Source: Silvanigrellaceae bacterium (GTDB taxonomy: Bacteria; Bdellovibrionota_B; Oligoflexia; Silvanigrellales; Silvanigrellaceae). From it: 64,000 bases of DNA. The DNA lies in the NCBI GenBank assembly GCA_049423385.1, contig JBMSQQ010000004.1:1-64000 (forward strand), in the 5' to 3' direction. Of this stretch, positions 1 through 64,000 are shown piece by piece (the first letter of the stretch is position 1; each line of letters starts with the position of its first letter). Below the pieces are notes generated by a model. That model saw only the letters and a program-made list of their open reading frames with translations, was not told where the DNA came from and did not search any database. A program made the translations under genes and the position numbers.

Positions 1-11
1 CTCGCGCTCCG

Positions 12-926
12 CTACCCCTCGCACTGACCCTGGGCATTCCCAAGACACGACAATCCACCGCTGAATTTCAAGCATTCGCGAAGCTTGCCGGGGCTCGTGC
101 ACAAATAGGCTCCGCCATTGCAATTTTTATCAACGCACGCAGCTCCGCCTTTTTGCTGAATGCAGCTGACGAGGGAAGACTTGTTGCAGCGGAGTTGGGT
201 ATTGGAGGACCCATTCACACTGCGGCTGCTCTCGGCTGAATTGTTGCGACCATACATTTTTTCGATCGTGGCGATGTCGCCTTTGGAAAGTCCGATTTTT
301 CTGTAGAAGTAATCGATATTGCAATAGTTCATGATGGAGTCGTAATCGAATGATCCAACTTTGATTGCACCTTCGGGTTCTTTTCCAATACCCTCGTTGC
401 AGAAGTTTCCATTGGCGTTTTCGGAGCGCAATTGCTCATGGTGAAGACCGAGCGCGTGTCCAAATTCATGCACAATGGTGTTCTGAACTTCGTGTTTGTT
501 CGTGATCGCGTTACTTTTTAAGCGATAGTAGAGATGCATGGGGGCCCGGTATCGTCTTGCTGGCACAAAATGCGACAAGAGTTTTTGCAAGTCATCACGT
601 GAATCGCCAATGCCACCGGCATTGTCGCGTCCTACCAGTCCTATGCGCACTTCGATGTGGGACATTGGAGCTTCGCTGCAAAGCTTGAACCCGCTGAACC
701 GAAAACTGGTTCTCTGGTTTATTTCCTCCTCCACAGTGTCGTGGATGAGACTACGCATCGCAGCGTTTCCCTGTGCTTCATCTGCAAAACAGACGCTGGC
801 CGTCGCATTCGGCCACAAGGCTCCCGATTGATAGAGCCCTTGTGAGCCTGAATCAGCTTTCGGAATCGGTTTGCATGCGAACAAGAGGGCCGCCAGGAGC
901 GGAAAAAATACCACTTTTGATTTCAA
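12..926 (-). CDS. Zinc metalloprotease lipoprotein (metzincin, astacin/matrixin-like) with Cys-rich C-terminal tail
   Basis: Lipobox LLFAC; HEFGHALGLHH zinc motif; Met-turn SIMNY; TTG start preceded by AAGGAG. Confidence 0.85.
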   Translation of the reverse strand: MKSKVVFFPLLAALLFACKPIPKADSGSQGLYQSGALWPNATASVCFADEAQGNAAMRSLIHDTVEEEINQRTSFRFSGFKLCSEAPMSHIEVRIGLVGRDNAGGIGDSRDDLQKLLSHFVPARRYRAPMHLYYRLKSNAITNKHEVQNTIVHEFGHALGLHHEQLRSENANGNFCNEGIGKEPEGAIKVGSFDYDSIMNYCNIDYFYRKIGLSKGDIATIEKMYGRNNSAESSRSVNGSSNTQLRCNKSSLVSCIQQKGGAACVDKNCNGGAYLCTSPGKLRECLKFSGGLSCLGNAQGQCEG

Positions 927-1108
927 GGATTGTGCTCCTTCCTCCCATAACTCGATCCGGAGGTTCGGAAAGTTGAGCAGATATCTTGAGTTGAATCGTC
1001 TCCTTCGAATTGGACCGAAGGCTACGATATGTCATCGAAAACTGGATGTGTCCAAAAAATTATCTCTGAAAGTCGACCAACAGAGATGTATCTATTTCGA
1101 ATGACCTT

Positions 1109-1735
1109 TTAATGTGACAAGCACTCTGCCCTATTTGAAAAAACAGGACTGCCCGAATCTCGCCAAAGGTATTTGGCAGTGGAGTATCCGCCCAAATAAA
1201 CGCTGTCGGAGTAGTAATAACGAGAGGGTGAAATTGCTTCGGCGGAAAGATTGCGCCCCTGATCCTTGAACCAATAGCGAGTTTCGCCGTCGGCATTGCG
1301 GATGGTGACGTAGAACGTGAAGTTTTTCAATGTTCTCTCACCGACGTCATATCCGTTGAGATTCCAGCGCTGAGGGAAGGTGATCTTGAGCCGCTTCCCG
1401 TCGATGGTGCGCTGAGCCGCAATGAAGAGTTGTTCGTTGTCGACCTTCCAATCCTCTGGCGTTGGCGAACCGTCGGGTCCGGAGATCAGCTTTCTGTAAT
1501 TTCCGGAAAATTCGAAATATGCGCCTGCCTCAACAACTCTTTGATCGAGGTCTGGCCGAACGAGAAGTTGGGCAACAAGCTCAGATGAGCTGGTGCCATA
1601 AACACCCGAAGTTACGACTGCGAAGTCATCCACAACAAATTCGCAATCGCTCACATCATTTTCAGAAGACGCAGAGGCCGACGGAACGGCAAAGGCCATT
1701 GTGATAAGGGCGAACAGGGTCGAGATTTGCAACAT
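1109..1735 (-). CDS. Secreted hypothetical protein
   Basis: Signal peptide MLQISTLFALITMAFAVPSASA; GGAG upstream of ATG at 1735 (the ORF track starts it at 1810). Confidence 0.7.
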   Translation of the reverse strand: MLQISTLFALITMAFAVPSASASSENDVSDCEFVVDDFAVVTSGVYGTSSSELVAQLLVRPDLDQRVVEAGAYFEFSGNYRKLISGPDGSPTPEDWKVDNEQLFIAAQRTIDGKRLKITFPQRWNLNGYDVGERTLKNFTFYVTIRNADGETRYWFKDQGRNLSAEAISPSRYYYSDSVYLGGYSTAKYLWRDSGSPVFSNRAECLSH

Positions 1736-1974
1736 GAGGAACTCCGAAGGTTTCGCTCGCATTTCGGCCTGGTCAGGTCCAAATGAGCCGACGTGGACTG
1801 GCGCTAACAAGGATCTTGCGGATGGGCAAGAACAGTTTCATTGGCAGAGGGCAGATTCGCAGCATGGGCGGGTGCCCAGTTCGTGGTCCAGGGGCGAAGG
1901 GTTGAGCTTTTGAAAATTCACAATCCACGCGGTATGACTAACGCCCCACGAGCGACAACCAGGAGACTGCGGGC

Positions 1975-3231
1975 ATGGCATCAAACTTTTTCACCCATAT
2001 GGAAGAGCGTGGGCTTATTGCCCAAACCAACGATGGCGCAGGTTTGGCGGAGGCATTGGAGGCGGCTGCCAAGAAGAGCCCGCGCGATTATCCCGGGGTC
2101 TACTGTGGCTTTGACCCAACCGCAAAAAGCCTCACTCTGGGGCACTTGGTGCCGTTGCTGGGGCTACGCCGCGCCCAGGATCATGGCCTGACGCCCATCA
2201 TTTTGTTTGGTGGTGCGACGGGTTTGATTGGCGACCCCACCGGCCGGACCGACATGCGTCCAATGAACACCAAAGAAGACATCGCCGGATACATCGCAAA
2301 TTTTGCCAAGCTCGTAAGCCGTTATTTTCGCACCGATGTGCCCAATGCACCCATGTTTGTGAACAATCTGGATTGGATTGGCCCGATGACCTGGCTCGAT
2401 TTTGCCCGCGACGTGGGAGTCCACTTTACGGTAGCAAAGTTGTTGTCGGCGGATGTGAACAAGTCGCGTCTGGACAACGGCCTGACGTTTATGGAAATGG
2501 GCTATCAATTGCTCCAGTCGTTCGACTTTCTGGAACTCTTCCGCAAGAAAAACTGTTTGCTTCAAACCGGTGGAAATGATCAGTGGTCAAACCTGCTTGG
2601 CGGCGTCGATCTGATCCGTAGGGTTGAACACAAACAGGCGTTTTGCTTTACGCAACCGCTGATTGTTGACTCTCAGGGTCGCAAGCTTGGCAAGACGTCT
2701 GGAAATGCGATTTGGCTCGATGCGAGCATGACTTCGCCCTACGACTTCTTCCAGTATTTGCGAAATATTCCAGACGAAACTGTCGAGCAGACCCTGCGTC
2801 AGCTCACCTTCATTCCGCTTGAGGAAATTAGCCAGCTCACGGCACCGGGCACAAATCCCAACAAGGCCAAGGAGAAATTGGCATGGGAAGTCACGCTGCT
2901 CGTGCATGGTCGCGAAGAAGCCGACAAGGCGCTCGCGGCAGCACATGCGTTGTTTGAAGGTGCGGGAGACCTGTCGTCAGCGCCCCGCGTTCAAATCGCT
3001 CGTGGTGAGATTGAAGCCGGCATGGATGTCATCACTCTGCTTGCAAAAGCAGGTGTGTGCCCAAGCAAGAGTGAAGCGCGTCGACTGGTGCAGGGCAATG
3101 GCCTGTTGTTGAACGGCGAGAAATGCGCCGATGCGGCCTATCGGATGCAGTTCAAGGATTTCGAGCATTCCTGCGGCGGTCTTCTCGTACGCAAGGGCAA
3201 GAAAGATTACACGATCATCGAATTGATCTGA
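1975..3231 (+). CDS. tyrS: Tyrosine--tRNA ligase
   Basis: YCGFDPTA-SL-LGH, GDPTGR, YQLLQSFDF, QTGGNDQWSN, KLGKT; C-terminal S4 domain (SKSEARRLVQGNG...RKGKK). Confidence 0.97.
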   Translation: MASNFFTHMEERGLIAQTNDGAGLAEALEAAAKKSPRDYPGVYCGFDPTAKSLTLGHLVPLLGLRRAQDHGLTPIILFGGATGLIGDPTGRTDMRPMNTKEDIAGYIANFAKLVSRYFRTDVPNAPMFVNNLDWIGPMTWLDFARDVGVHFTVAKLLSADVNKSRLDNGLTFMEMGYQLLQSFDFLELFRKKNCLLQTGGNDQWSNLLGGVDLIRRVEHKQAFCFTQPLIVDSQGRKLGKTSGNAIWLDASMTSPYDFFQYLRNIPDETVEQTLRQLTFIPLEEISQLTAPGTNPNKAKEKLAWEVTLLVHGREEADKALAAAHALFEGAGDLSSAPRVQIARGEIEAGMDVITLLAKAGVCPSKSEARRLVQGNGLLLNGEKCADAAYRMQFKDFEHSCGGLLVRKGKKDYTIIELI

Positions 3232-3364
3232 TTTTATCGGAATAAAATCAATAGCCAGAAGCGTTCAGCCGCGGATTTCCGGGGGTTGAACGGTGTCTTT
3301 TTTCTGCTATAGCGAGGCTGTGTAAATCACATTTAACTGATACGGATCAAGAGCAGGCTTTATA

Positions 3365-4474
3365 ATGAATTCAGTCGCCTCATATCAGGCACTTGCATTG
3401 CAAATACGATGCAGAGCCGTGAATGCCTGCCATGGCGTGCCCGAGGCTCGCGAGCTGCTGCGCGCCAACATCGATCGCCTTGCAAAAATGATTCCGGCAA
3501 ACAAGGCATTCATTGGTCCGGCGTGCAAGCTGGTGGTGTTGCCTGAATACGTGCTCACAGGATTTCCGCTTGGAGAATCCTTCTCGCAGTGGCGTGAAAA
3601 GGCCTGCATTTCAGTCGACAGCCCCGAGATGGAATCGCTGTGCCGCATTGCTCAAGACAACAACGTCTACCTCGCAGTGAATGCTTACGAAAAAGAAAAG
3701 CATTTTCCGGAACTGTTTTTTCAGGGCTGCTTTTTGATTTCGCCCGAAGGTCGGGTGGTGTTGCATTACCGGCGCACGAATTCTGTTTTCAGCCCGACGC
3801 CGTTTGATGTGTGGAACAAATATCTGGAAGTTTATGGAGAAGACGCACTGTTTCCTGTGGCTGATACTCCGTTGGGACGCATGGCTTTTGTTGCCAGCGA
3901 CGAAATTCTCTTTCCGGAAGTTGCTCGGATGGCACTGATGAAGGGTGCTGAAATACTTCTCCATCCAACTTCAGAAACCCATTCACCCATTTCCAGCGGC
4001 AAAGACGTTTGCAAACAGGCGCGTGCAGTTGAAAATCTTGCATATGTGATTTCGGCAAACACAGCCGGCATCGAGGGCACACCCGTGTGTGCCGAATCAG
4101 CTGATGGTGGATCGCGGATTGTAGATTATCGCGGTCGCATTCTCGCCATGGCTGGAACAGGCGAAAGCCTGAACGCATTTGCAGAAATTCACATTGCCAA
4201 TCTCCGCGAAGCACGTCGGCAAACCGGTATGCAGAACCTCGTTGCGCGACAACGCTATGGACAATACTCGGAGTTTTATCAGCGGGCTGAAGGTGTTCCA
4301 CCCAATGCTCTTGCTGGTGTGAATGACCCTGGATTGAAGCCTGCTGGAGAATCACATCCGGATTCGGAACCTCAGTTGAAACGACACGTCGAATCCCAAC
4401 CCGGACGTGCACAGCTTTTGGCTTTGCAGCGCGAGACAATTTCGCGCCTGGAAAAGAAAGGCGTATTGCCATGA
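3365..4474 (+). CDS. Nitrilase/carbon-nitrogen hydrolase superfamily protein with non-canonical triad
   Basis: VVLPEY, ADTPLGRM, ARAVENLAYVISAN, GGSRIVDYRG; the Lys and Cys triad positions read R and S. Confidence 0.85.
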   Translation: MNSVASYQALALQIRCRAVNACHGVPEARELLRANIDRLAKMIPANKAFIGPACKLVVLPEYVLTGFPLGESFSQWREKACISVDSPEMESLCRIAQDNNVYLAVNAYEKEKHFPELFFQGCFLISPEGRVVLHYRRTNSVFSPTPFDVWNKYLEVYGEDALFPVADTPLGRMAFVASDEILFPEVARMALMKGAEILLHPTSETHSPISSGKDVCKQARAVENLAYVISANTAGIEGTPVCAESADGGSRIVDYRGRILAMAGTGESLNAFAEIHIANLREARRQTGMQNLVARQRYGQYSEFYQRAEGVPPNALAGVNDPGLKPAGESHPDSEPQLKRHVESQPGRAQLLALQRETISRLEKKGVLP

Positions 4475-5916
4475 TGTTTTCGATTCGCAATCCGCGCACG
4501 GGACTTCAGGACGGCAGCTTTGAAGCGTGTTCTCCTGAAAGCGTGGCAGAAGTTTGCGCAGCTCTGCGTCGTTCGCAATTCGAATGGGAACAGGCCGGCG
4601 TGGTGGCGCGCTCGCAAGGACTGCAAACACTTCTTGACCGTTTGAATGATCCCCGGTGGCGGGAAAAACTTTTTGGCGCCTTGATGAACGACACGGGTCG
4701 CAAGAGCGAAAGCCTCACCGAGCTCACAGGCCTGACCAGCACTCTTCAGCGCTGGATTTCTTATGCGTTTGAAAACGCAGGACTGTGGCAACCCGACTCT
4801 GTTTTTCCCACAGCAATTCCTGGATTCACCCAACAAATTGTCCGCGATGCGACTCCACTCGTTGGGGTCATCAGCCCGTGGAATTTTCCGCTTCTGTTGA
4901 GTTTTGTCGACACCATTCCGGCGCTGCTCGCGGGTTGCGCCGTTGTCATCAAGCCAAGTGAGGTGACGCCACGTTGGGCATTTGTGATGAACGACCTGCT
5001 CGCGACGATTCCTGTTTTGGGCAGCGTGTGTCGCATTGTCGAGGGCGGAGCCGACACAGGTCGAGCCGTTGTTGAAGCCGTGGATTGTGTTTGTTTCACA
5101 GGCAGCGTGGATGTGGGTCGCAAGGTGGCTGCCCGCGCGGCTGAACGATTGATTCCTGCACACCTCGAGCTGGGAGGCAAAGATCCTGCTTTGGTTTTTG
5201 CCGATGCCGATCTCGATTCTGCCGTTCGTTCAATCTTGTGGGGAAGCACTGTGAACGCAGGGCAATCGTGTTTGTCGATTGAGCGTGTTTACGTGCAGTC
5301 AGAAGTATATCCACAATTTATCCACAAAATGCGCTCGATGATTGAAGACATGACCAGCCAATATCCAGTGATGGAATGGATGGCGCCGATCATTTCTCGG
5401 CAGCAGGTCGAAGTGATTGACGATCAATTGCAGGACGCGCGCGACAAAGGTGCCGTTTTTCAGACCGGTGGAACGTGGGAGTCATCGCCACAAGGAACCT
5501 TTTTTATGGCTCCAACCCTGGTGACCAGCGTGAATCATTCCATGAAGATGATGAGCGAAGAGAGTTTTGCACCCTTCATTCCGGTGATGCCTTTTTCCTC
5601 GGAAGCCGAGGCCATTGCGCTCGCCAACAACAGCCCCTACGGACTGAGTGCAGCCGTTTATTCCGCCCAGCCGGAAACTCTCAAAAGAGTTGTGTCAGCA
5701 TTGGACGCGAGTGCCGTGTCGATCAACGACTGCGGACTGACCGCGTTTTTGCATCAGTGCGCCAAGTCGCCGCGCAAGGCGTCGGGTGCGGGTTTGTCGC
5801 GCATGGGTGGCGATGGACTCACGCGTTTTATGCGCAAAAAAGCTTTGTTGAAAAAATCTGCCGCAGAACAGCCGGATCCTTGGTGGTATCCGGTGACTGC
5901 GGTTGCGAAGAACTGA
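4471..5916 (+). CDS. Aldehyde dehydrogenase
   Basis: ISPWNFP, KPSE, FTGS, LELGGKDP, catalytic NAGQSCLS, EESFAP; ATGA overlap with upstream gene. Confidence 0.95.
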   Translation: MMFSIRNPRTGLQDGSFEACSPESVAEVCAALRRSQFEWEQAGVVARSQGLQTLLDRLNDPRWREKLFGALMNDTGRKSESLTELTGLTSTLQRWISYAFENAGLWQPDSVFPTAIPGFTQQIVRDATPLVGVISPWNFPLLLSFVDTIPALLAGCAVVIKPSEVTPRWAFVMNDLLATIPVLGSVCRIVEGGADTGRAVVEAVDCVCFTGSVDVGRKVAARAAERLIPAHLELGGKDPALVFADADLDSAVRSILWGSTVNAGQSCLSIERVYVQSEVYPQFIHKMRSMIEDMTSQYPVMEWMAPIISRQQVEVIDDQLQDARDKGAVFQTGGTWESSPQGTFFMAPTLVTSVNHSMKMMSEESFAPFIPVMPFSSEAEAIALANNSPYGLSAAVYSAQPETLKRVVSALDASAVSINDCGLTAFLHQCAKSPRKASGAGLSRMGGDGLTRFMRKKALLKKSAAEQPDPWWYPVTAVAKN

Positions 5917-5925
5917 CGGGAGACG

Positions 5926-6381
5926 ATGTTGATGTCGATTCAAAAGGAAATGCCGCTGCTTGCTCGTCATGCTGGTCAATGGACAGGAGTTTACACGACC
6001 GTTGATGCCGAAGGAAAAATCATCGATCGCCATGCATCGCACTTGACCTGCGAACTCTCGGATGATCCCAAATTCCCATACAAGCAAACGAACCGGTACA
6101 CATGGGATGATGGAAAAACGGAGGAGCTCTTTTTTCCAGCAACCTATGCCAACAAGAAGATTTGGTTTGAGAGCGAGCGCATCAGCGGCGCTGCCTGGGA
6201 AGCAGACGAAGACACGGTCATGCTGACCTGGAAGCGCAAAGACATTGCCAATTCGAAGTTGGTCGAAATGATTCAACTCAGTTCCGATGGCCTGCGCCGT
6301 TCGCGCACCTGGCATTGGTTTGTGGACGACAAGCTCGTCAAGCGCACATTGATTGAAGAGAACAAGGTGGTGGGCAAATGA
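5926..6381 (+). CDS. DUF3598-like / lipocalin-like beta-barrel protein
   Basis: HAGQWTGVY N-terminal GxW motif, YKQTNRY, RSRTWHWF...RTLIEE; mainly beta-strand pattern. Confidence 0.65.
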   Translation: MLMSIQKEMPLLARHAGQWTGVYTTVDAEGKIIDRHASHLTCELSDDPKFPYKQTNRYTWDDGKTEELFFPATYANKKIWFESERISGAAWEADEDTVMLTWKRKDIANSKLVEMIQLSSDGLRRSRTWHWFVDDKLVKRTLIEENKVVGK

Positions 6382-7136
6382 AGTTGATTCATCCATTGGA
6401 TGCCCTGGGCTACCGCCATAAGTTCGGTGTGCTTGCTCCGAGTACAAACACCATTGTTGAGCCCGATTTTCACCGCATGGCAGTGCCGGGTGTCACTTCG
6501 CACATGTCACGCATCTATATTAAAAACCAGGACATCAGCTCCGACGAGAGGATGCAAGATTTACTCGTTCAGATTCGCGAAGAAATTCTGCGCGCAATTG
6601 ATCTTGTGAAGACCGCTGAAGTCAATTCGCTGGTCATGGGCATGAGCCTGGAAACGTTCTGGGATGGCCTCGAAGGAAACCGCAAATTCGTTGAGCGTCT
6701 CGAAAACTATTCGGGCCTGAAAGTCGCCTCGGGTGCACGCTCGTGCATGGCAGCATTGGACGTTTTGAAGGTCAAAAAGATTGCGGTGCTGACACCCTAT
6801 CAGCCGATTGGTGATGTGAATGTGCGCAAATTCTTTGGTGACATCGGCGTTGAAGTCGTTGCCCTCAAGGGCCTGCGTTGCCCAACGGCTGTATCGATTG
6901 CCCAGGTGGGAGAAGAACAACTGCGCTCGTCACTGATGGAACTGAACGTTTCCGAATGCGAAGCCATCATTCAGGTTGGAACCAACCTCAGCATGTTGCG
7001 CCTCGCAGACGAAGCCGAGCGTTGGTTGGGTAAACCCGTGATTGCCATCAATGCTGCAACCTGGTGGTACGCGTTGCGTAACCAGGGAATCCGCGATCAG
7101 GTCGACGGTTGTGGCATTCTCATGCGCAAATTCTAA
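6378..7136 (+). CDS. Asp/Glu racemase-fold protein (maleate isomerase / arylmalonate decarboxylase family)
   Basis: GVLAPSTNTIVEPD, KIAVLTPY, QVGTNL, LGKPVIAINAAT. Confidence 0.85.
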   Translation: MKLIHPLDALGYRHKFGVLAPSTNTIVEPDFHRMAVPGVTSHMSRIYIKNQDISSDERMQDLLVQIREEILRAIDLVKTAEVNSLVMGMSLETFWDGLEGNRKFVERLENYSGLKVASGARSCMAALDVLKVKKIAVLTPYQPIGDVNVRKFFGDIGVEVVALKGLRCPTAVSIAQVGEEQLRSSLMELNVSECEAIIQVGTNLSMLRLADEAERWLGKPVIAINAATWWYALRNQGIRDQVDGCGILMRKF

Positions 7137-7154
7137 CCACGGGCGGTGCGCGCG

Positions 7155-7799
7155 ATGGCCAATATTCACAATGGATATCAGGGTGTCTTTGACAACCACA
7201 TCCGATGCGGCAAAAAGGCGGCATTGGTGATTGTCGATTTCATCGAGGCCTATGCCGACCCCGCGTCGCCGTTCTTTTCGCCTGAGGTTGTTGAAGCTTC
7301 GCGGGCATTGTTGCCGCTTTTGAATTGTGCCCGCAGTGTGGGTCTGCCGATTGTCTGGACACGCGTTGAATACGCGCATCCTGAAGCTGCCGATGGCGGT
7401 GTTTTTGTCGAAAAAGTTCCGGCACTGAAGAATTTGCGGCGTGGTGCGTTTCATGCACAGACCATGAGTCATCTGGAGCAACGCTCTGCCGAACATGAGA
7501 TCATCAAGAAATTTCCGAGCGCATTTTTTGCCACCCCGTTGGCAAGTCTACTCACGTCATTGAACTGTGACACGGTGTTGGTAGCCGGCTGCACCACGAG
7601 CGGCTGCGTTCGCGCCACGGTGGTCGATGCGCTTCAACATGGGTTTCGCCCATTTGTTGTTGAAGAGTGTGTGGGCGACCGTTCTGCGGAAGCACATCGG
7701 GTCAATCTGTCGGACATGCAAAGCAAATATGCCGAAGTTGTTTCTGCCGCGACCGCTGTGGAATTGATCTTGTCTGCTCATGTGAAGGAGTCGCTGTGA
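7155..7799 (+). CDS. Isochorismatase-family cysteine hydrolase (maleamate amidohydrolase NicF / N-carbamoylsarcosine amidase-like)
   Basis: ALVIVD, KKFPSAFF, TTSGCVRATVVDA: intact D-K-C triad; alternative GTG start at 7146. Confidence 0.88.
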   Translation: MANIHNGYQGVFDNHIRCGKKAALVIVDFIEAYADPASPFFSPEVVEASRALLPLLNCARSVGLPIVWTRVEYAHPEAADGGVFVEKVPALKNLRRGAFHAQTMSHLEQRSAEHEIIKKFPSAFFATPLASLLTSLNCDTVLVAGCTTSGCVRATVVDALQHGFRPFVVEECVGDRSAEAHRVNLSDMQSKYAEVVSAATAVELILSAHVKESL

Positions 7800-8995
7800 G
7801 CAATGCGTTGAATGGTATCCGGGTGCTGGATTTCACCCACATGCTGAGCGGCCCTTATGCCACCATGATGCTCGCTGATTTGGGAGCCGAAGTCATCAAG
7901 ATTGAACCACCCGGAGTTGGAGAAGGCACCCGTCGCTTGTTGGAGAAAGATCCCAACCACAGCATCGATGGCATGGGCGCCTATTTTTTAACGCTGGGCC
8001 GCAACAAGAAGAGCATTGCACTCGACATGAAGTCACCGGGTGCGAAGAAGATTTTTCATGATCTGGTTCGCTGCTCGGATGTGGTTGTTTATAACTTCCG
8101 CGCGGGTGTCGGCGAAAAGCTGGGCCTGGATTACAACCAGCTCAAGCAAGTCAATCCCAAAATCATCACCTGCAGCGTGACGGGGTTCGGCGAGACCGGA
8201 CCCAATCGTGACTGTACGAGCTTCGATATGGTCGCCCAGGCCACTGGCGGCGGCATGACCCTCACAGGTGACGGAGTGAATCCTCTTCGGTCGGGCATTC
8301 CGGTTGGCGACCTTGGTGGTGGACTGATGGCCACCATTGGCATCCTCACAGCTTTGCAGGCGCGCGTGCGCACCGGCGTTGGCCAGCATGTGGATATCTC
8401 GATGCAGGATGCCCAGGTGAGCTTGCTCAATTACATGGCCACCATGACGTCGCTTTCGGGTGAACCTCCCAAGGCCAATGGCAATGCGCATTTTGTGCAT
8501 GTTCCGTATGATTCGTTTCCAACCCGCGACAAGCACATCATCATTGCCATCATCACAGATGACCTGTGGAAGACGTTCATCAAGGCGATCAACATTACTG
8601 CGCTCGACACCGAAGAAAATGCGGGTCAACCCGGTCGCTGGCGCAATCGTGAACACATCAGCCGGTTGTTGTGCGAAACGTTGCGCACCCGAGGATGTGA
8701 AGAATGGCTCGAGATTCTCAGGCCTGCCGGCGTGCCCTGTGCACCAGTGAACGACGTCAATGCTGTTTTGCATGACCCTCATCTGCAAGCGCGAAACATG
8801 ATTGTTGACGTGCCGCACATCAACGGTCGAACCGTGCGTCAGTCGGGCAATCCCATCAAGCTGTCTGCCTCAGGTGTGGATACGTTCTCTCATCCACCCC
8901 AGGTGGGCGAGCATACGCAAACTGTTCTCAAGGACATTCTCAAATATTCGGAAGACGCCGTGCACGACTTGCGCTCGTCGGGGGTGATTCAATGA
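7796..8995 (+). CDS. CaiB/BaiF family (family III) CoA-transferase
   Basis: RVLDFTHMLSGPYATMMLADLGAEVIKIE, RNKKSI, catalytic D in VGDLGGG; GTG start overlaps upstream TGA, AAGGAG RBS. Confidence 0.93.
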   Translation: MSNALNGIRVLDFTHMLSGPYATMMLADLGAEVIKIEPPGVGEGTRRLLEKDPNHSIDGMGAYFLTLGRNKKSIALDMKSPGAKKIFHDLVRCSDVVVYNFRAGVGEKLGLDYNQLKQVNPKIITCSVTGFGETGPNRDCTSFDMVAQATGGGMTLTGDGVNPLRSGIPVGDLGGGLMATIGILTALQARVRTGVGQHVDISMQDAQVSLLNYMATMTSLSGEPPKANGNAHFVHVPYDSFPTRDKHIIIAIITDDLWKTFIKAINITALDTEENAGQPGRWRNREHISRLLCETLRTRGCEEWLEILRPAGVPCAPVNDVNAVLHDPHLQARNMIVDVPHINGRTVRQSGNPIKLSASGVDTFSHPPQVGEHTQTVLKDILKYSEDAVHDLRSSGVIQ

Positions 8996-9933
8996 CATCC
9001 ATTGGTAACGGCCTGCTGCAGTCCGATGTGCCCTTGAAGCTCTGGGAAGTGGGTCCTCGCGATGGCCTGCAGAGTGAAAAGAATATTCTTCCGCTTGATG
9101 CCAAGCGTGACCTTGTGGTCGGCATGATGGAGGCAGGCCTTCGTCACATCGAGGTTGGCAGCTTTGTGCGCGCCATTCCGCAACTCGCGGACACAGACGA
9201 ATTGTTTGCACGCCTGGCAGATCATCCTCTGCGCAAGCAGACGACCCTGACGGGTTTGATCTTCAACGCCAAAGGCCTTGAACGAGCCATTGCGGCCGGG
9301 GTGGATGGCGTTTGTATTGTTGCAATTCCTTCGGACACGCTTTCGCAAAAGAATGCTGGCGTTGGTGCGCAGGAAGGGTTGTTGCGCGCACTCGCTTTGG
9401 TGGATGAGGCCAAAGCTCACAATTTGTTCGTGCGGGTCGATTTGGCGACCTCGTGGGTATGCCCCTTCGAAGGCCAGATGCCGCAGGAAAAGATTTTTGA
9501 ATTCGCCTCGGGGTTGCTCGACAAACCCGGCGTCGATGAATTGGCCTTGGCCGACACCATCGGGCACGCGCATCCACTTCAGGTGTATGCAACCTTTGCG
9601 CGTCTCGCTGAAAAATATTCCATCCAACGCCTGGCAGCCCATTTTCACGACACGCAGGGATTGGCTCTGGCGAACGTCACGGCTGCGATGTCGGCTGGCG
9701 TGCGCATCTTTGATTCTGCCCTGGGTGGTTTGGGCGGATGTCCTTTTGCACCAGGCGCTGCAGGAAATCTCGCGACAGAAGACCTTGTATTGATGGCCCA
9801 GAAATTGAATTCCAATCAGCTCAGGGATGTTTCTCTTTCTGCGCTGTGGACCATGGTTGAAAAATTGGAACAACACATTGGCCGTCCGTTGGGTGGCAGA
9901 AGCCGTGCCTGGTGGAGGAGTCAGTCCAAGTGA
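8992..9933 (+). CDS. HMG-CoA lyase-like / citramalyl-CoA lyase-like (DRE-TIM)
   Basis: EVGPRDGLQSE, HFHDT, GLGGCPFAPGAAGN. Confidence 0.9.
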   Translation: MTSIGNGLLQSDVPLKLWEVGPRDGLQSEKNILPLDAKRDLVVGMMEAGLRHIEVGSFVRAIPQLADTDELFARLADHPLRKQTTLTGLIFNAKGLERAIAAGVDGVCIVAIPSDTLSQKNAGVGAQEGLLRALALVDEAKAHNLFVRVDLATSWVCPFEGQMPQEKIFEFASGLLDKPGVDELALADTIGHAHPLQVYATFARLAEKYSIQRLAAHFHDTQGLALANVTAAMSAGVRIFDSALGGLGGCPFAPGAAGNLATEDLVLMAQKLNSNQLRDVSLSALWTMVEKLEQHIGRPLGGRSRAWWRSQSK

Positions 9934-11354
9934 CGTTTGAGACACCCCGCACATTGCTCGACAAGATTTGGGATTCGGCCACGGTGGTGCGCGAGTCTGC
10001 AGATCATCCTGCCGTGCTGTTTGTCGATTTGCATGTGCTCCACGAGGTGACCTCGAGTCACGCATTTTCGTTGCTCAAGCAGCGTGGATTGAAGGTCAAG
10101 TATCCCGACCGCACGCTCGCTCTTGCCGATCACGCAGTGCCGACCCTGGCACCCGATGGCGACGCGCGTTGGCCCTTTTCAAATCCCGCAAATCGCATTT
10201 CTGTTGAAACACTCGAGCGCAATTGTCGCGAGCAAGGAATTCATTGTTTCGCGCTGGATGACGACAGGCAGGGCATTGTTCACGTTGTGACCCCTGAGCT
10301 TGGACTCACCTGGCCGGGGCAAGTCATTGTTTGCGGCGACAGTCACACCAGCACCCAGGGCGCCTATGGAGCACTCGCCTTTGGCATCGGCAGCAGCGAA
10401 GTTGCCGGTGTGTTGGCAACCCAGACATTGCTGATGAAAAAGCCGCACGCACTGCGTGTTGAACTCAAGGGTTCACGCCTGCCATTTGCCCTGACTGCCA
10501 AAGACATTTCTCTTGCCGTTCTGGCTGAAATCGGAGTCGGAGGTGCACAAGGCGGAGTGATTGAGTTTACCGGCGAGGCGCTGAAACTGCTGTCGATGGA
10601 AGAGCGCATGACGCTGTGCAACCAAAGCGTTGAAGCAGGAGCCCGCACGGCTTTGATTGCCCCAGACGACGTGACCATTGCAGATCTTTCAGCACGTGTT
10701 CGAAACTTCGATAATGCTGACTTTGCGAATTTGATTGATCAGTGGCGCACGCTGCGTTCCGATCCGGCTGCCGTCTATGCACAGACCTGGACCATCGATG
10801 TCGAGTCATTGGCACCGCGTGCCACATACGGAACTCTCCCTGCGCTTTCAATTCCACTGGAAGACACCATTCCTCAGCGTGCACCCGAGTGTTGCGATGC
10901 CGCTCTTTGGCAATCGGGGCTGGCTTATTTCGGATTGAACCCGGGCGACAAATTGCAAGGACTATCGGTTCAGCATGTTTTTTTGGGAAGCTGCACCAAT
11001 GGCCGGTTGAGCGATTTGCGCCAGGCAGCGCGAGTTCTTGAGAACAAGAGAATTGCTCCCACGGTGAAGATGTGGGTCGTGCCAGGCAGTCGTGCGGTGA
11101 AGCGGGCTGCTGAAGCGGAAGGTCTGGATGTAATTTTCCGGAACGCCGGAGCCGATTGGCGCCAACCGGGCTGCTCCCTTTGTGTGGCCATGAACGGCGA
11201 CAGCATTCCTGCGGGTGAAGTGTGTGTGAGCACGAGCAATCGAAATTTTGCTCATCGCCAAGGGCCTGGCAGCAAGACAATTTTGGTGAGTCCCCTGACA
11301 GCTGCAGCAACTGCCCTCAGGGGTGTGCTCACTGATCCGCGTGAGGTGCTGTGA
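9930..11354 (+). CDS. leuC: 3-isopropylmalate dehydratase large subunit homolog (possibly a maleate/alkylmaleate hydratase)
   Basis: HEVTS, CGDSHT, GSCTNGR and GCSLCVAMN Fe-S ligands, STSNRNF; GTG start with GGAGG RBS. Confidence 0.9.
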   Translation: MTFETPRTLLDKIWDSATVVRESADHPAVLFVDLHVLHEVTSSHAFSLLKQRGLKVKYPDRTLALADHAVPTLAPDGDARWPFSNPANRISVETLERNCREQGIHCFALDDDRQGIVHVVTPELGLTWPGQVIVCGDSHTSTQGAYGALAFGIGSSEVAGVLATQTLLMKKPHALRVELKGSRLPFALTAKDISLAVLAEIGVGGAQGGVIEFTGEALKLLSMEERMTLCNQSVEAGARTALIAPDDVTIADLSARVRNFDNADFANLIDQWRTLRSDPAAVYAQTWTIDVESLAPRATYGTLPALSIPLEDTIPQRAPECCDAALWQSGLAYFGLNPGDKLQGLSVQHVFLGSCTNGRLSDLRQAARVLENKRIAPTVKMWVVPGSRAVKRAAEAEGLDVIFRNAGADWRQPGCSLCVAMNGDSIPAGEVCVSTSNRNFAHRQGPGSKTILVSPLTAAATALRGVLTDPREVL

Positions 11355-11983
11355 TGAACGTCAACGGTTGGACTCAATGGAACGGACGCGCTGTGCTGAT
11401 TGCACGCGACAACATCGACACCGACCAGATTTATCCGGGGCGATTTTTGTCGCTCACCAACAGAAGCGACATGGGCGAAGCTTTTTTTGCCGACTGGCGA
11501 TTCGACGAACAAGGCTGTGAGCGCAAAGATCATCCCTTCAGAAAAGAACAAAGCATCATGGTGGCCGGCGAAAACTTTGGCTGTGGTTCGTCGCGCGAGC
11601 ATGCTGTGTGGGTGATGCGCGACCACGGTTTTCGGGTTGTCCTGGCAAGATCATTCGCCCCGATTTTCAAACAAAATGCGATTGCCAACGGTATTGCGCC
11701 TGTTCAGCTTCCGGGCGAAGTATTCACAATCATGAGTGCGCACCAGAATCTTGAATTTGATATTTCAGTTGATCTTGCCTTGCGCTCCTGCACCCTGGTT
11801 TCATGCGATGGCAAAATCAAACGCACTTTTGAATTTGCAATGGAGCCCTTCGACGTTCATTGCCTGCGCCAGGGTGTGGACACCTTGGGCTTTCTGCTTT
11901 CTTGCTCATCAGCAATTGAAAACCATCTGAAGACAACACAACGAATCAACCCTTTGCAGCAATTCTTTTCGGGAGACCAATGA
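11351..11983 (+). CDS. leuD: 3-isopropylmalate dehydratase small subunit homolog
   Basis: DNIDTDQI, NFGCGSSREHA, SFAPIF. Confidence 0.9.
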   Translation: MMNVNGWTQWNGRAVLIARDNIDTDQIYPGRFLSLTNRSDMGEAFFADWRFDEQGCERKDHPFRKEQSIMVAGENFGCGSSREHAVWVMRDHGFRVVLARSFAPIFKQNAIANGIAPVQLPGEVFTIMSAHQNLEFDISVDLALRSCTLVSCDGKIKRTFEFAMEPFDVHCLRQGVDTLGFLLSCSSAIENHLKTTQRINPLQQFFSGDQ

Positions 11984-12921
11984 AAATGAACAGCACGAAT
12001 CGAGGAACATCCCCAATGAACCAGAATCCACTGCCAGCTCCTGCACCGCTGCGTGCAAATCCTCGCACTTCGATTGGCCGCCTCCATGTGGAAAGCGAGC
12101 AGTCGTTGTATTCTGTGGTTGAATTCACAAAGACTGCTTTCAATATCGCCAATTTCATTGGTGGCGATCGCGGCGAAACACAGATTCTTTCGCAGGATGC
12201 TGCGACCGGCGAATCGACCCAGCGCGTGAGCATCAAGAAAGGCTGGAAGGCTCCCATCGGTCATTTCGATACCGATGTGGAAATCTTTGTGCTCAAGGGT
12301 GAAGTCAAGCAAGGCGGATTCAAGCTGCGCCAGTTGTCCTACACTTATCTTCCGGCAGGACTCGCAACCGGACCTTGGGAAGCCAGTGAAGACACGGTGA
12401 TGTTGTTCATGCCCGATCGCAAGCCGAATTACCTGACGGCTCCCTATGCAGACCTCGAGCAGATTCCCGAGAATTCTGCATACCATCTGAACACGCAAAT
12501 GAATGATCGCATGGTGGATTACATTCCGTGCAAGGAAATCAACTCCATGAACTGGGAACAGACGACGTTTCTGCCCCCAGGTTCTGCACGCAAAAGCCTG
12601 TTCAAGTGTCCACGCACCGGTCGTGCGACCTGGATTCTTGGTCTTGTTCCGATGTGGATTGAAGGCAACTTTTTTGCCGGACATCCAACTGCGGAAGAAG
12701 CTTATTTGATTCGTGGCGACGTCCAGGGACACTGGAGCATGCAGGATGATCCGTTCAATCGTCGTTATGCTGCGATGCGTGACGATGGTTATTACTGGCG
12801 TCCAGCTCACATTGCGCATGGACCTTTCTGGTCGGAAAGTGGCGCGCTGTGCCTGTTCCGCACCAAGGACCGCCTCGATTGCCACTGGGCTTTGCACAAT
12901 CCAGACATCACCCAACGCTGA
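11980..12921 (+). CDS. Bicupin / DUF4437-like protein
   Basis: Two cupin-like halves; HPTAEEAYLIRG and YWRPAHIAHGP metal-site motifs. Confidence 0.6.
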   Translation: MKMNSTNRGTSPMNQNPLPAPAPLRANPRTSIGRLHVESEQSLYSVVEFTKTAFNIANFIGGDRGETQILSQDAATGESTQRVSIKKGWKAPIGHFDTDVEIFVLKGEVKQGGFKLRQLSYTYLPAGLATGPWEASEDTVMLFMPDRKPNYLTAPYADLEQIPENSAYHLNTQMNDRMVDYIPCKEINSMNWEQTTFLPPGSARKSLFKCPRTGRATWILGLVPMWIEGNFFAGHPTAEEAYLIRGDVQGHWSMQDDPFNRRYAAMRDDGYYWRPAHIAHGPFWSESGALCLFRTKDRLDCHWALHNPDITQR

Positions 12922-12940
12922 AAGCAGCAAGGAAAATTTC

Positions 12941-14203
12941 ATGGAACGAAAAATTTCTCCCCAAAGCTGGATGATTGTTGCTTGCGGATTTTTGGTGCTG
13001 CTCGTGACCAACGGAATGACCCTCACTGGCATCACGATGTTCGACAACGCCCTGTTGTCCGAATTCGGTTGGCAGCGGGGAGAATTGAAATTGCGTGATC
13101 TCATCACCTTTGCGGGTGCAGGACTCATCGCTCCGTTTTTTGGTTCGCTCGCTGACAAAGGGCACATTCGTAATTGCCTTTTGGCCGGCTGTGTTTTTCT
13201 GGCTGCCGGTTTTTTGGTCTATTCGCGAATCTCCACAATTGGCGGCGTTTATCTGGCGCATGCCCTGTTTGGTTTGTCGTTGGCATCGGCCGGCATTGTG
13301 AGCGTTGTTTTTCTGGTTTCCTCCAACGTGCCAGCCTCAAAAAGAGGGCTTGCTTTGGGGATCGCGCTGGTTGGCTCCAGTCTTGGCAATTCGATTTTTC
13401 CTCAATTCAATCTGGCGTTGCTCAAGGCCTTTGATTGGCGAACTGCATTTGCTTACTTGAGTGCAATTCCGGTCATGTTGATGGTCATGATTGGACTTTT
13501 TTTGAAGGTTCCATTCAGCTCCGTCAAATTGAACGGCGCCACCCCCGAGAATTCTCGCCTGGATCAGAATCTTGTGGGGCGAGGGAATGACGCAGTCGAC
13601 GATCACCCATCAACCAGCGTATTCCGTTCGTGGGCATTCTGGTCGATTGGTATCATTGCAACGCTGACTTTCTTTTCCATACTGGGCGTGACAAGTCATG
13701 TGTTTCTTCGCCTGACGGGTGCGGGATACTCACCACAATTCGCCGGAACGGCTATTGGCATGCTGTTCATGATGGGTTTGGTTGGAAAATTGTTTTCAGG
13801 GGCTTTCGCCGACAAGTTTGGTGTCCGGCTGTTGATGACAGTCTCACTTGCTTTGATGAGTGCCGGCGCCTTCGGTTTGAGCCAGTCGATTTCGGCGGGT
13901 GTTCAGGTCTGGATTCTGCTTTTTGGCTTGGGTTGGGGTGCACTCTACACGCTGATTCAGATGTCGGTCGTCTCGACTTTTGGCAGGATTGGCACGGGGC
14001 GGATCCTTGGAGCCATTGCACTCCTCGAAGCCGTGGGAGGAGGATTGGGACCATGGCTTGTTGGCCTTTTGTACGACAAAACCGGCAGCTATCAGCTCGG
14101 GTTTGGAGTGGTCTGCGGAGCACTCGTTCTTGCCCTGGCAACTTCACTCACCCGAGGAGTCAAGGCGTTTTCTGTTTTGAAGAGTTTCTCTGAGCAGGAG
14201 TAA
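12941..14203 (+). CDS. MFS transporter
   Basis: About 12 hydrophobic segments; GSLADKG and GAFADKFG motif A repeats; YDKTGSY; AAGGA upstream of ATG 12941. Confidence 0.9.
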   Translation: MERKISPQSWMIVACGFLVLLVTNGMTLTGITMFDNALLSEFGWQRGELKLRDLITFAGAGLIAPFFGSLADKGHIRNCLLAGCVFLAAGFLVYSRISTIGGVYLAHALFGLSLASAGIVSVVFLVSSNVPASKRGLALGIALVGSSLGNSIFPQFNLALLKAFDWRTAFAYLSAIPVMLMVMIGLFLKVPFSSVKLNGATPENSRLDQNLVGRGNDAVDDHPSTSVFRSWAFWSIGIIATLTFFSILGVTSHVFLRLTGAGYSPQFAGTAIGMLFMMGLVGKLFSGAFADKFGVRLLMTVSLALMSAGAFGLSQSISAGVQVWILLFGLGWGALYTLIQMSVVSTFGRIGTGRILGAIALLEAVGGGLGPWLVGLLYDKTGSYQLGFGVVCGALVLALATSLTRGVKAFSVLKSFSEQE

Positions 14204-14206
14204 GAC

Positions 14207-15142
14207 TCACTGCTGTGGACATTCTCCACCGGCCTGCGACGCCGATTCCGCGACGGGGAAGAGTTCTCCGCGAAGATACGCATCGAAATTGGTCTTGAAA
14301 TAAGTCCAGCTCGAAACATTGGCGCGGCCTGAAACGACACACCGGGGTGCATCGAGGTACAGCTCGAGATCGGAAGTTGTCATCCGACGCTTGACGAGCT
14401 CCGGCAGTGGCTGATTTGCCGAGTGTTTTTGGACAATCGCATTGAACACCAGATTTCCGCTGGCTCCCTTCATTTTCATCCACGGAAGCCAGGGGCTCAC
14501 GCGGGTCCAAACCACCTGCACGTCATCAATCGACTCAACTTCACCAATTCGCGCAAGCGCTTCATCAGCAATGACGTATGAGAAGGATTCGTGCGCCTTG
14601 TATATTGCTTCGGGTGAATATTCGGCGAAACGAGCATCACCAGCAAGCGGATTCGGATAGCTCAATGGAACGTCGATCCTCAGAATTGAGGTTTTGCTGT
14701 TCGATTCAACCGGCAATGCTGCCACGGCCGGTATTTTTTGTTGAACAAGTGCATTGGCAATATGAACAACCGGGACGGTTTCTTTGGTCCAGGGATTTTG
14801 CCATTTGTCGAGCATTTCGCCCGTGGACGGATCAAGGTAAAAAGTCAATTCGCGTGATCCGACAGTCCAATTTCCGTTGTCGTCTTTGAAGCAGCGGGCA
14901 ATGTTGTAACCAACGATCTTGAACAAGACTTGGCTCTTGTCTGATGCGACCCCGGTGGTTGTGACATTCCCATGCCAGCTCGTGATGGCATTCTGGCCGT
15001 TGGTGTTGCAGCGGATTTTCATGAAATCATTGGCGCCGAGACTCGATGTGCCCGCGTGTGCGGGAATTGAAAACGTGCTGGCTGCAGCAACAGTTGCGGA
15101 GAACATGGTGAATCTGCGAGTCAAAAGTCGGTTCAAGTTCAT
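14207..15142 (-). CDS. DUF1838-like exported protein
   Basis: Signal peptide (RRF, possibly Tat); RELTFYLDP, WQNPWTKETVPVVHIAN, YPNPL, WTRVSPWLPWM motifs as recalled for DUF1838. Confidence 0.7.
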   Translation of the reverse strand: MNLNRLLTRRFTMFSATVAAASTFSIPAHAGTSSLGANDFMKIRCNTNGQNAITSWHGNVTTTGVASDKSQVLFKIVGYNIARCFKDDNGNWTVGSRELTFYLDPSTGEMLDKWQNPWTKETVPVVHIANALVQQKIPAVAALPVESNSKTSILRIDVPLSYPNPLAGDARFAEYSPEAIYKAHESFSYVIADEALARIGEVESIDDVQVVWTRVSPWLPWMKMKGASGNLVFNAIVQKHSANQPLPELVKRRMTTSDLELYLDAPRCVVSGRANVSSWTYFKTNFDAYLRGELFPVAESASQAGGECPQQ

Positions 15143-15300
15143 GTGAAAAAACCTCAGCAGCCGGGACCCGGTTTTTTTGACCCGGGCTCGAGAATTGGCT
15201 CAAGTGCATGGATTGTGGGTTTCTATTCGAAGCAGGCGCTGATCTCAACCAGAAAAAAGGCGGGGTGGTTTATCTTGTTCGATATTTCAAACACCCATGA

Positions 15301-16440
15301 TCACTTGGATATTTTGAAATCAATTGACGACTTCACGGAATTGCAGGTGCCCCCGGAAGTTGAACCATTGGACGAGACTGCGCAGCAACGCTCGACTTCC
15401 ACTGAAAATGGCTTTCCAACAGACGAAACCGGCAACCTCAGACTTCCATCTGTATCGCTCCTCGCGATTTCCTTGCCCGAGCTGTCGCGGGCCACGGAGC
15501 CCTTGAGCGTGCAGGAGCTTCCGGGAACAAATTCATCAATGAACTCACTCAACATGATCGACTCTGTGAAAGGAAATGCAAATGATTTTCCGGGCAGTCC
15601 AATCTTCTGTGCCAGGTTTGTCATTTGCCCATTGGCTGCGAGCTCTGTGCTGACTCCCAGTTTTGCGCAGCCAAACAAGGTCATCAGCACACAGCCTTGA
15701 ATTTGTGTCGCAGTGGAATGGTAGAATCTCATTTTTGACTTCAATGCCATCGGGACGCTCGCGAATGCCTGCTCGAGTTCAGTCGTGGAAAAATCCTTGT
15801 GATTGCCATTCAGGGCAAAGGCCACGGCATCGCCGATGAAAAGAATGATTTTACTCACGGAGGCTCGCGTTTTGTTTTCCTCGGCGTCCTTGGTAATCAT
15901 TTGCAATGCAGAGGCCAGTGCTGCCTGCCCTGCCTCCTGGGGATCCTCTCCGGCGTTGGGAATCCAGGTCCGCGTCACTGTCGCAAGCGATTTTTCGTCG
16001 GTGAACGGAATCGTTTGGGCAACAGTGTCGCGAAAACCAATCGCTGCAAAACGGGCATCCCAGCCTTTGTCCTGACGCAATTGATAGGCGAATCGCTCGA
16101 CCCCGTTTTTAACAGTGTTCAGGCTGTCATCCATGCTCGCAGTGATATCGACAACAAAGACGATGTCGGCCGGGGTTTTTTCCGCTTTGCCATCTGATAT
16201 GCAGTTTTTTGCAAGATTGACGATGTTGGTTTCGGAGGACTTGATCTGTGCCGCTTTTGTCTTTTCCTGTTCACAGGAAACAGCAAATCCAACACTCGCA
16301 ATTTTTGCAGGTTTGTCGATCCCCTGAAATTCGGTGGGTTTGCAGCCCGCGTTGAGTAAAAAGGCGATCGTCACGAAATTTTTCACGACCATGCTTCTTG
16401 TGGACATGACTTTTCCAATTCTCGTCGATGCTAATTTCAT
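15301..16440 (-). CDS. vWA domain lipoprotein
   Basis: Lipobox NAGC; MIDAS-like DIVFVVDITASM; IGDA; ATGA overlap with the upstream methyltransferase. Confidence 0.8.
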   Translation of the reverse strand: MKLASTRIGKVMSTRSMVVKNFVTIAFLLNAGCKPTEFQGIDKPAKIASVGFAVSCEQEKTKAAQIKSSETNIVNLAKNCISDGKAEKTPADIVFVVDITASMDDSLNTVKNGVERFAYQLRQDKGWDARFAAIGFRDTVAQTIPFTDEKSLATVTRTWIPNAGEDPQEAGQAALASALQMITKDAEENKTRASVSKIILFIGDAVAFALNGNHKDFSTTELEQAFASVPMALKSKMRFYHSTATQIQGCVLMTLFGCAKLGVSTELAANGQMTNLAQKIGLPGKSFAFPFTESIMLSEFIDEFVPGSSCTLKGSVARDSSGKEIARSDTDGSLRLPVSSVGKPFSVEVERCCAVSSNGSTSGGTCNSVKSSIDFKISK

Positions 16441-17054
16441 GATGCACTCCGCTGCGTTTCGGGTACTTCCTTTGCTCTTCCTTTTGAAGTGCAGTCGTAG
16501 ATGATGGCGGGTGGCAGGTTGCGCAGTTCAAAGCGAACAGAGCTTATATTGAAATAGTCCGAAAAAGTTTTCTTCAAAAACGGGGTATATTGAAAGGCAA
16601 CAAAATGCCCTTCACTTGACAGGATTTGCGCTGCCGATTCGAGAATGTTTCGTGTCACATCTGGACTCATGCTCGCATACGGCAGGCTCGAGACGATTGC
16701 ATCGACCCTCGCAAGTCCTCGTTGCGCCAAGATGCCCGGGAGATTTCCGGCATCATCAAGAACAACCTCGACGTTGCGATTTGTCTTGAGACGCTCGCGC
16801 AGCAAATTTACAGCCTCTGCATTGAGATCGATGATGATGATCCTGGCTTCTTCGCCCACATGCCTGAGCATTGTCTGGGTGATTGCACCGGTGCCAGCCC
16901 CCAGTTCGACAACTGTTTTTGTTTTCTTCTTGTCAATGCAATCCATCATTTTGGTGGCAAGAAATCTGGATGACGGTGCAATGGCACCAATTTGCTGTGG
17001 TGCTTTTGCGAAGTGTTGAACCGTGTGTGCCAGGTCTTTCCACCAACGCGACAA
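16437..17054 (-). CDS. Class I SAM-dependent methyltransferase (PmtA-like phospholipid N-methyltransferase)
   Basis: IGAIAPSSRFLA, VVELGAGTG, IVSSLP, FQY, NLPPA; TTG start at 17054 after GGGAGG. Confidence 0.85.
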   Translation of the reverse strand: MSRWWKDLAHTVQHFAKAPQQIGAIAPSSRFLATKMMDCIDKKKTKTVVELGAGTGAITQTMLRHVGEEARIIIIDLNAEAVNLLRERLKTNRNVEVVLDDAGNLPGILAQRGLARVDAIVSSLPYASMSPDVTRNILESAAQILSSEGHFVAFQYTPFLKKTFSDYFNISSVRFELRNLPPAIIYDCTSKGRAKEVPETQRSAS

Positions 17055-17259
17055 TTCCAGACCTCCCCGTTTGAGCAGGTTCGCCAGCGGAAGGATGCTT
17101 GCTCTTGCAACGGCACCTTGAGGTGCGCCTTCCGTGAAAATTCCTGAACAACCGAAGGCGGTTCGGAATTTATTCAGCGAAATTGAGGTTTTTCTTATAA
17201 TTTTTAATAAAAATGCATGGTTGTTGAGCATCGGAGTTGTCTCGACATGCCTTGGGGAA

Positions 17260-17868
17260 TCACTGCTCTCCAATCTCCTCCGAAGCACCCCGTTCGACTC
17301 GCCCTTCGCTGGGTGCGCTTTTCCGACGCCACTGGCCCGAACGTGCATAAGGTTCGCGTTGTGGATTTGCGGGAGGGTTTCGTGCCGGCAGCAAGCCCAG
17401 TTTTGACAAATGTTCATGAAGCGCGACAGGCGAGAGTTTCGTCAGGTTGGCGTCAAGGTCGTTTACACGGAGCTTCCTGTACAGTTCGCCTGGCAATGAA
17501 TCCCTGAGTTCTCCGAGAACCTTTCTGTCTGCTGCCAAAACAACAGCTTCCACATTGAATTCCGAGACGAAATTGAGGAGTTTTTCGCTGATCTCCCGGC
17601 TGAATCTTTTGACGATTTCATGCTGATGACGGCTCAAATGATCATCGTATCCATGCATCGTCTGCGCCATTCCGGAGAACCCGACATGATATGAAAACCG
17701 ATGACCTCCTGCGAGGGTTTCGTTCTTTTGTTCCTGCCAATGTTTGTTGAGGAACAGTTCAACCGATGACAATACCGGACTCCATTGTTCACCAGGACGT
17801 TCAGCAGATTTTAGAATCAGAAACCGGGCTTTTGTGTGATCGACAGTCAACACGGCGACCTGCTTCAT
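17260..17868 (-). CDS. Host attachment family / release-factor-like (baeRF) protein
   Basis: N-terminal VLTVDHTKARF, VVLAADRKVLGELR, NLTKLS pattern. Confidence 0.65.
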   Translation of the reverse strand: MKQVAVLTVDHTKARFLILKSAERPGEQWSPVLSSVELFLNKHWQEQKNETLAGGHRFSYHVGFSGMAQTMHGYDDHLSRHQHEIVKRFSREISEKLLNFVSEFNVEAVVLAADRKVLGELRDSLPGELYRKLRVNDLDANLTKLSPVALHEHLSKLGLLPARNPPANPQREPYARSGQWRRKSAPSEGRVERGASEEIGEQ

Positions 17869-18099
17869 GGTTTACCCCTTGACGACTGTGAATTGTGGAT
17901 TCTTTTCCGGGCCCGACTCTTTCCCGATGGTCCTCCATTGCAAAATCATAGCTTTGTGATGGGCTTTGAAAATCATGGATTTCTTGGACATTCGAAAGAT
18001 CTTTTTGGCTCGATGTCCATTTCGCTGACATGGATCATCGGGTCGTCTTTGTTAAACTCGGCTTGCGATAAATTTTCGAAGAAAGCTTTGGAGGTTTTC

Positions 18100-19854
18100 A
18101 TGTTTTCGATTTGGAATTCGCTTTTGCGTTCGGGATGGAAAAACCAGGTCGTTGGTTTGGTGGGTATGGCGTGTTCGCTTGCCTTGATCGACGGTTGCAA
18201 GCCGCGAAATTTCAATTCAGGCGCGTCAGCTCAAGGCCTGACACCGCAGCAGTTCGACTCCCAGTTTGAAGTCACCCGATTGACCTCCTGCAAGGCTCCA
18301 AATGGAACTGCGGCCGGTGATTTGCGGGTTGTCTGGCGCGTTCGCAACAGTGCCGGTCAGTCTGTGACGCCCTATATTCTTGGTTTCGCTGGTGATGCGG
18401 TGACCTCCAGGAATAAAAAGGTGAAGTTCCAGATTCTCACTGCAATTGGAGCGCCGAGGCCGATTGCACCGAAGGACGGACCAACGCCATTTCCTTTTGA
18501 GATCTATGGTGGATACGAGTTGCAGATCCCAGCCGACGAAGCTGCTGCACGCTGGGGATATATCGATGTCGATGGCAAGCCATTGGCCCAAGGTTCGATT
18601 GATGTCGGTTTGATGCTGTTGCCCGTGCATGGCAGCGGCAGTGCTGCCGGCCGTTCATTTTACCTGGTTCAATACGATGGCACGAGCTTCGACTTCAATT
18701 GCGATCCGCTCGATTCCATGGCGTTGGCTCGGCTTGCCACATTCGGGATTCGCGATGGCAGTCATGGATTCAAGGGAGACCGTGGGGTTGTTGTCAAAGG
18801 CAGCAACGGAAGCGGAGGCACCTCCTCGGATGGCAAGCTTGTGACCCAATGGGCGTGCTCTGGGAACCGACGAAAAGCACAGAATCATCGTCTCGTCGAA
18901 GTGGCGGGCGGCTGGCTCAACCAGGAAGAATACTGCGAATGGGATCGAAATGGTGTTGCACCTGGCAAGGTGACGTCCGCAACCGTCAAACCAAACCAGT
19001 TGAGCTGTGTTGTTCGCTCATCGTTCGATCAAGACCGCAGCTACTTTCTCCAACAGCGTTTGTACAAGGCCACGGGCGAGCAGCAGAAACTCGAAGGATT
19101 TTCGAGTTTGAGCGAATTCAAGAGCGCGTACTATGACACCAAGTTCAATGGATATGCATTTTTGGTTGGAGGCCGTGAAGGTTATCACGTTTGGGACACC
19201 CGGGTCTGGAAGAAAATGGGCGAAAAGGGTGACCCCCGCGGAGCTTATATTTCCGACACTCGGAAGGGCATCATAGGCCATTGCATGCAGTACACATGCG
19301 CTCAACCGGATGAGACCGGATACACGGGCAACTGCGTGCAGGGTCGGCAGAGTGATCCGCTCATTTGCTCCGTTATCAACAACATTTATTGTGTTGGCCC
19401 GGCGCAGAACGGTTGCGTGCAAAAGCAGGAGCTCAATCTCAGCAAGAGACCCGTGCTTCATGCCGATGCAAATCATGTCCAGAATGCTGCGCATCTGGAT
19501 CCTGTTTTGACACCGACGTTGCAGTTGCCTCCGGGTCCGTTGGCAGCTCTCAATCCAGGTCCGGTTTTTCGCGAGGATGTGCTGTTCAGAAATGATTACA
19601 CTCCGCCAACACGATTGGGCGACACGCCCATCAAGCTCGACCTGGTCATTCCCGCTGGTCTTGGAGAATGCAAGCACATTGTTGATCCGGCATTGGTGAA
19701 GTCGGGCCGGGTCAAGGATGTTGCAGCATTCCTTGCCAACGACAAGACGCTTGTCCACTGCACATTCACAAACAATACCCGATACAACAACTGTGATGAA
19801 GTTGCTTCGCAGATTCAGGTGAGGATAGCGCTCGAGGCACAACCAAAGCGCTGA
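18100..19854 (+). CDS. Cys-rich hypothetical lipoprotein
   Basis: GGAGG before ATG 18100; lipobox-like IDGC followed by KPRNFN; many Cys. Confidence 0.75.
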   Translation: MFSIWNSLLRSGWKNQVVGLVGMACSLALIDGCKPRNFNSGASAQGLTPQQFDSQFEVTRLTSCKAPNGTAAGDLRVVWRVRNSAGQSVTPYILGFAGDAVTSRNKKVKFQILTAIGAPRPIAPKDGPTPFPFEIYGGYELQIPADEAAARWGYIDVDGKPLAQGSIDVGLMLLPVHGSGSAAGRSFYLVQYDGTSFDFNCDPLDSMALARLATFGIRDGSHGFKGDRGVVVKGSNGSGGTSSDGKLVTQWACSGNRRKAQNHRLVEVAGGWLNQEEYCEWDRNGVAPGKVTSATVKPNQLSCVVRSSFDQDRSYFLQQRLYKATGEQQKLEGFSSLSEFKSAYYDTKFNGYAFLVGGREGYHVWDTRVWKKMGEKGDPRGAYISDTRKGIIGHCMQYTCAQPDETGYTGNCVQGRQSDPLICSVINNIYCVGPAQNGCVQKQELNLSKRPVLHADANHVQNAAHLDPVLTPTLQLPPGPLAALNPGPVFREDVLFRNDYTPPTRLGDTPIKLDLVIPAGLGECKHIVDPALVKSGRVKDVAAFLANDKTLVHCTFTNNTRYNNCDEVASQIQVRIALEAQPKR

Positions 19855-19867
19855 AAGGAAGTTTGCC

Positions 19868-20890
19868 ATGGGCGTTTGGGCTGCGTCCGCAACAATGATG
19901 TTGCTTCCTCCACCGGATGCAACGCACATTCGCCACAACATGCCCAATACTTTTTCCAGACAGGCCGATGCGAGTGCAATCCGAGTGCCTGTCGGTCCGA
20001 ATGCCCTGCCAGTGATTGGCGCCAATCGACTGTTCACAAAAGACGAATTCAATCAGCTCTGGTCTACATTCTTTTCAAGCCCAATCAACTCGCCAGACTG
20101 CGGCAAACCTCTTGATTTGAAGGGGAGCGATCGAAAGCTCATTGCTGAGGATCTATTTCTCGTAAAGCTTCGAGGTTTCCGCGAGTCCATCTGCAATCCG
20201 GAATCCTGGTACATTTCTGCCATGAGAATTGATCCCTGTCGCATCAGGGTACTCAAGGAAAATCGTTCCAGGTCGGCAATCAAGTCGTGTTCGATGAATG
20301 GAAAATTCCAGGAATTGAGATTTGTTTTGCAGCCGGTCGAAAACACGGATCGTGGGCTTGTCTTCCCGGATGTTGCTCTGCATGTCGCCTTGAGTTTTGG
20401 CAAGTTTGAACAAATTCTCAAGGTTTGGCGCGACGCGCGTCCCGAAAAAATTGTCTCTGCGGCGCGTCGCCTGGGAGTCTGGAACGACGTGGCACTTTTT
20501 CTCGGTGGTGCAGGCCTTGAGCGGTGGACGTTTTCCCGGGTGAAGTTCGTTGAAGGGAAATGGCAACAGGATCGTCTCGCACACGGAGGATTCCATGAAT
20601 CCTTGAGTGATGCCGAAGCCGATGGGACCAGCGTTCAGACCGACAGGCCTGCGGACGAGCCGCGGCTCAGCGACGTTCAACTCATGAATCCAATGCTCAT
20701 CAATCCCCTCCAGGGAAGTTGCATTCAGTGCCATCTGGCAGACAAAAACAGACCTGTTCGCGTGTTCCGGCAGTTGGGCTGGGGGCTTTCCGGCGAACCC
20801 GTGGTATCTGCAAGGGTTCTGAAGGAATCGCGATTTTCTGCAAGCGAACTCAATATCATTGGCAATGGCAAGTCTCCGAAGCAGCGCTGA
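19868..20890 (+). CDS. Hypothetical protein with a single CxxCH motif
   Basis: CIQCH near the C-terminus; 13 bp downstream of the previous gene. Confidence 0.7.
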   Translation: MGVWAASATMMLLPPPDATHIRHNMPNTFSRQADASAIRVPVGPNALPVIGANRLFTKDEFNQLWSTFFSSPINSPDCGKPLDLKGSDRKLIAEDLFLVKLRGFRESICNPESWYISAMRIDPCRIRVLKENRSRSAIKSCSMNGKFQELRFVLQPVENTDRGLVFPDVALHVALSFGKFEQILKVWRDARPEKIVSAARRLGVWNDVALFLGGAGLERWTFSRVKFVEGKWQQDRLAHGGFHESLSDAEADGTSVQTDRPADEPRLSDVQLMNPMLINPLQGSCIQCHLADKNRPVRVFRQLGWGLSGEPVVSARVLKESRFSASELNIIGNGKSPKQR

Positions 20891-20994
20891 AAGTGTCTAA
20901 AAGTTCTACAGTTCAGGCACGTTTTTCTTCTTGCCCCCACCTGTATTCACCTCTACCTGCTCCTCAGCGATTGCTCATGATGTTTGGAAAATAA

Positions 20995-23900
20995 ATGAGA
21001 CTTATTCTGCTTCTGCAAATTCTTATCGGATTTTTGCTTTCACCTTCGGCGCTTGCAGCAGAAGGCATTGGTCCAATGCTTCAGAATGAAATCGAGGCAA
21101 CATTCCTTGAAGATGGCAGGGTTTCGCCAGCCAAAATTGAAAGATTCAAACTCAATCTGCGCTCGGCAGAGGCGGAAATTCACAAGAGCCTTGTCGACTA
21201 TTACATCAATGTTGGAAACAAGTCGCCTGAGGAAGCTGAGCGCAAAGCGTCGTCCACATCCATCGCCAAAGCTTACGATCGCCTTCAGGCCATCACTTCA
21301 TCATTGAGCCAGTCCAGCGGAGCAGACGTCTACAGATGGGGCGCAGCTGCTTTGCATTTGGGATATTCGGTCCGGTCCGAAGGCCGCTGGATGGATTATG
21401 AAGAGATCGCAGGTTATGCAAAAGGCGTGTTCAAGCGATACCAGGTCAAGCGTCGCAACAAGGATCAGTCTGAAGCATCCAATCTTTGGAGTCCTTCCGA
21501 ATCCAGATTCTACAGCCAGTCCGAGCTCATGGAACTCAAATCCAGAGGAGTCGATGTGTCGACTCTCAATCCTCTCGGTGATGGTTCCTATTGGACAAAT
21601 GTGAACATTCCATCCGAAAAAATGCAGAACACATTTCAAAAAGCTTCGCCCCTGTATCGCAATTCAAAATTTGTCTTTCCATCAGACGGAGCAACGGTTC
21701 AGTTCGACGAGGTGAAGCGCTCTCAGAGTCGGCCCAAATTCGACGTCACCTGGAATGTCGATGGAAAGAAGAAAAAATTAAAATTGAAATTCCTCAGCGA
21801 GACAAACAGCGAAGTCACGGCTGCGACACTTTTGGCAGCCTTGGGATTCAACACGGATCCGTCGCAACGCATTCGAAACGTCACAGTCCGCTTCAAGGAT
21901 GGCGAAAAGCCTTTATTTCATCGTGATCTTGAGAGTTATTATAGTTTTTGGGAAATGCAGAATGCAGTTGTGGCCGATGGTCGCGACGAAAAAGGCGATT
22001 ACATCATCTTGCGTGAGGCATTGCTGGAAGCTCGCAGTGAAGATCTGGTTCGCGTCGGAGCGTGGTCATACACCCGCAATGGTCATCCGGAAACCCGCGA
22101 AGTGCGAGCACTTCCGGTTTTCATGGCTTGGATCGCAAACAACGACATGAAGGAATCCGGCCAGAACAAGGCAGTGTTTGAGCAGGACTCGGAACTGCAG
22201 AAGATGTTCTTCGTGTCCGGAGATTTGGGCTGGTCATTTGGTAGTTTCCTGATGCCGGAAACGGTGTCCTGGTTCAAGTGGAACATCATCAAGGACGTGC
22301 GGGAGGATTCAGTTTCCTTCAACTATCTGACATGGCTCTACAGTGATTTGTTTCAGTTCACGACCTGGGATGATGCCCGCTGGATGATTCGCCTGATTGC
22401 CCAGCTTTCGCGTGAGCAGATCCGTGCGGCTGTGATTGCAGGTCAGTGGGACCCCAAGGTTGAAAATGTCCTGGTTGAAAAACTGGTCGCCCGCAGGAAC
22501 CAGCTGGTCAAGGTTTTTGAGCTTGATCGAGAGTTTCCGCAACTGAACGTCAACGACAGCGTTGCACCAGCTGATCCGAGTGCCGAGATGGATTGGCAGG
22601 TCAACGGTGGCCTTGCAGGTGGCAACGCACCCGGATCGCATCAGCGTTTGCTCGACATCGTTCAATCGATGAGCAGGCCTGTCTTTGATTATCTTGGACC
22701 ATCACTCATGAGAATTCACACGGGTCTCATCAACGCGGCACTCGACAAGGCGGTGAAGCCCGTGACCGAGATTCGCATTTCAGGTGACGACCTGGCAGGA
22801 CTCGGATTGCCTTTTGCCGCCGGCGTGATTTTGCGGCTGCACCGTTCCATTGTGCGAAACGAAGAGCCGCGCAGCATGGACGAACGTTTTCTCGTCCACG
22901 ACCAGGTTGTGATTGGCTGGACGCTGGGTACGGAAATCGCGAGTGTCGGGAGTTCCATCACCTACTACCGGAGTTTCAATCTGGTTTATCCCGTCAGGAA
23001 GCAGAGCGAGGGAGTCTTCAAGGCTGCTTATCTTCCGGCACTGCTGATGCCATATTCTCCGGGTCAATTCAGGCTTCCCAACAAGCATTCGTTGTTGATT
23101 GAAGATTATGTTGAGGGGCGCGGCAGCATTGGTGTCAGCGGCCAGTCGACAGTTGATTTGAACGCGGAGGCGAGTCTTTCCAGGGTTTACTTGAAGCGCA
23201 CGCTTGTGAGCGACCGCGCTGATGGCAAGGTCGATATTCTTCTCGACAACTCCCATTACACGGATCTGAGCGCGAAAGTTGCAGCCGTGTTGCGGGTCGC
23301 TTTTGTCGAAATCGATTTTCCATTCTTCGACGGCACCCTTCGCAAGGGAAGCATCGACAGGGAATTGTGGTCTCTGCCTGCGAACAATCCGGAGTCGAAG
23401 GTGCGGGCCCGGACGGCACTCCAACTTGTCACAACGGCGATGCGCACGGACTATTTGCCACAGCTTGCCTCCCGCAAGCAGATTGATGCCGATTATGTGA
23501 TGCGCAAATGGGGATTCAATCTGTTCAGTCTGGTCACATCGCTTGACACTCGAACCACTGCCGATGTTGATGAACTCGACAGCAATTCCGGAGCTGGCGT
23601 TGTCAAAAGTTTCCAGATTGAAAACGTCAGCGAGTCGCTTTGGAGATACCCCATCTTCGACGTCATGGAACGGGATACCGTGAAGAGCTTTTACCTTGGT
23701 ATCAAGAACGAGGAAGGTGGATTCGATGACACGGTTGTCGGCCTCAACATCCGTTCGTGGGATTCTGCAACCACTTCGCAGGAATTGCGGCAGGATTATG
23801 TCCAGCTCGCACAAAAGTCGGCAGCTGATGCCAATTTCATTGTCTTCACGCCAGAACTTCACACCAACAAGGACCAATGGGGAGCAGTTGTCACAATGGT

Positions 23901-24432
23901 CGACGTGTTGTTGTACCAAAGTGCAATCGACGTGCTTTTTGCGGTTTCAGAGGAAAAGTGGTGGAGCGAATTCACCCGTCTGACAAAAATTGTTCCGCAA
24001 AGGGGGCGCGACGCAACGACCTCTGCGACAGAGGCAGCGCTCGTTGCGGGTTTCAAGAACTTCCTCGCGCAATTGGAAAATGCCCGTCGCGCGCGGGATG
24101 CAAGAAGCAAGGCAAAATTCCTGACCCAAGCCCTGGGCAATACGGCTGTGACCGCAAGTTTGACCTCGGGTATCAAGGGAGACCTGATTGGCGTTGTGCT
24201 TTCCCAATTACCGGAAGACAGTTATTTTCTTTCGGCAAAGATTACTTCACCCTTGTACAAGCAAAATATCTTTCCTCAGGAAAAACCGCTGGTGAATCGG
24301 CGTGGAACCCTGAAATATCGCGATGCACGCCTGCACGATTTTTCATTGAACACGATCTCGGTCATCTACAACTTTTTTGATTCGGTCATTCCCGAGGGCG
24401 GCATTGTTCCAAGTGTTGAATATCCCTTCTGA
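20995..24432 (+). CDS. Large secreted protein with putative atypical protein-kinase-like domain
   Basis: Signal peptide ending ALA; KLK...SEV, NNDMKESGQN and DLGWSFG motifs. Confidence 0.75.
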   Translation: MRLILLLQILIGFLLSPSALAAEGIGPMLQNEIEATFLEDGRVSPAKIERFKLNLRSAEAEIHKSLVDYYINVGNKSPEEAERKASSTSIAKAYDRLQAITSSLSQSSGADVYRWGAAALHLGYSVRSEGRWMDYEEIAGYAKGVFKRYQVKRRNKDQSEASNLWSPSESRFYSQSELMELKSRGVDVSTLNPLGDGSYWTNVNIPSEKMQNTFQKASPLYRNSKFVFPSDGATVQFDEVKRSQSRPKFDVTWNVDGKKKKLKLKFLSETNSEVTAATLLAALGFNTDPSQRIRNVTVRFKDGEKPLFHRDLESYYSFWEMQNAVVADGRDEKGDYIILREALLEARSEDLVRVGAWSYTRNGHPETREVRALPVFMAWIANNDMKESGQNKAVFEQDSELQKMFFVSGDLGWSFGSFLMPETVSWFKWNIIKDVREDSVSFNYLTWLYSDLFQFTTWDDARWMIRLIAQLSREQIRAAVIAGQWDPKVENVLVEKLVARRNQLVKVFELDREFPQLNVNDSVAPADPSAEMDWQVNGGLAGGNAPGSHQRLLDIVQSMSRPVFDYLGPSLMRIHTGLINAALDKAVKPVTEIRISGDDLAGLGLPFAAGVILRLHRSIVRNEEPRSMDERFLVHDQVVIGWTLGTEIASVGSSITYYRSFNLVYPVRKQSEGVFKAAYLPALLMPYSPGQFRLPNKHSLLIEDYVEGRGSIGVSGQSTVDLNAEASLSRVYLKRTLVSDRADGKVDILLDNSHYTDLSAKVAAVLRVAFVEIDFPFFDGTLRKGSIDRELWSLPANNPESKVRARTALQLVTTAMRTDYLPQLASRKQIDADYVMRKWGFNLFSLVTSLDTRTTADVDELDSNSGAGVVKSFQIENVSESLWRYPIFDVMERDTVKSFYLGIKNEEGGFDDTVVGLNIRSWDSATTSQELRQDYVQLAQKSAADANFIVFTPELHTNKDQWGAVVTMVDVLLYQSAIDVLFAVSEEKWWSEFTRLTKIVPQRGRDATTSATEAALVAGFKNFLAQLENARRARDARSKAKFLTQALGNTAVTASLTSGIKGDLIGVVLSQLPEDSYFLSAKITSPLYKQNIFPQEKPLVNRRGTLKYRDARLHDFSLNTISVIYNFFDSVIPEGGIVPSVEYPF

Positions 24433-24535
24433 TGGCTTGCCCTTTTTAATTCGGTGATTGCCCAAAATATTGGGCAGTGTCTATTCCATCGACAGTTCTT
24501 TTCACAAAAAATCCAGTCATTTTGGGTTGATTGGT

Positions 24536-24551
24536 TGGCACTTTGCTTGCT
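24536..24551 (+). promoter_or_regulatory. Sigma-54 -24/-12 promoter upstream of the GH104 lysozyme gene
   Basis: TGGCACTTTGCTTGCT matches TGGCAC-N5-TTGC; about 45 bp before the ATG. Confidence 0.75.
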
Positions 24552-24595
24552 GACTCAATTCCGAATGTTTTTTTTTTCGACCTGGTGAGGACTTT

Positions 24596-25390
24596 ATGAT
24601 GCGCACAGGTTTTTATCTTGCATTGGCGGGCTTGATGTTCACCGCAGTGGGTTGTGGTCGTGCAGACGGCGTCGAGTCGGGATTGTTTGCCGCAGGAGAA
24701 ACCGGCGAGGCTTTTGTGTCAACAGGGTACACCAAGACCTTCTTGAAGAAGAACACCGAGTCTTCGTCAAACTTGACTGCCGGTTCGGAGAAGTGCGAAA
24801 TCCCTGCCGGAACGAAGATTGTCCTGCAGTCGCAGCCGGAATACGAAGGCAATCACATGTTCGTCAAGACAGTCGATTTGCTTCCTGGATGCAGTTTTCA
24901 CAATGGCTACATTTTCAGGGATCACATCTCAAAAACAAGTTTGAAGAATCTTTTCTCTTCGAACATGCGTGCATTCCTGGACACCATCGCTTTTGCCGAA
25001 GGCACGGGTGATCGTTACGATTACATTTTCAGCTTCGCGACATTTTCAAGTTTTTCTGGTCATCCGCGCCGTCTGATCTGCTCGGGTGGGTATTGTTCCG
25101 ATGCAGCAGGGCGTTATCAGATCAAGTCGACGACCTGGGACGAAGTACGCCGCGAACTTGGACTCACAAACTTCTCACCCGAGAGTCAGGACAGGGCAGC
25201 TGTTCAGCTGATCAAGTGGCGCGGTGGTTACGACGATGTCGAGCGTATCGATGGTCCCAACAGTTTCGGCAACGCTCTCTACACCGTCAGATACGAATGG
25301 GCTTCGCTTCCCCACAGCCCTTACGGCCAGCCGATCAAGTCGGAGGGTCAGCTTTGGGAGAAATTCAAACAATTCAAGCAACGCTATTGA
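24596..25390 (+). CDS. Glycoside hydrolase family 104 (lambda-type lysozyme) lipoprotein
   Basis: Lipobox AVGC; RAFLDTIAFAEGT, SDAAGRYQI, FSPESQDRAA, EWASLP..YGQP. Confidence 0.9.
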   Translation: MMRTGFYLALAGLMFTAVGCGRADGVESGLFAAGETGEAFVSTGYTKTFLKKNTESSSNLTAGSEKCEIPAGTKIVLQSQPEYEGNHMFVKTVDLLPGCSFHNGYIFRDHISKTSLKNLFSSNMRAFLDTIAFAEGTGDRYDYIFSFATFSSFSGHPRRLICSGGYCSDAAGRYQIKSTTWDEVRRELGLTNFSPESQDRAAVQLIKWRGGYDDVERIDGPNSFGNALYTVRYEWASLPHSPYGQPIKSEGQLWEKFKQFKQRY

Positions 25391-25394
25391 GTGT

Positions 25395-27026
25395 TCAGTG
25401 AGCCCGACCGTCGTGCATGGATGACGTCAGGTACTCCGAGAAACCGCCTTCATAGATCTGCATTTCACCATGGTCGATACGAAAGACCCGATTGGTGACC
25501 TGTGCAAGGAAGTGGCGGTCGTGGCTCACAATGATCAGTGTCCCTTCAAAATCCCGCAGTGCATCCATGAGAATTTCTCGCGAGCGAATGTCAAGATGGT
25601 TGGTTGGCTCGTCGAGGATGATGAAATTCACCGGACGGATCAGGATGCAAGCCAACACAACCCGACTTTTCTCACCACCCGAAAGCACCGAAATCTTTTT
25701 ATTGACCTCGTCATCTGAAAACAAAAACGATCCCAGCAGCGTTTTGAGTGTTCCTATGGATGCATTGGGTGCGACTGTCTGGAGCTGCTCGAGAATTGTT
25801 GAATTCGGATTCAAGACCTCGAGCGCGTGCTGGCTGAAATAACCAACCTCAAGGCTCGCACCCAGCGAGCAGTTGCCTTCGGTCGGTTCTGTTTGACCAG
25901 CAATGATTTTGAGCAGCGTGCTTTTTCCGGCACCGTTGATTCCGACGAGGGCGATCTTATCGAGCCGCTTGACGAGTCCTGAAACTCCCGAAAAGACCCT
26001 TTTGCTGCGCCCGTCTGCAGAATTCCACTCTTTGGCCACAGCCGAGAACTTCACCACGTCATCGCCGCTGCGCGGAGGTTTGTTGAATTGGAATCGAACG
26101 GCTTTTTCCTCTGGCGGAATTTCGATGCGATCGATTTTGTCGAGTTTTTTGACCCGGCTTTGAACTTGTGCCGCGTGACTGGCTCGCGCGGCGAACTTGG
26201 CGATGAATTCTTCTTCCTTGGAGAGCATTTCTTGTTGGCGCTTGTAGGATGCCAGCAGTTGTTCTTTGCGGATCTCACGCTCGCGCTCGTAGAAGTCGTA
26301 ATTTCCTGTGTAGGTGGTGATGCCACCATTGGCGATTTCGACGATTTTACTCACAACACGATTCATGAACGTCCGGTCATGGCTCGTCATAATCAAGATG
26401 CCTTTGTAATCCACCAGCCATTCCTCGAGCCACATGATGGATTCCAAATCGAGGTGGTTGGTGGGCTCGTCCATCAGCAATGCGTCGGGTTTGAGCAGAA
26501 GGATGCGGGCGAGTGCAATGCGCATTTTCCAGCCGCCGCTGAAGTGATTCACCGAGCGTTGAAAATCATCGAGAGTGAAGCCAAGACCACTGAGAATTTC
26601 CTGGGCACGCACGTCGAGGTCATAACCACCCCGGGCTTCAAAGGTCGCCTGTGCGTCGCCGTATTCTTCCAGCAGTTTTGCCATTTCATCGTCGTCCATG
26701 GGTTCGCCAAGGCGAATTTCCATTTCCCCAATTCTTGTTTTGAGGAGAGCCAGATCCTCGACTCCGGCCATGGTTTCTTCAAGCACCGTGCGGCCACTCA
26801 TGTCGCCCACGTCCTGGGAGAAATATCCGAGCGTGAGAGAATTGGGTCGGATCAATTGACCATTGTCGACACTGTCTTCGCCGGTGAGAATGCGGAAGAT
26901 GGTGGTCTTGCCGGCACCGTTGGGGCCCACGAGTCCGATCTTGTCGCCTGGTTGGGCCTGAAAACTGGCGTTGGAGTAGAGGGTGCGCCCACCCTGGTTT
27001 TTGGTGACGTTCGACAATCCAAGCAC
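25395..27026 (-). CDS. ABC-F family ATP-binding protein
   Basis: Two ABC domains (GPNGAGKT, SGGW, DEPTNHLD; GINGAGKS, LSGGE, DEPTNHLD) and no transmembrane segments. Confidence 0.95.
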   Translation of the reverse strand: MLGLSNVTKNQGGRTLYSNASFQAQPGDKIGLVGPNGAGKTTIFRILTGEDSVDNGQLIRPNSLTLGYFSQDVGDMSGRTVLEETMAGVEDLALLKTRIGEMEIRLGEPMDDDEMAKLLEEYGDAQATFEARGGYDLDVRAQEILSGLGFTLDDFQRSVNHFSGGWKMRIALARILLLKPDALLMDEPTNHLDLESIMWLEEWLVDYKGILIMTSHDRTFMNRVVSKIVEIANGGITTYTGNYDFYEREREIRKEQLLASYKRQQEMLSKEEEFIAKFAARASHAAQVQSRVKKLDKIDRIEIPPEEKAVRFQFNKPPRSGDDVVKFSAVAKEWNSADGRSKRVFSGVSGLVKRLDKIALVGINGAGKSTLLKIIAGQTEPTEGNCSLGASLEVGYFSQHALEVLNPNSTILEQLQTVAPNASIGTLKTLLGSFLFSDDEVNKKISVLSGGEKSRVVLACILIRPVNFIILDEPTNHLDIRSREILMDALRDFEGTLIIVSHDRHFLAQVTNRVFRIDHGEMQIYEGGFSEYLTSSMHDGRAH

Positions 27027-27094
27027 TGTGCCAATCCCCGCAAAAAATGAATGCCGAAGTCTATTGTTTTTTTTCCGGGGGAGGTCAAGGATTC

Positions 27095-27904
27095 TTAGAT
27101 TTTTTCAAGAAATTCCGGGACCTTTTCACTGGCAAGCCCGTGCAGGTGGGCATGAAATGTGCTCGCATTCTCCGGGGGTTCAAGATTGATGCAAACGGTA
27201 TGGGCGCCGGCTTTGCGGGCAACCGACACAAAGCCTGCTGCGGGATAAACGTTTCCACTTGTGCCGATCGAAACAAACAAATCGCAGTTTGTGAGGAGTT
27301 CGATGGCTCGTTCAACGCCAAAAGGTCTTTCGCCAAACCAGACGATATCCGGCCTGAGAAGCTGAGAGCAGCAAGGTGAAAGTGGCAGTCCCTGTGGATT
27401 CCTGCGTGGCACCGTGAGCAGGCATTGAAGACTCGTATTCGACCACAGATTGTCGCCATGCCTTTCCGTGGTGCGTCCTTCGTGATCAAAATATGCCCAA
27501 CGATCGGAAAACAATTTGTTGCATTTCGTGCAGCGGGATCGCGAAAGCGATCCATGAATGTCTATGAAGTTTTTGTCCGGAAGTGCTCCGAAGGCGCGTT
27601 CGTGGAGAGTGTCGACGTTCTGTGTGATCAGAAATGCCTTCGACGTACTTTTGCTGATGGCCTGCAGAGTGCTTGCCAATGCGATGTGGGCTTTGTTTGG
27701 TTGCACCTCGTTCGCTTGAATTCTGCGCAGCGAATAAAACTTCCAAACAAGCGCAGGGTCGCGTTGAAAGCCTTGAAGGCTCGCAACATCGTCGACTTTG
27801 TGATCTTCCCAAAGGCCTTGGCTGTCACGGAAAGTCCGAACGCCGCTTTCAGCCGAGATACCTGCTCCCGTAAGAAAGACGATGCGTTTGTATTTGAATT
27901 CCAT
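27095..27904 (-). CDS. cobB: NAD-dependent protein deacylase (sirtuin)
   Basis: GAGISAESG, TQNVD, HGS, Zn-binding Cys pairs, RPDIVWFGE, GTSGNVYPAA. Confidence 0.93.
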   Translation of the reverse strand: MEFKYKRIVFLTGAGISAESGVRTFRDSQGLWEDHKVDDVASLQGFQRDPALVWKFYSLRRIQANEVQPNKAHIALASTLQAISKSTSKAFLITQNVDTLHERAFGALPDKNFIDIHGSLSRSRCTKCNKLFSDRWAYFDHEGRTTERHGDNLWSNTSLQCLLTVPRRNPQGLPLSPCCSQLLRPDIVWFGERPFGVERAIELLTNCDLFVSIGTSGNVYPAAGFVSVARKAGAHTVCINLEPPENASTFHAHLHGLASEKVPEFLEKI

Positions 27905-28034
27905 GTTCGGACTTCCCCCTGCAGACGTCCTTCGATAGTTTCACAGTGTTTCCGATTTTCAACTCAACAGGCTGGTACACTCCCGAGGAACTGATTGTTT
28001 TGTGACGGATCAGTCTGGGAGCGGAGGAGATGAC

Positions 28035-28382
28035 ATGAATCCCGCATTGACATCGATACTGATGCTTGCATTGAGCAGTGCTGTCATGACCGTTGCCTGG
28101 TATGCACATCTCAGGTTCAAGGAGACACCACTTTGGATCGCTGTGGTTGGCAGTTGGCTGATAGCATTTGTCGAGTATTCGTTGCAGGTGCCTGCAAATC
28201 GAATTGGTCATGCCGTGATGTCTGCAGCACAGCTGAGGATCGTTGCTGAATTCTTTACACTTGTGGCGTTTATGGGATTCTCGATTTTCTACCTGCGCGA
28301 ACCGATGACACTCAATTATCTTGTGAGTTTTGGATTGGTGCTGGCAGCCGTTTATTTTGCGTTCTGGGGGCCCTTCAAGTAG
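28035..28382 (+). CDS. DMT family small membrane protein
   Basis: MTVAWYAHL, SWLIAFVEYSLQVPANRIG; four TM segments; GGAGG RBS. Confidence 0.85.
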   Translation: MNPALTSILMLALSSAVMTVAWYAHLRFKETPLWIAVVGSWLIAFVEYSLQVPANRIGHAVMSAAQLRIVAEFFTLVAFMGFSIFYLREPMTLNYLVSFGLVLAAVYFAFWGPFK

Positions 28383-28416
28383 CCGCGCCTTGCTTTACCA
28401 TTTGCATGGAATGCCA

Positions 28417-28833
28417 TTACTCCCGGCAACCCAGACCTTCCCGATGAGCAAAAGTCTCATCAATCAGTTTGTCGAGAAGTGCCGTGTCGCCCGAGTCTTG
28501 CAATTGTGCTTGCATCAACAGAGCGCGCTCGTCCTTGAGTGCATCACACGCGTGTTTCAGATGGGTGTTTTCGATGGATGGATTGGTGGCAAGTCTTGCG
28601 TTCCTGATTTTGAAGACGGTGAAATCGACCCTGCTTTTCACTTCCGCTGCCCAAGTTTCGCTCATTCGACTGAGGAGTTTCGACTGTTCCAATAATTCGG
28701 CTTCAATTTTTGGCAATGTTGTGTCGCGCCAATCGGCTTGAGCCAATGCGGCGATCGACAGTCCAATCACAAGGCAGAGGCCCTTCGCAAAAAATGATTT
28801 GGAAGATTCTTGCCGAAAAGATTTGCTCTTCAT
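28417..28833 (-). CDS. Secreted hypothetical protein
   Basis: Signal peptide ending AQA; helical mature region. Confidence 0.6.
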   Translation of the reverse strand: MKSKSFRQESSKSFFAKGLCLVIGLSIAALAQADWRDTTLPKIEAELLEQSKLLSRMSETWAAEVKSRVDFTVFKIRNARLATNPSIENTHLKHACDALKDERALLMQAQLQDSGDTALLDKLIDETFAHREGLGCRE

Positions 28834-29103
28834 GTCCTTGTCCTCAATTCAATGCCGGAATTGAACATTCATGATTCTCGAGAGGGCCAACGACCCAACG
28901 CATCTGTCGCTACGTCAAAGTAAAAAGCCTCGCAATAGCGAGTCTTTCGACACTGTCCAATCCTTGAACGGAGTCCGGGGAGGTTATTCCTGTGCTGTCC
29001 GGGTATCCATAAAACTGGCGGTTTGTTGCCCATTGGCTAAAATCACGGGTAAAATCCTGGACTCAGTGCAAGGATTTTTTTCTTGTGATCCGGGAGTTTC
29101 AAA

Positions 29104-29910
29104 GTGATTGCGTCACCGCCTGAATTGTCTCTCGAGTGGATACCGAAAGAATTCTCACGGGTGGTTGTTGTCTCGCCGCACATGGATGATGCCGTTCTGA
29201 GTTGTGGCGGCCTGTTGAATCAATTGCTCAAGACGATGGATTGCCTGACTGTGACAGTCTGCACCGGCGATCCTTCCGGTGTTGATCCTGCAAATCCACC
29301 ACACGGAATCGCTCTGCCATCCCAGCGCAGAAGTGAAGAGGTTGCTGCTTTGCGGGCGTTGGGTTGCGAGCTTGTGCAGTTGAATCTACTGGATGCGATT
29401 TACAGGGTGGATGTGCGCACGGGTATGCCGCTTTATCCGACAATGCAGTCCATTTGGACGATGCCACTTGAGTCCGATGAGGCTCACCGCAAGTCTTTGC
29501 ATGCCAATCTCTCGACCTATGTTGGAAAAAATCAGCGTCCGACCTTGTTCCTGGCGCCCATGGGCATAGGTCATCATGTCGATCATATTTTATGTACCCA
29601 GGTTGTCTTGTCGCTGGTGGCATCAACTGATCACGTTTTGCTTTTTGAAGATTTCCCCTACGTGGTCGACCAAGGTGCACACGTTGGAATTGCAGACAGT
29701 GCAGAGCATGCCCTGAAGCGCTTGAATCTTGTTGGGGAGCAAAGATTTGAACAGGAATGCCAAACCGGACTGAAGATGGAGTGGATTTCGTGGTATGAAT
29801 CCCAGATCGATTCCATCTTTGGCAGTCATGAAAACGTGAAAACCCTGCTGATGAAAAATGCTCGCAACGACAACACGATTGAACGCTTCTGGAAAGTCCG
29901 GAATGCGTAG
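29104..29910 (+). CDS. PIG-L family deacetylase
   Basis: SPHMDDAVLSCGG, RRSEE, GHHVDH, EDFPY. Confidence 0.9.
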   Translation: MIASPPELSLEWIPKEFSRVVVVSPHMDDAVLSCGGLLNQLLKTMDCLTVTVCTGDPSGVDPANPPHGIALPSQRRSEEVAALRALGCELVQLNLLDAIYRVDVRTGMPLYPTMQSIWTMPLESDEAHRKSLHANLSTYVGKNQRPTLFLAPMGIGHHVDHILCTQVVLSLVASTDHVLLFEDFPYVVDQGAHVGIADSAEHALKRLNLVGEQRFEQECQTGLKMEWISWYESQIDSIFGSHENVKTLLMKNARNDNTIERFWKVRNA

Positions 29911-29937
29911 GACATCAACTCGATTCCAGGAAGTGCC

Positions 29938-30999
29938 ATGACCCAGTCGCACATGCTGAATGAAGTTTCCGAACAGCCCAGAATCATGCGTCGCCAGGCC
30001 GAGGCATGGAAAAAGCGTGCAGATGATTTGCGCGAACTGTTGCTGTCGCGCAGGCAAATCATACTCGTCGGGCGCGGCAGTTCCGGCAATGCCGCACTTT
30101 ATTTCACCTACCTCTGGGCCACGACTTCTGGACGCCAACCCATGGATTTTCGGCTCTGGGTTGCGCAGGACACGAACTCGGTGGGTGATTATTCCGACTG
30201 TGGAGTGATTGCCTTTTCGGCATCGGGGCAAAGCACCGATGTCGTCAAGGCGTGTGCGTGGCTCAAGCAACGAGGAGCGGTCGTTGTTGGTGTGACTGCC
30301 GCACAGGATGCGACTTGTCGCCTGGGTTCGGTGTGTGATGAACTTTTTCTGCTCAATTGCGGGATCGAGAAGGCGGTGCCTGCCACCAAGAGTTTCATGA
30401 GTCAGCTTGCCGCATCCGCTGTCCTGGCGGGTTTGCCCTTGCAAGAAAAAGCAAGCGCGATCGCCACAAGCATTGAAAAATCGATTGTCAGCCCGGCAAG
30501 TGCTCAACTTGCGCAATTCATCAGGGGTGCAAGAACGATCATCATGTTGGGCCGTGGTCACCTGTTGGGCGCAGTGCACGATGCAGCCCTCAAGCTTCAG
30601 GAAACCACCGAACTTGCCTCGTTTGCATATTCGACTGCCGAATTTTTTCATGGCCCGTTGGGCTGTGTGACACCCGGTGATCGGGCCATTGTTTTTTCGT
30701 CGGGCGACATCGAACTCGAGCAGCGGCTGCTCATCAGCCTGACGGAACGAAGTGTGCCGACTCGATTTGTGGTGCGCGGTGCATTGGCTGACAATCCTTC
30801 AGCTGCGTTCTCCCAACTGTTCACAGAACGCGGCATGGGAGAGCAATTTGGAATCATCGAGTTGCCGACAACGGGTCAGGCGTGGTCCGATGTTTTCGCA
30901 CTCATCACAATGATTCAAATGACTTGTCTTTCCTTGTGTGGTCAAATGGGCCGCAGTCCCGATGCTCCGCCGTCTCTTAAAAAAGTCACAGAAACCTGA
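29938..30999 (+). CDS. Double-SIS domain protein (GlmS C-terminal-like sugar-phosphate isomerase/deaminase)
   Basis: MLNEVSEQP, GRGSS, SASGQS, EKAVPATKS, ALKLQE, EFFHGP, PPSLKKVT. Confidence 0.88.
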   Translation: MTQSHMLNEVSEQPRIMRRQAEAWKKRADDLRELLLSRRQIILVGRGSSGNAALYFTYLWATTSGRQPMDFRLWVAQDTNSVGDYSDCGVIAFSASGQSTDVVKACAWLKQRGAVVVGVTAAQDATCRLGSVCDELFLLNCGIEKAVPATKSFMSQLAASAVLAGLPLQEKASAIATSIEKSIVSPASAQLAQFIRGARTIIMLGRGHLLGAVHDAALKLQETTELASFAYSTAEFFHGPLGCVTPGDRAIVFSSGDIELEQRLLISLTERSVPTRFVVRGALADNPSAAFSQLFTERGMGEQFGIIELPTTGQAWSDVFALITMIQMTCLSLCGQMGRSPDAPPSLKKVTET

Positions 31000-31016
31000 A
31001 CGTAGAAGTAAATATT

Positions 31017-31038
31017 GGACATGATCAGGATCATGTCC
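31017..31038. promoter_or_regulatory. Perfect inverted repeat upstream of pckG (possible operator)
   Basis: GGACATGATC-AG-GATCATGTCC. Confidence 0.4.
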
Positions 31039-31153
31039 GTGGGATGAATGCTGCAGTATTCTTGTTAGATGTAGTCATGACGTTTATCATCACCCCCAAG
31101 TTGAGAAGTGCTCGATGATGAAGCTGAAAAAGAAGCATCCCACGGAGAAGAAC

Positions 31154-33022
31154 ATGACCAACAAAAGCGCCGTCCATTTTCCGAATGAGTTGAGCCATCC
31201 GGACGTCAAATCATGGATCCAGTCCATCATTGATCTCTGCGAACCGAAGGATGTTCGATTTTGCGATGGCGGACCTGAAGAATACGAAGCGCTCTGCGCT
31301 GAAATGGTCAAGCAAGGCACGTTGAAGCCATTGAATCCGAAATTGCGTCCAAACAGCTACCTGGCGTGGTCAGATCCCAATGACGTTGCGCGTGTGGAAG
31401 ACCGCACATTCATTTGCAGCTTGCGCAAACAGGATGCGGGTCCAACAAACAACTGGGTCGACCCGACTGAAATGAAGAAAACACTTTCGGGTTTTTTCAA
31501 GGGCTGCATGAAGGGTCGTACTCTTTATGTGATTCCCTTCAGCATGGGACCTGTTGGTTCGCCACTCAGCAAAGTCGGCATCGAGCTTTCAGATTCTCCT
31601 TATGTGGCTGTCAACATGCGCACGATGACTCGTATGGGACGCTCCGTTTGGCGCGAAATCGCCAAGGGTGGTGAATTCGTCAAGTGCGTTCACAGTGTGG
31701 GTGCGCCTTTGGCTGCAGGACAAAAGGACGTTGCCTGGCCCTGCAACAAAGACACAAAATATATCGTCCATTATCCAGAAGAACGCTCGATTTGGTCGTT
31801 CGGCAGTGGCTACGGCGGCAATGCGTTGTTGGGCAAAAAGTGTTTCGCACTTCGCATCGCATCGGTCATGGGACGCGATCAGGGTTGGTTGGCAGAGCAC
31901 ATGCTCGTCCTCAAGGTCGAGGCACCCAATGGCGAGAAAACATATCTGACAGCTGCTTTCCCTAGTGCTTGCGGCAAAACAAACCTGGCGATGTTGATTC
32001 CGCCAAAGGAAATGGCCGGCTGGAAAATCAGCACGCTTGGCGACGACATTGCGTGGCTCAGACCTGGCGAAGACGGCCGCCTGTACGCCATCAATCCCGA
32101 GGCAGGCTTTTTTGGTGTGGCTCCGGGCACGTCGATGAAGACGAACCCGAATGCAATGAAAACAATTGAGGCAAACACGATTTTCACCAACGTCGCTCTC
32201 ACTCCTGATGGCGATGTGTGGTGGGAAGGCATGACCGACACGCCACCTCCTCATTTGACGGATTGGCAAGGTCAGGCCTGGACTCCCGATTGTGGACGCA
32301 AGGCGGCTCATCCCAACGCGCGATTCACCGCTCCTGCAAACCAATGCCCCGTGATCGATGAAGATTGGGAAAATCCAGCGGGCGTGCCAATCAGCGCGAT
32401 TGTTTTTGGTGGTCGTCGGGCCACAACTCTTCCGTTGGTTGTGCAATCGTTCAACTGGAATTTCGGAGTTTATCTTGCCGCCACCATCGGTTCGGAAACC
32501 ACAGCTGCAGCCACCGGCAAAGTTGGTGAAGTGCGACGCGATCCATTCGCAATGCTGCCTTTCTGTGGCTACAACATGGGCGAATATTTCAACCATTGGC
32601 TGCAGGTTGGCCGTGGCCTTTCAAATCCTCCGCGCATTTTCTGCGTCAATTGGTTCAGGAAAGACGAAGGTGGAAAGTTCCTGTGGCCAGGATTTGGCGA
32701 CAACATGCGTGTGCTGAAATGGGTTGTTGAACGCGTCCAGGGCAAGACTTCGGCAGTGGAAAGCCCGTTGGGCTGGATGCCACAATATGCTGACGTCGAT
32801 TGGAGTGGCCTCGATTTCTCCGCCAAGCAATTCAACAACATCATGACCATCGACCGCGAGGAATGGAAAAAGGAAATGCTGGGTCATGAAGAGTTTTTCC
32901 ACAAGCTTTACGATCATCTGCCACGCGAGTTCGGGCACATGCGTGAACTGTTGCTCTCGAGTTTATGGCGTTCGCCGGAGCGGTGGGAAATGCTGACCGA
33001 AAGGCATGCTGAAGAGATTTAA
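31154..33022 (+). CDS. pckG: Phosphoenolpyruvate carboxykinase (GTP)
   Basis: [64 protein letters not shown]. Confidence 0.97.
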
Positions 33023-33051
33023 AAAAACCGGGTTTGAAACCCGGTTTTTTT
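33021..33051. terminator. Bidirectional intrinsic terminator
   Basis: AAAAAAACCGGGTTT-G-AAACCCGGTTTTTTT between convergent genes. Confidence 0.85.
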
Positions 33052-33637
33052 ATGCGGCGTTGAATTTTGTCAATTGCCCCTGCAACTCGAGGAAAAATTG
33101 CTGTGACAGCGGTTTGAAGGAACAGCCTGCAGCCCGCAGTGATGCATTAAAGGCTGCCGAGGATTCACACTCCATCAGTTCGCAATGAAGTTGATATGAG
33201 CACAAGGTTGAATTCCGCGAGGAGCGCACCGCCAGTTGACCATTGCGAATGTGTTCATCGAGAAGCAATTGTTCAGCTGTGCCCAGAAATCCATACCAGC
33301 TTTGAAATGCGTTGAAGACGTCGGGATTCCTGGCGGCCTCATCCGCCCAGGTGTCGGCATGCAGATGAATCTCATTCAACTTGCGCAATCCGGTTGCTGA
33401 AAGATCAAGCACAGCCGACCAGTTGATTTTGTTTTCAATCAGTTCATCGGAAATATCGCGTGGATGCAGCTGCCTCAGCACGTTCAATCCCGCCGTGCAG
33501 AGCAGGGCCCAACGGGTGCCTATCGCATCATCCAGTCGTGCACGACCCAGGATCTGGAGCGCGCGGACCGAGGCTCTGTACGTATCCATCTGATGAACTC
33601 CATGTTCAAAATTCCAGTCCTTTTGGCTGCTTGTCAT
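33050..33637 (-). CDS. Hypothetical protein
   Basis: ORF fills the gap between the pckG terminator and the M48 gene; start uncertain. Confidence 0.55.
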   Translation of the reverse strand: MTSSQKDWNFEHGVHQMDTYRASVRALQILGRARLDDAIGTRWALLCTAGLNVLRQLHPRDISDELIENKINWSAVLDLSATGLRKLNEIHLHADTWADEAARNPDVFNAFQSWYGFLGTAEQLLLDEHIRNGQLAVRSSRNSTLCSYQLHCELMECESSAAFNASLRAAGCSFKPLSQQFFLELQGQLTKFNAA

Positions 33638-33820
33638 GAATACCAAAGTCCAGGATGGATGATTATGGCCGTCTGTTTCAATTTGGGAAGAGTTTGGTGT
33701 CTTTGAATTGAACTTGACAGCGGGAGAGGTTTGTCCTGTTTTGAGGAAGGGCAGACAAAATGCAGTTCTCCGCAAGGAAATGCGGTCCTGCTTCCGGTTC
33801 TTTTTTTCATTGGGAAGCGC

Positions 33821-34732
33821 ATGAAGCCATTATTCGTTGGAGCAAGTCTTGCATGGGTGATTGCCTGTGCTGCGCGCAGTCCAGAGAATTCCCAAATCGA
33901 TCACATTTGGGGGCAGACCCGGCGAAACAATCCAGCGCTGGGTGCATCCCTTGTTTGTCGCTCAACCCAGCCTGAAAATCCGGAATCTGCAAAACTCAGG
34001 GCACTCGCTGCACGCATCGCCAATGCGAATCCCAGTGCCTTCTCCAATGAATTTGATGTTTCGAAAATGTGTTTTTCGGTGAGTCCGTCCATCGGCGGAC
34101 TGGATGCGCGAACGACACCCGAGGCGTTGCGGATTGATTTCTCGCCCGACTTGATGGCTCTTTTTGCCAACGAAGACGAGATGGCTGCGGTTTTGAGTCA
34201 TGAACTCGCCCACGTCACACTTCAGCATCAAGGATTTGGAGAGGCTCCGCCGCGCATGGTCAGCGATGAACTCTTTGTTCAATTGCAGTCAGAGGGTCGA
34301 TTGATTCAGGCCCGGATTGTTGAACTTGCAAAAGCCAAGGCCGATCCGGCGAGAATTTTTGAATTGAACGCCGAGTTCGCAATGGTCATGGCCCAGATGA
34401 ACAAGCGCATCGACGAGGTCTATGGCGAAGAAAATGCGCATGTGAATTGGTTGGAGCAGGAGGCAGACGAAGCAGGCGCCGAATTTTTTGTCCGGGCCGG
34501 GTTCGACCGCCGCGCGTTTATCGAGATTCTCTGGACGAGTCATCGCAGTCCGGATGAAGAGAGAGCAGCATGTTCGCGTCTCATCGAAAGGGCCCTGGCT
34601 GAGCCCCGCAATGCTGAACGTCCCGCCAGAGGCAACAAAAGTCATCCTTCCACCTGTTGGCGTGTGTATCATCTGACGGTCGACGAATGGGAGCATGCGC
34701 ACGCCGGAGAAATTGCTAAACTCAAACCCTGA
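33821..34732 (+). CDS. M48 family metallopeptidase (probable lipoprotein)
   Basis: EDEMAAVLSHELAH, EQEADEAG, KSHP; lipobox-like VIAC. Confidence 0.85.
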   Translation: MKPLFVGASLAWVIACAARSPENSQIDHIWGQTRRNNPALGASLVCRSTQPENPESAKLRALAARIANANPSAFSNEFDVSKMCFSVSPSIGGLDARTTPEALRIDFSPDLMALFANEDEMAAVLSHELAHVTLQHQGFGEAPPRMVSDELFVQLQSEGRLIQARIVELAKAKADPARIFELNAEFAMVMAQMNKRIDEVYGEENAHVNWLEQEADEAGAEFFVRAGFDRRAFIEILWTSHRSPDEERAACSRLIERALAEPRNAERPARGNKSHPSTCWRVYHLTVDEWEHAHAGEIAKLKP

Positions 34733-34752
34733 GGAACTCAGGGGAGTGGTTT

Positions 34753-36078
34753 ATGCGGGTGGCAGTCATTGGTGGTGGATTTACCGGGCTTGCGTGTGCA
34801 ACCCAACTTGCCCAACGCGGCCTTGAGGTCGCGCTCTACGAAAGAAATGAAAAACTGGGTGGTCTGGCAGCGGGATTCCAGGAAATGACTTGGAACTCCA
34901 CCCTCGAATTCTTTTATCATCATTGGTTCCGCACCGATAAATTCGTGCTCAAATATGCAAAAATCTGGCAAGCCGAGGAGGGATTGGAATTCAAGAGGCC
35001 CTCAACCGTTCTTCAAACAGAACAACATGATTTCGTTCCATTGGATTCAGCAAAAGCCTTGTTGCAATTTCCCGAGCTGGGCATTTTCGACAAATTGCGC
35101 ATGGGTGCGGCGTTGGCGTTTCTCAAGCTTTATTGGAATTGGCACAAGCTGGAAGGCGTGACAGCCGAAGAATGGTGTCGCAAGTATATGGGCGAAGAGG
35201 GTTTCGACAAAATCTGGAGACCACTTCTGGTTGGAAAATTTGGTGAGCGTCATGCGGCCGAGGTCAACATGGCCTGGCTCTGGGCACGCCTCAAATGCCG
35301 GACTGCCGAGTTGGGAACGTATCGGGGCGGATTCGACAACTATATCGGCTTCGCAGAAAAATGGCTCGAGCAAAAAGGTGTGCGCATTTTCAAGGAAGCA
35401 CAAAAAATAAACGTCGATCGCACGCGCGATTGTTGGACGGTTGCGGCGCTCAATCATGGCATTCAAGAGCATGATGCTGTCGTGATTGCCGCTTCGCCCC
35501 GTGCGTTTGCCGCCCTTGCCGGAGAGCATGCACCAGAGCATGTGAGGGCAACGCTGGGTCAGCCTTCACTTGGTGTCCAGGTGATCATTCTGGCATTGAA
35601 CCAAAAACTGGGTGAGCATTATTGGTACAGTCTCAAGCGGACAACCTGGCAACCGTTTTTGGCAGCCATCGAGCACACCAATTTTGTCGATGCGAGCCAG
35701 TATGACAACGAGACACTCGTTTACTTTGCGAAGTACATCAAGCCTGGAACCGATGAATGGCAACAAACCGACGAGCAACTCGTGGATTTGGCGTTGGGTT
35801 GCTGCAGACTCATCAATCCTGATTTTTCTCCAGACAGTTTGATTCGCAGCAGGGTTTTTCGCGAGGAATATGCGCAACCCATCATGGGAGTGAATGCATC
35901 AAGGTTTGTACCTTCGGTACATGTTCATGGCGTCTCCCGCCTGTTTCATGCCAGCATGGCACACGTCTATCCATGGGATCGCGGAACCAATTATGCCTTG
36001 GAGCTGGGCGAGAAAGTTGCCCACGAGGTTATCAAGAGTTTGCCGAAGAAGTCGGGTGCGCGCGCAAAGAAAGTATAA
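34753..36078 (+). CDS. FAD-dependent oxidoreductase (amine oxidase / HemY-like fold)
   Basis: VIGGGFTGL, LGGLA, EFFYHHWF, YPWDRGTN. Confidence 0.85.
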   Translation: MRVAVIGGGFTGLACATQLAQRGLEVALYERNEKLGGLAAGFQEMTWNSTLEFFYHHWFRTDKFVLKYAKIWQAEEGLEFKRPSTVLQTEQHDFVPLDSAKALLQFPELGIFDKLRMGAALAFLKLYWNWHKLEGVTAEEWCRKYMGEEGFDKIWRPLLVGKFGERHAAEVNMAWLWARLKCRTAELGTYRGGFDNYIGFAEKWLEQKGVRIFKEAQKINVDRTRDCWTVAALNHGIQEHDAVVIAASPRAFAALAGEHAPEHVRATLGQPSLGVQVIILALNQKLGEHYWYSLKRTTWQPFLAAIEHTNFVDASQYDNETLVYFAKYIKPGTDEWQQTDEQLVDLALGCCRLINPDFSPDSLIRSRVFREEYAQPIMGVNASRFVPSVHVHGVSRLFHASMAHVYPWDRGTNYALELGEKVAHEVIKSLPKKSGARAKKV

Positions 36079-37339
36079 TCGCTCCCAACGCCGAGCATGC
36101 TCCCATCACCATCAGCGACAGCAGATAAGAGTATTCCTGAATCAGCCGAATCCACCACATTTGCACTGCACAGGCGAGTGTTCCAGAAGTCACCAACAAA
36201 AATATAAGGCGTTTGTGAAGGCGGCTGTATTGGCAAGAGACGATCGCAGGTGCTGCAAGGTTCATTGTCCATTGCGCAGCCAGCAGGAATTGGCACATGG
36301 GCACGACCTGGTCATTTGCTCTGGGGAAAAACCATGAGACCAGTCCAAGCGCATTTGCAAACCACAATCCAGCCGACGTGACTGCAAAGACAACAGTCAG
36401 ACGACCAAAGAACTTCATGTATTGCAAAAACAGCTCTCGACGGTTGAGGTTCGTCCATCGCGGAATGTTTGGATTGACGAGTTGAACGAGAGTTTGAAAT
36501 GCCAACACGCCAGGCGTTGCCAGTGCAAGACTTGTGTTGAGCTGGGTCAGACTCGACTCGCCCATATGCCTGACCAAAATGGAATGTGCCAACAGGCCGT
36601 GAGCAGACAAGACGCCGATGATGATTGCCGCGATTGAGCTACCTTTCAGGAATTGCTTTGCACCGTTGCCCAAATACTTCCAACTCGCGCTGCTGAAAAG
36701 TTGGCTTTCGGTGTTGGTTGAAATCATCTTGCGCAAGACAAGGCGCCAGGCAAAAAGTGCGACGGCGCAGAATGACAGTGTTGAAGACAATGCGACAATA
36801 GACTCATTTTGATATGGCATCCAGGCAGCCGTCAGGAGGAACGCCACAAGTGCGACGATTCTCGACACCCTCGACATCACCGCCTTGGTGAATTCGCGGC
36901 GGGCGAAAAAAATGGAGTCGATGGAACTCACGATCGCAAATGGAACAAACGCGAGCTGATAGATCAAAAACGCAAAACTCATTTGCCCCGAAAAACCCGA
37001 AACTGTGCAATAGACGGATGCCACAAGCATCACCACTGCTGCCAAAAAAAGTCGTGTGTGGATCAGGACGTGACACAGTGCAGGTCGATGGGCCGGTTCG
37101 GTGTGATGATAAGAACGCTGGAATTCGGTCTGTGTTCCAAGATCGGCAATCAGCTGAAATGTGGTGAACGACAGAACAATCAGCGACAAACGGGAGAATA
37201 CGTCATCCGACGGGACAGAGTGTTGAAGGATTTTCAAACCGGCGAAAGTTGCCAAGCCGCTCAGCACGGACAAACCATACTGGACGCTGGCGGCAATCAA
37301 TTTGTCAGTGCGCTGGTTTGAATTCAGGTGAGCACCCAC
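36032..37339 (-). CDS. Polysaccharide flippase-like (MOP superfamily) membrane protein
   Basis: About 12 TM segments; ADLG motif in the N-terminal part. Confidence 0.6.
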   Translation of the reverse strand: MGAHLNSNQRTDKLIAASVQYGLSVLSGLATFAGLKILQHSVPSDDVFSRLSLIVLSFTTFQLIADLGTQTEFQRSYHHTEPAHRPALCHVLIHTRLFLAAVVMLVASVYCTVSGFSGQMSFAFLIYQLAFVPFAIVSSIDSIFFARREFTKAVMSRVSRIVALVAFLLTAAWMPYQNESIVALSSTLSFCAVALFAWRLVLRKMISTNTESQLFSSASWKYLGNGAKQFLKGSSIAAIIIGVLSAHGLLAHSILVRHMGESSLTQLNTSLALATPGVLAFQTLVQLVNPNIPRWTNLNRRELFLQYMKFFGRLTVVFAVTSAGLWFANALGLVSWFFPRANDQVVPMCQFLLAAQWTMNLAAPAIVSCQYSRLHKRLIFLLVTSGTLACAVQMWWIRLIQEYSYLLSLMVMGACSALGAIILSLRAHPTSSANS

Positions 37340-37349
37340 GGAATTGGCT

Positions 37350-38198
37350 TCAGTTCTTCAGGTTGAGCGCCAAAGAGAAGTTCAATGTGTGGATCTGGTT
37401 GTCGGTGAAGCCATCGGAACCCGTTTGCACGTTCTTGCTGGTGCCTTTTCCCCCGCCGCCAATGTAGCGGCTCACAAAAGCAGCGTCCAACCACGAGACG
37501 ACAGGGAAACCGAGCTTGAGCGCAACGTCATGAAATGAGCCTTCCACATCGGAGGTGCCACCGTTCAGGTACTTCACAGGGACGTAGATGGTATCGATGT
37601 CTGTTCCCCACCAGATGCCCTCGCCCATGTCTGTTTTGCTCTGGAACTTGAAAATTGGCACTGGTCCGACGTTGCGGTTGCTGCGGTGTTGTTTGCCGTC
37701 GACGCTGGTGAATTCGATGCGTGCGTTTCTCAGCTGCATGCTTGCGCCCAGAGCGATTTTTGATGTTTCGTTCGACCATGTGTCGCGCAGCCAGCTGAAC
37801 CGGTAAAATGGAAAAGAGTACTTGTAGTCGATGGGAGTTCCCGTCAAGAACGTCACGTCATCCACGCGCAGATCGCTGCGTAGCACCGTGCGGGTGTTGA
37901 GTTCGAGCGGCTGGTACAGAAATACAAATCTGTCTTTGTCGGTCGTTCTGACGGTGACATCGGCGCGGGCAAACGGGAACAGGATGTCTTGTCCGCCATT
38001 TTTGACGTAATCGAACTTTGTTCCTTCTTTTGAATTCTGGATTTTGTGCGACACCACTGCGGAATATCCGAGCTCGACTGTTCCCACTGTCTCCGGAGCC
38101 TTTGCAAAAGCCGCAACGGGGACCAGAGCCATTGTGAGTCCAAGGACTGCGGCAGGAATCTTGGCCATCGTGAATCCGCGATTTTCTGTGCTCGACAT
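37350..38198 (-). CDS. Putative outer-membrane beta-barrel protein
   Basis: Signal peptide ending AFA; amphipathic beta-strands; GGAG RBS; divergent from feoA. Confidence 0.65.
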   Translation of the reverse strand: MSSTENRGFTMAKIPAAVLGLTMALVPVAAFAKAPETVGTVELGYSAVVSHKIQNSKEGTKFDYVKNGGQDILFPFARADVTVRTTDKDRFVFLYQPLELNTRTVLRSDLRVDDVTFLTGTPIDYKYSFPFYRFSWLRDTWSNETSKIALGASMQLRNARIEFTSVDGKQHRSNRNVGPVPIFKFQSKTDMGEGIWWGTDIDTIYVPVKYLNGGTSDVEGSFHDVALKLGFPVVSWLDAAFVSRYIGGGGKGTSKNVQTGSDGFTDNQIHTLNFSLALNLKN

Positions 38199-38281
38199 AA
38201 AAATTTCTCCAAATAGAGATTGGCTTTTCCGCAGGTTAAGCGAACGGCCCCAAGCTACCACCAAAGAGTTGATAAATCTCT

Positions 38282-38300
38282 ATTGAAAATGATTATCAAT
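38282..38300. promoter_or_regulatory. Fur box
   Basis: ATTGAAAATGATTATCAAT contains the 7-1-7 TGAAAAT-G-ATTATCA (one mismatch to TGATAAT-N-ATTATCA), directly upstream of feoA. Confidence 0.85.
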
Positions 38301-38340
38301 ACCGATAAGACTGGAACAAAGAGAAGCGAGGGCTCTGCGG

Positions 38341-38601
38341 ATGGAACATAAGTCTCTAAAATCAGCAAAAAAAGGCCAGTGTTTTAGAATTTTTGACATT
38401 GTCTCGGGGCATCCGATGACGGAACGCCTGTTGGAACTGGGTCTCCAGTCTGGAGAACTGGTCCGGATCACCCATGAAGCTCCTGTTTCGGGCGATCCCA
38501 TTGTCCTTGAAGTTTGCGGAACGAGATTGGCCCTGCGCCGCGATGAAGCTGCTCTCGTTTTTGTGCAGGAAGTTTTGAATGAGACTGGAGCAATTGCATG
38601 A
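38341..38601 (+). CDS. feoA: Ferrous iron transport protein A
   Basis: RLLELGL, APVSGDPI, LALRRDEA. Confidence 0.92.
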   Translation: MEHKSLKSAKKGQCFRIFDIVSGHPMTERLLELGLQSGELVRITHEAPVSGDPIVLEVCGTRLALRRDEAALVFVQEVLNETGAIA

Positions 38602-40463
38602 GCTCGCAACAGATACCTTTGGTTGGCATTGTTGGTCACCCCAATTGCGGTAAAACGGCACTCTTCAATGCGTTGACTGGCCTTCGTCAGAAAGTCGCAA
38701 ATTATCCCGGCGTGACGGTCGAACGGGTCGAATCCATGATGAGGAATGACCTTGGCCACAAATTGAGAATTCTGGACCTTCCGGGTGCCTACAGCCTTAA
38801 CCCGCAAAGCGATGATGAGCGCGTCACGCATGATGTTCTTGTAGGCGACTTGAACCATGGAGATCGTCTGTCGGGGTTGATTGTCGTGTTGGACGCCACG
38901 AATTTGAGGCTTCACCTGCCGTTCGCTCTAGAGGTTCGTGAACTCGGTTATCCAATGTGTGTTGCTCTCAACATGATGGATCTTGCCGGAAAATGCGGAA
39001 TGCAATTCAATATTCACGCACTTGAAGAAGTGCTTGGGTGTCCTGTTGTTCCAACCTCGGCAACCCACCAGGATGGTTTGCAGGCACTGGCACAGTCTGC
39101 CGATGAGGTTGTTCGCCGAGGTTCGGTGCCTGAGAAAATCAAGTGGCGTGCATCGACGCGCGATGAAATTGTTGCGCGCCGGAAGGATGTTGAAGACATT
39201 CTGCGCCGTACAATTTTGGTGCCGGGAAATCCATCGAGTTTCACTGCAAAATTGGACAACATCCTTTTGCACCCATTCTTCGGTCCGTTGATTTTGGTTG
39301 GGTTAATCCTCGCGATTTTTCAGGCTGTCTTTACGCTTGGGGCAATCCCGGCAGATGCGATCGACGGAGCGGTTTCCGCGCTTGTCGGTCTCATCAAGAC
39401 GCAATTGCCTGCAAGCCTGCTCACAGACTTGTTGGCAGACGGCATAGTCAGTGGTGTAGGTGCTGTGCTTGTTTTTCTTCCCCAGATTCTCATTTTGTTT
39501 GCGTCGCTGCTGCTGCTCGAGGACTCAGGCTACATGGCCCGGGCCGCCTTTCTGCTGGATCGCCTGATGGGCCGTGTGGGTCTTTCCGGCCGTTCCGTGC
39601 TTCCGCTGGTTTCCGGGTTTGCCTGTGCTGTTCCTGCAATCATGGGTTCGAGAAGCATTCAAAATCCATCGCAGCGACTTTCAACCATGCTGATCACCCC
39701 TTTGACGACGTGTTCTGCCCGGTTGCCGGTGTACACAATGTTGATTGCCGCTTTCATTCCGTCGACCCAGATTTTTGGTTTGCTGAATTTGCAGGGTTTG
39801 GTTCTGACCGGGCTTTATTTGGCGGGACTTTTGAGTGCCTTCGCTTATGCCTATGTTCTGAAGCTTCTTAAAGTGGTTGGTAGCGGGGGTTATTTTCTTC
39901 TCGAGTTGCCAACCTATCGAACTCCATCATTGCGCACCGTTGCGCGTGGACTTCTTGAACGTGCAAGGGCATTTCTGGTGCGTGCGGGAACCATGATTCT
40001 TTCGATTATGGTTCTGCTTTGGGCGATTTCAACCTTTCCGCGTCCGCCTGAAAACGCAACGGAGCCTGCCATCAATTACAGCCTTGCGGGTCGTCTTGGT
40101 CATGTGGTTGCGCCAATTCTTGAGCCCGTGGGTTTCAACTGGAAGATCTCCGTTGCCATGATTCCTGGCTTCGCTGCACGGGAAGTGTTGGTCAGTGCGT
40201 TGGGCACGGTTTACGCAGTCGAGTCCACGGATCCCGAGGACACGACTCAGCTCGCTGACAAGTTGAAAGCAGATTGGGGATTGCCCACGGCGCTCGCCTT
40301 GTTGGCCTGGTATATTTTTGCTCCCCAGTGTCTTGCCACATTTGCCGTCATGCAGCGCGAGACGAGATCCTGGAAATGGACGCTCACGAGCTTTGGCGTG
40401 TTGCTGGTGATGGCGTGGCTCGCGGCATTTGTAACTTATCGGGTCGCCCAGTTGGCCATCTGA
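38598..40463 (+). CDS. feoB: Ferrous iron transport protein B
   Basis: GHPNCGKT, NYPGVTVE, DLPG, NMMD, EDSGYMARAA, CSARLP, AAREV. Confidence 0.96.
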   Translation: MSSQQIPLVGIVGHPNCGKTALFNALTGLRQKVANYPGVTVERVESMMRNDLGHKLRILDLPGAYSLNPQSDDERVTHDVLVGDLNHGDRLSGLIVVLDATNLRLHLPFALEVRELGYPMCVALNMMDLAGKCGMQFNIHALEEVLGCPVVPTSATHQDGLQALAQSADEVVRRGSVPEKIKWRASTRDEIVARRKDVEDILRRTILVPGNPSSFTAKLDNILLHPFFGPLILVGLILAIFQAVFTLGAIPADAIDGAVSALVGLIKTQLPASLLTDLLADGIVSGVGAVLVFLPQILILFASLLLLEDSGYMARAAFLLDRLMGRVGLSGRSVLPLVSGFACAVPAIMGSRSIQNPSQRLSTMLITPLTTCSARLPVYTMLIAAFIPSTQIFGLLNLQGLVLTGLYLAGLLSAFAYAYVLKLLKVVGSGGYFLLELPTYRTPSLRTVARGLLERARAFLVRAGTMILSIMVLLWAISTFPRPPENATEPAINYSLAGRLGHVVAPILEPVGFNWKISVAMIPGFAAREVLVSALGTVYAVESTDPEDTTQLADKLKADWGLPTALALLAWYIFAPQCLATFAVMQRETRSWKWTLTSFGVLLVMAWLAAFVTYRVAQLAI

Positions 40464-40485
40464 TTGAATGAGAGGTGTGCTGTCT

Positions 40486-40635
40486 ATGGCTTTCCTCGAT
40501 TGGGTCGTCTTTCCTGTCGTGGGCATTGCGGCGTTTTACGTTCTGCGTAAGCTGTTCAAGGATGATCCACACAAAGGATGCAAGGGATGTTCGGCTACAG
40601 CATCTTCCGAAAAAAAGTCAGCAAGCCGGTCTTGA
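40486..40635 (+). CDS. FeoB-associated Cys-rich small membrane protein (49 aa, below the ORF-track cutoff)
   Basis: MAFLDWVVFPVVGIAAFYVLRKLFKDDPHKGCKGCSATASSEKKSASRS; GAGGTG RBS; one TM helix plus CxxC. Confidence 0.75.
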   Translation: MAFLDWVVFPVVGIAAFYVLRKLFKDDPHKGCKGCSATASSEKKSASRS

Positions 40636-40658
40636 AGGAATCCATACATTCTTCAGAC

Positions 40659-41534
40659 ATGAGTTTGCATCAGCGTGCGATGTTTGCCGGCGAGGTGAAT
40701 GCCTGGCTCAGCAAGGTATGCCAGGAGCGAGATTCTGACCTGAGTCTTCATGCTGAAACTTACAAGGAAGATTTTGAGCTTGAAAAGCTACCCGAGACCT
40801 GGGGAGCGTATCCGTCCCTTGATGTAAACGATGTGCGAGCCAAACTTTATCCGGATGCCGGGATAGCCTTTGCATGGCGATTCGGAGCCATCGTTTTTGT
40901 GGATGTCCCCAAGGATGTGCGGCATCGCGAGGTTGAGCACCTTCGGGAAGCGCTGGGACTGTCGCTGCAAGAGCCACGAGTGACGGCAGAGAAGTTCTTC
41001 ATTTTCATTGATTCTTCGCGGTCGGCACAAGTTGAGTACAACCGTCTGGTTTTGCCAACCATCAATCAGGAGCGTCTTGGAGCGGTCGTGCAGACGCTCG
41101 CTCAAAGTGTGGCGATGGAATATTACGAATTGGTTGTGACGCAGGCCAAGCAGAGGGTTTTGTCGATGCTCGATTCGGTGCGTCGCAAGGGGCGCATCTC
41201 AACTCCCGCCATGAAACTCAACAGCCAGATTGCCGATGCTTCCATGGCGCAAGCCGAGGTTGTGGGCGTGCTCCACCTTTTGGACAAGCCTGATATTCTT
41301 TGGAACGATGCCGAGATGGAATCCATTTATGCGGATCTCCGCAATGCCTTTGATCTTGAGGAAAGATTCAAGGCCATCGAATACAAAATCGACACCATCA
41401 AGGAAACGTTGCGTATCATTCTCGAGGCGCGCAATAGTGCCTTTGCTCAACGGCTTGAGATCGTCATTATATTGCTTGTCGGGATAGAGGTTCTATTTTC
41501 TCTCTTTGAGAGATTTCATTTGTTTGGCTGGTGA
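40659..41534 (+). CDS. RMD1/DUF155 family protein
   Basis: FGAIVFVD, LAQSVAMEYYE, LDKPDILW, FDLEER, RLEIVIILLV C-terminal TM. Confidence 0.88.
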   Translation: MSLHQRAMFAGEVNAWLSKVCQERDSDLSLHAETYKEDFELEKLPETWGAYPSLDVNDVRAKLYPDAGIAFAWRFGAIVFVDVPKDVRHREVEHLREALGLSLQEPRVTAEKFFIFIDSSRSAQVEYNRLVLPTINQERLGAVVQTLAQSVAMEYYELVVTQAKQRVLSMLDSVRRKGRISTPAMKLNSQIADASMAQAEVVGVLHLLDKPDILWNDAEMESIYADLRNAFDLEERFKAIEYKIDTIKETLRIILEARNSAFAQRLEIVIILLVGIEVLFSLFERFHLFGW

Positions 41535-42651
41535 GGGCATCAACTATTCTGGCCGAAACGGGATAGGAATTCGACTTCAATTCCCCTGGTTTTTTGCTCT
41601 TGATGCAGCTTTCATGAGCGAAATCCCTGATCTGTCGGGCCAAAAGTTCCGCCCGTATTGCGGCGATGGATGCCATTCCAGAGGCCACGATGTCGAAGCG
41701 TTCCGTGCTTTCGCCAAGAAGAACGCCTTTCGTGCCGAATGCCGAGCATTCTTCCAGAGACTCGTCATTGTCTGTCAGCACGCAAGCTGCCTTGTAAAAA
41801 AGAGAACACCGTTGCAGATGTTTTGGCTTGAATATTCGTGCGGTGTTTCTAACGTTCGGGGATTGGCTCAGCAATTCCAGCGCCCGTTGTTCGCTTGAAT
41901 GGATGACAATCATCAAATCCGGGTTTTCTTCTGCGACGACTGGCAAAATCTCGGCAAATTTGTTGGCACTTTCCGGATAACGAATGTCAGCCAGGATGTA
42001 CCTGCCAGCAACGATTTTTCTTTTCGTGGAATCAGATGAATCGCGGCAAATCGCGTCGAGATGTTCACCAGGGCAGAGATTCGCAAGAATGATTTTTCCT
42101 GATTCGGATATTGTTGTTCCCACTGGAAAAATGGTCTCTTCCCTGATTCCTTCGTGAATCAATCTGTTGCGCGCCTGAACAGAAGTCGTGAAAATCAAAT
42201 CTGACATGATTGCAATCGATTTGTGGGTCCGCTGCTTGCGGTGGTTTGTCATCCAGGCTCCGGGAACCCGGTTGACGTCTTCAATATGGGCGATCGGAAT
42301 CTTGTTTTGAAACGCTGCACTGGAAACAGCAAATGCAATGTCTTCGTGTCCAAACGAAACCAGCCAGTGTGGTCTGTCTCGGCTCCAGAGTTCAGACATC
42401 AACATGTTTATTTCGCCAAGGTATGTACCCGAATTTGGCTCTGTTCCCCGGATTCCCAATTGGATGTCGGCCGGCAGTGACAAGCTCTGCAACACCTCGT
42501 TCAGATCCTGTTGATTCGAGACCAGCGAGACAACACGCAATCGCAAATGTCTTTGCTTTCTAAAGCAGTGAATAACAGGAGCGAGATGCATCGCTTCCCT
42601 GCGACTTGAGATCAAAAAATCCAGAGTTGTGGTTCGAATTTCGCTTTCCAT
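41467..42651 (-). CDS. Degenerate UDP-N-acetylglucosamine 2-epimerase-like protein
   Basis: SRREAMHLAPV, IPIAHIE, LTD..SLEE, TERF follow the WecB layout but catalytic motifs are altered. Confidence 0.7.
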   Translation of the reverse strand: MESEIRTTTLDFLISSRREAMHLAPVIHCFRKQRHLRLRVVSLVSNQQDLNEVLQSLSLPADIQLGIRGTEPNSGTYLGEINMLMSELWSRDRPHWLVSFGHEDIAFAVSSAAFQNKIPIAHIEDVNRVPGAWMTNHRKQRTHKSIAIMSDLIFTTSVQARNRLIHEGIREETIFPVGTTISESGKIILANLCPGEHLDAICRDSSDSTKRKIVAGRYILADIRYPESANKFAEILPVVAEENPDLMIVIHSSEQRALELLSQSPNVRNTARIFKPKHLQRCSLFYKAACVLTDNDESLEECSAFGTKGVLLGESTERFDIVASGMASIAAIRAELLARQIRDFAHESCIKSKKPGELKSNSYPVSARIVDALTSQTNEISQREKIEPLSRQAI

Positions 42652-42747
42652 AGAGCCCTCCATTTGAGGTCTCTGCAATTAGGCCCACGGGCGATCATAA
42701 TCAATCGATGAATCTTGTCTGGACGAAAGCGGTTGCCTGGATTGGAA

Positions 42748-43623
42748 TCACCTGCGTAAATTGAGCAGGTGGCACATGTAGATAAAATTTTTCAGCAGCC
42801 TGTCGCCATCGCGGGTGGGATGAGGAGTCTCTGGATGGCTTTGCACTGAGTAGATGGGCTTGCCCGGATGCACCAGGGCATCGACTTCACATTCAGGACT
42901 TGTCATTGCAACGTGAAGGTCCCATTCCGATTTGGGCAATTTGACTTCCTGCTCGTGCCAGGTGTGACTCCAGAACTCCTGCGGCCAAAGAGATTGTATG
43001 GTTTTGCGCACACGGGCATATTTGGGAAGCATGGCTGTCTGCTTTGGAACCGTCGGAAAGACCTGTTGCCAATCGTCGGCCGTCCAATCGAAAGTGATTC
43101 TCACTGCTTCGCAAAAACCCAGATCTCTCTTGTTTCCAGAAAAATAATCGCGGTCATCGAGAGTCGCAGCCAAAAGAGCCATTTTGGGAGACGTCACCTG
43201 CTTGCCGCGCGGAACCTGATATCGCCGGGTTGGCAATTCATGGCGGTTGTCGATGAAGTCGACCTTCGCTTCGTGCATGTCGCCGAGCATCTGGTGCGAA
43301 AAACAGATGCCCAGGAAGGGGATGTGCGCATCGAAGATGTGGCGGGTGAGGAGTTCCTTCATCTCAGGCAGCCAGGCCGGGTTTTCCGTCACATTTGCAG
43401 TGCTTCCAAGTCCAAAAACACCTGCGAGATTATCCTGTCCAAAGGCGGTGGCGAGAGGGTCTTCCGTCGACAGGGCAGGACAACGAAATTGCAATGAACG
43501 CAGCGAAAATTCCTGATGCTCGGCAAGTTCGCCAAAAAGCATCGAGATTCGATTGTAGGCAACCGTCTCGGGTTCGTTCTTCGCTGGATCAATTATAAGA
43601 ATGTCATGTCGGCGCCGCTTCAC
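42748..43623 (-). CDS. Type 1 glutamine amidotransferase-like protein
   Basis: LGICFSHQML nucleophile elbow; VQSHPE. Confidence 0.8.
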   Translation of the reverse strand: MKRRRHDILIIDPAKNEPETVAYNRISMLFGELAEHQEFSLRSLQFRCPALSTEDPLATAFGQDNLAGVFGLGSTANVTENPAWLPEMKELLTRHIFDAHIPFLGICFSHQMLGDMHEAKVDFIDNRHELPTRRYQVPRGKQVTSPKMALLAATLDDRDYFSGNKRDLGFCEAVRITFDWTADDWQQVFPTVPKQTAMLPKYARVRKTIQSLWPQEFWSHTWHEQEVKLPKSEWDLHVAMTSPECEVDALVHPGKPIYSVQSHPETPHPTRDGDRLLKNFIYMCHLLNLRR

Positions 43624-43841
43624 GTTCTCTCCTTCATTCCGTCCCGGAGGCCCTTCACTGCCAAGGCGTTTCTCACAAAATTTCCTGGCGAGAAAGTATT
43701 CCTCCGTGTTTATTAAAACATTCGCAATCCCAAGGAAAGCTTGTGCAGTCCTGTCTTACTTTTTGTTTAGATATCCAGTCGGTTCACGCGCTCCGGCGGG
43801 TGCCGGAACGTCGGGTTGTCCAGACAAAAAAGGAGTATCGG

Positions 43842-44372
43842 ATGCCAGCAGTAGCCAAGACCATCGCAAAGAAGAAACCTACAATTTCTCTTCAACGCAC
43901 CAGAAATCCACTCAATGAAGGACAACGTGTTGAAATCGTGCGCGCCCTGCAACCGGTGCAATGTGCCGGCATCGAACTCTATCTCCAGCTCAAGAATGCC
44001 CATTGGAACATTCGCGGCGCAAACTTTTCCGGGCTGCACACCCTGTTCGATGACACAGCCCGTGAAGTCAACGAAATTGCGGATTCCCTTGCGGAACGGA
44101 TTTCGATACTCGGCGGAGAGCCGGTTGCGACCCTCCAGAAGCTTTCGCTGGTTCCTCATCTCGCCGATGCGCCTGTCGGAATGAAAGTGCAGGAGGAGTT
44201 TGTCAAAATCATCGCGGATCGTTTGTCATTCTACGTTCAGATGCTCCGTGATGCCGAGGAGTCTTTTCAGAAAAACTATGATCCTGTTTCTGGAGATGCA
44301 TGCATCAAGGCGGCAGGCACCTTGGAAAAGAGACTCTGGATGATAGAGTCGCATCTGCCGACTCGAGTCTAA
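43842..44372 (+). CDS. dps: Dps family DNA protection / ferritin-like protein
   Basis: KNAHWNIRGANFSGLHTLFD, DSLAER, EKRLWM; AAGGAG RBS. Confidence 0.92.
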   Translation: MPAVAKTIAKKKPTISLQRTRNPLNEGQRVEIVRALQPVQCAGIELYLQLKNAHWNIRGANFSGLHTLFDDTAREVNEIADSLAERISILGGEPVATLQKLSLVPHLADAPVGMKVQEEFVKIIADRLSFYVQMLRDAEESFQKNYDPVSGDACIKAAGTLEKRLWMIESHLPTRV

Positions 44373-44395
44373 GCTGCAATTTTGGCAGGATTCTA

Positions 44396-45307
44396 TCACC
44401 AGCAGCGGCAATCGAGGCGTTCGTCCTTGTTGAGGTGGCACTCCTGTTGGTGATTCATGAATCCATGCACATGCCCATTGTGCATCTCGATTCGAAAGGT
44501 CGGACTTGCATTGGTCAAGGGTGCATTTGTTGGCAATGGGGATTTCACCACCTTATTGGTGAGCAAAGCCGTTCGTGTTCCCCAGCGTGCGCCTTGACTG
44601 GTGTATTCCCCAATCAGCTTCTGCAATTCGGCGAGAGCCTCACCCGCGCTGGGATAACGTTGCAGTGGATCGAGCCTGCCGAAAGCAAGTCTCTCGGTGT
44701 TGGCAGTGAAGTCAGGGCTTGAACTTTGAATCAGCGTGAGCTGATAGCTTTCCAAAGTTTCGGAGATTGGCTCAAGTGAGAGCTGATAATATTTTCCACG
44801 GAATTGCATATAAAAATTGAGATCGACAATTCCAAGTGAATCAGGCACGAACGAGTTCACTGACTGCAAATTCCGGCTCAACGTCTCTTGAAAAGATCTT
44901 TCTAGGTCCTCGGAGTTTCGCTTGCAAGGTCCGCCAGCAACAAACTTTGGAACCACCAGGTCGAATTTTACAGGAGGATTTGCCTGAGTCCTCGTGAAAA
45001 ATTCGACTGTGGGGATATAGCCTGTCCGAGGCGCGGGCTGCAATGGCGGATGGTTGCTGACAGCATCATTGATATCCGGATTGTCCAATGAGCTCGATGC
45101 CTGATTTCGGTTAAAGTTTCCGCCCATGAGTTCGGGTCCGGGGCTGCGACGGCTCTCGCTGGAGGAAGAATTCGGCGATGGACTCCGGTAAGTTGAACTT
45201 TCTCCATCAGAGAGGTTTTTGGCCGGATATTGGGAAAGAAAAATCGGACTGCTCAGCCAGAAAACCGCGGCCACAATTCCCATGCTGATTGGCAAACGGA
45301 CATTCAT
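44396..45307 (-). CDS. Hypothetical exported protein
   Basis: N-terminal hydrophobic anchor; ATGA overlap with the M23 gene. Confidence 0.65.
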   Translation of the reverse strand: MNVRLPISMGIVAAVFWLSSPIFLSQYPAKNLSDGESSTYRSPSPNSSSSESRRSPGPELMGGNFNRNQASSSLDNPDINDAVSNHPPLQPAPRTGYIPTVEFFTRTQANPPVKFDLVVPKFVAGGPCKRNSEDLERSFQETLSRNLQSVNSFVPDSLGIVDLNFYMQFRGKYYQLSLEPISETLESYQLTLIQSSSPDFTANTERLAFGRLDPLQRYPSAGEALAELQKLIGEYTSQGARWGTRTALLTNKVVKSPLPTNAPLTNASPTFRIEMHNGHVHGFMNHQQECHLNKDERLDCRCW

Positions 45308-46146
45308 GGTTCGCGACTCCGCTCCGGCAAATGCAACAGGGGGTCGACGGGATTTCCTGATTGACGAATTTCAAAGTGGATGTGAGGGCCAGTGGAATTG
45401 CCACTCGTTCCACTTTTTGCAATTTCGTCTCCTTGAAGCACAACCTTTCCGACCGCAAAACCGAGGAGATCTGAACTGTGTCCATATCTGGTTTCAAAAC
45501 CATATTCATGCGTGACTTGAACCATATGCCCATATCCGATCGACGACCAACCCGAAAATGAAATCTGGCCGGCGGCAGATGCCATGACGCTTGTGCCTGT
45601 CGGAACAGACAGATCTATTCCTTCGTGAAAGGAATTGAATCTTGGACCAAATGTTGAGGTCAATTTTCCACTCGTTGCGGGCCATTTGAAATCTATTCTG
45701 CTCGACTGTCTTGAACTTGGAGTGGATTGGGATGAATCATCCAAAGCAACCGTCTTTGCGGGATTTTTAACTTGTAAACCTCTTTGAATGACCTCTTGCC
45801 GAAAATGCTCGGCAAAGAAAACACCCCCTCCCAGCCTGCACGCATTCTTCGGCAAAAATTCATGCGAGAGTGTGACCTTGTAGTGGGTGCCCTCAGCGGT
45901 TGAAACCAGGATGGGCGATCCGAGAATGGCAATTCTCTCGCCCGCTTCAATTTTGCAAAGTTCATCGGGGCGCAAACTTGAAAATTGTTTCGTAGATGAC
46001 TTGAGGTACGTTTGTCGTAAAGCAACCAGGCTGACATCAAAGCTTTCGGAGAAATGAGCTGATGAGTCGGACTTTTGTTTTCCGCACGCAACAACCAATG
46101 CTGTCATGCAACAAGAAAGCATCAACTGTTTGCTTCGATATTTCAT
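45304..46146 (-). CDS. M23 family metallopeptidase lipoprotein
   Basis: Lipobox VVAC; HEGID, YGH, STGPHIHFE. Confidence 0.9.
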   Translation of the reverse strand: MKYRSKQLMLSCCMTALVVACGKQKSDSSAHFSESFDVSLVALRQTYLKSSTKQFSSLRPDELCKIEAGERIAILGSPILVSTAEGTHYKVTLSHEFLPKNACRLGGGVFFAEHFRQEVIQRGLQVKNPAKTVALDDSSQSTPSSRQSSRIDFKWPATSGKLTSTFGPRFNSFHEGIDLSVPTGTSVMASAAGQISFSGWSSIGYGHMVQVTHEYGFETRYGHSSDLLGFAVGKVVLQGDEIAKSGTSGNSTGPHIHFEIRQSGNPVDPLLHLPERSREP

Positions 46147-46180
46147 GAGCGGATTTCTCCAAACGCGACTCAGTCCATAA

Positions 46181-46615
46181 TCAAAACAAGTAACCCACGC
46201 TTATCTTTAGTGCTCCTCCAAGATACTCCCCCAGCACAATGTCTGCGCCCACCCCGGCATCAAATCTGTTGGGAAAGCGATGAGCCCAACCGAATTCTCC
46301 TCCAGGTTGCAGAGCCAGTCGCGAGCCGAATCCCAGGAAAAGCTTGGGTCCACCATGAAATCCGGATAGATTTCCTGGCAGCTGCCACATCAATCCGCGA
46401 AGTGAAATGAGTCGCAGCCCGTAAAGTTCACCACCCAAAGTGATATTGTCCGAAAACATGGGTCCAAAGTCTGCAGAAAGTGATGCAGTTGCCGACCCTA
46501 CCGCGTGAATCGAAAAACCGGCACGTGTCGGATATAAAAAGGGTCGCGCTTCGGCGCTTGATACACTGGCGAAGCCCAGCGGCATCAAACATAAAAATGC
46601 AATGAAACACTTCAT
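46181..46615 (-). CDS. Small putative outer-membrane beta-barrel protein
   Basis: Signal peptide ending AEA; C-terminal ISVGYLF; ATGA overlap with the GNAT gene. Confidence 0.65.
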   Translation of the reverse strand: MKCFIAFLCLMPLGFASVSSAEARPFLYPTRAGFSIHAVGSATASLSADFGPMFSDNITLGGELYGLRLISLRGLMWQLPGNLSGFHGGPKLFLGFGSRLALQPGGEFGWAHRFPNRFDAGVGADIVLGEYLGGALKISVGYLF

Positions 46616-47691
46616 TCGAGCATCCTTCTCAATAGAACATATCTGTCCACGCTGTCTGGCTGAGCAAATGAACCATGCGACTGGCCTATCTTCTCGCTGA
46701 TGTTTCCGGATCTGATGAGTGCGCCGGTGGTTCTGGTGATTTTGTTGTTCCTGCAAAATGCAGATATCTCCCATGTGAGAGCATTTGCGATCCCTTTGGA
46801 TCGATGATCCGGATGAACTGCCACCGTTTTGTAGACCAGCTCGTCTCCGTGGGAAAAGCAGAAGGCGAATGCAACCGCCTGTCCATCCGGCAACAAGCAA
46901 ATCCTTGAGGCTTCAATGTTCGCTTTCACTGCGAGCCCGAGCATCAGCCCGGAAAACAAGGGAAAGGGAATTTTTTCGAACATCGGATTGTCTGCAAAAG
47001 CAATGTTCGACAGTTCAAAAATTTTTCGCAGGTCTTCTATCATTCCGTTCCCGGAAGCAATCGGTCGAATGATGTAGCCCGAATCGACAACCGATTCGTG
47101 TTCCGGATTCAGCTTTTCAAGATAGGCATCCCAAATTCGGACATCACTGACCTGATAACTCAAACTTGAAAAGTGAAGGTGCTCGGAAAATCCCGCTTCC
47201 TCAAAGAGTTTTTTATGAAAATTGGGGGCTATTGGTTCCCAGGACCTGCCTGAGTCCGAAGGTTCGTCCACGGGGCGAACCTTGAAGCGATAGTTAAACC
47301 AGCTGTTGAAATCCATGGGGCCGACTGCAGAGCGGATTCTCTTTGATTTCAACCATCCGATTGCTTCCGAGATGAGTTCCTTCGCTGCATCTCTTCCCTC
47401 GGGAGAATCGACACAATCAAAGAAGCCGATCGAGCCCTGGGATGCTTGACCCTGCGGAACGTCCGCACCGATCCGTGCCAGATGCGAGCCATCCTTTGCG
47501 CAGGATGAAATCCAGAATTCACACGTGCGCTGCTCTCCAAAGGCAAGTAGTTGAAGCCACAGATTGGTCGAGCCGGTGGCTGGCTTTCCCAGGCTCTTCA
47601 AGATCTGATCGGGCATTTCTGCAAAGATGCGGTCGAAGTTGCCTTTGTCATCAGCTCTGCTTCGGGCTTCGACAGTGAATCTGCTCGTCAT
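46612..47691 (-). CDS. Tandem GNAT-fold N-acetyltransferase
   Basis: IGFFDC, GPMDFNSWFNYR, VAVHPDHRSKGIA acetyl-CoA motif. Confidence 0.8.
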   Translation of the reverse strand: MTSRFTVEARSRADDKGNFDRIFAEMPDQILKSLGKPATGSTNLWLQLLAFGEQRTCEFWISSCAKDGSHLARIGADVPQGQASQGSIGFFDCVDSPEGRDAAKELISEAIGWLKSKRIRSAVGPMDFNSWFNYRFKVRPVDEPSDSGRSWEPIAPNFHKKLFEEAGFSEHLHFSSLSYQVSDVRIWDAYLEKLNPEHESVVDSGYIIRPIASGNGMIEDLRKIFELSNIAFADNPMFEKIPFPLFSGLMLGLAVKANIEASRICLLPDGQAVAFAFCFSHGDELVYKTVAVHPDHRSKGIANALTWEISAFCRNNKITRTTGALIRSGNISEKIGQSHGSFAQPDSVDRYVLLRRMLE

Positions 47692-47713
47692 TTCCTACCA
47701 CTCCAACTCTTGG

Positions 47714-48694
47714 TCAAGCTGATTGTTTGAGAGGTGTTGGGCTGTAAGTCTGAATCACCGATTTCATCGCATCAGAAACATCCGAGTAGGAGTCGAAATA
47801 GGAAAACGTCTTGGGAAAATTTCTCCTCGAGTATTGGGCCAGCTGGTAGGGGCTTTGTCCTTTTTGTGCACGCACATCATCGGAAAGCCTGCCAACTTGA
47901 TTCGAGAGATGACGACGCATCCGGCAGAGTTCCTCGATGATGACGATGTTTGCCCTTTTCGGCGTGGTGTAGCTTTTCATCGTCTGTCGGAGCAAAAGAA
48001 TGTTCATGCTGCGGATTGGAAAGGGGCTTTTGTCAAAAATATATCTCAAAAGATGCTCATCAATCTGCACGTGTCGGGATTCGTCGAGCATGTGAAATTG
48101 ATGCACCTGGTAGTGCAGCGGATCGAGATTTCCCTGAAGTTCGTCCCGCTGCTGCATTCTGTAGTGCGAAAAGTAGTCGATTGTTTTTTCTTCAAACAAG
48201 AGGGCAATCCAGATCCAGAAATTCAAATATCGCGGCATTTTTGACATCAAGTTCATGAGTGCGTCTTCATGCGATTTGAGCCGCAAAAAGAAGTAATCCC
48301 TTGAATCGTAGCGGTCCGGGTTGCACAGTCGATTGAGCCTTCGGAACATTTCCGTGTGCTTGACTTCCTCGTCGAGGAAAATCTCGAGGCACTTCTTGAG
48401 ATCGACAGAGACGCCGGTGGCCCAGGGGAGCAGACCTTCCACCACCCTGCAAAGAAATCTGTCTTCGAGAAAGATGAATTGTTCGCTTACATATTGAGCG
48501 AACAGTTGATTGTAGAACCGGCGGTCATCCTCATCCAGAACATTTCTGTACGAGGCACAGTGATACAGGGGAGTCAGCGATTCCGGAAAAAAGAAGAGAC
48601 CTGTGTCGACGCCCCGGTGCCATGAAATGCGTTCGAGCGTATAGGTATTCTTTTGCGCAGCATCGGCTATCGCCTTAAGTTCCGGCAAACTCAT
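47714..48694 (-). CDS. AurF-like diiron oxygenase
   Basis: Ferritin-like ligands EQFIFLE, DEEVKH, FEE, HMLDESRH. Confidence 0.82.
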   Translation of the reverse strand: MSLPELKAIADAAQKNTYTLERISWHRGVDTGLFFFPESLTPLYHCASYRNVLDEDDRRFYNQLFAQYVSEQFIFLEDRFLCRVVEGLLPWATGVSVDLKKCLEIFLDEEVKHTEMFRRLNRLCNPDRYDSRDYFFLRLKSHEDALMNLMSKMPRYLNFWIWIALLFEEKTIDYFSHYRMQQRDELQGNLDPLHYQVHQFHMLDESRHVQIDEHLLRYIFDKSPFPIRSMNILLLRQTMKSYTTPKRANIVIIEELCRMRRHLSNQVGRLSDDVRAQKGQSPYQLAQYSRRNFPKTFSYFDSYSDVSDAMKSVIQTYSPTPLKQSA

Positions 48695-48886
48695 TGGTTT
48701 GTTCCTTTCCCACCAACGAACGTCCCTGTTTTCGGAACATTTCCGACCCTACAAAAGAAAAATTTAAATAAAAAAATTAAGTCTATATTTTTCCGTATAT
48801 TGCCCGATAATTTGCTGCTTGGACATTCACCGGGAGGATGTGTGCCGGCACCGAATGGAAATTGCACAATCCGTGCATTCGAAAAG

Positions 48887-51178
48887 ATGAACACGCAACC
48901 GGAAAGGCTTGCCATTTGGTCGTTGCGGCATGGAACAATCTCGTTTCGAGGACTGGGCGAGATGGCCTCCGGCCAGCAGAGAATCTGCACCAACAACGGA
49001 ATTGTTGGAGGCGATGTCGTTGTGGTCATGGCATTGCCTTCGCCATCGCTCTACGCTGCCATGGTTGCGTTGATGGGATTGGGTTGTCCGGTTGTCTTCA
49101 TTGAGCCGTGGATGCCTGCAATTCAAATTGAGCAGGTTGTCGCGAGTCTTTCTCCCAAAGCGCTTTTCGTTGACACATTTGGCTTGCTCTGGAGTTTGCG
49201 CTCGCGTTCCTTGCGGTCACTCAGAAAGTTCAAAATCGACGAACGCGCCGATGGTTTTCCTGATGCTTCAATTCTGCAAATCCATCCGGTGGATCCCGCC
49301 AGGCCAGCAATTTATTCCTTCACCACAGGCACGACTGGAACTCCCAAGGGCGTTGTCAGGACACATGAATATCTTTGGAATCTTCATGAGACAATCGTCA
49401 AATACAGCGACGAATCCCTGCTTGATGGTCCCGATCTGACAATTTTTCCCAACCTTGTCTTGTTCCATATCGGCGCAGGTCGCGGTTCACTTTTGGTTCC
49501 TGCAAATTGGTCGCTGACGGCGTTGCAGAGAATTCGCGAGCTGAGCAGGGAATTACTGCCGCAATCTTTGTCTTGCGGCCCTGCATTTCTCAAAAGACTT
49601 CTCGACTACAACCTCCATCCACCTTCCTTGAAGTCGATACACGTGGGTGGAGCGATGATCGAGTGCGAGCTTTTGGAAGCCGCAGTGAAAGCATTCCCAC
49701 GTAGCAGTATCAAGCAGGTCTATGGTGGCACCGAGGTTGAGCCAATAGCGATTTGCGAAGCTCATGTGAGTTTGGAAAACTCGCGGCAAAAAGGATTTGT
49801 TCACGCCTTGAATGTTGGATTTCCGATTCAGGAATTGAAATCCACTTGGGATGAGAATGGAGTTCTGTGGGTGGCTGGTCCCAACGTCTGCCCAGAATAT
49901 GTGGGTGGCGGCGATGCCAACAAGCGCAATAAACGTCGCGACGCGGAAGGTGTCATCTGGCACCGGACAGGCGACAGGATTCTGCAGGACGACAAAGGTT
50001 TTTGGTATGCAGGCAGGGCAGAACAACCATTGGATGATTTTCTGTTTGAGCAAAAATTGTATGCCCGTCTTGGCCACTCACGTGCATTTCTTCACCGCGA
50101 CAGCAACTCGAACGGGATTATTGTGGCAGACGACAGTGTTCGCCATATTGAACAGGTTGCATCAGACATCGGTGCGCGCAAGTTCCAGGTCTGGAGAAGC
50201 ATCATTTTGCGTGACCGGCGGCATCGCTCAAGAATAGACAGGCTTGGAACCTGGCGAAAGGGACTCCGAATGCAAAGATGGTGGATCTATCTCAGGGAGC
50301 GAAGTCCATTGATGGTGTTGGTCTTGCTCTCTGCCGGGCCATTGGTCAGCGGGCTTTTTTTGGCTCAGGTTCACGGGCAATGTCCTGAGCTGCCCCGCGG
50401 GGTATGCCTGCAGGGCCAGCCTTCGTTGTTCTTGGCCGGTCTGTCGATATTTTCCTCCGTTTTGTTCATGGTTCTTGCCCGAATGATGGACGAGCTCAAG
50501 GATCACGAAAAAGACAAGCAGGCCAATCCGGGACGGCCTTTGCCGCGTGGGCTGATCTCTCCAGCCGAAATGAACCGTGGTGTTGTTCTCTTGTTTTTTG
50601 TGCTCCTTGCGGCATCCGCGGCTCATTTGTTTTTTTCTGCACCGCTGCAGGCCATGTTGATGGGAGTCTCGGCAATCTATCTTTGGTTGATGTACAAAGA
50701 GTTTTACATTGGCTCTTTTTTGGCTGCCTGGCCCTTGGCTTATGCATTGTCGCATCAAATGGTCGGAGTGCCGCTTTATCTTTATGGAGTGTCTCTTTTT
50801 TCTCCTGCTTTCATTCAGCAGGATTTGGCGTGGTTTTATGTTGGAATCAATGTATGCGCGTCGATCTCCTATGAATTCACCAGAAAACTGAAATCGGATG
50901 CACATCCGGCGGCGCGCACGTATCGGCAAATCTATGGTTTGAACAAGGCCGCCGCCATCGCGCTTGCATTTCAATTTGGCTCTTTTCTCTTGGCATTGAC
51001 AACGTATCGAAATGGGATCCCGGCGGTGCTCCCATTGATGGTTGTTCAGTCACTGGCTTCTTGCATGATTCTTCTTCAGGCGTGGCGGGATGCGCACCAC
51101 AAGTCTTCGGAGGGTGTGTCTGCTCTTGCTGTGCTTGCGGCTGCCTGGGTCGGTTTGTTTTCACTCTTTCGATTTTAG
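48887..51178 (+). CDS. OleC-like AMP-binding enzyme fused to a UbiA-family prenyltransferase
   Basis: FTTGTTGTPKG, YGGTEVEP, WHRTGD; then WIYLRERSP, RMMDELKDHEKD...RPLPRG, YEFTRK and multiple TMs; start uncertain. Confidence 0.85.
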   Translation: MNTQPERLAIWSLRHGTISFRGLGEMASGQQRICTNNGIVGGDVVVVMALPSPSLYAAMVALMGLGCPVVFIEPWMPAIQIEQVVASLSPKALFVDTFGLLWSLRSRSLRSLRKFKIDERADGFPDASILQIHPVDPARPAIYSFTTGTTGTPKGVVRTHEYLWNLHETIVKYSDESLLDGPDLTIFPNLVLFHIGAGRGSLLVPANWSLTALQRIRELSRELLPQSLSCGPAFLKRLLDYNLHPPSLKSIHVGGAMIECELLEAAVKAFPRSSIKQVYGGTEVEPIAICEAHVSLENSRQKGFVHALNVGFPIQELKSTWDENGVLWVAGPNVCPEYVGGGDANKRNKRRDAEGVIWHRTGDRILQDDKGFWYAGRAEQPLDDFLFEQKLYARLGHSRAFLHRDSNSNGIIVADDSVRHIEQVASDIGARKFQVWRSIILRDRRHRSRIDRLGTWRKGLRMQRWWIYLRERSPLMVLVLLSAGPLVSGLFLAQVHGQCPELPRGVCLQGQPSLFLAGLSIFSSVLFMVLARMMDELKDHEKDKQANPGRPLPRGLISPAEMNRGVVLLFFVLLAASAAHLFFSAPLQAMLMGVSAIYLWLMYKEFYIGSFLAAWPLAYALSHQMVGVPLYLYGVSLFSPAFIQQDLAWFYVGINVCASISYEFTRKLKSDAHPAARTYRQIYGLNKAAAIALAFQFGSFLLALTTYRNGIPAVLPLMVVQSLASCMILLQAWRDAHHKSSEGVSALAVLAAAWVGLFSLFRF

Positions 51179-51196
51179 TCTGCGGGAGTTGCTGCG

Positions 51197-53989
51197 ATGC
51201 CTGATTCAACCCTGAACTTTGTATTGAATGCTTCGACCTCATTGGAAGATTTTCGCAGGATCGGTGGTGGCAAGGCCTTTCACATGGCGAAGCTGTCGCA
51301 GGCTCGTTTTCCCGTTCCCGATTGGATTTGTTTGGGTTCCAATGCATTTGATCTTTTTCTTGAACAGCATGGGTTGCTGAGTGAACTTTCTCCGAACGGA
51401 CAAAATTTTGAGGAAGTTGAAAAGAATGTTGAGGAGCTTTTTCTTGGCAAGCAGATTCCGCTTCGCGTGCGTGAGGAGTTGATTCTTGAACTGGAACAAT
51501 CCGGTCTGATTGGTGCTCTGGTGGCTGTCCGATCGAGCGGACTGGACGAAGATTCCGGAGACAATTCTTTTGCGGGACAGTTTTCATCATTCCTTTTTCA
51601 GAAGGGACCCGATGCGATTTTTCGGAGCATCCTCCGTTGTTGGGCTTCGGGATGGTCGGCTCGTGCACTTTCATATCGAAGTGAACGTGGACTTGCGCTC
51701 ACCGGTATCAAAGTTGGGGTTGTCATTCAAAGGATGATCAATGCAGAGTCTGCTGGAGTGGCATTTTCCCGAAACCCGGTTGCAATGGCGGACCGGGAGA
51801 ACCTGCTGATCAGCAGTGTTTGGGGTTTGGGTGAAGGATTGGTGAGCGGATTGCTGCCGGCAGATGAGTTTAAGGTCAATAGAAAAACGCTTGAATACCA
51901 ACATGATCTTGCTGATAAAAAGAAAGCCTTGCGCCATGCACCGGCGGGTGGACTGATGGAAACTGAAGTCGATCCAGGCAAGGTGTCTGTTTCGAGTCTG
52001 ACAGCTTCGGATGTCCGGACGATTGCCAGGCTGGCAATCGACGTCGAAACGCAGTTTGGAGGACCGCAAGATATTGAATGGGCGGTGACAGGTGGTCAGG
52101 TTCACATCCTGCAAGCCCGACCCATCACCACGTTGCCGCCAGATGGAGTGTTTGATGAAAAGTGCGCCGGGCCTAATTATGTCTTGTGGGACAATTCAAA
52201 CATTATCGAAAGTTTTTGCGGGGTGACCACTCCTCTCACGTTCAGTCACGTGAGCCGATGCTACCAGGAAGTTTATTATCAATTCTGTCGATTGATGCTG
52301 GTTCCTGAAAAGGTGATTGGCGAGAACGAAGCCACTTTTCGCAATATGCTTGGTCTGATGAGGGGCAGGATTTATTACAACCTGGCCAACTGGTATCGGC
52401 TGCTTTATCTTTTTCCAGGAACAGCTCAGAGCAAGTCGTTCATGGAAACCATGATGGGTGTAAAGCAGGCGCTCAAGCCCGAAATAGCCGCTCTCTTTGA
52501 TTTCACCAATCGTCCGGTCAAGTATTCGCTTTTTGCGCGCCTGAGACTCGGATTCACCCTGGTGTCTCGATTGTTTTACATTCGGCCCCTGATTACCTCG
52601 TTTGAACATCGTGTTGACACCATTGTGGCAGAAGGCAAGCACAAGAATTTTCGAAACATGTCTCTGCAGGAGCAGGTTGAATACTACCACTCCCTGACGG
52701 ATCGGGTCTTGAAGCACTGGCAAGCACCCATTGTGAACGACACGCGCTGCATGGTGTTTTTTGGTTTTTTGAAAGCGATGGTTGATCGCTGGATATCAAA
52801 GGGAGGAGATGTTTCGACCTTGCAGAATGACTTGCTGTGTGGACAGGGCGACCTTGAAAGCACTGAGCCAACTCGCATGCTGATGCGGATTGCGGCTTTG
52901 GTGGACAATGGTCCTGAAAATCGTCGCAGCTGGTTCATGACGACATCTGCGCGCGAAGCCTGGACGGCAATGCTGGAAAAGGGAGTGTTTCCTGAACTTT
53001 TTCTCAAGTTCAAGGAATTTCTGGACATGTATGGATTCCGCTGTGTCAATGAATTGAAACTGGAGGAGTTTGATCTGCACGACGATCCTTCGTTTGCGCT
53101 TGAAGCGGTGGCCAGTTACGTCCGGATGAAGAGTTATTCCATCGAGGCCATGGAGGAGCGTGAGCGGGAGATCCGGAAAAAGGCCGAGACTCAAGCGAAC
53201 GAGAAATTGGGCGGCTTGTTTGGTTTCATTAAAAAGCCAATCTTCTATTGGATTCTGGACCATGCCCGAAGTGCGGTGCGCGATCGTGAAAATCTCAGGT
53301 TCGACAGAACAAAAACGTTTGGAATTGTTCGTCACTTGTTCCGTGGATTTGGCGCCAATCTGGCTTCGTTGGGGGCAATCGATCATCCAGAGGATGTGTT
53401 CTATCTCACAATCGAGGAGATTATTGCCTACACTGAAGGTCGATCCTCGAGTCTGCTGCTCAAAAACATCGCCGTGATGAGAAAATCCGAATTCGATGAA
53501 TATCGCAATACGCCTGCACCTCCCGATCGGTTCACGACCCGCGGCGCAGTGGGAGCTTCCCTGAAATGGTCTCAGATTCTTGCGGCAAATGATCTTCTTG
53601 CTTCCGAGTTGCCTGTCTCGGATGATCCGAATGTTTTGCTCGGGACAGCCTGTTGCCCGGGAGTTGTTGAAGGAGTTGTGAGGGTGGTTGTGAACATGTC
53701 GGATGCACAGGGACTCAATGGCGAGATTCTTGTGACGGAACGGACCGACCCAGGGTGGGTTCCGCTCTATCCAGCGTGCAGCGGGCTCTTGATTGAAAGA
53801 GGAAGTTTACTTTCCCACTCTGCCGTTGTTGCCCGGGAACTTGGCCTGCCGACGATTGTTGGTGTGCGTGGTGGCTTGGTCAGTCGTCTCAAAAGCGGGA
53901 TGAGGGTTCGCATGGATGCCGCACGCGGCGAGATAATGATACTTTCTCAATCGGGAGATGCTTCAATTTCGAATGGAGAGCCATCATGA
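51197..53989 (+). CDS. PEP-utilising-type dikinase with rifampin phosphotransferase-like architecture (ATP-grasp, central domain, His swivel)
   Basis: GGKA, AVRSS..EDS...SFAGQF, QDIEW, LQARPIT; C-terminal TDPGW and LSHSAVVARELG. Confidence 0.9.
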   Translation: MPDSTLNFVLNASTSLEDFRRIGGGKAFHMAKLSQARFPVPDWICLGSNAFDLFLEQHGLLSELSPNGQNFEEVEKNVEELFLGKQIPLRVREELILELEQSGLIGALVAVRSSGLDEDSGDNSFAGQFSSFLFQKGPDAIFRSILRCWASGWSARALSYRSERGLALTGIKVGVVIQRMINAESAGVAFSRNPVAMADRENLLISSVWGLGEGLVSGLLPADEFKVNRKTLEYQHDLADKKKALRHAPAGGLMETEVDPGKVSVSSLTASDVRTIARLAIDVETQFGGPQDIEWAVTGGQVHILQARPITTLPPDGVFDEKCAGPNYVLWDNSNIIESFCGVTTPLTFSHVSRCYQEVYYQFCRLMLVPEKVIGENEATFRNMLGLMRGRIYYNLANWYRLLYLFPGTAQSKSFMETMMGVKQALKPEIAALFDFTNRPVKYSLFARLRLGFTLVSRLFYIRPLITSFEHRVDTIVAEGKHKNFRNMSLQEQVEYYHSLTDRVLKHWQAPIVNDTRCMVFFGFLKAMVDRWISKGGDVSTLQNDLLCGQGDLESTEPTRMLMRIAALVDNGPENRRSWFMTTSAREAWTAMLEKGVFPELFLKFKEFLDMYGFRCVNELKLEEFDLHDDPSFALEAVASYVRMKSYSIEAMEEREREIRKKAETQANEKLGGLFGFIKKPIFYWILDHARSAVRDRENLRFDRTKTFGIVRHLFRGFGANLASLGAIDHPEDVFYLTIEEIIAYTEGRSSSLLLKNIAVMRKSEFDEYRNTPAPPDRFTTRGAVGASLKWSQILAANDLLASELPVSDDPNVLLGTACCPGVVEGVVRVVVNMSDAQGLNGEILVTERTDPGWVPLYPACSGLLIERGSLLSHSAVVARELGLPTIVGVRGGLVSRLKSGMRVRMDAARGEIMILSQSGDASISNGEPS

Positions 53990-54672
53990 ACAGAGATGAA
54001 CTTTTCGAAGGCCGCAGCATTTCATTGACCTATCCCATGGGCGACGTCGAGGTGCCGGCACTCACGAACGTTGATTTCAAGATTCAATCGGGACGATTCA
54101 CCTGTCTTGCAGGGCCTTCGGGTTCCGGCAAATCGACACTGCTGAACCTCCTGGGCCTCATCGAGCCTTTGCAGAAGGGTGTTCTCTGCTATTTCGGAAA
54201 ATCCCTGGTTGGTTTGCCGGAAGCCGAGATGAATCGCATCCGTCGACATGAGATTGGTTTTGTTTTTCAGAGCTTTCATTTGATTGATGTTCTCTCGGCA
54301 GAGGAAAATGTGGAATATTTTTTGGCTCGGCAAGGTAAGCCGGTTCTGGAAAGAGCCGCAGCGGCACGAACTGCTCTTGAGTGGGTTGGTCTCGCGGATC
54401 ATCGGCACAAGCGTCCGCAACAAATGAGTGGTGGACAACGACAACGTGTCGCATTGGCGCGTGCACTTGCGAAAAATCCAAAAGTCATCATTGCAGATGA
54501 GCCAACTGCAAATCTTGATTCAAAAACGGGAGCCGAGGTGCTTTCCTTGTTGCAAAAGATTTGTCGTGAACACGGACACTCGGTGGTGATGGCGAGCCAT
54601 GATCCGCAGGCCATAAGTCTTGCCGACAGGGTCCTTCGTCTGCGGGATGGCCGCTGTGTGGAGGAAGGTTGA
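53986..54672 (+). CDS. ABC transporter ATP-binding protein (LolD/MacB-like)
   Basis: GPSGSGKS, GFVFQSF, MSGGQRQR, ADEPTANLD. Confidence 0.93.
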   Translation: MNRDELFEGRSISLTYPMGDVEVPALTNVDFKIQSGRFTCLAGPSGSGKSTLLNLLGLIEPLQKGVLCYFGKSLVGLPEAEMNRIRRHEIGFVFQSFHLIDVLSAEENVEYFLARQGKPVLERAAAARTALEWVGLADHRHKRPQQMSGGQRQRVALARALAKNPKVIIADEPTANLDSKTGAEVLSLLQKICREHGHSVVMASHDPQAISLADRVLRLRDGRCVEEG

Positions 54673-54673
54673 C

Positions 54674-55882
54674 ATGCTGTTGAAGGTTGCGATTCGAAGT
54701 TTGCTCCGCAACAAGCGACGCACAGCCGTGACTCTTGCGACGGTGGCTGTGGGCGCGGCCGCCTTGTTTGTCTTCCGTGGTTTCAACACCGGTTTGTTGA
54801 ACGAGTATCGGACCAATGCAATTCACGCGCACTACGGAAACGGTCAGGTGAACACCACAGGCTATAGGGACAAGGTGCTCCCCAAGCCCTGGGAGGCTTG
54901 GATTCCCGAAGCAGACAACGTTTTGCAAACACTTCAGTCGATTGATGGAGTGGAAAGAGTCTTTCCCCGGCTGGAATTCGCTGCGCTTGTCTCGAACGGA
55001 ACACGCTCACTGGGGTCGCGTGGGGTTGGGATCGACGGAAAAGCTGAAAGCGATTTCTTCTACACAATCAACGTGACGCAAGGGCAAGCTTTGCGGGATG
55101 AAAGCGAGGGTATCGTGCTTGGCAAGGGCCTCGCGTACTCACTGGATGTTGGCATTGGCAGTCAAATCACATTGCTGACAAATACAATCCACGGAACTCT
55201 CAACGGTGCAGATTTCAAGGTCGTCGGGATTTTTCACACTGGCTCCCGCGAGCTTGATGATGCATTTTTCCAGATCCAATTGCCTCAGGCGCAGCGACTG
55301 ATGGATACCGATAAAATTGAAAAAGTCTCGCTTGGTTTGCGCAATCACGATGACTGGAAAAAGGTCTCGGCAACAATCGAAAGTCGGCTTCCTGGTCTGG
55401 AGGCCACGCCATTCGAGATTCTCGACAAAATTTATTATCAGAACTCGGTTGATTTCTTGAACGCACAATATGCCATTGTCAGGTTGATCATCCTTTTTGT
55501 AGTTGTGCTTGGAATTTTCAACACGGCAACGTCCTCCATTCTCGAGCGCACCCAGGAAATCGGGATGCTGCGTGCGAATGGTGAATCGAAACGGGATATA
55601 CTCTCCTTGATTGCGATGGAAGGTTGTATTTCTGCGATCCTTGGCGCTGTCGTTGGCATTGCTTTTGTATATCTTGTGAACTTGACGCTTCTCAAGGACG
55701 GATTCTACATGCCACCGGGGCCTGGAATCACGCGTTCCTTCAAGACGTTCATTGAGCTTCAACTTCCAATGGCAATTGAGGCGCTTGTGCTTGTGGTGGT
55801 GGCGGGGTGTTTGGGCAGTCTTTTGGCAGCCTCCAAAGTCCTGCGTATGTCCATCAGTCAGGCATTGCGGCAGGCAGGTTGA
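54674..55882 (+). CDS. ABC transporter permease (FtsX/LolE-like)
   Basis: RNKRRT, periplasmic MacB-like region, ERTQEIGMLRANG. Confidence 0.9.
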   Translation: MLLKVAIRSLLRNKRRTAVTLATVAVGAAALFVFRGFNTGLLNEYRTNAIHAHYGNGQVNTTGYRDKVLPKPWEAWIPEADNVLQTLQSIDGVERVFPRLEFAALVSNGTRSLGSRGVGIDGKAESDFFYTINVTQGQALRDESEGIVLGKGLAYSLDVGIGSQITLLTNTIHGTLNGADFKVVGIFHTGSRELDDAFFQIQLPQAQRLMDTDKIEKVSLGLRNHDDWKKVSATIESRLPGLEATPFEILDKIYYQNSVDFLNAQYAIVRLIILFVVVLGIFNTATSSILERTQEIGMLRANGESKRDILSLIAMEGCISAILGAVVGIAFVYLVNLTLLKDGFYMPPGPGITRSFKTFIELQLPMAIEALVLVVVAGCLGSLLAASKVLRMSISQALRQAG

Positions 55883-55888
55883 CGACTC

Positions 55889-56584
55889 ATGGCATTGGCA
55901 TGGCTGGAATGGAACGGAGTCGTCTATTGGGTGGAATATCAACGCAGGCCCTTTGAGCCTCGTTCTGCTGTTGCCGCCCTGATTGAAGGGATTTGGCAGA
56001 GCTTTCCTGCATCGGCCCATTTTATGTTGAGAAGCCGTATCTTTTCGACCGAGAGTCCAACCCAATTGTGCCGTGGGATTGTGATTGTTTGTGCAAAGCG
56101 GATGACTCACGTGGATATTGTTCCCCATGAATTGATGAGCAGGATGAGGCTTTGCGACAAGGCTGTGAACGTGAATTTCGACAAATTTAATCATTCGTCA
56201 TCACTTTTGAACTCGGTGCCCCAGCACTCTGGAGTGAAAGCTGAGCAGAACCGTTCGATTGAATGTTGGCTGCTGTCGCGCGAGGGTCGACTCCTGGCGA
56301 CAGCCCCAAACACTGCGGGCCGAGATCGCACCCGACACGCGGAAATGAATCTTTTGAAAAACTGGTGGCAACGTGAAAGAAGACCGTTGCCGCGCGGCGG
56401 TCGTCTTTGGGTCACTTTGGAGCCATGTTCAATGTGTGCGGGTGCCATTTGGGAATGTGTCGAAGACAAAGCAGATTTCAAGGTTCTCTTCCTTGAGCAG
56501 GATTTTGGCTCAGCCGCGGCGCGGTCCGTCTTGCGGGGCCACGACATTCTTGAACACTGTCCAAACGTTGGTCATCAGTTTTAA
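55889..56584 (+). CDS. Bd3614-type zinc-dependent nucleic acid deaminase
   Basis: HAEMNL and TLEPCSMCAG deaminase motifs, plus an N-terminal domain (SAVAALIEG...LCRGIV). Confidence 0.75.
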   Translation: MALAWLEWNGVVYWVEYQRRPFEPRSAVAALIEGIWQSFPASAHFMLRSRIFSTESPTQLCRGIVIVCAKRMTHVDIVPHELMSRMRLCDKAVNVNFDKFNHSSSLLNSVPQHSGVKAEQNRSIECWLLSREGRLLATAPNTAGRDRTRHAEMNLLKNWWQRERRPLPRGGRLWVTLEPCSMCAGAIWECVEDKADFKVLFLEQDFGSAAARSVLRGHDILEHCPNVGHQF

Positions 56585-56616
56585 TCCCAAGAATCCGAAA
56601 GTATTATTCTTTTTTT

Positions 56617-56632
56617 TGGCCTCCAACTTGCT
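56617..56632 (+). promoter_or_regulatory. Sigma-54 -24/-12 promoter upstream of the L,D-transpeptidase gene
   Basis: TGGC-CTCCAAC-TTGCT; about 55 bp before the ATG. Confidence 0.6.
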
Positions 56633-56685
56633 CAAGGGCCGTCACGGCGCCATCGAGCGCAGTCTGTTTTTTTGGGGGGTTCACC

Positions 56686-57774
56686 ATGTCTCTTTCAACC
56701 AAATCGCCATTTGTGACGATCGCTTGGACTCAGCTGTGTGCGGGTTTGTTGGCAGTCGCTGCTGTGGGATGTTCTTCCCAATCAAATTCCACCGACGGCT
56801 CCGAAACCGATGCCCAGACCATGTGGATGAAATCGAGCAGCACAGATGATGCCACCGTTGAAAAGGCGCTCTCATCTGCACTTGCATTCAGAATCAATCT
56901 TCAAACCAACCGTGCCAGTTTGTACAAGGGTGGAAACGTTGTCGACCAATGGAACATTGCCTCCGCAGATGTGACAGGCGAGTTTCACGACAAAATTCCA
57001 CAAACAACTCCGACGGGAATCTTTGCGGTTGAAGATATGCAGGTATGTCCTGAATGGTTGCCTCGCGCTCCCAAGGATCCAAAGACAGGAAAGACCGCGG
57101 CAAATGAACAGGAAAGAATGGCTATCATCAAGGCCAATCCAGATCTCTTTGGCCCCTGTGGGGCAAAGAATCCGTTGGGCAGCTACGTGATTTGGTTCCA
57201 TGGTGAGTATGGTGTTCATGGCAACGCCGCTGAGTGGATACTTGAGATACCAGATGCCGAGCAACGGCGTGTGTCGGGTGGCTGCATCCGTAATCCCAAT
57301 TCACGAATCAAGCAGTTGTTTCATACGGTCATAGACATGTTCCCGGTTCTTTCTGGTTTCAAGAATTCTGTCCTTGATATGGAAAAGGCATCCAGCAAAG
57401 ACAAAAAAACATTGACCCAATCTTTGTCGGCAGTTGACATGAAGGTTGTGGTTGGGCGTTGGACAAACGATCCTTCCTTGGGTTCAAAAGCGAATTCAAA
57501 TCCTGCAGCTGGTCCAACAGCGACGCCAACTCCGACGGCAGTCAGCAAGAAGATGAGTTGCAATATCGTTGTGGTGGACCCTGTGATTGGAATTGCTCCC
57601 TATCATTCGGCAATGCCGACAAAGCCTTGGAACCAGTATCAGCAATACGATGGATTCTTCAGCATGGGGGATGACGTGTTGGTGAATGAAGAGGTCGCAG
57701 GTACAAGTTACGTCAGAACGTCCCGGGGATTCCTGGAAAAGAAATATATTGGAAATTGTCGAATCCAGAACTGA
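56686..57774 (+). CDS. L,D-transpeptidase family lipoprotein
   Basis: Lipobox AVGC; TPTG, NPLG, YGVHG...VSGGCIR. Confidence 0.87.
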   Translation: MSLSTKSPFVTIAWTQLCAGLLAVAAVGCSSQSNSTDGSETDAQTMWMKSSSTDDATVEKALSSALAFRINLQTNRASLYKGGNVVDQWNIASADVTGEFHDKIPQTTPTGIFAVEDMQVCPEWLPRAPKDPKTGKTAANEQERMAIIKANPDLFGPCGAKNPLGSYVIWFHGEYGVHGNAAEWILEIPDAEQRRVSGGCIRNPNSRIKQLFHTVIDMFPVLSGFKNSVLDMEKASSKDKKTLTQSLSAVDMKVVVGRWTNDPSLGSKANSNPAAGPTATPTPTAVSKKMSCNIVVVDPVIGIAPYHSAMPTKPWNQYQQYDGFFSMGDDVLVNEEVAGTSYVRTSRGFLEKKYIGNCRIQN

Positions 57775-57811
57775 CTTGAAAAAGTCGGCCTGTTCTGGCC
57801 TCATGCACGTC

Positions 57812-57842
57812 GCCCCGGATCATTTCTGGTCCGGGGCTTTTT
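57812..57842 (+). terminator. Intrinsic terminator
   Basis: GCCCCGGATCA-TTTC-TGGTCCGGGGC followed by a T-tract. Confidence 0.8.
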
Positions 57843-57865
57843 GCTTTCTGTTTTTTTCTTGGAAC

Positions 57866-60007
57866 TTACTTGTAAAACAATACCGATTTTGGAATTGATT
57901 TGCGCGAGAAGGATGAGCTCTTGTAACTTGCAGCAAGCCCCTGGTTTCCACTCGCCTGGAAATAACTCAAACGAAGTGCATGATATCCAACAGGCAAGTT
58001 GATCGAACCAGAGCGATCCCGTGAAGTGTGCACCCCACCGTTTTCGACCACAAGGATGTCGTTGATCCACAAGCGACTGCCGTCGTCCGAGTTTGTGTAG
58101 AAAGTATATGTGCCAGCCTTGGAAATGTAGATGTATCCCTCATACATGAAACCGTAGTTTACACTTTGGCTCCTGGGGGCGAGCGAGAAGTTTTGCAGCA
58201 GACCCTCTTTCATCGGAGCCATTTTGGGGAAGTCGGGCACATCGGTCCAAGAGACTGCCGTGGTGTAATATTTGTAACGGATGCCTTGTTTGTATGCCGG
58301 CGCCGGTGTGGGAGCCACTGTCGGTGCGACGGTCGGTGCGACGGTCGGTGCGACGGTCGGTGCGACGGTCGGAGCGACGGTTGGAGCGATGGTTGGAGCG
58401 ACGGTCGGTGCCGGTGTTGTCGGAACCGGAGTTGGTGCCACTGTCACTGTTGGTGCCGGCGTTGGCGCAGTCGTAGGCGTTGGGGCTGCAGTTGTCGGCG
58501 CTGCTGTTGGAGTTGGTGCAGGGGTCGGGCCTGCAGCAACCTTGGCCAGGGCCTTTTGTGCATTGATGCGTGTGCCGGTGTCCACCTTTCCAACGAGTCC
58601 CGCGATTGCGTCGCCCGTCGTCAGGATTGCATCCTTGATTTCAAGGTAGGACAGGGTGGGTTGCTTGCTCCAAATCAGTGTTGCAAGGCCAGCAACATGC
58701 GGGGTTGCCATCGAGGTTCCACTGTAGGATTGGTAGCCGTTGTTTGGCACCGTGCTGAGAATATCTCGTCCAGGAGCGGCGATGTTCACGCCATCTCCGT
58801 AGTTGGAGAACGATGAAAGGGTGTCATTCGATTCAGTCGATGCAATTGCTATCACGTTGTCGTAGGTCTTGCTGTAATAGGCTGGATAACTTGCTGTTGC
58901 CAAGGACTCGTTTCCGGCGGCAGCAATGAACAAAACGCCTTTCGATTTTGCCGACGAAAGCGCAGATGAAATGAGTGCGCTGGCGCCACCACCACCATAG
59001 CTGTTGCTTGTGACCCGTGCGCCATTGTTTACGGCGTACATGATTCCATCGTAGATATCGAAGTTGAAACCTGAACCGTCGTCGCCGAGGACCTTCAAAG
59101 GCATCAATTTTGCGTTCCAGTTGACTCCGGCAACGCCCAAAGAGTTGTTTCCTTTGCCAGCGATCGTGCCTGCACAGTGGGTTCCGTGGCCATTGCCATC
59201 CATCGGATTGTTGTTCACCCAGTAGAAGTTCCAGCCCTGGACATCGTCAATGTAGCCGTTGGCATCGTCGTCGATTCCGTTGCCGGCGATCTCCTTGGTG
59301 TTCTTCCAGATGTTGTCCTTCAAGTCTTCGTGGTTGTAATCGATGCCCGTGTCGATCACGGCCACCGTGAAGTTGGGATCTCCTTGCCAGCTGTCCCATG
59401 CTGCGGGTGCAGAGATCTTCTGCATGCCCCAGAGAGAAGGCCACTTCGCATCATTCGGAACACCAATGGCTTGCACTTCGTAATTGGGTTCAGCGAGAAC
59501 AACCGAACTGAGCCCATGCAACGAATTGATGGCGTTTGTCAGCCCTTTTTTGCTCACGTCGCGAAGGTCAAGGCGGATGACTTCGTATTGGCCTTCCGTG
59601 TTTGTTTTGTTTGCCGTCAGCTTCATGCGGCCCTTGGCAATGGTCATCCCGTTGATTTCCACTGCTCCCATTGCCGTCACACTGGTTTCGTCGCCAATGT
59701 TTTTAAAGTTTCTCACATCACCGGAACGGTGCTTGAGCGGCAGACCCTCGCGCCAGTCAGGTTTTGCAAGGACAACCAGCTGACCAGCCTTGGAGCGCTT
59801 GTCGAGGTTTTCCTTGGAATAGCTTTTCATTAGAAAATCATTGTTCAGCCCGAGGTCGAGAGCTGCCGGCGGAATTGTCACTCCTGCATCACTGACCTGG
59901 ACGTTTGATTTGGGTTTCAAGCAACCCGTGATTGAGCTGGCAATATAAACAGAAACGGCAGCCAAAGCTGACATTTTCGATACATGTTTCACAGATGAAT
60001 AGTTCAT
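57866..60007 (-). CDS. S8 subtilisin-like protease lipoprotein with Pro/Thr linker and PA14 domain
   Basis: Lipobox ITGC; VIDTG, HGTHCAG, GTSMATPHV; C-terminal YTNSDDGSRL...NGGVH. Confidence 0.93.
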   Translation of the reverse strand: MNYSSVKHVSKMSALAAVSVYIASSITGCLKPKSNVQVSDAGVTIPPAALDLGLNNDFLMKSYSKENLDKRSKAGQLVVLAKPDWREGLPLKHRSGDVRNFKNIGDETSVTAMGAVEINGMTIAKGRMKLTANKTNTEGQYEVIRLDLRDVSKKGLTNAINSLHGLSSVVLAEPNYEVQAIGVPNDAKWPSLWGMQKISAPAAWDSWQGDPNFTVAVIDTGIDYNHEDLKDNIWKNTKEIAGNGIDDDANGYIDDVQGWNFYWVNNNPMDGNGHGTHCAGTIAGKGNNSLGVAGVNWNAKLMPLKVLGDDGSGFNFDIYDGIMYAVNNGARVTSNSYGGGGASALISSALSSAKSKGVLFIAAAGNESLATASYPAYYSKTYDNVIAIASTESNDTLSSFSNYGDGVNIAAPGRDILSTVPNNGYQSYSGTSMATPHVAGLATLIWSKQPTLSYLEIKDAILTTGDAIAGLVGKVDTGTRINAQKALAKVAAGPTPAPTPTAAPTTAAPTPTTAPTPAPTVTVAPTPVPTTPAPTVAPTIAPTVAPTVAPTVAPTVAPTVAPTVAPTPAPAYKQGIRYKYYTTAVSWTDVPDFPKMAPMKEGLLQNFSLAPRSQSVNYGFMYEGYIYISKAGTYTFYTNSDDGSRLWINDILVVENGGVHTSRDRSGSINLPVGYHALRLSYFQASGNQGLAASYKSSSFSRKSIPKSVLFYK
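58308..58411 (-). repeat. 12-bp coding tandem repeat (PTVA)n
   Basis: GTCGGTGCGACG in four perfect copies (58320-58367) plus degenerate copies on both sides. Confidence 0.9.
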
Positions 60008-60126
60008 CGGTTCTTTCTCCCGGATCTGGCTAGTGGAGCATTCCAGTTCATGGTAGAATGGAGCCTTCGAAAGCAGCACTGCTCAGATATGAAATTGACA
60101 CTGCAATATTGACTTGGAGGATTGCG

Positions 60127-60582
60127 GTGGATTTTGTTCGCGTCGAAGATGCGTTTGCCATTTATCCGGATGCCTTTGTGCACCCGGTGAATTGTATTGG
60201 TGTGAGCAAGGATATTCTTTCGCGGCAGGTTAAAAAAGCTTGGCCTGATTATTTCCGCGAATACACGCGAGCCTGTATCCGGAAAAAATTGCAGCCTGGG
60301 GAATCGCTCTGGCATGAAGTCGGCGAGCTGTTTGGAACACGTTTTGTGGTTGCGCTGCCATTGAAGGTTCATTGGCAGGAGAAAATACGTCCCGACGTTG
60401 CCAGACTTGCGTTTGCAGGACTCTTTCAGGAAATTTGCCTGCGCCAAATCAACAGTGTTGCAATTCCTGTATTCGAAGGTCCGCCAGAAGGTTGGATCGA
60501 GCGTGAGATATCGAAACTTGTTGAAGCTCAAGCGTCATCCTGTTTGCAGATCGTCTATCTTTTCAACACCGCGGCAGACTGA
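60127..60582 (+). CDS. Degenerate macro domain-like protein
   Basis: DAFVHPVNCIGV...KKAWPDYFREYTRAC, LPLKVHW, SVAIP follow the macrodomain layout; GTG start after GGAGG. Confidence 0.65.
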   Translation: MDFVRVEDAFAIYPDAFVHPVNCIGVSKDILSRQVKKAWPDYFREYTRACIRKKLQPGESLWHEVGELFGTRFVVALPLKVHWQEKIRPDVARLAFAGLFQEICLRQINSVAIPVFEGPPEGWIEREISKLVEAQASSCLQIVYLFNTAAD

Positions 60583-60630
60583 GTCTTGGTTTTATTATCG
60601 TGATTTCAGGTATTTAATAATTCCTGCGAT

Positions 60631-60646
60631 TGGCCCGAAAATTGCA
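60631..60646 (+). promoter_or_regulatory. Sigma-54 -24/-12 promoter upstream of the dacB-like gene
   Basis: TGGC-CCGAAAA-TTGCA; about 40 bp before the ATG. Confidence 0.65.
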
Positions 60647-60684
60647 TGCCCGCCGTCTGCGAAAGTCTTTTGGAGGTTGCAGTC

Positions 60685-61566
60685 ATGATGAGAAGAATCG
60701 GCGGTTTGGCTTCTGCAGCTTTGGTCACCTTTCTTGTCGCGTGCGGTGGGCCAGTTCCATCGGGTCTGCAAACAGAATCAAGCTTGCAATCTGCGGCAGA
60801 TGAATTCGAGCCTTATAAAAATCAACGATTCACCCGAACCCTCGATGCAATCTTCGACAGTGGCAGCGATTCAAACACCTCCTGGAGCATCGAGGTTCGC
60901 GCGCACGGTCCACGCGGAGAGAAGCTCGCACTTTATTCCCGTGCTTCGACGACCGCGGTGAAGCCAGCATCAACCATGAAGTTGCTGACGAGCTGGACAG
61001 CTTTCCAGGAAATTGGCTCCGCTTCTCAGATTGGTTCTCAAAAATACAACTATATTCGTGAAATGATGAAATACTCGGACAATGACATGGCTGAAACTGT
61101 TTTGTCTTGGTGTGGGGGCGTCAATGCGACCTACGACATGTTGACGCGATTCAGCATCTCCCGCTCCGCGAGCCTGAATGTCGCTGATGGTTCTGGCCTC
61201 AGTTACAACAACAGGCTTGCAGCTCACGATCTGGTGCAGCTGTTGTCTGTGGCGCGTTCTTCAGACAAGATCAGGGCTTTTCGCTCTCTTTTGCCTGTCG
61301 CTGGAGTTGATGGAACCCTTGCGGGTCGCATGGGCAGCGTCAATGGAACAGTCGCAGCCAAGACAGGAACACTCACAACGGATCCGACAACTGCCCTCGC
61401 GGGCTACGCCGACAGCAAGACGGGTTGGCAGGTTGTGTTTGCAATGCTGGGTGACAGCGTGCCCACTGTCGACACTGGTCGCGCCGCCATAGACGATGCT
61501 GTGTTCGAAATCGTCAACACCTTGAATTATTTGCCGCTGACAACAACGACAGTCGCTGCCCAGTAA
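60685..61566 (+). CDS. dacB: D-Ala-D-Ala carboxy/endopeptidase, peptidase S13 (PBP4-like) lipoprotein, compact form
   Basis: Lipobox LVAC; PASTMK, SDN, DGSGLS, GVDGTL, AKTGTL. Confidence 0.88.
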   Translation: MMRRIGGLASAALVTFLVACGGPVPSGLQTESSLQSAADEFEPYKNQRFTRTLDAIFDSGSDSNTSWSIEVRAHGPRGEKLALYSRASTTAVKPASTMKLLTSWTAFQEIGSASQIGSQKYNYIREMMKYSDNDMAETVLSWCGGVNATYDMLTRFSISRSASLNVADGSGLSYNNRLAAHDLVQLLSVARSSDKIRAFRSLLPVAGVDGTLAGRMGSVNGTVAAKTGTLTTDPTTALAGYADSKTGWQVVFAMLGDSVPTVDTGRAAIDDAVFEIVNTLNYLPLTTTTVAAQ

Positions 61567-61578
61567 GAGCGAACGAAA

Positions 61579-62082
61579 TCATTTTTGCTCTGCGTTTTTG
61601 GCCAGGTGGCGGGCGATGAAATGAAAGTAGGATCGTTCGTCGAAATCAGGCTCGAGCGACTGACCATTCGTCGACGTGACCTTGAGTTGAAATGTTTTGT
61701 ACTGCTCCTGGATTGGCACTTCGACGCCGAGTTTCAGCAGATGAGTCTCGCTGGAGTCGGTTTCAGGGCAATAAAAATGCGCGTAGATTGATTCCACGCT
61801 GATTTGTCCATCAAAAAACTCATCGATCATGTTGAATTGCTCAACCAGCCAGACGGGCGTGTTGACGTAGTTGAGGGCGCATTTCAAACGTTTGGTCATG
61901 CGAAGCCATTGCAAGAGTCCGGACGAGTTGGCCCGATTGACCTTCGACAGATCCAGAGACACGGCTTTTCCCTTGGCAGCCTTCGAAGCATCGATAACCG
62001 CAGATTCGACGATCTGAAGGTCGACGTGCTCGTTCAAAATGCCCTCAAGACTCACCAATTGACCTTCTTGCTTCACAAGCAT
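61579..62082 (-). CDS. STAS-like hypothetical protein
   Basis: LEGILNE, LDLSKVNRANSSGLLQW, VEQFNMI. Confidence 0.6.
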   Translation of the reverse strand: MLVKQEGQLVSLEGILNEHVDLQIVESAVIDASKAAKGKAVSLDLSKVNRANSSGLLQWLRMTKRLKCALNYVNTPVWLVEQFNMIDEFFDGQISVESIYAHFYCPETDSSETHLLKLGVEVPIQEQYKTFQLKVTSTNGQSLEPDFDERSYFHFIARHLAKNAEQK

Positions 62083-62174
62083 TCCGGATTTTCCTCGAAA
62101 ATTTCAGTTTTAAGCTGTGTACAGTATAGCTTACACAAAATTCTGCGGGGGGAGGAGTCTATCTTATGGCGGAC

Positions 62175-62573
62175 TCAGCCTTTCACTGAAAAGCCCATTT
62201 TCACCAGGGCCTGGCGAACGCGGGCGAGGTCATCGACCTGAAGGACAATCTCTTTTGTTTCATTGTTAAAAGTCCCGCCACAGGCCAGTATTTCCTTGAG
62301 CTTCGCCTGAAGGAGCTTCAATGCGCCTTCTTTTGCGGCATTGGGATCTTCAAATCCGTAAAGGACTGAAACAGGTTTTCCTGCTCGTCCCTTCACTTCG
62401 CGGCGCAGCTTGACGATTCCCGTCAGCTGGACGCCAGACTGATCTTGCCTCGAACTTTGGGATTGCGACTTGTTTGAATTCCGGCTTCGAATCTCCACCG
62501 CCTCGTTGGACGAAGAATCTGCAAGTGTTGTGTTGATTTCAAGTCGGATGGGTTTTTTTCGGCCTTCAGTCAT
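62175..62573 (-). CDS. yciH: SUI1-family translation initiation factor
   Basis: RREVKGRAGKPVS, LKEILACGGT. Confidence 0.85.
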   Translation of the reverse strand: MTEGRKKPIRLEINTTLADSSSNEAVEIRSRNSNKSQSQSSRQDQSGVQLTGIVKLRREVKGRAGKPVSVLYGFEDPNAAKEGALKLLQAKLKEILACGGTFNNETKEIVLQVDDLARVRQALVKMGFSVKG

Positions 62574-62630
62574 CTGCTTCCGGTGTCCTGTGGGTATTTG
62601 GAGCGAGAATCCCAACACACCGGAGGGAAG

Positions 62631-64000
62631 TCAACCTGCTGCAGTGAGAACGGGAAGACTCACGGTGAATATCGATCCTTTTCCCTTCCCTTCAGACTCT
62701 GCCGACACGAGGCCACCGTGCAATTCAACCAGGTGCTTGACGATCGACAATCCAAGCCCGAGGCCACCATAGGTTCTGTTCATGCCACTGTCCTGTTGGC
62801 GGAATCTTTCGAATACGTGCGGAAGAAATTGTTCTTCAATACCAACACCAGTGTCTGCAATTTTCACAATTGCACGTGTCCCGTCCATGCGCAGTGTGAC
62901 CTTGACCCTGCCATTACGGGGAGTGAATTTGATCGCATTGGAAAGCAAATTCCAAAAGATTTGCTGCAGCCGGGTCGTGTCGCCAAACACGGGTCCGAGG
63001 CCGGGTTCAAACTCGGTCACGATGCGAATGTTCTTTGCCTGAGCGGCAAGCATTTCGGCAGCAATCACGGAATCTACAACATTGGCCAAGTCGACTGGCT
63101 TTGGCGCCAATTTGAATTTTCCGGTGATCACCCTGCTGACGTCCAGAATGTCGTCGATGAGTGTAACCAGTGAACGCGAATTGCGCTCGATGGCATCCAG
63201 TGCCTCTTCATTTTCCTGTTCCGACAGTTTTTCATATTTCAGCAGTTCGATGAAACCACCAATCACTCCAGCGGGTGTTCTGAGTTCATGGGAAAGAGTT
63301 GCAAGAAATTCATCCTTGAGCGCGTTGGCGGCCTTGGCCTCCTGAAAATGCTGTTCTGCTTCGAGCCTGGCCAACCGTTCCTTTTCGAGTGCCTTGTTGC
63401 GTTCATTTTCCAGGCGGATTTGCTCTGTGACGTCCGACTGCACGCCAAGGTATCTCAGGAGCCTCCCCTGTTGATCACGAACAGGTTCAAGCTTGAGGCG
63501 ATTTATCCAAGCCCGTCCACCTTTCGTGTAATTGACGATATCGCCAATGAAAGGCTTTTGGGCGGCCATGGCTTCGTGAATTCTTGCAATCGTTTTTGGA
63601 TCTGTATCGGGTCCATGCAGAAATCGACAATTTCGTCCGAGAACTTCTTCCCGGGAATACCCGGTGAGCTTTAAAAAGCCGGGACTCACATAGACGACAG
63701 GGTCATCGGGAAGCGATGGATCGGTCAGGACAATACCATCATTGGCGCGCTCTATTGCCGCATTTTTCAGAAGCAATTCTTCTTCTGCCTGCTTCAGTTC
63801 AGAAACATCGAGTTGTGCCAAAACTGCACATCGACCCTGGGATGTTTCAAATTTTGTCACTTTCAGAATAAACCATTGCCGAGTCGTGCCCGATGCAAAA
63901 AATTGCGTGGTCACGAATTCCTCCCGCAGACCCGAAAGCACGTCCCTGATTCCCTTCGCAGCTTGAGCATCGGGACAATTGAAATCAAGAGTCTCCTTGC
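62631..64000 (-). CDS. PAS/LOV sensor histidine kinase (5' end lies beyond the window)
   Basis: GRNCRFLHG LOV motif; LSHELRTP, NLLSNAIKFT, DTGVG, GLGLGL; reading frame stays open to the window edge. Confidence 0.92.
   Translation of the reverse strand, partial: KETLDFNCPDAQAAKGIRDVLSGLREEFVTTQFFASGTTRQWFILKVTKFETSQGRCAVLAQLDVSELKQAEEELLLKNAAIERANDGIVLTDPSLPDDPVVYVSPGFLKLTGYSREEVLGRNCRFLHGPDTDPKTIARIHEAMAAQKPFIGDIVNYTKGGRAWINRLKLEPVRDQQGRLLRYLGVQSDVTEQIRLENERNKALEKERLARLEAEQHFQEAKAANALKDEFLATLSHELRTPAGVIGGFIELLKYEKLSEQENEEALDAIERNSRSLVTLIDDILDVSRVITGKFKLAPKPVDLANVVDSVIAAEMLAAQAKNIRIVTEFEPGLGPVFGDTTRLQQIFWNLLSNAIKFTPRNGRVKVTLRMDGTRAIVKIADTGVGIEEQFLPHVFERFRQQDSGMNRTYGGLGLGLSIVKHLVELHGGLVSAESEGKGKGSIFTVSLPVLTAAG

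Follow-up and report, generated by a model that had tools for sequence, protein, structure and literature searches.

The closest described systems belong to several pathways. Besides the NicF/NicE maleamate branch, LeuCD-type hydratases are known for maleate (HbzIJ) and dimethylmaleate (DmdAB), as is a citramalate/citramalyl-CoA lyase route. Cyclic imides and hydantoins are processed by enzyme sets that combine an imidase or hydantoinase with a half-amidase or carbamoylase and a racemase. The petal death protein, a member of the PEP mutase/isocitrate lyase superfamily, has 2-alkylmalate/oxaloacetate lyase activity. Regarding the RCCR of the plant PAO/RCCR (phyllobilin) pathway, the part consulted of one source calls it a streptophyte innovation (PMC9306834), and in the part consulted of another the bacterial relatives serve merely as an outgroup (PMC10151467).

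Organisation and conservation of the operon

The window (the whole stretch of DNA that was analysed, 64,000 nucleotides) has 11 co-oriented genes, g01 to g11, on the + strand at positions 3365-14203. According to the ORF listing and the inspection of start codons, adjacent genes either overlap by 4 bp or lie no more than 19 bp apart. The host of the eleven-gene operon is a freshwater bacterium. All 11 genes are present in identical order in three congeners (G009, G007 and G005), the gene order of a fourth (G010) matches up to the end of its contig, and a near-identical genome (G012/L009) keeps the 11 genes and their order. Identity among congeners is 92-96% for g04 and 92-94% for g10. Because the order recurs in all these genomes, the set is more than chance, and the 11 genes form one real, conserved operon. 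The ORF listing and the synteny in four congeners agree with the preliminary description of this DNA, which had reported 11 co-oriented, tightly joined genes; the genes, whose failure to co-occur in other genomes would have counted against it, were found in the same order in G009, G007, G005, G010 and G012, and every family name it gave was confirmed by Pfam and NCBIfam.

A convergent DUF1838 gene (g12, 14207-15142, - strand; PF08894, 232 bits in Pfam), which encodes a twin-arginine-like signal peptide and ends 3 bp from the stop of the MFS gene g11, had also been counted in the set. DUF1838 is found in 11 of the 13 genus genomes, including four that lack the cluster (G001, G002, G004 and G011), and is therefore not cluster-specific but part of the chromosomal backbone; in genus genomes without the cluster it is accompanied by VWA and methyltransferase genes. 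One cyanobacterial cluster (L126) contains a 36%-identical homolog. Overall, g12 is probably a neighbour outside the pathway.

Genes of the operon and of its companion

Genes g01 to g04 and g10 have cyanobacterial counterparts at 48-72% identity. The product of g01 (3365-4474) belongs to the formamidase/aliphatic-amidase branch of the CN_hydrolase nitrilase superfamily (PF00795, 113 bits in Pfam), and all its scores against NCBIfam equivalogs are far under the cut-offs. Alignment with solved formamidases and amidases puts Ser178 in place of the nucleophile Cys and Arg137 in place of the catalytic Lys. The Lys site is Arg in 121/121 sequences and the Cys site is Ser in 120 and Thr in one, a correction to the preliminary description. 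Another such correction concerns g04 (6378-7136, ATGA overlap with g03), an Amdase/maleate-isomerase-like member of the Asp/Glu-racemase superfamily (PF17645, 64.8 bits in Pfam). A profile search retrieves maleate isomerases at 2e-11, whose Cys sites correspond to Val86 and Gly201 of g04; these sites are V/I and G in 121/121 sequences, in which Ser90, Glu92, Thr202 and Asn203 are likewise invariant. The maleate isomerase of the preliminary description thus lacks both catalytic cysteines, and a canonical maleate isomerase is ruled out. Because the catalytic residues of their families are missing, the chemistry of g01 and g04 is unreadable from homology.

Between them, g02 (4471-5916, ATGA overlap with g01) encodes an NAD(P)-dependent aldehyde dehydrogenase (PF00171, 333 bits in Pfam) that keeps the ELGG and GQSC motifs and reaches no NCBIfam equivalog at cut-off, and g03 (5926-6381, 9 bp after g02) encodes a DUF3598_N protein (PF12204, 37.8 bits in Pfam). 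The AlphaFold model of g03 (pLDDT 92.5) is a calycin-like, 10-stranded beta-barrel, for which Foldseek returned BFA1 and a Nostoc DUF3598 protein, followed by Ycf58 (3bdr, 8e-6), the S-type bilin lyase CpeS (4tq2, 3e-5) and nitrobindins. The modelled fold is close to those of S-type bilin lyases and heme-binding nitrobindins; Foldseek also matches it to proteins that are not tetrapyrrole binders, namely an ATP-synthase assembly factor, FABP-like proteins and spirocyclases. The g10 product (11980-12921, ATGA overlap with g09) is a ChrR-cupin-like DUF4437 bicupin (PF14499, 70 bits in Pfam), probably metal-dependent, whose nearest solved structure is an uncharacterised Nostoc protein (2qdr) and whose homologs with 60-72% identity come almost exclusively from cyanobacteria.

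The lower genes are more conventional. Starting 9-18 bp after g04, g05 (7146/7155-7799, two candidate starts) encodes an isochorismatase-family Cys amidohydrolase of the NicF/N-carbamoylsarcosine-amidase-like type (PF00857, 113 bits in Pfam); the motifs of the Asp-Lys-Cys triad are intact in the translation. Among solved structures, 26st (N-carbamoylsarcosine amidohydrolase, 7e-38) and 3ot4/3uao (1e-37) are nearest to it, so that it is equally close to N-carbamoylsarcosine amidase and to NicF-type structures. The family III CoA-transferase g06 (7796-8995, GTGA overlap with g05; PF02515, 393 bits in Pfam) keeps the GDLGGG motif, and its top NCBIfam match is succinyl-CoA:mesaconate CoA-transferase (293 bits, under the 700-bit cut-off). 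The HMG-CoA-lyase family member g07 (8992-9933, ATGA overlap with g06) passes the cut-off of PRK05692 in NCBIfam (263.7 against 246 bits) and keeps RDG, HxH and GGCP. A [4Fe-4S] hydro-lyase is encoded by g08 (9930-11354, GTGA overlap with g07), a LeuC-like large subunit with the cluster-ligand motifs GSCTN and GCSLC (PRK12466 in NCBIfam, 597 bits, over the 531-bit cut-off), and g09 (11351/11354-11983, two candidate starts), a LeuD-like small subunit (in NCBIfam, PRK01641 at 167.1 bits against a 167-bit cut-off and TIGR00171 at 139.6 bits, over 116). At the end, g11 (12941-14203, 19 bp after g10) is an MFS transporter of the lactate/oxalate-formate/monocarboxylate type (PF07690, 134.6 bits in Pfam), with the L-lactate MFS transporter as top NCBIfam match (111.6 bits, under the 320-bit cut-off), and presumably takes up an organic acid. 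With the catalytic motifs of g05 to g09 intact, the route proposed earlier, from amidase through hydratase and CoA-transferase to lyase, is coherent.

Since g08 and g09 exceed the NCBIfam cut-offs of LeuC and LeuD subfamilies, the LeuCD and HMGL-like genes might be assigned to ordinary leucine metabolism. However, in the genome, about 9% of which is unassembled, the only leuA matches are two HMGL-like genes (27 and 20 bits), and nothing scores over the leuB cut-off. LeuC of either type is absent from the six genus genomes without the cluster, where aconitase stands alone, with no LeuC-like g08. Because the genome is without leuA and leuB over cut-off, LeuCD is not biosynthetic; it is accessory, neither housekeeping nor leucine-related. 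The leucine role, against which the preliminary description had set its proposal, is contradicted, and we give it almost no credence.

A companion operon co-occurs with the cluster. Its order is HMGL2-LeuC2-LeuD2-CoAT2 followed by an allantoinase/hydantoinase-like amidohydrolase, and it is located on contig C78 in G000, and in G007 it diverges directly from g01. There are two paralogous LeuCD sets, one of the bacterial LeuCD type and one of the HacA/archaeal type. The companion amidohydrolase is found in 8 of the 131 phylum genomes, seven of which are among the eight that bear g10, and is 64% identical to a cyanobacterial amidohydrolase encoded next to DUF4437. Its best models are allantoinase, hydantoin-5-propionate amidohydrolase and dihydropyrimidinase, all under cut-off. 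The lower module (g04-g05-CoAT-HMGL-LeuCD) is reused as a unit: in G060, G065 and G099 it is combined with different upper genes (FAD monooxygenase, Rieske oxygenase, ALDHs, ACAD and thiolase), and a Tistrella plasmid has g04, CoAT, HMGL and an isochorismatase together.

LeuCD, a family III CoA-transferase and an HMGL-type lyase would also suffice to convert citraconate via citramalate and citramalyl-CoA to acetyl-CoA and pyruvate. The substrates could then be nitrogen-free branched C5/C6 dicarboxylates (citraconate, mesaconate or itaconate-type), the amidase-fold genes hydrolysing no amide, which fits the mesaconate CoA-transferase match of g06 and the lost nucleophile of g01. Nevertheless, the g05 triad is intact, g05 is kept beside g04 across families and a cyclic amidohydrolase accompanies the cluster, and we consider such substrates very improbable.

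Neighbours with a possible tetrapyrrole link in related genomes

Immediately upstream of g01, 7 of 18 cyanobacterial loci have a gene of the RCC_reductase family (PF06405, 81 bits; cut-off 24.9 bits), located 42-137 bp from the g01 homolog and co-oriented with g01-g02-g03. Among 301 sampled cyanobacteria, g01 occurs in 19, the RCCR family in 14 and both in 8, against about 0.9 expected by plain arithmetic on the 301 genomes; as these genomes are related to one another, the locus counts overstate independence. No RCCR-family match was obtained in eleven of the 19 cyanobacteria with g01, and six that carry the family lack g01. In the phylum of the window the family is found in 2 of 131 genomes (G065 and G099), both with the g04 cluster, and in the heterotroph G065 it forms one co-oriented string with HMGL2-LeuCD2-CoAT2-amidohydrolase. 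The gene is absent from the window genome and from the congeners G007 and G009. Next to g10 or g03 lies a PaO-type Rieske gene in some loci (5/49 and 1/18, respectively), and 4 of 67 examined cyanobacterial loci contain a lyase with the petal death protein as best solved relative (9e-74). The 138 neighbour ORFs of g10-based loci include neither an RCC reductase nor a heme oxygenase, a bilin reductase, a bilin lyase or a TonB receptor.

Of the linkages by which the preliminary description proposed to check its pigment-fragment substrate, that to RCC reductase is therefore seen in 7/18 cyanobacterial loci and in G065 but not in the window genome, and those to heme oxygenase, bilin lyase and TonB receptor do not appear among the 138 ORFs. 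The RCCR, PaO-like Rieske and petal-death-protein-like neighbours in relatives lend support to the still hypothetical tetrapyrrole-fragment idea; the window genome itself has no RCCR gene. We tentatively suggest, at somewhat less than an even chance, that the feedstock may be mono- or dipyrroles formed in the breakdown of linear tetrapyrroles (chlorophyll catabolites or bilins), such as alkyl-maleimide or pyrrolinone acids, which would enter via the MFS carrier g11.

The cyanobacterial loci also raise the idea of a biosynthetic cluster, with a HisRS-like paralog, found next to g03 in 11 of the 18 loci, as resistance or activating gene and with SnoaL-like and other tailoring-type genes nearby. 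The operon of the window has no synthetase, PKS or NRPS core and no HisRS-like gene, ends in an uptake-type MFS carrier and contains CoA-transferase and lyase genes typical of degradation, making biosynthesis extremely improbable.

Catabolism of a monocyclic N-heteroaromatic acid (pyridine/pyridone, nicotinate-like) is unlikely, yet deserves more weight. Here g10 would be a ring-cleaving dioxygenase replacing NicX, g01 a deformylase-like step and g05 a maleamate amidase, with maleate passing via D-malate and malyl-CoA to glyoxylate and acetyl-CoA. The proximity of g05 to NicF-type structures, the nicE-nicF-like adjacency of g04 and g05, the group-A FAD monooxygenase adjoining g04 in related clusters and a PnuC/NadR-like pair inserted beside g10 in one Anabaena locus are consistent with it. 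On the other hand, Pfam and NCBIfam find no NicX-, NicD-, NicC- or NicAB-type genes in the cluster, bearing out the earlier statement that nicotinate upper-pathway genes are lacking; g04 cannot be a canonical maleate isomerase; and neither the RCCR-family and PaO-type linkage nor the duplicate hydratase/lyase sets are explained.

A cyclic ureide, hydantoin or dihydropyrimidine-type substrate also fits, because the top solved relative of g05, which is as near to N-carbamoylsarcosine amidase as to NicF-type structures, is N-carbamoylsarcosine amidohydrolase, and the models closest to the companion amidohydrolase are, all under cut-offs, those of allantoinase, hydantoin-5-propionate amidohydrolase and dihydropyrimidinase. 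The amidohydrolase would be a hydantoinase, g04 a racemase-like helper, g05 and/or g01 decarbamoylases and g10 an aminohydrolase comparable to ureidoglycine aminohydrolase, itself a bicupin; a racemase fold, a cyclic amidohydrolase and a bicupin are combined in the allantoin pathway as well. This is improbable, however: g04 is without the racemase cysteines and g01 without the carbamoylase Cys and Lys, two LeuCD/CoA-transferase/HMGL-lyase sets would not be needed, and the RCCR-family linkage is left unexplained.

Proposed route and comparison with known systems

Judging from gene content, the operon may be catabolic for an imported, nitrogen-containing unsaturated organic acid, which we put at just short of an even chance. 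Its lower pathway probably consists of imide opening, amide hydrolysis, hydration, CoA activation and C-C cleavage. The companion cyclic amidohydrolase would hydrolyse the ring of a cyclic imide or lactam, giving a half-amide, g05 would strip the amide nitrogen off the maleamate-type compound, g08/g09 would hydrate the cis double bond to a 2-substituted malate, g06 would form the CoA thioester, and g07 would split this in a retro-Claisen reaction, yielding a 2-oxo acid together with an acyl-CoA. A differently substituted acid, possibly with a carboxyalkyl chain, may be the substrate of the second hydratase/transferase/lyase set. In the upper pathway, g01 (Ser/Arg nitrilase fold), g02 (ALDH) and g03 (beta-barrel) could take part in converting a precursor to the intermediate, and g04 (Cys-less racemase fold) and g10 (bicupin) would likewise prepare it from a larger precursor. 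Such a route, removing nitrogen from a ring-derived unsaturated acid and passing its carbon to central metabolism, looks undescribed, and no cluster of LeuCD, CoA-transferase and HMGL coupled to amidases was found in the literature. If the proposal is true, the final fate of chlorophyll and bilin pigments could become testable.

As in the NicF/NicE maleamate branch, an isochorismatase-family Cys amidase adjoins an Asp/Glu-racemase-fold gene in an operon, and a cis-butenedioate half-amide is presumably the source of the released nitrogen. In contrast, g04 is without the isomerase cysteines, NicX, NicD and NicC are missing, and the acid would be hydrated, CoA-activated and cleaved here instead of isomerised to fumarate. 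The two-subunit Fe-S hydro-lyase, family III CoA-transferase and HMGL-family lyase are shared with the HbzIJ/DmdAB/citramalyl-CoA route, whereas two paralogous sets coupled to amidases are particular to this system. Cyclic-imide and hydantoin sets likewise join an amidohydrolase of the allantoinase/hydantoinase/dihydropyrimidinase group to an amidase and a racemase-fold protein, but here the racemase-fold and nitrilase-fold members lack catalytic residues and the set is coupled to hydratase, CoA-transferase and lyase steps. The petal death protein has a relative in cyanobacterial clusters that could take the place of g06 and g07 in a CoA-independent manner, although it is absent from the operon of the window. 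Relatives of the cluster share with the plant PAO/RCCR pathway RCC_reductase-family and PaO-type Rieske genes in the locus, though the window genome has no RCCR-family gene; the plant route stops at linear tetrapyrroles, whereas the genes described here would act further on.

Layout and conservation of the operon

The operon is composed of 11 co-oriented genes on the forward strand (g01-g11, 3365-14203), joined by ATGA/GTGA overlaps or by gaps of 9-19 bp, and agrees with the tight gene set of the preliminary description, its order being kept in congeners. Pfam and NCBIfam models assign g01 to CN_hydrolase, g02 to aldehyde dehydrogenases (with the catalytic motifs ELGG and GQSC), g03 to DUF3598_N, g04 to the Asp/Glu-racemase fold (Amdase/maleate-isomerase-like), g05 to isochorismatase-family hydrolases, g06 to family III CoA-transferases, g07 to the HMG-CoA-lyase (HMGL) family, g08 and g09 to LeuC and LeuD-like proteins, g10 to DUF4437 bicupins and g11 to MFS carriers of the lactate/oxalate-formate type. 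The convergent DUF1838 gene (g12, 14207-15142) ends 3 bp past the stop codon of the MFS gene. Upstream lies tyrS, and downstream are a VWA gene and an OlsG-like methyltransferase gene; no regulator is adjacent to the cluster, and the remainder of the window has no genes related to it. A promoter/terminator scan gave no more sites than shuffled sequence, and the sole promoter-like match lies across the start codon of g01. Elsewhere in the window, three large ORFs past the methyltransferase (672, 340 and 1,145 aa; 17836-24432) match no Pfam family, though synteny with congeners extends over the first two, and a gene for an AurF-like di-iron N-oxygenase stands beside an 841-aa AMP-binding enzyme/UbiA prenyltransferase fusion (47714-51178).

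The cluster is conserved and accessory, and it is not for leucine. The identical 11-gene set and order was found in the congeners G005, G007 and G009, in G010 until the contig ends, and in the near-identical G012 (locus L009), so that the genes do co-occur in other genomes. The bicupin gene g10 is present in six of the 12 other genomes of the genus, and in eight of the 41 relatives searched, including the window's own genome (G000). Identity between congeners is 92-96% for g04 and g10, against 53-85% for the flanking genes. The DUF1838 gene, which had been counted with the set, is part of the chromosomal backbone: 11 of the genus's 13 genomes have it, including four cluster-less ones, always beside the VWA and methyltransferase genes, and its membership is largely rejected. 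The only hint of a functional link is the cyanobacterial locus L126 (G202, contig C8), in which the homologs of g01 and g02 have a DUF1838 homolog (36% identity to g12) between them. At the DUF1838 site of the cluster-less congener G001 (locus L072, contig C8, about 10300-12200 of the locus) are a possibly truncated HMGL-like gene (67% identity to g07) and an isochorismatase gene (41% to g05), a remnant that suggests loss of the other cluster genes.

Lower-half enzymes and the altered folds of g01 and g04

Regarding the lower half, the family assignments of the preliminary description for the CoA-transferase, the HMG-CoA-lyase-like enzyme and the LeuCD-like pair are confirmed, with intact motifs. 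The CoA-transferase g06 has the GDLGGG motif and scores 393 bits with its Pfam family; against the named family III equivalogs (mesaconate, glutarate, formyl-CoA, oxalate) its best score is 293 bits, the cut-off being 700. The lyase g07 passes the HMG-CoA lyase model PRK05692 (263.7 bits, cut-off 246) and keeps RDG, HFHD (HxH) and GGCP, which we take to be the metal and catalytic residue motifs. The LeuC-like g08 exceeds the cut-off of PRK12466 (597 against 531 bits) and the LeuD-like g09 that of TIGR00171 (139.6 against 116). Both g08, with GSCTN and GCSLC, and its paralog LeuC2 retain the three Cys ligands of the Fe-S cluster.

A role of LeuCD in leucine biosynthesis was considered and rejected. 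In G000, which is 90.6% complete, there is no leuA (the search matched just the two HMGL-like genes, with 27 and 20 bits) and no leuB match over cut-off; six cluster-less genomes of the genus have aconitase only and no LeuC of either type. Across the genus, the distribution of LeuCD tracks the cluster.

The amidase g05 has the isochorismatase fold (PF00857, 113 bits) and the motifs of the Asp-Lys-Cys triad, as expected of a NicF-type amidase. Its best solved relatives are the N-carbamoylsarcosine amidohydrolase 26st (7e-38) and 3ot4/3uao (1e-37), the latter presumably NicF, followed by 4l07 (6e-29), presumably another maleamate amidase like 3ot4/3uao. The score gives no preference between carbamoyl and maleamate types, 26st matching as strongly as 3ot4/3uao. 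A pyridine-type substrate, to which the likeness to NicF would be suited, is a serious alternative; the NicAB, NicC, NicX and NicD families are absent from the cluster and from the rest of the 64-kb window, as had been claimed for the nicotinate upper pathway. The carbamoyl-type match is in keeping with a second serious alternative, a ureide/hydantoin-type substrate, and 3ot4/3uao stand beside it at equal strength.

Two proteins of the operon have lost the usual catalytic residues of their folds. The first, g01, has the CN_hydrolase fold (PF00795, 113 bits) and matches solved formamidases and aliphatic amidases at 1e-16 to 1e-14, and its Glu-Lys-Glu-Cys nitrilase set is incomplete, Lys and Cys being missing. 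In alignment with three solved enzymes, Glu61 is kept, Arg137 stands at the catalytic Lys and Ser178 at the nucleophile Cys; among g01 and its 120 best homologs, Arg is found in 121 of 121 sequences, and Ser in 120 with one Thr. The second, g04, has the Asp/Glu-racemase-superfamily fold expected of the maleate isomerase that it had been called (PF17645, 64.8 bits; profile matches of 2e-11 to 7e-11 with the isomerase structures 4fq7 and 2xec), but both cysteines are lost. Gly201 aligns to the Cys replaced in the mutant entries 4fq5 and 2xed, and Val86 to the second Cys of the solved maleate isomerases, which we take to be the second catalytic one. As all 121 sequences have both sites replaced (by V/I and by G), g04 is no maleate isomerase by the canonical mechanism, and the NicE/MaiA assignment was rejected. 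Ser90, Glu92, Thr202 and Asn203 are invariant in the 121 sequences. The g04 family is large, with 7,630 proteins at E <= 1e-10 among 8,000 scored.

A second operon accompanies the first. In G007 (contig C197, locus L070) it directly adjoins g01 in divergent orientation, in the order of a 334-aa gene without assigned family, HMGL2, LeuC2 (HacA/archaeal type), LeuD2, CoAT2 (a second CoA-transferase) and a cyclic amidohydrolase; the same genes from HMGL2 on were found in G000 up to the end of contig C78 (locus L069, about 6600-12050). The LeuD2 loop reads Y-T-K-T, where homoaconitase small subunits presumably have Y-L-R-T. The best models for the amidohydrolase are allantoinase, hydantoin-5-propionate amidohydrolase and dihydropyrimidinase, the kind of match that a ureide or hydantoin substrate would lead one to expect, and all are under cut-off. 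The phylum is small (131 species genomes), and eight of its genomes have the amidohydrolase, seven of these being among the eight g10 carriers.

The lower module also occurs in combination with other upper genes. In G060, G065 and G099, which belong to other families of the same class, g04, g05, CoA-transferase, HMGL and LeuCD genes form one operon together with a group-A FAD monooxygenase, two ALDHs, an ACAD-like gene, a Rieske oxygenase, an alpha/beta hydrolase and a thiolase; in G065 the companion operon is 3.5 kb from the g04 operon. A Tistrella plasmid has g04 (52% identity) with CoA-transferase, HMG-CoA lyase and isochorismatase genes, and a Thioclava plasmid has it with FAD monooxygenase and isochorismatase genes. 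Plasmid-borne g04 homologs with no more than 48% identity were left out of this comparison because of their mixed surroundings (rutA, peptide ABC transporters).

Cyanobacterial homologs and RCC-reductase relatives

The upper genes are common to the window organism and cyanobacteria. Only 60 homologs of g10 were found at E <= 1e-10 in a large protein collection, the named ones mostly cyanobacterial, and the 51 genome loci obtained with it are nearly all from Nostoc, Calothrix, Scytonema, Pleurocapsa, Symploca and similar genera (60-72% identity). In the 49 loci analysed, the neighbours are a SnoaL-like gene (27 loci), a 161-aa gene of unknown function (25), g04 at 63-71% identity (21), an Asp/Arg-hydroxylase-like gene (21), a cyclic amidohydrolase 64% identical to that of the window organism (20), alpha/beta hydrolases (18), g03 (10), g02 (5), a PaO-type Rieske gene (5) and g01 (3). 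Fold and atlas searches with g10 returned only generic bicupins and 2qdr. When cyanobacteria were sampled evenly by means of g01 (301 genomes, E <= 1e-60), 19 genomes had it; 18 loci were taken, with g02 in all 18 and g03 in 16 in conserved synteny. A HisRS-like putative paralog (about 462 aa, with tRNA-synt_His and anticodon domains) adjoins the g03 homolog in 11 of these 18 loci (L117-L134), and was also seen in L016, L018, L021, L040 and L051.

A gene of the RCC reductase (RCCR) family lies directly upstream of g01, in the same orientation and at gaps of 42-137 bp as measured from match coordinates, in seven of the 18 loci, and its product matches PF06405 with 81 bits (cut-off 24.9). The family is rare, found in 14 of the 301 cyanobacterial genomes and in none of 14 control genomes. 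Both genes occur in eight of the 301, against about 0.9 expected by our own arithmetic, and in one of these genomes they are far apart; g01 without the family was seen in 11 genomes, and the family without g01 in six. The RCCR-g01 module is contiguous to an amidohydrolase/DUF4437/SnoaL module in loci that include L125, L128 and L130. In the window's phylum, the family was found in exactly two of 131 genomes, G065 and G099, both among the 11 g04 carriers. The gene in G065 shares 48% identity with its cyanobacterial counterpart and lies six genes beyond HMGL2-LeuC2-LeuD2-CoAT2-amidohydrolase in the same tight co-oriented string (L136, contig C193, 17641-22832). The ORFs between that amidohydrolase and the RCCR gene, and just after it, match none of the compared loci; several of the five without family have an N-terminal G-x-W-x-G...D-x-x-G motif, g03-like, and hhalign found no significant relation of them to the g03 profile.

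The linkage to RCC reductase suggested in the preliminary description thus holds in the relatives but not in the window organism, as PF06405 has no match in G000, G007, G009 or any other of the 13 genus genomes. It appeared only with locus sampling by g01 and not in the screen by g10, in which RCC reductase, heme oxygenase, bilin lyase and TonB receptor genes, identified by Pfam, were absent within 5 kb from 138 of 156 neighbour representatives. Around g01, two of the 18 loci (L129 and L130, in G250 and G169) have an AcsF-like rubrerythrin-fold gene, a heme oxygenase and HemN within 1-3 kb.

Four cyanobacterial loci (L022, L051, L118 and L130) have a PEP-mutase/isocitrate-lyase-family gene whose best solved relative is the petal death protein (PDP; 9e-74, the next 7e-55), which we take to be a lyase for 2-ethyl-3-methylmalate and oxaloacetate; in L130 it adjoins the RCCR-family gene. 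Sequence searches with g03 and g12 against solved structures gave nothing useful. The g03 model is a 10-stranded barrel (pLDDT 92.5). Among solved structures the DUF3598 proteins come closest to it, followed by Ycf58 (8e-6), CpeS, a phycobiliprotein lyase of the S type (3e-5), and nitrobindins, which bind heme; the fold also matches proteins not binding tetrapyrroles. One study brings in bacterial RCCR relatives solely to serve as outgroup for the bilin reductases (PMC10151467), and another regards RCCR as an innovation of the streptophytes and notes PAO homologs among cyanobacteria (PMC9306834).

A candidate catabolic funnel and its possible substrate

A catabolic funnel is the best-supported mechanism for the operon. 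The hydantoinase-like enzyme would open a cyclic imide or lactam, g05 would hydrolyse the half-amide, LeuCD-type enzymes would hydrate the cis-unsaturated dicarboxylate, and the product would be activated by the CoA-transferase and split by the HMGL-type lyase, with two paralogous hydratase/transferase/lyase sets perhaps serving differently substituted acids. The feedstock would most likely be a linear-tetrapyrrole breakdown product, on the basis of the linkage in relatives, the fold resemblance and the chemical fit. As the window organism has no RCCR-family gene, it may take up products that are already fragmented. Concerning its lifestyle, a deaminase like Bd3614 and numerous peptidases of secreted type (M23, S8 with PA14, M10-like and M48) are also encoded in the window (ORFs at 55889-56584, 45304-46146, 57866-60079, 12-926 and 33731-34732); these genes and the lack of leuA and leuB suggest a Bdellovibrio-like or otherwise amino-acid-dependent life.

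More tentatively, and with rather less than even confidence, we propose that the operon is the heterotroph version of a new pathway, also present in cyanobacteria, which would take linear tetrapyrroles derived from chlorophyll or bilins past the phyllobilin/bilin stage. RCCR, PaO-type enzymes and g01-g02-g03-g04-g10 would break the tetrapyrrole up and trim it down to acids of the pyrrolinone or maleimide type, and g01 and g04 would add new catalytic variants to the nitrilase and racemase folds. The hydantoinase-like imidase and then the NicF-like amidase would release the nitrogen, and the two LeuCD/CoA-transferase/HMGL-lyase sets would mineralise alkyl- and carboxyalkyl-maleates, a PDP-like lyase possibly replacing them in cyanobacteria.

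We found no published account of this gene set. The locus and its relatives bring into view three DUFs (DUF4437, DUF3598_N and DUF1838) and two conserved families with altered catalytic residues, a Ser/Arg nitrilase fold and a Cys-less racemase fold; bacterial RCC-reductase relatives, which are without an assigned role, are also in the gene set. To our knowledge, the fate of chlorophyll and bilins past the linear tetrapyrrole, including the recycling of four nitrogens and about 30 carbons, is a long-standing gap. In the literature surveyed, the only known products are those of chemical oxidation, for example maleimides and hematinic acid (e.g. PMC7318184). With this locus and the related ones, the fate of these pigments can be approached through a definite set of genes, whose lower-pathway steps can be assayed with available compounds. 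Even if the substrate is another N-heterocycle, the amidase-hydratase-CoA-transferase-lyase funnel would represent a new means of disposing of maleamate-type intermediates.
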